This document shows positions 1-35,730 of a stretch of 35,730 bases of DNA, piece after piece (position 1 is the stretch's first letter; every line of letters begins with the position of its first letter). The DNA is from an uncultured Candidatus Bathyarchaeia archaeon (GTDB taxonomy: Archaea > Thermoproteota > Bathyarchaeia > TCS64). The translations under genes were made by a program, and so were the position numbers. The notes beneath the pieces are model-generated. The model searched no databases. It saw nothing but the letters and a program-made list of their open reading frames with translations, and was not told the DNA's origin. The stretch lies in the NCBI GenBank assembly GCA_964447425.1, contig CAYUTB010000002.1, forward strand, positions 7,770 through 43,499. The letters are read 5' to 3'.

Positions 1-118
1 GGGTCACGTGGATCATTGGCGATGGTCGTGCGTGACTCATCCCAGTCATCCTGACCCACAAATGGGAACCGGGTCGCTGCTATAACCCGGCTTATCCGGG
101 TCTTCAATACCTCTGGGG

Positions 119-1072
119 CTACCATACTCCACCCTGCTCCTTTATGAGCCTCACAGCATCCTCGAGACGGGGAATCGGGGCAACCGCGCCCAGCCCAGTG
201 GCTGTGAGAGCCCCAACTGCGTTGCTGAAACTCGCGGTTCTCTCCAAATCCCAACCCATCAAGACTCCTTTTATCCATGCACCATCAAATGCGTCACCCG
301 AACCAGTAGTATCCACCACATCCACCCTGTACCCGGGCATAGTGAAGCTCCGCTCATCCGTCGAGACATAGCAGCCTTTTCCTCCGTGCTTGACTACCAC
401 TGTCTCCACACCCATACCTCGCAGATACTCGGCTGCTATCGCGGGCTCCTTGATCCCGTAGAGGGTGTTCATATCCTCCATGCTCGCGAAAACCACATCA
501 GATACGCTGAAGGCTTCGGCTAAGCTCCTCCTCGCGGTTTCTACGTCCCATAGCTTCGCCCTCATGTTGATATCAAAACTGTTGAAGCCACCCTTTTCCT
601 TCACAAAATGTAGTGCCTTGAGGGCTGCCATCCTCACGCTTCCGCTGATGGCGAGACTGATGCCGCTGGTGTGGAAAACCTTAGCTCCGCCGAGGCAATC
701 GAGGTCCAGATCATCAACACTGTATCTGCTCGCCGCTGACCCAGCCCTATAATAGGTGAAATCATGTCCACCACCCTCCATGAGGCTGATAATATAGATA
801 GCCGTCCAGGCATCGGGCTCAACGAAGACCCTGCTATTATCCATGCCCTCAGCCTCCCAGAGGTCTAGGAAGCTTCTCCCGAACTCGTCACCCCCAAGTC
901 TGCAGATATGGGCTACACTGAGTCCTTGCCGGGATGCGGCTACCGCGAAGTTGCTTGTGTCTCCACCCCAGCCACGCTTGAATAACGGTGCCTTGCTGAG
1001 TCTCCCCACATCTGTGGCGCAGAACTCCACCATGGGCTCCCCTAGGCTAACTACATCTGGGATTGTCATCAC
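119..1072 (-). CDS. kdgK: PfkB-family sugar kinase, probably 2-keto-3-deoxygluconate (KDG) kinase
   Basis: 317-aa ORF with the C-terminal PfkB signature 'DTTGSGDAFDGAW' and an N-terminal GG-type motif. It lies divergent to a DapA/KDG-aldolase-family gene. The family call is firm; substrate specificity is inferred from context. Confidence 0.8.
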   Translation of the reverse strand: MMTIPDVVSLGEPMVEFCATDVGRLSKAPLFKRGWGGDTSNFAVAASRQGLSVAHICRLGGDEFGRSFLDLWEAEGMDNSRVFVEPDAWTAIYIISLMEGGGHDFTYYRAGSAASRYSVDDLDLDCLGGAKVFHTSGISLAISGSVRMAALKALHFVKEKGGFNSFDINMRAKLWDVETARRSLAEAFSVSDVVFASMEDMNTLYGIKEPAIAAEYLRGMGVETVVVKHGGKGCYVSTDERSFTMPGYRVDVVDTTGSGDAFDGAWIKGVLMGWDLERTASFSNAVGALTATGLGAVAPIPRLEDAVRLIKEQGGVW

Positions 1073-1133
1073 TCATGATGCGTCGTTTTCCGTGATAAAA
1101 TTTGGCACAAAGAATAACAACCCAGTCAATACT

Positions 1134-2027
1134 ATGGTGGTGAGTAAAATGGAGCCACTATCAGGGATAATCACAGCCCTAGTAACACCATTCACAGAGA
1201 CAGGGGAACTCAAAACTGAGGCGATACAGCCACTTATCGACTTCCAGATAAAAGGCGGAGTAGACGGCTTGTTCCTCTGCGGGACCGCTGGCCTTGGCTC
1301 GGTGATGAGAACCGATCAACGAGTCATGATGTTCAAGGAATCAGCGAAGGCGGCGCGGGGCAGGATCAAGCTCCTCGCACACGTTGGGGCACCCAGCACC
1401 GAGGAAGCAGTCATACTGGCTAGGGCAGCCGAGTCCGCCGGAGTGGATGCCTTGGGCGCTGTTCCACCCTACTTCATGAAGCCTGACGAAGAGAGTATAA
1501 TCAAACACTTCAAGACCATAGCAGAGGCGAGCAAACTACCACTCTACATATACAATATACCCGGTCAGGCAGTGAACTCCGTGACCCCAGCCATGATGCT
1601 CAAACTAGCCCAGATACCCAACATAAGGGGTGTGAAGGATAGTAGCAGAGACTTCATCAACCTACTGAACTACCTGCAGGTCCTGCCCGAGGACTTCACC
1701 GTCATCTGTGGCTCAGACAGTTACATCTACCCAGCCATGGTCATGGGCGCACGGGGAGCCATCACAGGCTACGCCAACGGTTTCCCCGATGTATACTCTG
1801 ATTTCCTCCGTGTAATCCGATCAGGGGATCAGGATGCTGCCAAGCGGAAACAGTTCGAGCTCAATGTACTCCGTGGAAAACTGCAGAAGCCTCCACTGGC
1901 GCCCCACTATGAGGCCTTACAGCTGCGCGGTGTTGACGCCGGTGTCCCACGGGCTCCCCTCAGAGGCATGACTGAGAGAGAACGCGTCGAGTTCAAGGAG
2001 AGCCTTATGAAGCTAGGAGTCCTCTAG
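1134..2027 (+). CDS. DapA/NAL-family class I aldolase, probably KD(P)G aldolase
   Basis: The track ORF 843..2027 has an implausible N-terminal extension antisense to kdgK. The real start is probably ATG 1134 (MVVSKMEPLSG) or ATG 1149. Family motifs: 'ALVTPF', 'GTAG', 'YNIPG', and the Schiff-base lysine context 'GVKDSS'. Confidence 0.8.
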   Translation: MVVSKMEPLSGIITALVTPFTETGELKTEAIQPLIDFQIKGGVDGLFLCGTAGLGSVMRTDQRVMMFKESAKAARGRIKLLAHVGAPSTEEAVILARAAESAGVDALGAVPPYFMKPDEESIIKHFKTIAEASKLPLYIYNIPGQAVNSVTPAMMLKLAQIPNIRGVKDSSRDFINLLNYLQVLPEDFTVICGSDSYIYPAMVMGARGAITGYANGFPDVYSDFLRVIRSGDQDAAKRKQFELNVLRGKLQKPPLAPHYEALQLRGVDAGVPRAPLRGMTERERVEFKESLMKLGVL

Positions 2028-2924
2028 AGACTCTATCTCATCATCGATGACTTTTTCGATATCCTCTAACTTGTCCTTGATCCATTTCTGCAGATTCTCT
2101 ATCTTCTTGACCCGCGCGTTCCACTTGTGGGCATCAATGTTCTCGAGTATCGTCTTCTCAACCATCTCCTGGAGAAGATTGGGGTCCAGAGCATCCAACT
2201 CAACCGAGCTATCACCATGAGTAGCCATGAAGCTCTCCGCACGGGCATCGCTACGCTTCACGGGCATGGGTGGAAGACTGTAATGCCTGATCTGTTCGGC
2301 GGTCAATGCGATGCGCTTCACCTCGAAGTCCTTGGCACCATACCTGCCCAGTCGATCCTCTAGGTCGCGTTCAATATCCACTCCGCTGGGATCAAAGTCC
2401 CCGAAGTAAAGCAATATAGTGGGCTTCCCGTTGAGCCTCGTCTGCATATAGTTAGCCATTATCTGGACATAGCTGAAGCTGGGGTATCCCCGTGTGGGGA
2501 AGGTGCGCACCGAGTACTGGTTCGCGACCCTGCTCACCAGCCTGCTCAGGGCATCCTTCTCGAGGCTAATCAAAAGATAGACAGGCTGCTCCTCCCACAT
2601 GAGCATAGTGAAGCCCTTCCAGCTATCCTGTAGACCGCTCAGCTTCTGCTTCAGATACTCCTCAGCCGAGTCATAACCCGTATCACCCCTGCCCAGTATA
2701 CGCCTGCTACGATCCTCAAGACAGTTAACGGGAACAGCCTCCTCTTCCCTTGCCTTGACCATTATCCTGCTGAGCCGCTTGTAGCTGTTGACTGTGTTTG
2801 GGATGAGAAGCCGAGACACCAGACGGTAATACAGCTGACGCAGCGTTATCGCTGTATCGTATTGGTCAAAGACCTCAAGGGCAGCAACTACGATCCTATC
2901 ATAGCTGGGGGGTCTCCCGCTCAT
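2013..2924 (-). CDS. Spo11/Topo VI subunit A-like protein (5Y-CAP + Toprim), short 'mini-A'-like form
   Basis: 303 aa. 'TLRQLYYRLV' matches the R-x3-Y catalytic-tyrosine motif of Top6A/Spo11 (R29, Y33). Toprim elements are 'LLISLEKDA' (E122), 'TRGYPS', 'YFGDFDPSGVDI' (D176xD178) and 'VELDAL'. The C-terminal tail is acidic and coiled-coil-like. No GHKL B subunit lies nearby. Confidence 0.7.
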   Translation of the reverse strand: MSGRPPSYDRIVVAALEVFDQYDTAITLRQLYYRLVSRLLIPNTVNSYKRLSRIMVKAREEEAVPVNCLEDRSRRILGRGDTGYDSAEEYLKQKLSGLQDSWKGFTMLMWEEQPVYLLISLEKDALSRLVSRVANQYSVRTFPTRGYPSFSYVQIMANYMQTRLNGKPTILLYFGDFDPSGVDIERDLEDRLGRYGAKDFEVKRIALTAEQIRHYSLPPMPVKRSDARAESFMATHGDSSVELDALDPNLLQEMVEKTILENIDAHKWNARVKKIENLQKWIKDKLEDIEKVIDDEIESLEDS

Positions 2925-3152
2925 TACAAAAACATATGTTGACTGAATATTATCTAGTTTTCCAATTAATAAGCGAATTCTGAGGATTCTTCTTTTAAAA
3001 ACAGATCTATTGTTTTCTGCATTTTTCTACAAGCGCTCATGCCGCCTCTAGCCTTTGTAAAATACTCAGAAAAATCGCAGTTCGATAATTATTATCCGGA
3101 TCATATAGAGTAAGGTTTTTAATCGATATCGCTTGAAAGTCATAGACTAACA

Positions 3153-3428
3153 ATGTCATTGAAAAAAGCAACACCTGTTGAGATCATAGACGGTATCAGC
3201 TTCCGTCTCAGGACTGACGCAATCATTGTACTCGAGGGCGTCGAAGCGCCAGACAAGTCAACGCCAGAGGGACAAAAAGCCAAGGCAAAACTAGCTGAGT
3301 TGGTTCTAAAGCAAAAGGTGGAATATGAGACGACCGCATGGACTCCAATGGGTCAGACAAAGGCGAACGTTAACCTCGACGGAGTAGACATAAACGCCGA
3401 GATGAAGAAATTCATCGCTACTCTATAA
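3153..3428 (+). CDS. Small staphylococcal-nuclease (SNase/thermonuclease)-fold-like protein, probably catalytically degenerate
   Basis: 91 aa. By-eye alignment to the SNase core: 'VEIIDGISFRL' vs 'IKAIDGDTVKL', 'LEGVEAPD' vs 'LLLVDTPE', 'EGQKAKAKLAELV' vs 'YGPEASAFTKKMV', 'MGQTKANVNLDGVDINAEM' vs 'YGRGLAYIYADGKMVNEAL'. The positions of catalytic R35 and R87 appear substituted, and the C-terminal helices are missing. Confidence 0.5.
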   Translation: MSLKKATPVEIIDGISFRLRTDAIIVLEGVEAPDKSTPEGQKAKAKLAELVLKQKVEYETTAWTPMGQTKANVNLDGVDINAEMKKFIATL

Positions 3429-3479
3429 TCCCTTTTTCAACTCAACTTTTTGTTAATGCTGTCTTTTCAACTTGTAGTT

Positions 3480-3517
3480 AATACTACAGGTTCAACATAT
3501 AGTGAATACTACAGGTT
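3480..3517. repeat. Two copies of the 13-bp direct repeat AATACTACAGGTT (3480-3492 and 3505-3517), a candidate operator upstream of the M24 peptidase gene
   Basis: Exact 13-mer repeated with a 25-bp period. The first copy sits in the imperfect inverted repeat CTTGTAGT-TAAT-ACTACAGG. Upstream, TTTTCAACT occurs twice (3434-3442 and 3464-3472). Confidence 0.6.
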
Positions 3518-3553
3518 GCCGGAGGCATTAAAGGCTACAACTGCATTTTTTCA

Positions 3554-4672
3554 TTGATCTATTTGAGTGCATTCCAGAAAGAAAGATGCAAACAGGTGTT
3601 AGACCTGCTTCATGGAGATGGTGTTGATGTATTACTGCTCTTTCCCGGGGCCAATATCTCGTATTATACTGGTTTTCCCGTCGGGGTGAGTGAGCGTCTC
3701 GCGGCTGCTGTTGTTCCCGTTGATGGCGAGCCCTATTTTGTTGTTAACCGGCTTGAGGGTGAGCTACGGGGATTGGATCCCTGGTTCAAACGGGTTGAGA
3801 TATGGGATGAGCATGAAGACCCGGTTAGGCTTCTGGCTGATACTCTCATGGCTTCTGGTTATGGTGATGGGTGTCTCGGTATTCCCGAGGAGGCTCCTTG
3901 GGGCTGGGTTAACAGCTTGAATGAGTTGATGCCTAAAGCGAAGTTCGTTGATGTGGGTAAACACCTCGGTTATGTCCGTATGGTGAAGACCGATGAGGAG
4001 GTAGCGTTAATCGAAGAAGCCTGCAGGATCAGTGACGCGGCGATGGAGGAGGCGTTCGCTCAGCTTCATACAGGTATAACTGAGAAGGAGCTTCAGACCC
4101 TGATGGTAAACGGTATGCAGAGCAGGGGCGCCAGCAGAGCCTTCGCTGGTGTACTATTCGGTGAGAGGGCTGCATTGCCTCATGGCTCAGCGGGTGATAT
4201 GAGGCTTGAGCCCGGTGAATTCGTGCTCGTTGACATGGGTGGTCTCTACAAGGGCTACTGGAGCGACTGCACGAGAACCGTTTTCTATGGTGATGAGCCA
4301 TCCAAGAAGCAGAGGAAAATCTATGAAATCGTGCTGGCTGCTAACCGGGCTTCTCTAGCTGCGACCCATGTGGGAGTTACTTGTGAGTCTATCGATGTGG
4401 CTGCGCGTAAGGTTATCGATGCTGCTGGTTATGGTGAGTACTTTATTCACAGGCTGGGGCATGGGCTCGGTATGGAGATCCATGAGCACCCCTATATGGT
4501 TAGGAACAACACTCAGCTTCTGGAGCCCAACATGGTTTTCACTGATGAACCCGGCATCTACATCGTCGGGGAGATCGGTGTGCGTGTCGAGGACACTGTT
4601 GTCTGCACAGAGAAGGGTGGAAGAGAGCTCACCCACTTCCCAAGAGAACTCAGAAAGTATCCGGTGAAGTAG
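3554..4672 (+). CDS. M24-family Xaa-Pro aminopeptidase/dipeptidase
   Basis: 372 aa. N-terminal creatinase/prolidase-type domain plus a pita-bread domain with metal ligand motifs 'VLVDMGG', 'YWSDCTRT', 'HRLGHGLGMEIHEHP', 'EPGIY' and 'VRVEDT'. The only upstream in-frame start is TTG at 3554. Confidence 0.9.
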   Translation: MIYLSAFQKERCKQVLDLLHGDGVDVLLLFPGANISYYTGFPVGVSERLAAAVVPVDGEPYFVVNRLEGELRGLDPWFKRVEIWDEHEDPVRLLADTLMASGYGDGCLGIPEEAPWGWVNSLNELMPKAKFVDVGKHLGYVRMVKTDEEVALIEEACRISDAAMEEAFAQLHTGITEKELQTLMVNGMQSRGASRAFAGVLFGERAALPHGSAGDMRLEPGEFVLVDMGGLYKGYWSDCTRTVFYGDEPSKKQRKIYEIVLAANRASLAATHVGVTCESIDVAARKVIDAAGYGEYFIHRLGHGLGMEIHEHPYMVRNNTQLLEPNMVFTDEPGIYIVGEIGVRVEDTVVCTEKGGRELTHFPRELRKYPVK

Positions 4673-5023
4673 ATGTTGACACTCAGCCTTGGATTGGTTG
4701 CAGGTGGCCTCCTAACCGTTGTGGGGGCTGTCATCTGTCTCTACTGGTATGTGTACTGGGGGCGCAACTTCCAAGGCAAACTGCTCACCGAGGGACCGTA
4801 TGGTGTGGTTCGGCATCCTTTCTACGCTGGCTTCATCATGTTTGTGCTGGGCTTAACCATCTCTCTTCCTATCTATGAGACACGGCTGCTGGCGGTACTC
4901 ACCTTCGCCGTGATGTATGTGTTTGTTCCCAAGGAGGAGGAGCAGCTACTACGGGAGTACAAGGATGAGTACCGGAAGTATATGAAGAAGGTCAAGTGGA
5001 AACTGATACCATACCTGTACTAG
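4673..5023 (+). CDS. Isoprenylcysteine carboxyl / phospholipid methyltransferase (ICMT/PEMT)-family membrane protein, short form
   Basis: 116 aa and hydrophobic, with 'LTEGPYGVVRHPFYAGFIMFVLG', typical of the ICMT/PEMT family. The ATG directly abuts the upstream TAG stop. Confidence 0.7.
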   Translation: MLTLSLGLVAGGLLTVVGAVICLYWYVYWGRNFQGKLLTEGPYGVVRHPFYAGFIMFVLGLTISLPIYETRLLAVLTFAVMYVFVPKEEEQLLREYKDEYRKYMKKVKWKLIPYLY

Positions 5024-5061
5024 ATTCAATTTTCATAGAACCCGCTAGTAAGCAGGTTCAT

Positions 5062-5475
5062 ATGCCGTCAACCCATCCAATTCTTATGATTACTGTTGCC
5101 GGTGGGATAATCCAGAAGGATGATAAGATTTTGATCGCCCAGCGGCACCGAGATGATACCCATGGGTTGAAGTGGGAGTTCCCCGGAGGCACATTGAAGC
5201 CCGATGAATGCGGCGAGGATGGGGTAGTCCGGGAGATTATGGAGGAGCTTGGTATCGTTGTTGATGTAGTTTGCTATTATGGGTCTTACACTGAGCCACC
5301 GCTGCGGATTCTCTACTATCTTTTGCGGTATGTTTCGGGTGAGATCAGGTTAACCGAGCATGAGCAGGCAAACTGGATAACCAAGGATGAACTCCTTGAC
5401 TATGATCTGCTGTCTGGGGATCTGATTATCGCCCAGAATCTTCTCTCCCACCCAAAGAACCCGTTAAGTCGTTAG
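5062..5475 (+). CDS. Nudix hydrolase (MutT-like)
   Basis: Complete Nudix box 'GGTLKPDECGEDGVVREIMEELGI' (G-x5-E-x7-REUxEExGU). ATG 5062 is preferred over the track's GTG 4996, which overlaps the upstream gene. Confidence 0.85.
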   Translation: MPSTHPILMITVAGGIIQKDDKILIAQRHRDDTHGLKWEFPGGTLKPDECGEDGVVREIMEELGIVVDVVCYYGSYTEPPLRILYYLLRYVSGEIRLTEHEQANWITKDELLDYDLLSGDLIIAQNLLSHPKNPLSR

Positions 5476-5511
5476 ATAATAATAAAAACCCATAACATTA
5501 CATCGCATGAG

Positions 5512-6240
5512 ATGGAGCGCCTCTGTGATCTATTATTCGAGTTATCCAGCACCGAGAGGATGAGGATACTCCAAAAAATCAGTAATGGCAGGCTCAAGCT
5601 CTCCCACATAGCACAGGAACTGGAGATCACAGTAACTGAGACATCACGTCATCTCCAGCGTCTTCAGGAGGCTGGTTTGTTAGGCAGGGACGGTGATGGG
5701 CATTATTATCTTACCAACTATGGTGAAGCTTCTCTTCAGCTTCTTGGAGGACTCGGTGTCCTTTCTGGGAACAGGGGTTACGTGCTCAATCACGATCTAT
5801 CTGTACTTCCAAAGGAATTTCTACAGAGAATAGGGGCTTTAGAGGAAGCGAGGTTCGTTGTTGATACCTTGACTGGTCTACGTTTGACCGAGATGATGTA
5901 TCAGGAGGCTGAGGAGTATATCTGGGTGATGTCAGAGCAGATACTTGTAAGTGCGTTACCCATTATCCAGAAAAGGGTCGATACAGGGGTAGAGTTCAGG
6001 TTTATCGCACCTGAGAACATCGTTCCTCCTCCCGGGTTTGAACCCACTAGAGGCACATTGGAGATGATCTTACCGGAGGTTAGTATCAGGTTGGCTGTTA
6101 CTGATAAGGAGGCATTAATCTGTTTACCCTACATTCACGGCGCTTTGGATTACTCTCCTATTATAGGTACAAGCGAGGGGTTCCGTCAGTGGTGTAAGGA
6201 CCTGTTCCTATACTACTGGAACTCAGGCTCAACATCCTAA
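5512..6240 (+). CDS. ArsR-type winged-helix regulator with a DUF1724 (FilR1-like) C-terminal domain
   Basis: 242 aa. N-terminal wHTH 'RMRILQKISNGRLKLSHIAQELEITVTETSRHLQRLQEAGLL', followed by a roughly 150-aa domain of the kind found in archaeal ArsR/DUF1724 regulators. Confidence 0.7.
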   Translation: MERLCDLLFELSSTERMRILQKISNGRLKLSHIAQELEITVTETSRHLQRLQEAGLLGRDGDGHYYLTNYGEASLQLLGGLGVLSGNRGYVLNHDLSVLPKEFLQRIGALEEARFVVDTLTGLRLTEMMYQEAEEYIWVMSEQILVSALPIIQKRVDTGVEFRFIAPENIVPPPGFEPTRGTLEMILPEVSIRLAVTDKEALICLPYIHGALDYSPIIGTSEGFRQWCKDLFLYYWNSGSTS

Positions 6241-6328
6241 AGGTTAACCCTTAATTTTTCGCATCAAACCGAAGATTACTTTATTCTCATTTCCGCACTA
6301 GATATTCTATACATAAAGGTGCAATACT

Positions 6329-7357
6329 GTGAAAAAATTTAGACTTGGTAAAACTGGTTTGATGGTTTCAAAGGTCGCCATAGGCGGTATACCTATCCAG
6401 AGACCCTCTCCGGAGAAGGCAAAGTATGTAATATTACGTGCACTGGATCTGGGCATCAACTTCGTGGATACCTCCATCGGGTATGGTGATAGCGAGATCA
6501 GGATAGGAGAGGCGTTGAAAGGCCGTAGAGATGAGGCGATCATCGCTACCAAGGGTAGCTGGAGGAGCGGTGAGCAGACAGAGAACACCATAAACGGCAG
6601 CCTGCATCGACTAGGAGTAGACTACATCGATCTATGGCAGTTCCACAACGTACCAACCATGGAGCTATATGATCAGATGATTGAGGATGGTGGTGCTCTA
6701 AGGGCAGCGCAGAGAGCATTGGACGAAGGCATGATCAGGCATCTCGGGATGTCCAGCCACAACCTAGATGTTGCGTTGAAGGCGACAGCCTCCGGGCTCT
6801 TCGAAACAATACAGTTTCCGTTCAACTTTATCTCAGATGAGGCAGTTTCCGAGTTAATCCCCCTAGCCAAGATGCACGATATTGGTTTCATAGGAATGAA
6901 GCCCTTCGCGGGTGGAAACATCACAGATGCTGGGCTTGCCTTCAGGTATCTTCTCCAGTTTGACTCGGTTCTCCCAGATCCCGGTGTGGAGAAGATCGAG
7001 GAAGTCGAGGAGATTGTTGGGTTGGTTGATAACCCCGAGCCCCTCTCTGATTTGGATCGAATGAGAATAAGTGAGATCAGAGCAGAGCTGGGGCACAGGT
7101 TCTGCAGGCAGTGCCTCTACTGCCAACCGTGCCCACAAGGAGTCGGCATCTGGATGACTATGATCACCAAGAAAATGCACAGGCTCTGGCCACTTGAGAG
7201 CTTCATGGAGATCATGGCTGGTCCCATAGAGTCCGCTGAGAACTGTATCCAGTGCGGCGTCTGTGAATCCAAGTGCCCATATGGGTTACCCATCAGAGAG
7301 ATGCTAAAGGAAAACACCGAGTACTATAACAGGGTAAAGGTGGAAGCCCAGAGATGA
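6329..7357 (+). CDS. Aldo/keto reductase with a C-terminal 4Fe-4S cluster-binding domain
   Basis: 342 aa, GTG start. AKR N-terminus 'LGKTGLMVSKVAIGG...INFVDTSIGYGDSE', plus Cys clusters 'CRQCLYCQPCP' and 'CIQCGVCESKCP'. Confidence 0.85.
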   Translation: MKKFRLGKTGLMVSKVAIGGIPIQRPSPEKAKYVILRALDLGINFVDTSIGYGDSEIRIGEALKGRRDEAIIATKGSWRSGEQTENTINGSLHRLGVDYIDLWQFHNVPTMELYDQMIEDGGALRAAQRALDEGMIRHLGMSSHNLDVALKATASGLFETIQFPFNFISDEAVSELIPLAKMHDIGFIGMKPFAGGNITDAGLAFRYLLQFDSVLPDPGVEKIEEVEEIVGLVDNPEPLSDLDRMRISEIRAELGHRFCRQCLYCQPCPQGVGIWMTMITKKMHRLWPLESFMEIMAGPIESAENCIQCGVCESKCPYGLPIREMLKENTEYYNRVKVEAQR

Positions 7358-8280
7358 AGATAGGACTGCAACAGCCCTTCTTCAAGTATCCTGGTGGAAC
7401 AAGCAGCATAGCCGAGACATTGGCAGCGACTGCGAGGACCGCAGAAGAATTAGGGTTCAGCAGCTTCTGGGTTATGGATCATTTCTATCAGGTTGGTCAA
7501 GGCTTTGGCTTATACTCAGATCCAATGCTGGAGGCGTATACCACTCTTGGCTACCTAGCTGGGGTAACCGAGAAAATGAGCTTGGGTACCATGGTTACAG
7601 GTAACATCTATCGAAACCCGGGGCTGTTAGTTAAGATGGTTACGACCCTTGATGTTCTCTCCAAGGGTAGAGCGTACTTGGGCATCGGTGCAGGGTGGTT
7701 TAGGCAGGAGGCTGAAGCCTTCGGATTACCTTTTCCCGGGTCCAGATCGGAGTTGATTGGGAGGCTGACTGAGTCACTGAAGATCGCTAGGCACATCTGG
7801 GGCACTGGAGGTGACTTTGAAGGAACCTATTGGAGCTTGAAGTCGCCTGTAAACAATCCACCTCCCATCTCGGTGCCTCATCCGCCTGTACTGATTGGCT
7901 GCGAGGGTGAGAAAACAATGCTCAAACTTGTGGCAAAGTACGGTGACGCCGTCAACCTCCACATAGGAACGCCCCTTCAAGGGCACGGGGACTGGATGAG
8001 GGAACGCTATGCGAACAAGAAACGTGATCTCACGAGAAAACTGGATATCCTAAGGGACAACTGCTCTAGGGTTGGCAGAGACTATTCCAGCATCGAGAAG
8101 ACAGGGCTCGCTACGATTCTTTTAGATGATGAGCATATGTCTGTTGATGATGTGAAGGAACTCTGCTTTGAGTTGAGCGAGATAGGTTTCGACCATATCA
8201 TCTTCAATATGTCTAATGCCCACCTTCTTGAGCCTCTCAAGGAAATCGGTTCAGTAATCCCAGAGGTGCGGAATCTGTGA
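7354..8280 (+). CDS. Luciferase-like monooxygenase (LLM) family oxidoreductase, flavin- or F420-dependent
   Basis: 308 aa with 'AEELGFSSFWVMDHF' and 'LGIGAGW', typical of LLM-class enzymes. ATGA start/stop overlap with the upstream AKR gene. Confidence 0.85.
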   Translation: MKIGLQQPFFKYPGGTSSIAETLAATARTAEELGFSSFWVMDHFYQVGQGFGLYSDPMLEAYTTLGYLAGVTEKMSLGTMVTGNIYRNPGLLVKMVTTLDVLSKGRAYLGIGAGWFRQEAEAFGLPFPGSRSELIGRLTESLKIARHIWGTGGDFEGTYWSLKSPVNNPPPISVPHPPVLIGCEGEKTMLKLVAKYGDAVNLHIGTPLQGHGDWMRERYANKKRDLTRKLDILRDNCSRVGRDYSSIEKTGLATILLDDEHMSVDDVKELCFELSEIGFDHIIFNMSNAHLLEPLKEIGSVIPEVRNL

Positions 8281-8525
8281 GTGATCGTTCTTTCTCAATC
8301 GAGCTCAAAGACAAGAAGAATCTACACACCATCACCATCGAGGGCAGTCGAGGTGCTGTGATCATCGAGGGGAAGATGGGTAAGACACAAGAGATTAGCC
8401 ATGTTGAAGGCGTGATGCTGGAGATATGCTGCAGTGATGGGGTTCTCCGTGTGGATCTGAGCAACGAGGAGCTGGAGTCTATTATAGCAAAGAAGACCGG
8501 AGAAGATACAGTGAATACTATATGA
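8277..8525 (+). CDS. Hypothetical small protein (82 aa)
   Basis: GTG start overlapping the LLM stop (GTGA). Its stop overlaps the ATG of the CPBP pseudogene (ATGA at 8522-8525), which suggests operon coupling. I recognise no motif. Confidence 0.35.
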   Translation: MSDRSFSIELKDKKNLHTITIEGSRGAVIIEGKMGKTQEISHVEGVMLEICCSDGVLRVDLSNEELESIIAKKTGEDTVNTI

Positions 8526-9293
8526 GATTCATCAGGGGGCATCCTTTTCTTTCATTTTTCCTACTGGTTATCCCATTCGCTTGGTTCTGGTGGGCTCAGC
8601 TTCTGCTTGACATTTGGCCCTCTCAGATGATAGTAATCCCATCGACGCTGGGTGGTATATCTCCCATCTATCCGTATGGATAATAGACAAAGCAGCCGGC
8701 ACAGAGAATCTAACCAAGATACTTCAAACAATCAAGACTTGGCGCAACAATATCCCACAACTGGTAATTGCCGCCTTAATTTTTCCGGTTTTTGACCTCG
8801 GAAGTAAAACCCTATTCGTCTTACTCGGGAACTCAGTTAGGGTCTTTGAGCCGGGTCCAGCTGAGCTGGGTGTCTCGTTGTTACTGATAATCCCCATTAC
8901 ATTCTTTGCGGGGCTGGTCTCCAGTCAACTGCTGGAGGAGCCGAGTTGGAGAGGCTATGCTCTTTCGAGGCTTCAGGCTAGATTTGGGTTGAACATCGCC
9001 AGTCTGATACTAGGCTCTTTTTGGTGGCTGTGGCATCAGGTCACGAACATAGCCTTTGGGACCCCTCCCTAAGTCCTCGGGTATCTCATGATGCTCGGGC
9101 AATCATCCATAATAGACTCCTTGTACCTAGCCTCAGATTCTGTTCTCGTGGCGATGTTCGCACATTCATCCCTCTTATCGTGTTCACTTATCTCGCTGAA
9201 GGAGACGTCACAACCCGATATCTGGGACTCCTACTGCTATGGTTGATGGTTATTTTCCTCAGAATTTATCCAAATTGGAGGAGCTCCAAATGA
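8522..9293 (+). pseudogene. CPBP (CAAX/Abi, Rce1-like) intramembrane metalloprotease, disrupted by at least three frameshifts
   Basis: The family-typical sequence is spread over three frames:
- Frame 2, 8522-8683: 'MRFIRGHPFLSFFLLVIPFAWFWW...LGGISPI'.
- Frame 1, to 9072: 'TWRNNIPQLVIAALIFP...LLEEPSWRGYALSRLQ' (EExxxR motif) and 'FWWLWH' (FxxxH motif).
- Frame 2, 9077-9247: 'SVLVAMFAHSSL' (third His motif).
- Frame 3, to 9293: terminal TM segment 'YLGLLLLWLMVIFLRI'. Confidence 0.6.
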
Positions 9294-9481
9294 TCCTCAA
9301 GGGGTTCATCAGGCGCATAGATTTCTATGCTGCTTTGTGCGCTGACTGTTCTCTTGGAGACAACTGAGTAAAAAAGGGTCTATCCGGTGGTCCCTTGTAC
9401 CCGTCTTGATGATATCGGTCTTCTTCTTGTCTACAGGTAGCCTACTGAATTTATCTATCTTGTGCTACAATTCATAGCGAA

Positions 9482-10141
9482 ATGTCTGATGATATGGTGA
9501 AGTACTACAGTGACCGCGCCAAAGAATACGAGGAAATCTATGCGTGGCGGGACCCCCAGCGACAAGAAGAACAGGACCATATGGAGTCCCAGCTCAAACA
9601 AGCCTTCAAGGGTCGCAGGGTGCTGGATATAGGCTGCGGCACAGGTTACTGGACCCAGCGTATCAGCGCGACCGCTGAGAGCATCCTTGGGATAGATATC
9701 AACGAGGCTGTGCTGGAGATAGCCCGTAGCAAGGAATACGGTTGCCCCACAATGTACAAGATTATGGATGCCTACAATATGGTGTTTGAGGAGCGGTTCA
9801 CTGGTGTCATAGCTTCATTTATGCTCAGCCATGTCTTGAAGCAGGATATTCCCGGTTGGCTCAAACATATCCACAGCTTCCTTGAACCCGGTGCAAGGGT
9901 CTTCATCACTGATAACACCTTCATCGAGGGCGTGGGGGGGAAGCTCCAAACCAAGCAGGGTGACCCCAACACGTACAAGCTCAGAACCCTGAACGATGGG
10001 ACGCAGCATCTCATCGTCAAGAACTACTTCACACCCGGGGAACTGGTATCCATATTCAGTGAACACAGCAAGGGAATAACTGAAAAAAACGTGTTTATGG
10101 GTAAATGCTTCTGGTGGATCAACTACACCTATTTACCCTAG
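9482..10141 (+). CDS. Class I SAM-dependent methyltransferase
   Basis: 219 aa with motif I '[13 protein letters not shown]' and the downstream acidic and motif-post-I elements. Confidence 0.85.
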
Positions 10142-10302
10142 TCTATTGGGCTAAACTCTTCTTTTGGCGCGCCACAGACTGGGCACTCCCAGTCATCCGG
10201 TAGCTCCTCGAATGGTGTTCCCGGAGCTACTCCAGCGTCTGGGTCTCCCTTGGCTGGGTCGTAGATGTATCCGCAGATTCCACATTTGTACTTCTTTGCC
10301 AT
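10138..10302 (-). CDS. Rubredoxin
   Basis: Not in the ORF track (54 aa). Hand translation of the minus strand gives '[54 protein letters not shown]', with the canonical CxxCG and CPxCG knuckles. Its stop overlaps the methyltransferase stop by 4 nt. Confidence 0.9.
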
Positions 10303-10338
10303 AGAGAAACCTTGGACCCTGCGTTATATAAAACACAC

Positions 10339-10764
10339 TCATTTCACAGTAAATGAGGCTGTCTTATGAAAATTCCCAATACCAACTATTGTGAATGCTT
10401 TCCTGACATAGTAGTTACCAGGCTCAAGGTTAGTAAAGACCTTCTGAGAATTGCTACCGATTAATGGAGCTATCTCTCCTAACGCCGCTGTCCATGCATA
10501 ATTATCCGGGAACTCGAATTTTCTAAGAGTGCCATTATCGTATTCTCTGTAAATCTCATAAATGGAGCCAAACTGGACCCAATTAAACCCATAGTTATGG
10601 ATGGTTAAGGTGAGGCTCTCGTCTTGATCGACTATTCTCTTGTTCAAGGTAATCTCTACAAGATCAAATGGTTTTCTGGTAAGCCTAAAACCGATGACCC
10701 CTACGGAAAGCACCAGAACAACCACTATTATTGTTAGGAAAATCCGAACTTTATTACCAGACAT
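10339..10764 (-). CDS. Hypothetical membrane-anchored (N-terminal TM) beta-rich protein
   Basis: 141 aa. N-terminal hydrophobic helix 'IFLTIIVVVLVLSVGVIGF', followed by a roughly 110-aa soluble domain. No assignable family. Confidence 0.55.
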   Translation of the reverse strand: MSGNKVRIFLTIIVVVLVLSVGVIGFRLTRKPFDLVEITLNKRIVDQDESLTLTIHNYGFNWVQFGSIYEIYREYDNGTLRKFEFPDNYAWTAALGEIAPLIGSNSQKVFTNLEPGNYYVRKAFTIVGIGNFHKTASFTVK

Positions 10765-10842
10765 TCCAACGATAATATATTTCTAAATATAATAAACATG
10801 TCTCTGCTAAACGGAAAAACTATAATCTCCGATTACTGAGGT

Positions 10843-11937
10843 GTGATGATGCTAGCTGAACGAGAGGCCGCCAAGTACCCTTTCCTCAAGGTGGGGCTCA
10901 ACCTCCTTGAGGCACTGGACCTCCAACTGGACGACCTCGCAGGACCCATCTACACAAAAGCAGTGGACAGGGCAAAGGAGCGAGTGATCGAGGCAATAGT
11001 GAAGGGTGAGGTATCAGAGCAGCTAGCCGACCCACAGACAGAGTTACTCAGCTACCCATTAGCAGTCATGTTCGTAACCCTCGTAGGGGAGCAGTTCCTC
11101 AACAGACGCTACGCCCTCAGCGAGGCGGTTAGAGCCTACAATTTACTTCAGAATGAGTATGAGGAGAAGCTACTTCAGATAGCGCGTGATGAGTTCGGCT
11201 GGAATATTCGTCAAGACCCGGAGAGCATCGACGGCGTCATGCATAACCTCAAAGTAGGGTTTCAGGACTATCTCCTGGTCGCTGCGGGTTTCCATGAGGG
11301 TAAATGGAAGCTCGTTAACCGCAAGATGACTAACGGATACGTATCCATAACAGGCGTCGAGGCTTCAAGGCTCATGCAAGTAGAGGTAGAGAAATGGGTC
11401 AACGAACGCGTTGCCACCCCGAGCAGCTTCAAGCTTCCTCAGACGCTTCAGGTTAGGCTCGATGAGATAAAGAAGACCTTCGATGAGAACCGGTCCAAGC
11501 TAGGGGGAAGCGCTTTACCAGCCGAGGTTATGAATGAGGCGTTCCCACCCTGCATCAACTACTGTCTTGAGGGGCTGCTTGCGGGTCGCCGCGCCAGCCA
11601 CATGGAGCGGTTCGCGTTGACAAGTTTCCTTGTGAATATCGGTATGCCTCTGGATCAGATGGTGAGTTTCTATACCAGTGTGACTGACTTCGATGAGTCA
11701 TTAACCCGGTACCAGATCGAGCACATTGCCGGTATGAAGGGCAACAGGACCAAGTACACTCCTCCCACCTGTAACACTCTTCGCACTCATGGTGTCTGCA
11801 GAAACCCTGACAGTGTTTGTAAGAGCGTAGTTCATCCTCTAAGTTATTACAGGAAAAAGGCGAGGCTTATTCTGAAGCGTGAGGAAGAGAAAGCAGGCGA
11901 GGAAGCTGAATCCTTAAAAACAGCAACAGAAGAATAA
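10843..11937 (+). CDS. priL: DNA primase large (regulatory) subunit PriL
   Basis: 364 aa with the Fe-S domain region 'FPPCINYCLEGLLAGRRASHMERFALTSFLVNIGMPLDQMVSFY...TPPTCNTLRTHGVCRNPDSVC'. Possible starts are GTG 10843 and ATG 10846 or 10849. Confidence 0.9.
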   Translation: MMMLAEREAAKYPFLKVGLNLLEALDLQLDDLAGPIYTKAVDRAKERVIEAIVKGEVSEQLADPQTELLSYPLAVMFVTLVGEQFLNRRYALSEAVRAYNLLQNEYEEKLLQIARDEFGWNIRQDPESIDGVMHNLKVGFQDYLLVAAGFHEGKWKLVNRKMTNGYVSITGVEASRLMQVEVEKWVNERVATPSSFKLPQTLQVRLDEIKKTFDENRSKLGGSALPAEVMNEAFPPCINYCLEGLLAGRRASHMERFALTSFLVNIGMPLDQMVSFYTSVTDFDESLTRYQIEHIAGMKGNRTKYTPPTCNTLRTHGVCRNPDSVCKSVVHPLSYYRKKARLILKREEEKAGEEAESLKTATEE

Positions 11938-12081
11938 ATGGAAATGGAGCCGCCGACCGAGGAACGTAAGCAGAAACTCAAGGAAGTGGGTCTGCACTAC
12001 TGCAAACACTACGATAACATCGTTAGATACAATAAGCCAGCCTGCGGAAAATGCAGCCACGCCACATACCCGATCCGGTAA
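11938..12081 (+). CDS. Small Cys/His-containing protein (47 aa), possible zinc ribbon
   Basis: Not in the track. The ATG immediately follows the PriL TAA. Translation: 'MEMEPPTEERKQKLKEVGLHYCKHYDNIVRYNKPACGKCSHATYPIR*' (C-x-H ... C-x2-C-x-H). Coding status is unproven. Confidence 0.4.
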   Translation: MEMEPPTEERKQKLKEVGLHYCKHYDNIVRYNKPACGKCSHATYPIR

Positions 12082-12085
12082 CCAG

Positions 12086-12093
12086 ATTTATAC
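12086..12093 (+). promoter_or_regulatory. TATA-like box (ATTTATAC) positioned for a leaderless priS transcript
   Basis: The box is centred about 26-27 bp upstream of the priS ATG at 12117, which is the canonical archaeal TATA-to-TSS distance. Confidence 0.35.
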
Positions 12094-12116
12094 CCCCATA
12101 ACCTAGATGAAGTATT

Positions 12117-13346
12117 ATGGAAGAGCCGTGGGGAAGCCCTGATTTCGTAGCGGAACAGTTCCAGAGCTGGTACCGCCAAAACAGCGCCACCATTCCACCC
12201 CCGATCGCGATAGAGAAAAGGGAGTTCGCCTTCATCACATTCCACGGCAAGGGCATGCACAGACACATAGCATTACCCACAGAACCAGAGCTTCAAAGAT
12301 ACCTCAGAAACAACGCCCCGATGCACGCCTACCACAGCAGCAGCTATTATCTCAGCCCCACAGCGGACATGAGCCAGAAGGGGTGGCTTGGCGCAGACCT
12401 CGTATTCGACATCGACGCAGACCACTTTGATCTCCCCTGCCAGCGGGAACATGACCGTTGGTGGTGCAGAAACTGTGACCAGCAGGGAACAGGGCACCCA
12501 CCCGAGATATGCAGTTGCGGTAAAGCCCAGTTCACCACCGAGACGTGGCTCTGTGAAAAATGTCTTCAAGCAGCCAAATTTGAGACCCAGAAGCTGCTGG
12601 ATATACTGATAACCGACTTCGGCGTGAAGATCGAGGACCTCATCACAAACTTCAGCGGAAACAGAGGATACCACGTACACGTCCACAGCGACGGCTTCAA
12701 GTCACTGGACCAGAACAGCCGACGAGAAATAGTGGACTACATCATGGCCACCGGGCTGGAGGCAGAGTACCAAGGCTTCAGCAGGCGAAACATTGGGGCG
12801 CGAAGCACATTCGCCGAGGATGGGTGGCGGGGGCGAACCGGGCGCGCCATATACGATTACCTGAGCACGGCGTCCGAGGCTGAGATCAGGGCGTTAAAGC
12901 TGGGTAGAAACGCTACATCAAACATAGTGAACAACAAAGATAACATACTGGACACACTGGTCACAAAGCACCCCAGCAACGTCATCCCACTCATCGACCC
13001 CAAGAGCCTCGAAACACTCCTAGCGCAGGCAGTAAAGCTACAGGCCTCAGAGATCGACACCGTGGTTACCACAGATATCCACCGCCTCATCAGGATGCCA
13101 AAAACCCTTCACGGCAAAACAGGGTGGCAGGTCCAGACAATACCCTATGGACAGCTACCTAACTATGACCCGCTGAAGAAGGCGGTCATCATCCGAGGCG
13201 ACCCAGTTGAACTAGTGTTCCGTCACGTCCCGAAAATCAAAATACTCGACACATTGTATGGTCCATATGAGGAAGAAGAAGCCACACTGCCACTGGAGGC
13301 CGCGCTATTCTTCCTATGCAAACAAGGAGCCAAAGTAAAAAGATGA
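12117..13346 (+). CDS. priS: DNA primase small (catalytic) subunit PriS
   Basis: 409 aa. Catalytic 'LVFDIDADHF' (DxD), zinc motif 'CRNCDQQ...CSCGK...CEKC', and 'NFSGNRGYHVHV'. Confidence 0.95.
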   Translation: MEEPWGSPDFVAEQFQSWYRQNSATIPPPIAIEKREFAFITFHGKGMHRHIALPTEPELQRYLRNNAPMHAYHSSSYYLSPTADMSQKGWLGADLVFDIDADHFDLPCQREHDRWWCRNCDQQGTGHPPEICSCGKAQFTTETWLCEKCLQAAKFETQKLLDILITDFGVKIEDLITNFSGNRGYHVHVHSDGFKSLDQNSRREIVDYIMATGLEAEYQGFSRRNIGARSTFAEDGWRGRTGRAIYDYLSTASEAEIRALKLGRNATSNIVNNKDNILDTLVTKHPSNVIPLIDPKSLETLLAQAVKLQASEIDTVVTTDIHRLIRMPKTLHGKTGWQVQTIPYGQLPNYDPLKKAVIIRGDPVELVFRHVPKIKILDTLYGPYEEEEATLPLEAALFFLCKQGAKVKR

Positions 13347-13945
13347 GAACCAGATACACCCGACTCCATGAGGCATGGGACAACGAGATAAAACGGGAAG
13401 AACTCCAAAACATACCCGATGGCTTCCTCCACGAGATGAAAAACTACACAAACCAGCTCAACAAGACCCCGGCAAACACTGGGACCCTCTCGGGGAACCT
13501 AACCCAGACCGAACGAAAATACGCCAATCAGATGCTAAAAGAGTTGAGCGAGACCCGGCTCAACAAGATAATAAGAAGCGAGCTCAACGGCCTCGCTATA
13601 AACGCGCAGGCCATGACCCCCGAGGAGCAGCAGCTACACAGTAACCTACGCCAACTACTCACAGGGTACAGGCAGGGCGCCGAACTACCTGTTTCAAGAT
13701 CCAGTAAACCAGAGTCTCACCCCGCTGTAACAAAAAAAGAGTCACCGCCTCCTCCACCCAAGATCGAGGTAAGAGACACTGAGCTTGTGCTCGTCAGGTT
13801 CCTGCAGTCCCTTCCCGCCATAATGGGAATTGATATGAAGGCATATGGGCCATTCCAGCCAGAGGAATTAGCTACGATCCCGCGTCAGAACGCTGAGAAC
13901 CTCATTAAACGGGGTATCGCGAAAAAAGTCGAGACCGATGCGTAA
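13343..13945 (+). CDS. GINS subunit, Gins51 (Gins15) type
   Basis: ATGA overlap with the priS stop. The pattern 'LHEAWDNEIKREELQNIPDGFLHEM...ETRLNKIIRSEL...MTPEEQQLHSNL' matches the archaeal Gins51 A-domain by eye. A Pro-rich linker and a C-terminal B-domain follow. priS-gins51 adjacency is a known archaeal arrangement. Confidence 0.75.
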   Translation: MRTRYTRLHEAWDNEIKREELQNIPDGFLHEMKNYTNQLNKTPANTGTLSGNLTQTERKYANQMLKELSETRLNKIIRSELNGLAINAQAMTPEEQQLHSNLRQLLTGYRQGAELPVSRSSKPESHPAVTKKESPPPPPKIEVRDTELVLVRFLQSLPAIMGIDMKAYGPFQPEELATIPRQNAENLIKRGIAKKVETDA

Positions 13946-13950
13946 CCGTA

Positions 13951-13960
13951 TAATTTATAC
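13951..13960 (+). promoter_or_regulatory. TATA-like box (TAATTTATAC) for the rpl44e-rps27e-aIF2a-nop10 operon
   Basis: An AT-rich box flanked by the direct 8-mers AACCGTAT (13944-13951 and 13963-13970). The palindrome ACTCTTC-T-GAAGAGT (13983-13997) lies near the predicted TSS. Confidence 0.4.
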
Positions 13961-14042
13961 ACAACCGTATCGTAGAGAGCGTACTCTTCTGAAGAGTTAA
14001 ACCTAATAAGGAGAGACTAGTGTAAGCTGGTGGAGAATAGCA

Positions 14043-14318
14043 ATGAAAGTACCCAAGATCATGAGGACTTACTGCCCAAAATGTAAGACCCACACAGAGT
14101 TCCAGGTCAGCCTATACAAGGCCGGGAAACGTGCGGGCGCTAAGAAGGGCGAGCGAAGACAAAAGATACGCAAGCACGGATACGGTGGACAAAAATTCCC
14201 TGAGCAGCACAATCAGGCAAAAGTCACAAAGAAACTTTCACTCGTACTTAAATGCAAAGAATGCAGCTATCAACTCATGCGCAAGGGAATGCGTCTCAAA
14301 AAACTGGAGATAGAGTAA
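14043..14318 (+). CDS. rpl44e: 50S ribosomal protein L44e (eL42)
   Basis: 91 aa: 'RTYCPKCKTHTEFQVSLYKAGK...KHGYGGQ...LKCKECS', the typical L44e zinc ribbon. Confidence 0.95.
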   Translation: MKVPKIMRTYCPKCKTHTEFQVSLYKAGKRAGAKKGERRQKIRKHGYGGQKFPEQHNQAKVTKKLSLVLKCKECSYQLMRKGMRLKKLEIE

Positions 14319-14319
14319 A

Positions 14320-14517
14320 TTGGCAGAATGGGAACATCTTATACCAAGGCCCACAAGCAGATTCCTACGGGTACGCTGTATTAGCTGTGAATCTGAACAG
14401 ATCGTATTCAGTCACAGCAGCACGCTTGTGCAGTGTCAGACTTGTGGAGAGACACTTGCTGAGCCTACGGGCGGCAAGGCAAAGATCAACGGCGCAATCA
14501 TAGCCGTACTAGGGTGA
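14320..14517 (+). CDS. rps27e: 30S ribosomal protein S27e (eS27)
   Basis: 65 aa: 'SRFLRVRCISCESEQIVFSHSSTLVQCQTCGETLAEPTGGKAKI'. The only in-frame start is TTG at 14320. Confidence 0.9.
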   Translation: MAEWEHLIPRPTSRFLRVRCISCESEQIVFSHSSTLVQCQTCGETLAEPTGGKAKINGAIIAVLG

Positions 14518-14522
14518 GTTAA

Positions 14523-15314
14523 ATGGTTCTAGGACTACCAGAATGGCCTGAAGTTGGCTACCTAGTAATAGCCACTGTGAAACGTGTGGAGTCCTACGGT
14601 GGTTATGTTAGTTTAGATGAATTTGAAAACAAAGAAGGTCTTCTGCATATCAGTGAGATTAGCAGCAGATGGGTGCGAAACATCAGAAACCACGTAAGAC
14701 CAGGCCAAAAACTAGTCCTACAAGTACTCAGAACCGACCCAAGCAAAGAACAAGTAGATCTCAGCCTCAGAAGAGTAACAAAGGACGATAAACGCAAGAA
14801 ACTCGAGGAATGGAAAAAGGCGAGAAAAGCCGAGACCCTGGTTACACAGGCAGCCAACGAGTTGAATATTGATCTAAATCAGCTCTATGAGACCGAGATA
14901 ATAAAGATCGTAGATAGCTTTGGTAGCCTCTATGAGGGTCTTGAGGCTGCTTCAAAGAAGGGTTCTGTGGCACTTATCGAGGTGGGTCTAAGCGAGAACG
15001 TAGCCCAGACTCTTACAGAGGTGTCTAAGGATAAGATCATCATAAAGGGCGTTACAGTGCAGGGTGTCATTGAGATGACTAGCCTCAACAGTGAGGGCGT
15101 CGAGGATATTAAGATGGCTTTCGTTGAAGCTGCTGGGGTAGCTGAAGGTTTTGATTCGACTATCAATGTCTCGACCATGGGTGCCCCCAAGTACCGTATC
15201 GAGCTTATGGCCGAGGATTACAAAAAAGCGGAGCTTGCCCTAGACAAGACAGTATCCAGCATAAGGGATAACTGGGAAAAGGTTGAAGGCAACTTCAACT
15301 TTACGAGGGAATAA
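14523..15314 (+). CDS. Translation initiation factor aIF2 subunit alpha
   Basis: 263 aa. N-terminal S1 domain 'VIATVKRVESYGGYVSLDEFENKEGLLHISEISSRWVRNIRNHVRPGQK', plus the helical and alpha-beta domains. Confidence 0.95.
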   Translation: MVLGLPEWPEVGYLVIATVKRVESYGGYVSLDEFENKEGLLHISEISSRWVRNIRNHVRPGQKLVLQVLRTDPSKEQVDLSLRRVTKDDKRKKLEEWKKARKAETLVTQAANELNIDLNQLYETEIIKIVDSFGSLYEGLEAASKKGSVALIEVGLSENVAQTLTEVSKDKIIIKGVTVQGVIEMTSLNSEGVEDIKMAFVEAAGVAEGFDSTINVSTMGAPKYRIELMAEDYKKAELALDKTVSSIRDNWEKVEGNFNFTRE

Positions 15315-15316
15315 TC

Positions 15317-15487
15317 TTGGTCTGGCTACTACGCCGGTGTAAAAACTGTGATGTTTATACATTCAAGGAAACTTGCCCCCTATGCGGTGGCGTGGCGATT
15401 TCACCTCATCCAGCTAAGTTCAGTATGGATGACAAGTACAGAAAATATCGTCTATTGATGAAACGTATGTCTGAAAAACGCGAGTAA
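15317..15487 (+). CDS. nop10: H/ACA RNP protein Nop10
   Basis: Not in the track (56 aa). TTG start 2 nt after the aIF2-alpha stop. Translation: 'LVWLLRRCKNCDVYTFKETCPLCGGVAISPHPAKFSMDDKYRKYRLLMKRM', i.e. a Nop10 zinc ribbon plus 'PAKFSPDDKY'-type helix. The operon position is canonical. Confidence 0.85.
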   Translation: MVWLLRRCKNCDVYTFKETCPLCGGVAISPHPAKFSMDDKYRKYRLLMKRMSEKRE

Positions 15488-15557
15488 CTCTGTTTTCAAT
15501 TCGCATATTGTGGAAAGGCTTTTTACGCCATTATTACCATGATAGCACTCGATAACA

Positions 15558-15926
15558 ATGGTTAAGAGCTATGTCAGGATTTACGGTCCTCCACTACTCA
15601 AAGCAATAAAGGCGCTTGAGGGTGTTGCTGTAACAATGTCCACTAAAACAGAGGTAAAATTCAGTCACAAATGTGTGCCTTATCCAACCAGGATGCAGAG
15701 CGACAAGAATGACTGGAATGCTTACCTGCAGAACATGAAGAAGACCTACAAGGACTGTTATGAGCCCGAGAAGATCATCAGCGATGCATCAATGACTATG
15801 GGTGATTATGATTTCGTCTTTGATTGGACGAGCAAGCCATCAATTACCCAGATTGAGGATTTGATCGCAAGAGTGGACGCTGCTCTCGAAAAAGTTGGCG
15901 TCATGTATACTCTGACTACAGAGTAA
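15558..15926 (+). CDS. Hypothetical protein (122 aa)
   Basis: Clean ORF with a protein-like composition, followed by a T7 tract. I recognise no motif. Confidence 0.5.
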   Translation: MVKSYVRIYGPPLLKAIKALEGVAVTMSTKTEVKFSHKCVPYPTRMQSDKNDWNAYLQNMKKTYKDCYEPEKIISDASMTMGDYDFVFDWTSKPSITQIEDLIARVDAALEKVGVMYTLTTE

Positions 15927-15930
15927 ACTC

Positions 15931-15937
15931 TTTTTTT
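15931..15937 (+). terminator. Oligo-T tract (T7), a candidate archaeal terminator
   Basis: TTTTTTT lies 5 nt after the stop of the 122-aa ORF, within an AT-rich convergent spacer. Confidence 0.4.
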
Positions 15938-15988
15938 AACAAATATTTTCTTTATAAGAATAAATAAATAAAATAAAAAGGGGATAGT

Positions 15989-16141
15989 TTATTTCGCTTT
16001 TTTATCAGCTTCCATGCGTTGAGATGATTCCTCGGCTAGTTTGAGGGATTTTCTCTCCTGTAGTTCCTCGTAAACGATAAAGGCAGGCATGATGACCCAG
16101 AGGGCGATCATGACCCAGAAGAGAATAGTATCCATATCCAT
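15989..16141 (-). CDS. Small single-TM protein (50 aa) coupled to livM
   Basis: Not in the track. The ATG directly abuts the livM stop (TAA-ATG). Translation: '[50 protein letters not shown]', one TM helix plus a charged tail. Confidence 0.4.
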
Positions 16142-17356
16142 TTACTCTTTCTCCTCCTTGTCTTTCTTTCCACCAAGCACGTTAATTATGCCCTGGATTC
16201 CAGATGAGAATCCTCGCTTAACGGTTGTGGAGCCTGTCCAGTCAACCTCAACTTCTTCTTGCACCATCAAGGTGTAGTTGACTCCTGGGATGTACAGTAG
16301 CTTCTCTGGGATCAGTCCGTTTGGACGGAACATGATTACCCCGATAAGCAGTAAACCTAGAAGAACTGACTCAAAGTAGGCGATTGGGAAGAAGAATAGA
16401 CTTTCTAGTACCCACTTGTTTACGATGATTATGCGACGCATGGCGACGATGAGTGCGCATCCGAGGAATGTTCCGGCGTTGTTACCGGGGCCTCCCAAGA
16501 TGAGCATCAGCCAGGGCCAGTATGTCCAGAAGGCACGCTGGTAGTTCGCCTCGACGACGAAGCTGAAGTAGAAGGCTAGGAGTGTGCCGCTGAGTGCTGT
16601 GACTCCGCTGGCGAACATCAAGATGTTTCTCCTGATTCCAACTACGTTCTTTCCAACGCTTCCAACTGTGACCTCGTTCTCACGGATAGCCCTCATCAAT
16701 CTACCATATGGGCTGTTCAGCATAGTTCTAAAGATGAAGAAGCTGATAAGTCCAATTAGCAGAGTGATGACAGCTGTGAGAACCGTCCTGTCTCCTGGGT
16801 ACCATCCGAATACGTTCGGTATGAACATACCGAGGGTACCGCCGCTGATTGCGGGAATGTTCCTTCCGAAGATCTGGGCCGCATCCGCCATGGTGATCAA
16901 TACGATCATCAGGTAGGTTGCCCTGAGCCTGATAGCGGGTAAAGCAATTACCCATCCGATAATTGCGCCCATAATCAGAGATACGGCCAAGCTGAATAGA
17001 AGCATAGACCAACCAAACATCGAATGTGTCTGGATGTACTCGTTCGCGAGCTTGACGTTTGCTGGGTTATTGTATACCCAGTCAAAGTCAATTGCCCATG
17101 GCAATAACTCAACGCCTGCTCCCTCCACCATTGTAAATAACAGTCTGACAGTGATGGCGCTTACTGTGAAGCCGCCGGCGATGACCTGTACGGCGCATCC
17201 CATGTTAGGGATGCCTGCGTTACCGTACTGGAAGTTTAGAGCCATGGCTACAATGACGAATAATCCGAAGTACATAGCGATGTCTACGATTAGCCTAGCG
17301 GTTCCTGTGACCGCTACGCTGCTCGTGAGTAGTCCGAATGCGATATTTTGTAGCAT
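16142..17356 (-). CDS. livM: Branched-chain amino acid-type ABC transporter permease (LivM family)
   Basis: 404 aa, polytopic, with typical LivM-family helices and a roughly 50-aa hydrophilic C-terminal extension. Confidence 0.9.
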   Translation of the reverse strand: MLQNIAFGLLTSSVAVTGTARLIVDIAMYFGLFVIVAMALNFQYGNAGIPNMGCAVQVIAGGFTVSAITVRLLFTMVEGAGVELLPWAIDFDWVYNNPANVKLANEYIQTHSMFGWSMLLFSLAVSLIMGAIIGWVIALPAIRLRATYLMIVLITMADAAQIFGRNIPAISGGTLGMFIPNVFGWYPGDRTVLTAVITLLIGLISFFIFRTMLNSPYGRLMRAIRENEVTVGSVGKNVVGIRRNILMFASGVTALSGTLLAFYFSFVVEANYQRAFWTYWPWLMLILGGPGNNAGTFLGCALIVAMRRIIIVNKWVLESLFFFPIAYFESVLLGLLLIGVIMFRPNGLIPEKLLYIPGVNYTLMVQEEVEVDWTGSTTVKRGFSSGIQGIINVLGGKKDKEEKE

Positions 17357-17362
17357 CTTTTA

Positions 17363-18319
17363 TCACTCCTTCAGCAGGCCCACAGCTTTTCTGAAGTTTT
17401 CTCCAGTCTGTGTGGCCGCAAATTTAGACCATACGCCCTGTAGACCTTGTGGCTCAATCAGTAGAACTGCGACCAAGAAGATCATTGGGACAATTGGCCT
17501 GTACTCGCCAACCCATACGCCGATAACCGCCTGACCCCATGTTGTCAAGAGAATCTCCGACATTCCTACTATGGCTCCGCCGATGACGCTTCCGTAGATG
17601 CTGTCAAAGCCTCCCAGCAGACTACCGGCCATGATGCTTGTGATGATCATGGCGCCGGACTGTGGTGTGCTCTGGAACCATAGGGGGATCATAGCGCCTG
17701 CGAGGCAAGCGAGTCCTCCGGTTAGGAACCAGCTGAACAACTGTATCTGTTCGATGTTGATACCTAGAACCGATGCGAGCTCTGGGTCTTCTGCCGTCGC
17801 TCTCATAGCGACGCCCAGTCTGGTTCTTGTAAGCATAAAGTGTAGCGCAATAACTGAGAAAACTGTTAGAGTTAGCGATACTACGAAGATTCCTGGGAAG
17901 CCGGCGACTGTAAAGTCGTTTTCCTTCAACAGGAACGCCATCGCGTATGTGTTAAATCTTTCCCTCAGGTAGTAGGCGTAGATCTGAATCAACGCCGTTA
18001 GGAAGATCTGGATAGCCAGTGTACTGATTGTCAGTACGATGGCTCCTCCGCCCATGTTTGTGAGAACCCCGATAACCAGCTTGTAAATAATTACGCTGAA
18101 TAGTCCTCCAATTATGAAGGCTACAGGGAACCCCAAATAGGGTGATAGACCCCAGATCTTTGCGAATGTATAGCTTACATAGATACCAACGCCTGCATAT
18201 GTTCCGTGTGCGAAGTTAGGTATCTTCGCTGTCAGATACGTTAGTGTAAAGCCGATACTTAGCAACGTGATCTCTGAAGCATAGACCAACGCTGCCATCC
18301 AAATTGCAGGGATTAACAT
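17363..18319 (-). CDS. livH: Branched-chain amino acid-type ABC transporter permease (LivH family)
   Basis: 318 aa, polytopic. 'GFTLTYLTAKIPNFAHGTYAGVGIY' and 'RLGVAMRATAEDPELASVLGI' are typical LivH motifs. Confidence 0.9.
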   Translation of the reverse strand: MLIPAIWMAALVYASEITLLSIGFTLTYLTAKIPNFAHGTYAGVGIYVSYTFAKIWGLSPYLGFPVAFIIGGLFSVIIYKLVIGVLTNMGGGAIVLTISTLAIQIFLTALIQIYAYYLRERFNTYAMAFLLKENDFTVAGFPGIFVVSLTLTVFSVIALHFMLTRTRLGVAMRATAEDPELASVLGINIEQIQLFSWFLTGGLACLAGAMIPLWFQSTPQSGAMIITSIMAGSLLGGFDSIYGSVIGGAIVGMSEILLTTWGQAVIGVWVGEYRPIVPMIFLVAVLLIEPQGLQGVWSKFAATQTGENFRKAVGLLKE

Positions 18320-18545
18320 ATTGTAAACCCGTTACGGTTGTACCGTTGTGGGCTAATAATACTTTGCCTAATCCGATTGGGCTGGTTACGTTAAACGGCT
18401 TCAATTAGATGTTTTTTGAGTTATTTAATCAAAAATAAACCTCAAACAACATCAATTCCTTCATTATACAGTTTACCTAAATAAATGCCGGTAAAAACCT
18501 TATATAATGTAAGGAGAGTAATTTCTCTCTGCGACAAACCATAAG

Positions 18546-19856
18546 GTGAAGCAAAACTTGGAAATGAAAGGTAACACACTAGCAATTGTGCTTCTAGTAG
18601 TCGGACTTGTAGTCGGCGCTGGAGCAGGATACTTCCTAGCACCCAGCGGAGATGGAGGAGATGGCGGAGAAACCGTCATCGTCAAAGTAGCGCCCCTTGA
18701 GGGCAAGAATATCCAGCTTGGATATATCTCATCCACGACTGTAGGTCTAGAAACAACAGTACCATTAGTTGACGAAATCATGACGCCAGACTATAATGCC
18801 TACTTGGCAAAGCTTGGCATGGATACAACTATGGAATATCTGATTGATGACGCGACTGGTCAGGCCGCTGTCCACTTGGAGAAGGTTCAGGGATACAAGT
18901 CCATGGACATTAACGTCTTCATTGGTGGCGGATGGTCAAGCCAGGCGCAGGCAGCTCTCAGTTACTGTAACGACAATGACATGCTAATGTGGAGTTCATC
19001 CTCAACCAGCCCACTTCTCGCAATCGCGGACGACAACCTATTAAGGATGTGTCCAACTGACCTAATTCAGGCACCAGCCATCGCTGAGATGCTTTGGAGC
19101 CACGGAATTAAGGCCATTATCCTCATCTATCGTGGTGACGCTTGGGCAGACGGTATCTACAACTACCTAGAGCCCGCGTACACTGCAAAGGGTGGAGTGA
19201 TTCTTGAGAAGATTAGGTATGCTGGTGAGGCAACAGAGTTCAGTAACTATCTGCAAACAGCTGAAGGTATAGCTGAAACAGCGGTCGCTGAATATGGTGC
19301 AGAACACGTAGGTGTAGAAATTATATCCTTCCAGGAATTCGTAGTAATGATGACACAAGCTCAGGATTATCCAATCATGTATGATCTAACATGGTTCGGA
19401 TCAGATGGAACTACATTGACACAGCAAGCCTGTGACGATGCCCCTGTGCAGGTAGATCATCTACGAGTCTACAGTACTTACGCTGCGCCAGCTGAATCTG
19501 AGAAGTTCAACGATCTATACGATAGATACTATGCATTGGTCAGTCAGCCATTCGGCTACTACTCTGCATGTAGCTACGACATAGGTTGGGTGCTCGTTGA
19601 GTCAATGATGAACGCTCAGAGTTTAGATGCTAACGTTCTGATCCCAATACAGTCTGACACTGCTTTCAACAACTTCGGTGCAAGTGGTTGGAACAGGTTG
19701 AATGTTGATGGAGACAGATACGGAAGTAACTACCAGATCTGGAGCTACCACTATGCGGGAGATGTAGTCATTCCCTATGTAGCAGGACTATTTGACGGTA
19801 TAACCGGACAGGTAACCTGGTATACAGATGCAATCGGCTACGTACCCTCTATGTAA
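18546..19856 (+). CDS. ABC transporter substrate-binding protein (type 1 PBP, LivJ/K-like), membrane-anchored
   Basis: 436 aa. N-terminal TM anchor 'LAIVLLVVGLVVGAGAGYFLA', a Gly/Asp linker, then a PBP1 fold. The start is GTG 18546 or ATG 18564. Confidence 0.85.
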   Translation: MKQNLEMKGNTLAIVLLVVGLVVGAGAGYFLAPSGDGGDGGETVIVKVAPLEGKNIQLGYISSTTVGLETTVPLVDEIMTPDYNAYLAKLGMDTTMEYLIDDATGQAAVHLEKVQGYKSMDINVFIGGGWSSQAQAALSYCNDNDMLMWSSSSTSPLLAIADDNLLRMCPTDLIQAPAIAEMLWSHGIKAIILIYRGDAWADGIYNYLEPAYTAKGGVILEKIRYAGEATEFSNYLQTAEGIAETAVAEYGAEHVGVEIISFQEFVVMMTQAQDYPIMYDLTWFGSDGTTLTQQACDDAPVQVDHLRVYSTYAAPAESEKFNDLYDRYYALVSQPFGYYSACSYDIGWVLVESMMNAQSLDANVLIPIQSDTAFNNFGASGWNRLNVDGDRYGSNYQIWSYHYAGDVVIPYVAGLFDGITGQVTWYTDAIGYVPSM

Positions 19857-19873
19857 GCACAATAACCAAACCC

Positions 19874-19894
19874 TTTTTCTATTTTTTTTCTTTT
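19874..19894 (+). terminator. Clustered oligo-T tracts (T5, T8, T4), a candidate terminator
   Basis: 'TTTTTCTATTTTTTTTCTTTT' begins 18 nt after the stop of the substrate-binding protein gene. Confidence 0.5.
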
Positions 19895-20074
19895 AAACGC
19901 AAAACAGAGCCTACTATCGTTGCTTCTATCATATTAACCTAAACCGTCTATTTTTATCAAATCTTTTCCCGAAATAAAGCCGGATCGCCTTTCTTTTATT
20001 CCCCTCTAAACCCGTGTTTCTCAGCAAAATTATTTAAACACTGTATGTGTGCTATATGCTTAGTTGATGCCGAC

Positions 20075-20833
20075 ATGTCGGAAATACTTAAAATCGATAA
20101 CGTTTACAAATATTTCGGTAAGTTCGCAGCCAACGACGGCGTTAGCTTCAGTTTAAAGGAAGGCGGCATCTATCTGCTCGTCGGGCCAAACGGCTGTGGA
20201 AAGTCAACACTAGTTAACTGTATCTCAGGAATTTTTGTTCCGGAGAAGGGACACATATATTATCGTGACGCAGACATCACGAGCGAAGACATGTACAAGA
20301 TCGCGCAGAGGGGACTTGTACGAACCTTCCAAATAGCGTCCCCTTTCCTCAGTTTAACAACTCTTGAGAACATGCTAGTGGCCTTGCCGGATAACGCAGG
20401 CGAAAACATCGCTCTGTCACTTTTCAAGCCAACTTGGATCGATAGCGAGATCAGCGCCGTCAGGCGTGCAACCGAACTACTAAAAGTCCTTGGGCTAAGA
20501 CACGTATGGAACAAACCAGCCAACACCCTCAGCGGTGGAGAGCTCAAACTCCTAGAGATTGGAAGAGCCCTGATGTCAGGGGCAGATACAATCCTACTGG
20601 ACGAGCCCGTAGGCAGCATCGACCCCGTGCTCTGTCACCAGATCTTCAGTCACGTTCTGAGGCTCAGGGACGAGTTGGGACTAACATTCCTAGTCATTGA
20701 GCACAGGCTAGAGGTTGCTGCACAATACGCTGACCACGTGTTCGCCATGGATCTAGGCCAGCTCGTTACCGAGGGCACTGCAGAGGAAGTCTTCGAAGAT
20801 GAGCGAGTAATCAAGGCATACCTGGGTGAGTAA
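20075..20833 (+). CDS. livG: ABC transporter ATP-binding protein (LivG family)
   Basis: Walker A 'GPNGCGKST', signature 'LSGGELKLLEIGRAL', Walker B 'ILLDEP'. ATG 20075 (MSEILKIDNV) is preferred over the track's start at 20045. Confidence 0.9.
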   Translation: MSEILKIDNVYKYFGKFAANDGVSFSLKEGGIYLLVGPNGCGKSTLVNCISGIFVPEKGHIYYRDADITSEDMYKIAQRGLVRTFQIASPFLSLTTLENMLVALPDNAGENIALSLFKPTWIDSEISAVRRATELLKVLGLRHVWNKPANTLSGGELKLLEIGRALMSGADTILLDEPVGSIDPVLCHQIFSHVLRLRDELGLTFLVIEHRLEVAAQYADHVFAMDLGQLVTEGTAEEVFEDERVIKAYLGE

Positions 20834-20834
20834 G

Positions 20835-21590
20835 ATGGGAAGTAAATACATACTAGAAACAAAGGGCCTAAACGTAGGCTATGGACCTATCCACGTCATC
20901 TACGACCTTGACTTCAGGGTCCCTGACGGTGAGGTAACCATTATTGTTGGACCTAACGGGGTCGGCAAGACTACTCTACTGAAATCACTCATGGGTCTGG
21001 CTACTGTCTATAGTGGTGAGGTTCACTTTGAGGGAAAGAACATCAGCAAGTTCCCACCTTTCCAGAGGACCAAGGCAGGTATCGGATACATGCCCCAGAC
21101 AGGTAACATATTCAGCAACCTACGCGTTGACGAAAACCTGAAGATGGCTGCCTATACCCAGAGTGATCCAAGCGTAATCCAAGACAAATTGGAGTTCGTA
21201 TTCAGTCTATTCCCAAGGCTCAAGGATTATCTACCCAGACAGGCAGGTACCCTGAGTGGTGGTGAGCGTCAGATGCTCGCCGAGGGAATGGTCTTGATGA
21301 GGGATCCCAAGATCATGATGGTTGATGAGCCAACTGCAGGGCTGATGCCCAAGCTGGTTAACGATGTCATGAGGCAGCTCAAACAAATGGCTGAAGAGAC
21401 CGGTCTACCTATAGTATTGGTCGAGCAGCGTGCTCGCCGTGCATTGGCTGTAGGCGACTACGCGTACATGATGCGTGGTGGAAGATTCACATTCGAGGGC
21501 AGCGCCCCCGATCTGCTGAACCATCCGCTACTGAACGAGATGTACCTAGGCGCAGTAGAGGTCCACGACCTCGACAACGTAAAGGAGTAA
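20835..21590 (+). CDS. livF: ABC transporter ATP-binding protein (LivF family)
   Basis: Walker A 'GPNGVGKTT', signature 'LSGGERQML', Walker B 'MMVDEP'. The start is ATG 20835 or the overlapping GTG 20826. Confidence 0.9.
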   Translation: MGSKYILETKGLNVGYGPIHVIYDLDFRVPDGEVTIIVGPNGVGKTTLLKSLMGLATVYSGEVHFEGKNISKFPPFQRTKAGIGYMPQTGNIFSNLRVDENLKMAAYTQSDPSVIQDKLEFVFSLFPRLKDYLPRQAGTLSGGERQMLAEGMVLMRDPKIMMVDEPTAGLMPKLVNDVMRQLKQMAEETGLPIVLVEQRARRALAVGDYAYMMRGGRFTFEGSAPDLLNHPLLNEMYLGAVEVHDLDNVKE

Positions 21591-21915
21591 AACTCCACCC
21601 CACATTTTATATTATAAATTATAAATTCTAGTTGATTATTTACTTATTTTTTGGATTTTCTACTATAACCGAATTTGTTGTGTTCCTCAGACTCAAGGTA
21701 CATTTCTTTTGAGGTCTTGCCAAGTTTTGCGTTTGCCCACGCAAATTCTTCTTTTCGATCATGATCACTGTAAAAAACGGTAGGGCCCGATTATATCAAG
21801 ATAATATTGCGACCTATCACAGATTTTTATAATGATACCCTGTAACCCAGTACAAAAAGTCCCATTGAGGTCATTTTTCCAAATATTTCTAATCTATAAA
21901 CAACATACCTAGGGT

Positions 21916-22980
21916 ATGCCAAAGTTAATCACAAAAGAAGATGTAAAAGCCCTTGCCATAGGAGGCACTATCCTTGGCGGAGGTGGAGGAGGCTGGCCCG
22001 AGATCGGTCTCAGAGACGGATACCTTGCAGTGGAGATCGGTAAGGTTGAGCTTTGGAGCCCAGAGGAAGCCAACCCTGATTGGATGGTCATCACAAGCGC
22101 AGCCCTAGGGGCACCCACCGAACCGGGCAACACAAAGCCGATGCACTTCATAAGAGCAGCCCAACTACTACGCGACGCTGGAGTAGAGTTCCATGGGGTA
22201 ATAGCCGCCGAGAACGGGGGTCAGAACAGCTTCGGTGGCTGGGTAATCGCGGCAGCCCTCGGGTTACCTGTGGTGGATACACCGGGTGATGGTAGGGCTC
22301 ACCCTACGGCGTTGATGGGTAGTATGGGGCTTCACAGGACCAAGTATGATAGCGTCAAGGTTGGAGTAACTGAGGGAAGCGAGTTGATCACATGGGGGAG
22401 CCTCCAATCCACTGGGGCAGCCATCAGGGCGCAGGCAGGATACATGAAAGCACTCGTAGCCATGGCGCGTGACCCAGTACCCGTCAGCTACACTCTTGCG
22501 CATGGCGCACCAGGTGCTATCAAGATGGGGATCAACTTAGGTTACAAGTATCTTAAGGCTGGTGAAGACCCTGATGAGCGTGTAAAGGCTGTTATAGATT
22601 TCCTTGAGGGGGAGATCATCTGCAAGGCAAAGATTATGGAGAAATCCATCGAGGCTAAGGGAGGATTTGATGTGGGCTTGATGCTGCTCCGTGAGGGAGA
22701 TGAGGAGTGGGAGCTCAGCTACGTCAACGAGTACATGACCCTCGAAAAAGACGGGGAGAGACTCGCTACCTTCCCAGATCTAATAACTACCTTCAACGAA
22801 GAGGGAGAACCCGTGACCAGCGCAGCCTTGGATAAGGGTCAGACGATCTACCTCGTCAACGTGCCAAAGGAGAAGATCCCAGTCGGAGATGGCAACCGCT
22901 ACGCCGAGGTCTATGAGCCTATAGAGGAAGCCCTAAACAAGCCTATTGTGAGCTACCTTGAGGGATATCTCAAAGACTAA
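21916..22980 (+). CDS. DUF917-family protein
   Basis: 354 aa. The N-terminal 'ALAIGGTILGGGGGGWP' glycine loop and overall length match my recollection of DUF917, a family usually associated with hydantoinase or amidohydrolase genes. Not verified by search. Confidence 0.65.
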   Translation: MPKLITKEDVKALAIGGTILGGGGGGWPEIGLRDGYLAVEIGKVELWSPEEANPDWMVITSAALGAPTEPGNTKPMHFIRAAQLLRDAGVEFHGVIAAENGGQNSFGGWVIAAALGLPVVDTPGDGRAHPTALMGSMGLHRTKYDSVKVGVTEGSELITWGSLQSTGAAIRAQAGYMKALVAMARDPVPVSYTLAHGAPGAIKMGINLGYKYLKAGEDPDERVKAVIDFLEGEIICKAKIMEKSIEAKGGFDVGLMLLREGDEEWELSYVNEYMTLEKDGERLATFPDLITTFNEEGEPVTSAALDKGQTIYLVNVPKEKIPVGDGNRYAEVYEPIEEALNKPIVSYLEGYLKD

Positions 22981-23019
22981 CCACTATTCTTTTACCATTC
23001 ATTGATCATAAAATATTTG

Positions 23020-23226
23020 ATGAGTGTATTGTCTGAAATCGAATTATCCCTAGTGGAAAGAAGGGTCTATGATCTGGTCTGTCAAGGAGATATAATGTGC
23101 AAACAGCTCACACCATGGGAGAGCGGAGTTGTACCCGGTCTCGTGGAGAAGGGGTTGGTCGAGATCTACAAGCATAACGTATCATCCAGCAGGGTTAAGA
23201 TGGTTAAGTTTCTCAGAAAAATTTAA
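23020..23226 (+). CDS. Small putative winged-helix protein
   Basis: 68 aa from ATG 23020: 'LSEIELSLVERRVYDLVCQGD...VVPGLVEKGLVEIYK' resembles a MarR/TrmB-type wHTH. The track start at 23002 is TTG. The call is weak. Confidence 0.35.
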   Translation: MSVLSEIELSLVERRVYDLVCQGDIMCKQLTPWESGVVPGLVEKGLVEIYKHNVSSSRVKMVKFLRKI

Positions 23227-23233
23227 TCCACAC

Positions 23234-23241
23234 TTTTTTTT
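23234..23241 (+). terminator. Oligo-T tract (T8), a candidate terminator
   Basis: TTTTTTTT lies 8 nt after the stop at 23226. Confidence 0.4.
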
Positions 23242-23371
23242 CAGTTTTCTTTCCGAGGCGAATATGCAGGTATAACCCGTGGTCAAATCTCCATGAAATT
23301 CGCAACAATTGCTGATGATGGAATGGGCTAATCTCTCAATCTCTATAACCAACTAGGTATGTAGAGTATCC

Positions 23372-24949
23372 ATGACCTTTGATATCCTGATTAAGAAGGG
23401 TAAAATTATTGATGGGACCGGGAACGCCTGGTACAAGTCTGATATAGCTGTAGAAGATGGAAAGATAGCAGCCATTGGATCTAATTTAGGCGGGGCGGAC
23501 AAGGTTATCGATGCAAAGGGGCACATAGTAGCCCCGGGCTTCATCGATATCCACAGCCACAGCGACATACCATTACTCATCGACCCCCGGGGGATGAGCA
23601 AGATCACTCAGGGCGTGACCACCGAGGTGATAGGAAACTGCGGGCTGAGCGCTGCCCCCATGAACCAGTGGCTGCAAGAGTATCGGAACAGGTACGCTCG
23701 TGCTCAGCTTAGTGAGGGATTCAGCTATAACTGGACCGATATGAGTTCATATTTGGAGAAGCTTATGGAGAGAGGCGTAGCACTCAACGTGGCGCCTCTT
23801 GCTGGGCATGGAACTATCCGTCAATGCGTTATGGGGGACGTTGACCAGTTGCCAACCTTCTCGATGCTTAATGAGATGAAGAAGCTTCTCAGGGACTCCC
23901 TTGATCAAGGCGCATGGGGCTTGAGCACCGGTTTAATCTACACACCGAACCAGTACTCTTCAACAGAGGAGATTATCGAGCTAGCCAGGGAACTGCCAGC
24001 CTACGATGCGTTATACGCTACTCACATCAGGGGGGAGGGAAACACGGTGATTCAAGCTATCGATGAAGCCAATAGGATAGGCAGAGAGGCGGGGGTGAGG
24101 GTGCAGATCAGCCACTTCAAGGTATGTGGGTCTAATAACTGGGGGAAATCCAAGGATACACTGCAGATGGTTATAGATGCCAGAGCTAATGGCGTGGACG
24201 TGGATTTTGACCAGTATCCGTATACTGCATCAAGCACTGGGCTCTCAGCTATACTGCCCCCGTGGGTTCACGATGGCGGTATTGAGAAACTAATCGCGAG
24301 GCTTAAGGACCCAGAGACAAGGGCGCTGATCAGGGGTCAGCCAACGGAGGAGATGGAGGACTGGAGCCGTATCCAGGTTGTGCATACCCGTAACCACCCT
24401 GAGTACATCGGCTTATCAGTTGACCAGATCGCCTCAAGGATGGGTGTTGATCCATTTGACGCCATGTGTGATCTCCTCATTGCGGAGGACTCACAGGTTT
24501 TGGTGGTACTGTTTGAGATGGAGGAAATGGATGTCCGCAGGATAATGGGTAGTCCTCTTGGTATGGTGGGCAGCGATGGAAGAGCCGTCGCCTCAGACAG
24601 TGTATTCAATGAGGGCAAATGTCACCCTAGATACTATGGTACATTCCCAAGGGTTCTCGGCTACTATGTCCGGGAGGGGGTGATTAATCTGCAGGAGGCT
24701 GTGCGTAAGATGACCAGTGCACCCGCGAGGAGACTGGGGATCAGAGATCGGGGGCTCCTCATTGAGGGAATGAAGGCAGATATCACCCTCTTTAACCCCG
24801 AAAAAGTCAAGGACAACGCAACCTTCACTGACCCACACAGATACTCATCAGGCATCCCATATGTGCTGGTAAACGGAGAACCCGTGATAAGCAAGAGCAA
24901 ATACACAGGTGCTTTACCCGGCATGGTGCTGAGAAAAACCCTCTCTTAA
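23372..24949 (+). CDS. D-aminoacylase (N-acyl-D-amino-acid deacylase) family amidohydrolase, copy 1
   Basis: 525 aa. Motifs: 'PGFIDIHSHSD' (HxH), 'TEVIGNCG' (Cys ligand), 'ATHIRGEG', 'QISHFK', 'VGSDG', 'YGTFPRVLGYYVRE'. Confidence 0.85.
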   Translation: MTFDILIKKGKIIDGTGNAWYKSDIAVEDGKIAAIGSNLGGADKVIDAKGHIVAPGFIDIHSHSDIPLLIDPRGMSKITQGVTTEVIGNCGLSAAPMNQWLQEYRNRYARAQLSEGFSYNWTDMSSYLEKLMERGVALNVAPLAGHGTIRQCVMGDVDQLPTFSMLNEMKKLLRDSLDQGAWGLSTGLIYTPNQYSSTEEIIELARELPAYDALYATHIRGEGNTVIQAIDEANRIGREAGVRVQISHFKVCGSNNWGKSKDTLQMVIDARANGVDVDFDQYPYTASSTGLSAILPPWVHDGGIEKLIARLKDPETRALIRGQPTEEMEDWSRIQVVHTRNHPEYIGLSVDQIASRMGVDPFDAMCDLLIAEDSQVLVVLFEMEEMDVRRIMGSPLGMVGSDGRAVASDSVFNEGKCHPRYYGTFPRVLGYYVREGVINLQEAVRKMTSAPARRLGIRDRGLLIEGMKADITLFNPEKVKDNATFTDPHRYSSGIPYVLVNGEPVISKSKYTGALPGMVLRKTLS

Positions 24950-24990
24950 ACTCTTTATCCACCTTTAGCCCATCAATATACGTGACATAA

Positions 24991-26559
24991 GTGGAATACG
25001 ATTACGTAATAAAGAATGGAAAAATACTTGATGGAACCGGAAACCCGTGGTTCTACGCTGATGTAGGGATCGATGAGGGCATTATCAGGAAGATAGGCAG
25101 GATCGATGAGAGACCAGAGGCAGTGATAGACGCCAAAGGGTACATTATCTCCCCGGGATTCATTGACATTCACAGCCACAGCGACCTACCGATAGTTATT
25201 GACCCGCTTGCCCAGAGCAAGATCAGACAAGGAGTCACCACAGAGGTAATTGGGCAGTGCGGAAACTCAGCTGCACCTATGAACGAGGAAGTGAAAGAGT
25301 ACCGTAAAAAGTACAATAGTAGCAGAGTGCCTGAAGGCTTCGAGTACAACTGGAGCACCATGAAGAGCTACCTTGACCTCCTTGAGAGACATGGAGTAGC
25401 TGTGAACATCGCCCCTGTTGTTGGGCACGGCACTGTCCGCCAGAACGTGATGGGCTACGAGAACAGAGAGCCAACTGAGAGCGAATTAGAGGATATGCGT
25501 AAACTGGTAAGAGAAGCAATGATGGATGGAGCCTGGGGGATGAGCACAGGGCTCATCTATCCGCCCAGCGTCTACGGAAAACAGCCCGAGATAACAGAAC
25601 TCACCAAGGTGGTCGCTGAGTATGATGGGGTCTACTTCAGCCACATCAGGGGAGAAGGTGATACCCTCATGGATGCAGTCACAGAGGCATGCGAGATAGG
25701 GAAAGACAGTGGAGCCCCCGTTCAGATAGCCCACTTCAAGGCAAGTGGGAGAGCAAGCTGGGGAAAAACAGTTGATAGCTTGGCGCTAGTCGAGAAGTAT
25801 AGGCAAATGGGTGTGGATGTCACTTTTGACCAGTATCCGTATATTGCCTCTAGCACGAATCTCACCGCGTTGCTCCCACACTGGAGCCAAGAGGGAGGCG
25901 CAGCGAGACTCCTAGAATACCTGAATGATCCCTCGATGCGTGAGAAACTGAAGAACGATATGAGGCTCAGATACGATTGGAGCGAGATACTGGTAACCAG
26001 CGCCGAGAAAAATCCCCAATACAACGGCAAGAACATGGAGGAGGTAGCAGCAATGATGAACAAGGAGCCCTTCACGGCTTACTTCGACCTACTCGTCATG
26101 GAGAACACTCAGGTCCCCAGTGTCATGTTTGGTATGAGTGAAGAGGATGTGAGACGCGTCATGAAGAGCCCATACATGATGGTTGGAAGCGACGGCTCAG
26201 CCATAAGCCCAACAGGAATATGGGAGAACACAGTACCACACCCAAGACTCTACGGCACATTCCCACGGGTCCTAGGCTACTATGTCAGGGAGGGAGTTCT
26301 GCCACTACCGGAGGCAGTGCGTAAGATGACCAGCGCGCCAGCCCAGAAACTGGGTTTAAGGGATAGAGGAATGCTCAGAGAGGGCTGGGTCGCTGACATC
26401 ACTGTCTTCAACCCCGATACTATACTAGATGTTGCGACATTCACCGACCCACAGCGATACGCTGCAGGAATACACTACGTATTCGTAAACGGTGAGATAG
26501 TCGTCGATAAGGGAGAACATACTGGCGCTCTTCCAGGTAAAGCCTTGAGGAAAAAGTAA
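24991..26559 (+). CDS. D-aminoacylase family amidohydrolase, copy 2 (tandem paralog)
   Basis: 522 aa, GTG start, with the same motif set: 'PGFIDIHSHSD', 'TEVIGQCG', 'SHIRGEG', 'QIAHFK', 'VGSDG', 'YGTFPRVLGYYVRE'. It is diverged from copy 1 by roughly 40% by eye. Confidence 0.85.
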   Translation: MEYDYVIKNGKILDGTGNPWFYADVGIDEGIIRKIGRIDERPEAVIDAKGYIISPGFIDIHSHSDLPIVIDPLAQSKIRQGVTTEVIGQCGNSAAPMNEEVKEYRKKYNSSRVPEGFEYNWSTMKSYLDLLERHGVAVNIAPVVGHGTVRQNVMGYENREPTESELEDMRKLVREAMMDGAWGMSTGLIYPPSVYGKQPEITELTKVVAEYDGVYFSHIRGEGDTLMDAVTEACEIGKDSGAPVQIAHFKASGRASWGKTVDSLALVEKYRQMGVDVTFDQYPYIASSTNLTALLPHWSQEGGAARLLEYLNDPSMREKLKNDMRLRYDWSEILVTSAEKNPQYNGKNMEEVAAMMNKEPFTAYFDLLVMENTQVPSVMFGMSEEDVRRVMKSPYMMVGSDGSAISPTGIWENTVPHPRLYGTFPRVLGYYVREGVLPLPEAVRKMTSAPAQKLGLRDRGMLREGWVADITVFNPDTILDVATFTDPQRYAAGIHYVFVNGEIVVDKGEHTGALPGKALRKK

Positions 26560-26591
26560 AATTTCCTCACCCCTTTTTTAAAATAAGGGTA

Positions 26592-27056
26592 TTACAGGTT
26601 GTTTATCATCCTGAAATCTTCTTTTACTGTGTTCAGGACCACGTGGGTGTTTGTTCGTTCAACGTTTTCCATACCCAACAGGTCTTTGGGGAACTCACTC
26701 AGCTCACGCCTATTCCTGAACTTGGCGATGACCACGCTATCGATCTCACCGGTAACATCGTAGACCGCGCATACATATGGTAGTTTTGCGATCTCTTCTT
26801 GGGTCTCGATGAGCTTTCCACGGCTCACAGTTACCTCCATGATGACTGTCAGCTCGAATCCGAGGCGCTCAAAGTCAAGCATCACAGTGTAGTCTGTTAT
26901 TACCCCGGCGGATTCGAGGCGCTGTATGTGATTGATGACCGTTGCAGCCGATACGCCTATTGCCTTGGCTATCTCTCGGCTACTCCTGTTGCTATTTAGT
27001 AGAAGCTCTGCCAAGATTTTTTTATCTATCTCATCTAGTGCGAACATTTTTATCAT
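26592..27056 (-). CDS. lrp: Lrp/AsnC-family transcriptional regulator
   Basis: 154 aa. HTH 'LDEIDKKILAELLLNSNRSSREIAKAIGVSAATVINHIQRLESAGVI' plus a RAM/ACT-like C-terminal domain. Confidence 0.9.
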   Translation of the reverse strand: MIKMFALDEIDKKILAELLLNSNRSSREIAKAIGVSAATVINHIQRLESAGVITDYTVMLDFERLGFELTVIMEVTVSRGKLIETQEEIAKLPYVCAVYDVTGEIDSVVIAKFRNRRELSEFPKDLLGMENVERTNTHVVLNTVKEDFRMINNL

Positions 27057-27336
27057 CCAAGTGTTTACTGATTTCTAATTCAAGTATACGCATGTATATG
27101 AACTTATCTCTTTGATTCGTATATGTTTAGGTTTTAGTCATATTAATTAACATGTGTGTGCCCCCGCGAGGTTGATTTTAACAGAGGCTTGTAAAACACC
27201 TGTATTTTCAATAAAATTAACATAAAAATATCAAAATAAGTAAACATAAGGAGACCAAGAAGTGTATAATCTATACAAATGTTTAGCGTTACACGAATAA
27301 AGTATATATATGTGAATAGTGGTTGGGGTGGTTATT

Positions 27337-28719
27337 ATGGTTTCAAGTGAATTAACAAACGGAGAAGCCGTTAAAACAATAATGGACAAGGTCAAGAGAC
27401 ATGATATCAAATATGTCAGATTAATCATAATTGACCCCAACGGCGCACCCAGAGCAATGCTCATCCCCGAGTACCAGGTAAGGGACAGCCTAGAAAACGG
27501 AGTAGCATTCGATGGCAGTAGCATACCCGGCTTCGCCGAGGTAAACAATAGTGATCTGAACCTTCATCCTGATCCCTCTACCTTCCTAGTACCTATGTGG
27601 GAGACCCCTGGCATAGCCCTCATGTTCTGCTACGTCAGTAACCCCGATGGCTCAGCCTTCGCAGGAGATCCCCGCGGTAACTTGAAGAGAACCGTAGACG
27701 AACTGGAGAAGAAAGGTTATGGCTTCAACACAGGGCCAGAACTCGAATATATGTACGTCACAGACGACAATGGAAAAGTGGCGCCTTTCGGCAAGGGCGG
27801 ATACTTCGACGCTCCACCACTGGACCCAACTGAGGACGTGAAACTTGAGACCCTCATGTGCTTAGAGGATGCTGGTTTCCAGATAGACAGGGTTCACCAT
27901 GAGGCTGCGCAGGGTCAACAAGAGATCAACTTCAGGTACAGCGAGGCATTGAAGACCGCGGACAACGTCATGCTCTACAAGCTTGCGGTGAAGACCATCG
28001 CCCAGAAACATGGTACAACTGCTACATTCATGCCAAAGCCTTTCTGGGGCGTCAACGGCAGCGGATGCCACATTCACCAGAGCATAATAGAGTTGGATAC
28101 AGGCAAGAACATCTTCAGCGATCCGGATACAGAGTTTGGACTAAGCGAGACAGCGATACACTATATCGGAGGGCTGCTCAAACACGCTCAGGCTATGAGC
28201 ATGGTCGTTACTCCGCTGGTCAATAGCTACAAGCGTCTAGTGCCTCACTACGAGGCACCCGTCTATGTTGCGTGGGGATACGCCAATAGAAGCGCTATAG
28301 TGAGGGTGCCACTGGCGCCGGGCGAGAAGAACAAGGTTACGAGAATCGAGTATAGGCACCCTGATCCCAGCTGCAACCCATACCTAGCATCAGTGTTACT
28401 GCTGAAATCTGGCTGGGAGGGCATCGAGAAGAAGATCGAGCCCATCGCGGATATACAGGAAAACATCTTTGATCTTAACAAGAAACAGCTAAATGATTAT
28501 GGTGTAACATTTCTGCCAGAAAACCTCGGTGAGGCAGTCGATTCCTTTGAGGAAGATGTTTCTATGAAGGGGTTCCTCGGTGATTTCCTCTTTGAGAACC
28601 TGATCGAGCTCAAACGGGATGAGTACAAGTCCTATATGGATTATACTGGTGTCGAGTGGGCAGCGAGCAGGCCAAAGATTACTCCTTGGGAGTATGAGAG
28701 ATACCTCACGAGAGCCTAG
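27337..28719 (+). CDS. glnA: Glutamine synthetase, type I
   Basis: About 460 aa from ATG 27337. Motifs: 'FDGSSIPGF', 'GPELEYM', 'HHEAAQGQQEINF', 'TFMPKP...NGSGCHIHQS', 'NSYKRLVP...EAP', 'NRSAIVRVP'. Confidence 0.95.
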   Translation: MVSSELTNGEAVKTIMDKVKRHDIKYVRLIIIDPNGAPRAMLIPEYQVRDSLENGVAFDGSSIPGFAEVNNSDLNLHPDPSTFLVPMWETPGIALMFCYVSNPDGSAFAGDPRGNLKRTVDELEKKGYGFNTGPELEYMYVTDDNGKVAPFGKGGYFDAPPLDPTEDVKLETLMCLEDAGFQIDRVHHEAAQGQQEINFRYSEALKTADNVMLYKLAVKTIAQKHGTTATFMPKPFWGVNGSGCHIHQSIIELDTGKNIFSDPDTEFGLSETAIHYIGGLLKHAQAMSMVVTPLVNSYKRLVPHYEAPVYVAWGYANRSAIVRVPLAPGEKNKVTRIEYRHPDPSCNPYLASVLLLKSGWEGIEKKIEPIADIQENIFDLNKKQLNDYGVTFLPENLGEAVDSFEEDVSMKGFLGDFLFENLIELKRDEYKSYMDYTGVEWAASRPKITPWEYERYLTRA

Positions 28720-28722
28720 CTC

Positions 28723-29130
28723 TCACTCTTTTTCCATTATAAAATCGCAGTTTATCTGTATAATTTTCTCTGGGAAATCCTCTAATTCGGACTGCATCTT
28801 CAGATACCATGATTCAAGGTTCTTTGATATGGTCTCCTTGAGGCGCTCAGGTGGTATGGGTTTATAGATGTACTTGTAGCCGCCCAACCCAATGAGCTCC
28901 TCCTCTCGTGTAGCCAACCCTTTTTCCACAAGGTTCTGCAGGAGTCGCTGGGCTGTTGATCGGCTTTTTCCAATAAAGTCTGTGGCTTCCTGTATGGTTA
29001 CTGGTCCCTTGTTTACCAATACGCAGTATGCTTGGATCTCTGTTCTTTTGATGCCTAGGGCGCATTTGATGAGCTCTTGGGGGGTTATCTCCTGTGCGTT
29101 GAGGATGTGCTGGATGTCTATCAGACTCAT
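28723..29130 (-). CDS. TrmB/MarR-type winged-helix transcriptional regulator
   Basis: 135 aa from ATG 29130 (the track start at 29142 is TTG). 'IQAYCVLVNKGPVTIQEATDFIGKSRSTAQRLLQNLVEKGLATRE'. A TATTTAAA box (29157-29164, minus strand) is centred about 26 bp upstream of a near-leaderless TSS. Confidence 0.7.
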   Translation of the reverse strand: MSLIDIQHILNAQEITPQELIKCALGIKRTEIQAYCVLVNKGPVTIQEATDFIGKSRSTAQRLLQNLVEKGLATREEELIGLGGYKYIYKPIPPERLKETISKNLESWYLKMQSELEDFPEKIIQINCDFIMEKE

Positions 29131-29204
29131 AACTATGTTCAATGATGGTGAACACCTTTAAATACCTTTATATTTTGTCACAGACAAACCAGAAGTGAAA
29201 CAAA

Positions 29205-29522
29205 TTGAGCAAAACTGTAGAAGTAACAGATGCAACATTCGACCAGTTCGTAAAAGAAAACCCAAAAGTAGTAATAGACTGCTGGGCAGCCTGGTGCGCC
29301 CCATGCAGAATGCTATCGCCGGTCATCGATGAGATAGCGGAGCATACAACAGACATCAAATTCGCAAAACTCGATGTAGACCACAACAGATCCATACCCA
29401 TGAAGTACGGGATCATGAGCATACCCACACTCCTCTACTTCAAAGACGGAGTGCTAGTAGACAAAACCCTCGGCGCGCTACCAAAAACAGCCATCGAGGC
29501 AAGGCTAGCCAAACTAGCCTAA
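29205..29522 (+). CDS. trxA: Thioredoxin
   Basis: 105 aa with active site 'WAAWCAPCRM' and 'GIMSIPTLLYFKDG'. The only possible start is TTG 29205, because an in-frame TGA lies at 29196. Confidence 0.9.
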   Translation: MSKTVEVTDATFDQFVKENPKVVIDCWAAWCAPCRMLSPVIDEIAEHTTDIKFAKLDVDHNRSIPMKYGIMSIPTLLYFKDGVLVDKTLGALPKTAIEARLAKLA

Positions 29523-30064
29523 TTTTTCTGACTCAGTTTTTCAGTTATCTTCAAAAGCTCATCAGGACTAATTGGTTTTAGCAGAATCTCATCCCTGCTG
29601 ATGCCCTCGATGCTCTCATCTTCCAAGACCTCTACCTGACCCGTCAGGAGAACTACGTTCATATCCTTGTTTCGTTCTTTGAGCCGTTTGGATAATTCAG
29701 ACCCATTGGTATCTGGGAGTCTGTAGTCTAGGATAGCCATATCGAAATCCTGCTGGCTCGCTTTCAAGAGCGCCTGATTGCCCGTCTGGGCGGTCTCAAC
29801 CATGAAACCCGAGTCCTCTAGCAGCATCTTGAATGTATCTGTAAGGAACTCGTCGTCATCCACAATAAGTACCCTGAAGGCTTTCTTTTGTGAATGCTTT
29901 GACTGTTCATCGTATTCATGTAAAGCTTGACTGAAGTCCGGGTGCCCATCCAGTGCAGCCACTATGTTCTCCATCCTCTCAACGAGCATATCCATTTTCT
30001 TCTCATGCTCATTAAGAACATTAATGATTAAGTCAAGTACGTCTATCTTTTCGGGGAAACTCAT
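29519..30064 (-). CDS. Response regulator, receiver (CheY-like) domain only, with a roughly 60-aa N-terminal helical extension
   Basis: 181 aa. 'RVLIVDDDEF', 'DMAILDYRLPDTNG', 'VVLLTG' and 'LLKP' are the REC motifs. There is no output domain and no histidine kinase in the window. Confidence 0.85.
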   Translation of the reverse strand: MSFPEKIDVLDLIINVLNEHEKKMDMLVERMENIVAALDGHPDFSQALHEYDEQSKHSQKKAFRVLIVDDDEFLTDTFKMLLEDSGFMVETAQTGNQALLKASQQDFDMAILDYRLPDTNGSELSKRLKERNKDMNVVLLTGQVEVLEDESIEGISRDEILLKPISPDELLKITEKLSQKN

Positions 30065-30140
30065 AGTTGGGCACCGGAGTTATTGATATACTCTATATCG
30101 GTTAAGTATATAGGTTTTGAGGTTGATGTTGAGAATGTAT

Positions 30141-30158
30141 TTGAAATACGTATTTCAA
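30141..30158. promoter_or_regulatory. Perfect 18-bp palindrome TTGAAATACGTATTTCAA
   Basis: Verified as self-complementary base by base. It lies 77-94 bp upstream of the response-regulator start and 68 bp downstream of the glutaredoxin-like gene. Candidate dimeric regulator site. Confidence 0.5.
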
Positions 30159-30225
30159 CTATCATAGTAAATAGAAATAAATAATTACTGAAAATGAGTA
30201 AATAAGAAGATGAAATATTATATAA

Positions 30226-30471
30226 TTAAAGTTCTAACGCAGATAGAATGGTTGTTTCATCCACCACTCCGGTGAATGTCTTTTCGTTAATGAGTATGAT
30301 TGGGGCATCCATTAGCTTCTTCTTCATCGCCTCGTTGATATATGTTTGAAGCCCCTGCTCCACCAGCTGCACCTCGGGGTGTGTTTCCTGTATCTTCTGG
30401 ATGCGTTTTTTCATTATTCTACACTTCGGGCATAGTGGTACAGTTATTAGGGTTACCCGGTGGTCGTGCAT
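30226..30471 (-). CDS. Glutaredoxin-like (NrdH/YruB-type) small thioredoxin-fold protein
   Basis: 81 aa from ATG 30471: 'VTLITVPLCPKCRIMKK...PIILINEKTFTG', with a CPxC active site. An ATATAAAT box (minus strand, 30493-30500) is centred about 26 bp upstream of this ATG. This supports the short form over the track's 146-aa ORF. Confidence 0.75.
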   Translation of the reverse strand: MHDHRVTLITVPLCPKCRIMKKRIQKIQETHPEVQLVEQGLQTYINEAMKKKLMDAPIILINEKTFTGVVDETTILSALEL

Positions 30472-30550
30472 GTCCTTTGATTGGGATGGGTGATTTATAT
30501 TGATTATCGAAACCCCTAAATAATCAGTATCGCTAGTGATATTTAGAGAG

Positions 30551-30709
30551 ATGTTTGGCATCCTTCTAATACCCATAATGTTGATCATCGGGATATTCTT
30601 CCTGATGGCATCCATAACGGCAGGGGTGGGTCTTGTGCTGAAACTGACACTCGCACTGATCTTCATCCCGGTGAGGATATTGCTCTGGTTGATTGGATTG
30701 ATATTCTAA
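30551..30709 (+). CDS. Small, highly hydrophobic two-TM protein (52 aa)
   Basis: Not in the track. Translation: 'MFGILLIPIMLIIGIFFLMASITAGVGLVLKLTLALIFIPVRILLWLIGLIF*'. It is antisense to the implausible N-terminal extension of the 30226..30666 ORF, and 110 bp upstream of the DUF401-type gene. Confidence 0.45.
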   Translation: MFGILLIPIMLIIGIFFLMASITAGVGLVLKLTLALIFIPVRILLWLIGLIF

Positions 30710-30819
30710 GTGTACAGCCAAGGGCGCCGAGGAGTTGCAGACAACATGTAGCAGCCTAGAATTTTTCTCATCTTTTATATAGAGACACTGTGTATCGTAG
30801 AAGAACACAGGTCCTCATT

Positions 30820-32016
30820 ATGATTGAAGTCATAGGTTTGTTGGTGGCATTCGCGGGGATATTCGTACTCAGGGCAAAGAACGTTGAATTCTATGTAGCA
30901 ATCACGATAGCTGCATTGATAATTGGTTTAACATCGGGGAAGCCTCCCACCATCCTGTTTGATGTGCTGTTGACCACGTTATCGGCTTACAATACTTGGA
31001 ATTTGGTTTTGGCTGTTGCGCTTATCACTGTTCTCGGCTATGCCTTGAAAGAGACTGGGCTGATGGTGCGGTTCATCGAGGGACTCAGCAAGGTGCTCCC
31101 GGGAAACATACTGCTGGCTACGATCCCAGCTTTATTCGGTTTTCTCTCTATGCCGGGTGGAGCCTTGATGTCTGCTCCATTTATTGAGCCAGAGGCGAAC
31201 AAGCTTGGGTTGGACGCTGAGGCTAAGACCTATTATAATGTCTGGTTCCGGCATCTGCTCTACTGGGTGAACCCCATCACATCATCCACGATTATGGCTG
31301 TTACCCTCAGCGGCTTTGCCATCAACACATGGCTTAGAGTTCAGGCTCCCCTCTTCTTCGTCATGACTGCCATCGGCTTCATAGCGAGCAGGGGCTTCAT
31401 CAAGACCCCTAAGAAGAATGGTGGACTCAAGGGATTGACCCTTGAAAGTATGAAGGGCGGTATACCCATTCTCGTGACTGTTGCGTTGACTCTTTTCGGG
31501 GTATCGATATGGGCGTCTCTATTGGCGGGTATCTTCGTCGCCATGCTGCTTGGTAAGGTGAAACCTGAGCAGGGGCTTATGATGTTCAAGAATGGGGTCC
31601 AGTGGGATCTTGCCTTAGCCATCATCAGCATGCTTTACCTAAAAGATATGATTGAGGCCACTGGTTCAGTGACAGGTCTCCTTGAGGTTGTAATCGAATC
31701 CGGTGTACCTGTACTTGCCATCGCGATTGTGGTTCCTTTGTTCATTGGGGCTATCTCGGGCTCACCCGCCATGGGGGTCGGAATAGCCTTCCCCATATTG
31801 CTGCCATTATTCGGTGCGCCAAACATACACTTAACCAGCATAGTGTTTCTGGGGATCACCTGTACATACATTACTTCGCCTCTGCACCTATGCTTGGTGC
31901 TGACGAACAGCTACTTCAAATCGGATCTGAACAAGGTAATCAAGTACCTCGCACCCAGCTGCCTCGCACTGTACCTAATCGGTTTAGCCTACCACCTGTT
32001 CCTGTACATGTTTTAA
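30820..32016 (+). CDS. Polytopic membrane protein, DUF401-like putative transporter
   Basis: About 398 aa from ATG 30820, with more than 10 predicted TM helices. 'LFGFLSMPGGALMSAPFIE' resembles the DUF401 family as I recall it. Unverified. Confidence 0.65.
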   Translation: MIEVIGLLVAFAGIFVLRAKNVEFYVAITIAALIIGLTSGKPPTILFDVLLTTLSAYNTWNLVLAVALITVLGYALKETGLMVRFIEGLSKVLPGNILLATIPALFGFLSMPGGALMSAPFIEPEANKLGLDAEAKTYYNVWFRHLLYWVNPITSSTIMAVTLSGFAINTWLRVQAPLFFVMTAIGFIASRGFIKTPKKNGGLKGLTLESMKGGIPILVTVALTLFGVSIWASLLAGIFVAMLLGKVKPEQGLMMFKNGVQWDLALAIISMLYLKDMIEATGSVTGLLEVVIESGVPVLAIAIVVPLFIGAISGSPAMGVGIAFPILLPLFGAPNIHLTSIVFLGITCTYITSPLHLCLVLTNSYFKSDLNKVIKYLAPSCLALYLIGLAYHLFLYMF

Positions 32017-32060
32017 CGGGAATCTTTTAACAAGCCCTATCCAATTCCTCTTTGAGTGTC

Positions 32061-33086
32061 TTGGGAGTCCTCTTAACACCGCTGATACAGAAAAGGGAGA
32101 TGACCCTAGAGGAACTGCGCGGCAAAAGCTTCGCAGTAGACGGCTTTATAGTGCTCCACGAGTTCTTGGCGCTCATAAGGGATCGACAAGGAGTGCCTCT
32201 TACAGATGAACAGGGGAATATCACGAGCCATCTTGTGGGGCTTGCTTTCAGAACCACTCGCCTTGTCTCGGATTATGATATGAAGCTGGTCTTTGTATTT
32301 GACGGTAAGCCCCCTTCATTAAAACGGGAAGAGATCACAAAGAGGAAGGCGACGCGTAGGAAAGCAGAGGAAGAGTACAGAGAAGCATTGGATCGGGGAG
32401 ACATGCAGGAAGCCTTCAGCAAGGCAGTTATGACGGGGCGACTCACAAAACAGGGGCTAGATGACGCGAAGCATCTGCTGGATCTGCTTGGGATTCCTTG
32501 GGTTCAGGCACCCGGCGAAGGGGAGGCTCAGGCAGCGTATATGGCGCAGCGTGGTGATGTCTGGGCTTCCAATAGCAAGGACTATGACTCGTTGCTATTC
32601 GGTGCACCGCGGCTAGTCCGTTTCCTTAGCATAAATAGTCAGGAGTGGCTGCCCAGTAAGGGTAGGGCGAGGCAGGTGCTTCCTGAGTTGATCGATTTGG
32701 AATATTTTCTTGGTCATTATGAAATCACTCGTCCTCAGTTGATCGATATGGGGATACTGATAGGCACAGACTTTAACCCCGGTGTCAAGGGAATAGGGCC
32801 AAAGACGGCGTTGAAGCTCATAAAGAAGCATGGGAGATTGGAGAATCTCCCAGATGATATCCGGGAAAAGCTTCCTGATACAGTTGATGAGATTAGAGAT
32901 TACTTCATGAATCCCCCAGTAACTGGAGAGTACAGTGTTGAACGTGGGGAGTTACAGGAAGACGCATTGGATGATTTTCTCTGCGGGGAGAAAAACTTCT
33001 CAACCCGCCGAGTCCAGACCCTCATAAACAGGATGAGAAACAGAGCCGCTCAGAAATCCCTCAAAGATTACTTCGGAGGCAGCTGA
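32061..33086 (+). CDS. fen: Flap endonuclease 1
   Basis: Strong similarity to archaeal FEN1: 'ITSHLVGL', 'VFVFDGKPP', 'VQAPGEGEAQAAYM', 'SKDYDSLLFGAPRLVR', 'GTDFNPGVKGIGPKTALKLI', and a C-terminal PIP box 'QKSLKDYF'. TTG 32061 yields the conserved MGV N-terminus; the track start at 32052 is also TTG. Confidence 0.95.
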   Translation: MGVLLTPLIQKREMTLEELRGKSFAVDGFIVLHEFLALIRDRQGVPLTDEQGNITSHLVGLAFRTTRLVSDYDMKLVFVFDGKPPSLKREEITKRKATRRKAEEEYREALDRGDMQEAFSKAVMTGRLTKQGLDDAKHLLDLLGIPWVQAPGEGEAQAAYMAQRGDVWASNSKDYDSLLFGAPRLVRFLSINSQEWLPSKGRARQVLPELIDLEYFLGHYEITRPQLIDMGILIGTDFNPGVKGIGPKTALKLIKKHGRLENLPDDIREKLPDTVDEIRDYFMNPPVTGEYSVERGELQEDALDDFLCGEKNFSTRRVQTLINRMRNRAAQKSLKDYFGGS

Positions 33087-34675
33087 TGACCGGCACATCT
33101 TTCAAATTACTTGTGCTGATCTGCAAGGCTCTTGAATCCACTACAAAGCGTAAAGAGAAAACAGCGCTGATAAGCGGCTTTCTAAAAACGCTGAGTAGGG
33201 ATGAGGTGAAGCCCGCTATACTCTTGATCATTGGAGCCGTGTTCCCAGAGACCAGTGACTCGACACTGGATGTAGGCTGGAGAACCCTCAAAAGGGTAAT
33301 AGACAGAAGTGGACAGACCACACTATTCCGGCACCAATTAACAATCACAGAAGTCTACGATACGCTCCAAGAGATAGCCAATGCATCAGGAGAAGGCAGC
33401 AGAAAACACAAGGAACAGCTACTGGAACGCATGTTCGCCCAGACCGAGCCGGATGAATCAGAGATACTTGCACGGATAATATTCGGTGAGATGAGGATCG
33501 GGGTAAACGAGGGGATGATGCTGGAGGGTATAGCTGAATCCACCGGCATGGACCCAGCGCTCGTTCGCAGAGCGCTGATGATGACAGGAGACATCGGCAG
33601 GGTAGCAGAGGAAGCAGTTCAACGGGGTGAAGCTGGACTCATGAGTCTTGAGGCTACCATGTTCGTGCCATTGAAGCCAATGCTTGCGAACACCGCTGAA
33701 TCCCCTGAGGATGCGATTCGTGACTATGGGGGAGAGGCTGCCTTTGAGTACAAGTATGATGGGGCACGGATACAGATACACCGCAAAGGCGACGAGGTGA
33801 GGATATTCAGCAGAAGACTGTCTGATGTCACTGAAAGCATACCCGATATCATAGAGATCGTTAGGGGTTTTCCTGAGAAGGCTGATTTCATTATCGAGGG
33901 TGAGGTGGTGGCTGTAGGTGGTAACCAGCGCCCATTGCCGTTTCAAGATCTGATGAGGCGATTCACGAGGGTCAACGAGGTAGATGAGATGATTAAACAG
34001 ATTCCTTTGAAGCTCTATCTATTCGATGCTCTCTACCATGACGGTTCATTGTTAATCGATGAACCCTACAGCAGCAGATGGAGCGCCTTGGAGAAAATTG
34101 CCCCCAAGGAGTATCTCGCGAAGCGAATTATCACAAGCTGCCCCGAGGAGGCGTTGAGGCTCATGAAGCAAGCCACAGAGGAAGGGCATGAAGGCTTGAT
34201 GGCGAAACGACTCGACAGCACATACAGCCCCGGTTCAAGGGGCAAGAACTGGTACAAGCTCAAACCAGTTGAGACACTTGACGTAGTCGTGGTTGCAGCA
34301 GACTGGGGTAGTGGGCGCAGAAGAGGGTGGCTGAGCAACTACCATCTTGGCGTCTGGAGTGGCGAGGAGTATCTGGTTATAGGTAAGACCTTCAAGGGCT
34401 TGACCGATGATGAGTTCAAGTGGATGACCGAGCATCTTCAAAGCCTCAGGGTCGATGAATCCCAGTACACGGTACACGTTAAACCCGAGCTGGTCGTGGA
34501 GGTTGCTTTCAACGAGATACAGAGGAGCCCACACTACAAGTCAGGGTACGCGTTAAGGTTTGCACGCATAACCCGGATAAGAACAGACAAAGAATACGAG
34601 GAAGCCGATACCCTCGCCCGTGTAGCAGAACTCTATGAGCATCAGTTCGAGTACAAGGACCGCCTAGAGAGGTAA
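33086..34675 (+). CDS. lig: ATP-dependent DNA ligase
   Basis: 529 aa. Adenylation motif 'EYKYDGARIQIH' (KxDG), plus 'EGEVVA', 'LYLFDAL', 'EGLMAK', 'WYKLKP', and an OB domain. The ATG overlaps the FEN1 TGA by 1 nt (TGATG). Confidence 0.95.
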   Translation: MTGTSFKLLVLICKALESTTKRKEKTALISGFLKTLSRDEVKPAILLIIGAVFPETSDSTLDVGWRTLKRVIDRSGQTTLFRHQLTITEVYDTLQEIANASGEGSRKHKEQLLERMFAQTEPDESEILARIIFGEMRIGVNEGMMLEGIAESTGMDPALVRRALMMTGDIGRVAEEAVQRGEAGLMSLEATMFVPLKPMLANTAESPEDAIRDYGGEAAFEYKYDGARIQIHRKGDEVRIFSRRLSDVTESIPDIIEIVRGFPEKADFIIEGEVVAVGGNQRPLPFQDLMRRFTRVNEVDEMIKQIPLKLYLFDALYHDGSLLIDEPYSSRWSALEKIAPKEYLAKRIITSCPEEALRLMKQATEEGHEGLMAKRLDSTYSPGSRGKNWYKLKPVETLDVVVVAADWGSGRRRGWLSNYHLGVWSGEEYLVIGKTFKGLTDDEFKWMTEHLQSLRVDESQYTVHVKPELVVEVAFNEIQRSPHYKSGYALRFARITRIRTDKEYEEADTLARVAELYEHQFEYKDRLER

Positions 34676-35239
34676 CTTGCTTCTCAACCCACCTATCACT
34701 GACTGGATTGATGAACCGTCTCGGATGGGCTCTCCCTCGGTTCTGGGCTGGGACTTGTTCTCAATCAACTGATAATGAACCAGCAACCCAACCATCGTCA
34801 ACACACCCACCACGAGAACCCACCAGCTAATAGCCGTGGAGTATAATGTGAACGAATCCGTGACAGGGACCCCGCCGGGTACCACGAGCCCACCAGCCGC
34901 GAAGAGAATGGCTCCTAAGGCGAAATAGTAGACCCAGATAACCCGCTTCCTCATCGCATCTGCCTCCATCCTGAGCTTGTTTACATTCTCCAGCTTCTCC
35001 CGCCACTTCTCACCGAACCCAGCTATCTCAACAGCCTCAGGATCCAAATCGATGATATCCTGCATCTTGGCTACAAATTCCTCGTTTTCCCGCTTCATCT
35101 GTTCACGGTAGGCTTCGTAATAGATCTCGATCCGTTGATCGAATTCCTCATCGAAGAGTAGCCACCAAAGGACAAAGTTGCCCATGGAGAGTATGACCGC
35201 GGACAGGATCAGTATATAGGACTCATTCAACCTGTTCAT
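34664..35239 (-). CDS. Hypothetical membrane protein
   Basis: 191 aa from ATG 35239: N-terminal TM 'ILILSAVILSMGNFVLWWLL', a charged helical middle region, and two C-terminal TM helices. The track's longer form (to 35374) overlaps the upstream M20 gene. The 3' end overlaps the ligase gene by 12 nt. Confidence 0.55.
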   Translation of the reverse strand: MNRLNESYILILSAVILSMGNFVLWWLLFDEEFDQRIEIYYEAYREQMKRENEEFVAKMQDIIDLDPEAVEIAGFGEKWREKLENVNKLRMEADAMRKRVIWVYYFALGAILFAAGGLVVPGGVPVTDSFTLYSTAISWWVLVVGVLTMVGLLVHYQLIENKSQPRTEGEPIRDGSSIQSVIGGLRSKLPL

Positions 35240-35286
35240 TGAGTTGGTTTCTCGGTTTAAAAAATATGGGTGAAAAAAATGGTGGA

Positions 35287-35730
35287 TTAAGCGTCCTTGA
35301 GCTGATCCAGCGGGGGCTTCAGGTCCATTGGGATGGGTGACTTGTATACGCGTCCAGCTAGCCGCTCCACCCACTCTGCCTTAACCTGCTTCAAGAGCTC
35401 AGGCTTTGTAAAGAGCTCAAGTCCAGCCGCTGCGTGGACCTTTGTGCTGAATATCAGCCCTTTGTGACCTATGCTCATACCGTTCTGGGCTACGAACTGC
35501 CAGCTATGCCCGGGTGTACCCAGCATACAGCATGTGGTGCCGAACTCGATGGTGGGGGTTATCCAGCTTACGTCACTTACGTCGGTGCTGCCCGCGCCAA
35601 CCATTCCTGCGCTGTAGTCTGGTAGAACCCTTTCGTCGAAGTGGACGTCTCGGAGTTTCTGCCAGTCAGGGCGATTGGATTTCTGGAGGCTGTTCATCTT
35701 CTTGCTGATATCGATGCTCTCAGCCATCTT
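35287..35730 (-). CDS. M20-family amidohydrolase (AbgB/aminobenzoyl-glutamate hydrolase-like), C-terminal part; the gene continues beyond the window
   Basis: 'GSTDVSDVSWITPTIEFGTTCCMLGTPGHSWQFVA' is typical of the AbgB-like M20D C-terminus. The reading frame stays open to the window edge. Confidence 0.75.
   Translation of the reverse strand, partial: KMAESIDISKKMNSLQKSNRPDWQKLRDVHFDERVLPDYSAGMVGAGSTDVSDVSWITPTIEFGTTCCMLGTPGHSWQFVAQNGMSIGHKGLIFSTKVHAAAGLELFTKPELLKQVKAEWVERLAGRVYKSPIPMDLKPPLDQLKDA

Follow-up and report, generated by a model that had tools for sequence, protein, structure and literature searches.

The window, by which we mean the whole stretch of 35,730 nucleotides that was analysed, is a piece of core Bathyarchaeial chromosome encoding PriL, PriS, GINS, aIF2a, GlnA, FEN1 and a ligase. 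It contains a gene for a 303-aa protein related to the A subunits of type IIB topoisomerases and, divergent from it across a spacer, a gene for a 91-aa protein (Table 1). The 3' end of the 303-aa gene overlaps a DHDPS-family aldolase gene (1161..2027, plus strand) by 15 nt (2013-2027), and an identical overlap is found at the orthologous locus L095. A sequence-only reading of this stretch had described the two open reading frames, their motifs, the overlap and the 228-bp AT-rich spacer, and all of these descriptions were found to be accurate.

Table 1. Features of the Mini-A locus, in window coordinates.
Feature	Position	Strand	Remarks
Mini-A gene, 303 aa	2013..2924	-	ATG start; 5Y-CAP/winged-helix part, Toprim and C-terminal helical region
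5Y-CAP / winged-helix region, aa 8-60	2745..2903	-	AF2 helices 8-19, 28-37, 45-60
RQLYY (R29..Y33, predicted catalytic Tyr33)	2826-2840	-	coordinates verified by translation
Toprim domain, aa 116-214	2283..2579	-	AF2 secondary structure
SLEKDA with E122, end of Toprim strand 1	2550-2567	-	
GYPS	2478-2489	-	
GDFDPSG (D176xD178, after Toprim strand 3)	2382-2402	-	
T2BI box VELDAL, aa 241-246, with E242; subfamily-discriminating	2187..2204	-	
C-terminal helical region, aa 248-303, long terminal helix and acidic tail	2016..2183	-	AF2 helices 248-262, 265-302
AT-rich divergent spacer	2925..3152	.	228 bp, GC 0.32 vs window 0.489
Putative archaeal promoter of Mini-A gene	2946..2963	-	22-39 nt upstream of ATG
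BRE-like GGAAAACT	2956-2963	-	coordinates verified
TATA-like ATAATATT	2946-2953	-	coordinates verified
91-aa gene, truncated SNase-fold (OB) protein	3153..3428	+	divergent from Mini-A

The earlier reading of the 303-aa protein as a 'mini-A' related to Spo11 and Topo VI-A, its catalytic residues apparently all in place, was borne out. Its full length is covered by a match to phrog_6247 ('DNA topoisomerase'; E=3.2e-69), and tblastn identified homologues with 32-37% identity in 78 cultured-phage genomes, those of Listeria, Salmonella and Pseudomonas phages included, as in the paper that first defined Mini-A. When 90 family members (30-46% identity) were aligned, residues R29, Y33, E122, G146, D176, D178, G181 and E242 were invariant, and the motif matches are therefore not due to chance. 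Likewise, RQxYYRLV, DxDPSG and [V/W]ELDAL are common to the 303-aa protein and 150 family representatives. Within the Bathyarchaeial clade all of the catalytic residues are intact in each of the 147 members, and 84 of the 303 positions are invariant. W268 and W281 are invariant in the clade as well; they lie in the C-terminal helical region, which may have a role in dimerisation or interaction.

Mini-A has been described as a subfamily encoded by free or integrated viruses, for no member of which is a biochemical activity or role known (Takahashi et al., 2020; PMC7671362). In that description the T2BI box separates the subfamilies, Mini-A having the xWELDAL type and Topo VIII having RVELNAM (PMC7671362). 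The 303-aa protein shares with the published Mini-A proteins (PMC7671362; PHROG 6247) a length of about 300 aa, a 5Y-CAP (C-terminal half) and a Toprim domain as its only domains with no Bergerat/GHKL domain according to Pfam and AF2, the conserved Arg and catalytic Tyr (RxxY/FY, here RxxYY), the Toprim Glu and DxDxxG, as well as homology to the viral proteins. Its T2BI box, SVELDAL, is also of the Mini-A type; Val replaces Trp, a common variant, VELDAL and WELDAL each occurring often in the 150 representatives. It differs in its setting, since the gene is not encoded by a virus or an integrated provirus or mobile genetic element (MGE). We conclude from its sequence that the 303-aa protein is a stand-alone Mini-A, a member of the A-like branch of type IIB topoisomerases and not a Topo VI-A.

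The relationship to Topo VI-A itself is a distant one. The 303-aa protein does not reach the gathering threshold of the Pfam profiles TP6A_N (PF04406) and TOP6A-Spo11_Toprim (PF21180), and weak matches were seen in only 1 of 90 and 3 of 90 Mini-A family members, respectively. NCBIfam gave no useful match, and phmmer searches of the PDB with the single sequences of both the 303-aa and the 91-aa protein returned nothing meaningful; the links to Topo VI-A and to staphylococcal nuclease (SNase) came only from family profiles. The profile of the Mini-A family did match the Topo VI-A structure 1D3Y (E=0.0036). The DxD was paired with FTDGDPYG; 'tlRqiYY' of the profile also lined up with 'TLREAYY' of 1D3Y, although the pairing of this segment falls short of significance by itself. 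The 1D3Y residues aligned with R29 and Y33 are, we assume, R99 and Y103. When an AF2 model of Mini-A, itself of moderate quality (pLDDT 71), was compared using Foldseek, the top four matches were all chains of Methanosarcina mazei Topo VI-A (prob 1.0), with a TM score of 0.35. A search of viral folds in BFVD told us little, the model being of no more than moderate quality. A further profile-based protein search, aimed at distant named relatives, once more returned mostly members of the Bathyarchaeial clade.

The 303-aa protein has the same catalytic architecture as Topo VI-A and Spo11 and, like Spo11, is an A-type module without a co-encoded ATP-driven strand-passage engine. It is some 60-100 residues shorter than canonical Topo VI-A, as had been noted, and lacks the N-terminal part that binds Top6B; no Top6B neighbour is present in the window or at the syntenic locus L095. 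Identity with canonical Top6A was rejected given the missed Pfam thresholds, the lack of a Top6B neighbour and the grouping with Mini-A. The A module of Topo VIII, a set of plasmid-borne B-A fusions, is closely related, and GHKL-fused proteins match at 37-40% identity. However, Topo VIII has an ATPase moiety, an RVELNAM box and an Arg three positions beyond the catalytic Tyr (+3), whereas in the 303-aa protein Y33 is followed by R-L-V and the gene is not on a plasmid. Topo VIII was rejected as an identity on the grounds of the absent ATPase, the VELDAL box and the absent +3 Arg.

Elsewhere, GHKL ATPases occur fused to A modules of the Mini-A type (P0296, P0347, P0354), showing that such a module is able to work with a B-like ATPase. 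This raises the alternative that Mini-A works with an ATPase encoded at a distance (the host Topo VI-B or a 'Mini-B') as an ATP-dependent type IIB topoisomerase and, in the extreme case, is the only Top6A of the organism. As the earlier reading had stated, no B subunit is encoded in the window: none of its ORFs of at least 150 aa contains a GHKL/Top6B domain. No GHKL gene was found over about 32 kb to the right of Mini-A in the window, over 10 kb to its left in the syntenic L095, or in the two other contexts in which Mini-A occurs (L006-L008; L096). Furthermore, the AF2 model opens directly with the winged helix, and the protein groups with Mini-A rather than Topo VI-A. An unlinked ATPase partner is therefore quite improbable in our view, and it is unlikely that Mini-A is the sole Top6A, because it belongs to the Mini-A subfamily and not to Topo VI-A and no GHKL gene lies within the 32 kb and 10 kb covered.

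A different potential explanation is that Mini-A is a stand-alone nuclease directed against MGEs, resembling JetD/MksG of the Wadjet/MksBEFG systems, which would hydrolyse foreign DNA through its Toprim domain. JetD/MksG is likewise a Topo VI-A-like Toprim module outside a classical topoisomerase, and the Toprim core of the 303-aa protein gave weak matches to PADLOC JetD1 (E=1e-4) and Pfam DUF2399 (E=0.0014), with 11 of 90 and 2 of 90 Mini-A family members matching DUF2399 and JetD_C, respectively. Viral genes are also commonly domesticated for defence. However, the matches lie under the curated thresholds and are confined to the Toprim core, there being no full-length profile match. No gene for JetABC/MksBEF or another defence protein adjoins Mini-A in any of its three contexts, nor does a gene for an SMC-like protein or a kleisin adjoin it in the window, and the neighbourhoods are made up of housekeeping genes rather than being defence islands. 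The invariance of the Tyr/Arg pair in the 5Y-CAP favours a covalent chemistry of the topoisomerase type over plain hydrolysis. We consider a JetD-like role unlikely.

The 91-aa protein had been proposed to be a degenerate SNase-fold protein, and this description stands. The ORF is conserved, with 97 homologous clusters, and its AF2 model (pLDDT 83) matched staphylococcal nuclease in Foldseek with a TMq of 0.81 and an rmsd of 2.1 Å over 91 columns (prob 1.0); the Pfam SNase profile (PF00565) gave E=0.016 and a score of 16.1, under the cutoff of 21. It shares the OB-barrel and helix core with the nuclease but ends after about two-thirds, without the C-terminal third that carries Y113 and Y115. 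The equivalents of D21 and R35, I15 and A23 here, are lost across the family, A23 being a near-invariant Ala among orthologues; R87 corresponds to Q68 in the window protein and to Arg in distant orthologues. The counterparts of D40 and E43 are E28 and E31, both variable, and that of T41 is G29. The protein thus has the SNase OB fold and lacks the Ca2+-binding/catalytic residue set and the full-length domain. An invariant SFRLRTD motif is peculiar to this family, whose orthologues are annotated by JGI as 'endonuclease YncB (thermonuclease family)'.

Adjacency of the two genes had suggested a two-gene module for DNA cleavage, defence or plasmid maintenance. They are indeed divergent, with a single AT-rich spacer between them, in the window and in the close relatives L001, L002 and L095 (Mini-A 85-88% identity), and both are present on several contigs. 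However, this arrangement is limited to the closest relatives, in which the entire neighbourhood is syntenic. In L003-L005 (Mini-A 76-77% identity) a Cys-rich ORF of 146-148 aa occupies the slot of the 91-aa gene, which is also absent from L006-L008 and L096 (65-67%). Conversely, orthologues of the 91-aa protein at L010-L014 (57-64% identity) have no Mini-A in the retrieved flanks, which extend up to 6 kb per side and less at contig ends. The 91-aa protein is matched by 97 clusters as against more than 4600 for Mini-A, and its SNase active site is degenerate. In the window the 91-aa gene sits upstream of M24 peptidase and ICMT genes, and in three of the five distant loci (L011, L013, L014) its orthologue is co-directional upstream of the M24 peptidase and then, where the locus reaches that far, ICMT. 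[quoted passage not shown] The 91-aa gene is unrelated to Mini-A and encodes a catalytically degenerate SNase-fold protein that is not its functional partner.

The gene order pfkB-DHDPS-MiniA-...-ICMT-Nudix is kept in L001-L005 and L095. Mini-A is found in two more contexts composed entirely of housekeeping genes, L006-L008 and L096, where it is 65-67% identical and the neighbourhoods are entirely different. A contig scan with window-specific peptide patterns recovered 5 species representatives, so few because the patterns are specific to close relatives. The Mini-A clade was monophyletic in 200 of 200 NJ bootstraps and is at most 51% identical to anything outside it. Relatives occur on at least 575 IMG/VR contigs, the best being 49% identical, and no member of the clade itself was found among the IMG/VR viral contigs. 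Published Mini-A proteins are viral or proviral, whereas the Bathyarchaeial clade is chromosomal, vertically inherited and without viral neighbours; beyond the syntenic set, vertical inheritance is suggested by the monophyly and the housekeeping contexts.

The gene had alternatively been read as a relic of an integrated element. The wider Mini-A family is viral or MGE-borne and the nearest outgroups of the clade sit on virus- or MGE-like contigs, which would fit a leftover of an old viral or MGE integration, decaying or evolving neutrally and of no function to the host. Against this, dN/dS for Mini-A is 0.05-0.09, synonymous sites being almost saturated, and its dN tracks that of the flanking pfkB, DHDPS and M24 housekeeping genes. 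The invariant positions and catalytic residues, the retention of the gene in three different housekeeping contexts and a conserved putative promoter are equally at odds with decay, and its composition is host-like (GC3 of 0.668, like that of adjoining host genes). No integrase, tRNA gene, att-like repeat or Rfam RNA was found around the gene, nor any adjoining viral gene in the three chromosomal arrangements. We conclude that a functionless remnant is very improbable.

The putative promoter is a BRE/TATA-like block, the only conserved block upstream of Mini-A in an alignment of 6 orthologous loci, in which the T.ATA core is invariant. Its distance from the ATG implies a short or absent leader. 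Because this block is conserved upstream and each of the three contexts has a convergent gene downstream, we take Mini-A to be monocistronic, transcribed alone from its own predicted BRE/TATA promoter.

We favour the explanation that this is a genuine Mini-A that has become a host-fixed chromosomal gene of Bathyarchaeia, with its own promoter and no conserved partner, and that it probably encodes a dimeric enzyme cleaving DNA by means of Tyr and Mg2+. We regard this reading as a whole as probable. Domestication from a virus is the likely origin, since the gene is monophyletic, fixed in the chromosome, vertically inherited and under strong purifying selection. By homology with Topo VI-A and Spo11, a Mini-A homodimer would bind duplex DNA, and Tyr33, positioned by Arg29, would attack the phosphodiester while Glu122, Asp176 and Asp178 of the Toprim domain hold Mg2+; a 5'-phosphotyrosyl link would then form, as in those enzymes. 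Lacking an ATPase gate, Mini-A could not drive strand passage; its part in a host DNA transaction would instead be to break DNA, or to nick and rejoin it, possibly in a reversible manner. More tentatively, Bathyarchaeia may have captured a viral Mini-A and put it to use in the cell as a Spo11-like enzyme that breaks DNA independently of an ATPase and serves the host, such as by making programmed breaks during recombination or repair, or by resolving chromosome topology; we view this further step as rather doubtful. If correct, it would parallel, in a prokaryote, the eukaryotic recruitment of the Topo VI-A module as Spo11, and the first cellular setting in which the function of Mini-A could be studied.

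No branch of the type IIB topoisomerase/Spo11 family is less well understood than Mini-A, whose members have been reported solely from viruses and proviruses. The novelty here is one of context, in that Mini-A is a conserved chromosomal gene of Bathyarchaeia; the one literature match for Bathyarchaeia and Mini-A concerned a 'mini-array'. A strongly constrained chromosomal copy across a lineage indicates that cells can keep an A module by itself, with no linked ATPase, for a function of their own. It also bears on the movement of A-type cleavage modules between viruses and cells, a route by which Topo VI, Topo VIII and Spo11 have been proposed to have arisen. The Bathyarchaeial orthologues, with their invariant catalytic set, provide host material for the biochemistry of an A-only type IIB enzyme.

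Both ORFs, the motifs of the 303-aa protein, a 15-nt overlap of the 3' end of its gene with a DHDPS-family aldolase gene, and the spacer to the divergent 91-aa gene were confirmed by ORF calling and translation as the sequence-only reading had stated them; the positions are listed in the table below. That reading had also reported that a B subunit was missing from the window, and indeed no GHKL/Top6B domain was present in window ORFs of at least 150 aa. A mechanical 394-aa ORF (843-2027, plus strand) comprises the DHDPS-family gene together with approximately 106 codons upstream, running across the opposite-strand pfkB. As the DHDPS-family Pfam domain begins at a Met at position 1161, this long form is doubtful, and it is probably not real.

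Positions of features in the window and, for the Cys-rich ORF, in retrieved loci
Feature	Position	Strand	Remarks
Mini-A ORF, 303 aa	2013-2924	-	ORF call
VELDAL	2187-2204	-	translation of exact coordinates
GDFDPSG	2382-2402	-	translation of exact coordinates
GYPS	2478-2489	-	translation of exact coordinates
SLEKDA	2550-2567	-	translation of exact coordinates
RQLYY	2826-2840	-	translation of exact coordinates
Spacer, Mini-A/91-aa gene	2925-3152		228 bp, GC 0.32 vs 0.489 for the window
TATA-like element ATAATATT	2946-2953	-	upstream conserved block
BRE-like element GGAAAACT	2956-2963	-	upstream conserved block
91-aa ORF	3153-3428	+	ORF call
PriL	10843-11937		
PriS	12117-13346		
GINS51	13316-13945		
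aIF2-alpha	14523-15314		
FEN1	32052-33086		
DNA ligase (ATP-dependent)	33086-34675		
Cys-rich ORF replacing 91-aa gene	L003 5367-5813; L004 4991-5431; L005 5497-5937		co-directional with Mini-A

The sole Pfam match of the 303-aa protein was to DUF2399, the JetD-type Toprim model, and was sub-threshold (E=0.0014); likewise, the JetD matches given by PADLOC were weak and partial. An end-to-end match was found to PHROG 6247 ('DNA topoisomerase', E=3e-69), and homologues with 32-37% identity are encoded by 78 cultured phages, including Xylella phages Salvo and Sano, Salmonella SPN19 and Listeria LWP01; several of these homologues carry the annotation 'DNA topoisomerase'. The 'Mini-A' subfamily was defined by Takahashi et al. 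2020 (PMC7671362), and neither a B subunit nor an activity is known for it (PMC7671362). We found the family to comprise 7353 clusters (50% identity clustering, E<=1e-3), and among its best 150 representatives RQxYYRLV, DxDPSG and [V/W]ELDAL are near-universal, so the Val variant in the window protein is ordinary. When 90 members of 30-46% identity were aligned, R29, Y33, R59, D71, E122, K123, G146, D176, D178, G181 and E242 were invariant.

The profile of these 90 members matched Methanocaldococcus jannaschii Topo VI-A (1D3Y, E=0.0036), with GDxDPSG opposite TDGDPYG. 'TLRQiYY' fell opposite 'TLREAYY', a stretch that is not significant alone; we take chain residues 31 and 35 of the 1D3Y construct to be R99 and Y103. 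In an AF2 model of the 303-aa protein (pLDDT 71) a winged-helix part (aa 8-60) accompanies a Toprim fold, in which strand 1 terminates with E122 and strand 3 leads into the DxD. A PDB search with this model gave four significant matches, each to an M. mazei Topo VI-A chain (prob 0.98-1.0) and each with a low TM (0.29-0.35). The PHROG 6247 match, the signatures and the 1D3Y profile match thus bear out the earlier description of a Spo11/Topo VI-A-like 'mini-A', and we conclude that the 303-aa protein is securely a member of this known family. Topo VI-A proper, Topo VIII and JetD were also considered as identities and were rejected, as the protein does not qualify as a member of any of them.

Among the homologues retrieved from outside the window, P0296 (715 aa), P0347 (785 aa) and P0354 (773 aa) have an N-terminal GHKL-type ATPase fused to a C-terminal A module, the GHKL assignment resting on weak HATPase_c matches. 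Their A module carries the Mini-A-type RQIFYRLVS, DHDPxG and WELDAL/WELDSL, whereas the Topo VIII box is RVELNAM, and P0354 groups with a stand-alone Mini-A in an NJ tree. These fusions bear on the 'Mini-B' question.

The window is core Bathyarchaeial chromosome. It also encodes a branched-chain amino-acid ABC transporter and GlnA, and no tRNA genes, Rfam matches, att-like repeats, integrase or virion genes were found in it. The GC3 of Mini-A, 0.668, is similar to the values for PriS (0.656) and DHDPS (0.633). The replication genes lie in two clusters, PriL-PriS-GINS51 (10843-13945) and FEN1-ATP-dependent DNA ligase (32052-34675), and at 12-15 kb the AT skew of the coding strand is unusually high (~0.3). 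Upstream of Mini-A the sole conserved block is the BRE/TATA-like element, 22-39 nt before the ATG, and in each of the three contexts Mini-A faces a convergent gene at its 3' side; together these sequence features suggest a monocistronic, near-leaderless transcript, with a predicted start ~25 nt downstream of the TATA-like element.

Comparison of Mini-A with its orthologues gave dN/dS of 0.05-0.09, with dS from 1.3 to saturation. Within each genome pair, Mini-A and its neighbours pfkB, DHDPS and M24 have equal dN, and therefore Mini-A co-diverges with its host. That the gene is a relic was weighed as a rival here; across 147 full-length sequences of 63-90% identity all catalytic and family-invariant residues are intact, and 84 of the 303 positions are invariant. 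The chromosomal sequences form one clade in the NJ tree (200/200 bootstraps), no more than 51% identical to anything outside it and nested among relatives on viral or MGE-like contigs. At least 575 IMG/VR contigs carry family members, the best being 49% identical, and a scan with window-specific patterns found no clade members in IMG/VR. Of the outside relatives, L009 (48% identity) sits among small ORFs that all run in one direction and lack Pfam matches, plus a ParB-like gene, and L015 (49% identity) is flanked by DNA methyltransferases. An apparent additional N-terminal segment of ~85-130 residues with no Pfam match was seen in the L015 protein (4608-5882) and in P0220, P0225, P0289, P0294 and P0309; such extended relatives are among the closest to the Bathyarchaeial clade, and some are on viral contigs. 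The segment in L015 could be an ORF-calling artefact from an upstream GTG.

Reviews place Mini-A mainly on mobile elements and describe it as uncharacterised, and our literature search found no description of a chromosomal Bathyarchaeial Mini-A. In contrast to the family as described, this member is a chromosomal gene of Bathyarchaeia that is inherited vertically and under strong constraint, and its novelty is one of context, not architecture. The clade offers a cellular foothold for an unexplained family and a clean biochemical target, and the data reveal no new mechanism.

Mini-A retains the Topo VI-A/Spo11 catalytic set and a fold related to Topo VI-A, and is under strong purifying selection. 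It would be expected to act as a homodimer, cleaving DNA via Tyr33 with Arg29 and Toprim-bound Mg2+ (E122, D176, D178) and forming a 5'-phosphotyrosyl intermediate; if the reaction is Spo11-like, the ends would have 2-nt 5' overhangs. A linked ATPase is absent, and operation with an unlinked ATPase partner was weighed as a rival; without an ATP-operated gate, there would be no strand passage and DNA would be broken and possibly resealed. Glu242 of the T2BI box is invariant and may control how the Tyr is reached, in line with a proposal in PMC7671362. In Casjensviridae phages the Mini-A gene lies within an early nucleotide/DNA-metabolism block, which fits a role in DNA transactions and does not decide the matter; a role as a defence gene was weighed as a rival.

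The 91-aa gene is real and conserved: its homologues fall into 97 clusters, which are exclusively from Bathyarchaeota, and its dN/dS is 0.05-0.16. Pfam SNase matched its product below threshold (E=0.016), and a confident AF2 model (pLDDT 83) could be overlaid on staphylococcal nuclease (TMq 0.81; 2.1 A for 91 columns). Residues were mapped by profile alignment to SNase and family alignment. It can be seen that R35 is replaced by a near-invariant Ala and T41 by an invariant Gly; that the D21 position is variable (Ile in the window protein), as are the D40 and E43 equivalents; and that R87 is Gln in the window protein and Arg in distant orthologues. Since the C-terminal third of the SNase domain is also missing, the earlier call of a degenerate SNase fold is correct. 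A motif particular to this truncated family, SFRLRTD, is invariant, as are E10, K55, Y58 and E59.

The sequence-only reading had further proposed that the two genes could form a two-gene module, to be refuted by a lack of co-occurrence in other genomes, and this did not survive the co-occurrence check. The divergent pair is kept in L001, L002 and L095 (Mini-A 85-88% identity), along with the entire neighbourhood. In L003-L005 (76-77%) a conserved Cys-rich ORF of 146-148 aa, with motifs CGITCG.CDLG ... CAGC ... CN.C, stands in place of the 91-aa gene. At 65-67% identity Mini-A is found in other neighbourhoods, namely Amidohydro_3/Mini-A/PALP in L006-L008 and Mini-A/NDK-L24e-S28e-L7Ae ... FtsZ-ScpB in L096. 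Conversely, no Mini-A was found within the retrieved flanks of 91-aa orthologues at 57-64% identity (L010-L014). As co-occurrence is lost beyond close, syntenic relatives, we reject the two-gene module and conclude that the partnership is wrong. The window also holds tandem Amidohydro_3 paralogues at 23372-24949 (525 aa) and 24991-26559 (522 aa); the Amidohydro_3 gene upstream of Mini-A in L006-L008 is probably a coincidence.

In L011, L013 and L014 the 91-aa orthologue precedes an M24 (Xaa-Pro-type) peptidase gene that runs in the same direction, and in L011 and L013 ICMT, a small ICMT/PEMT-like membrane methyltransferase, comes after it; L014 breaks off inside the gene next to the 91-aa orthologue on its downstream side. 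The window shows this order too (3153, 3554, 4673), and L010 and L012 are without this arrangement. Between the 91-aa and M24 genes is a perfect 13-nt direct repeat, AATACTACAGGTT (3480-3492 and 3505-3517, spacing 25 nt), with oligo-T runs ahead of it that begin shortly behind the stop codon of the 91-aa gene, and this repeat could serve the M24-ICMT unit as an operator.
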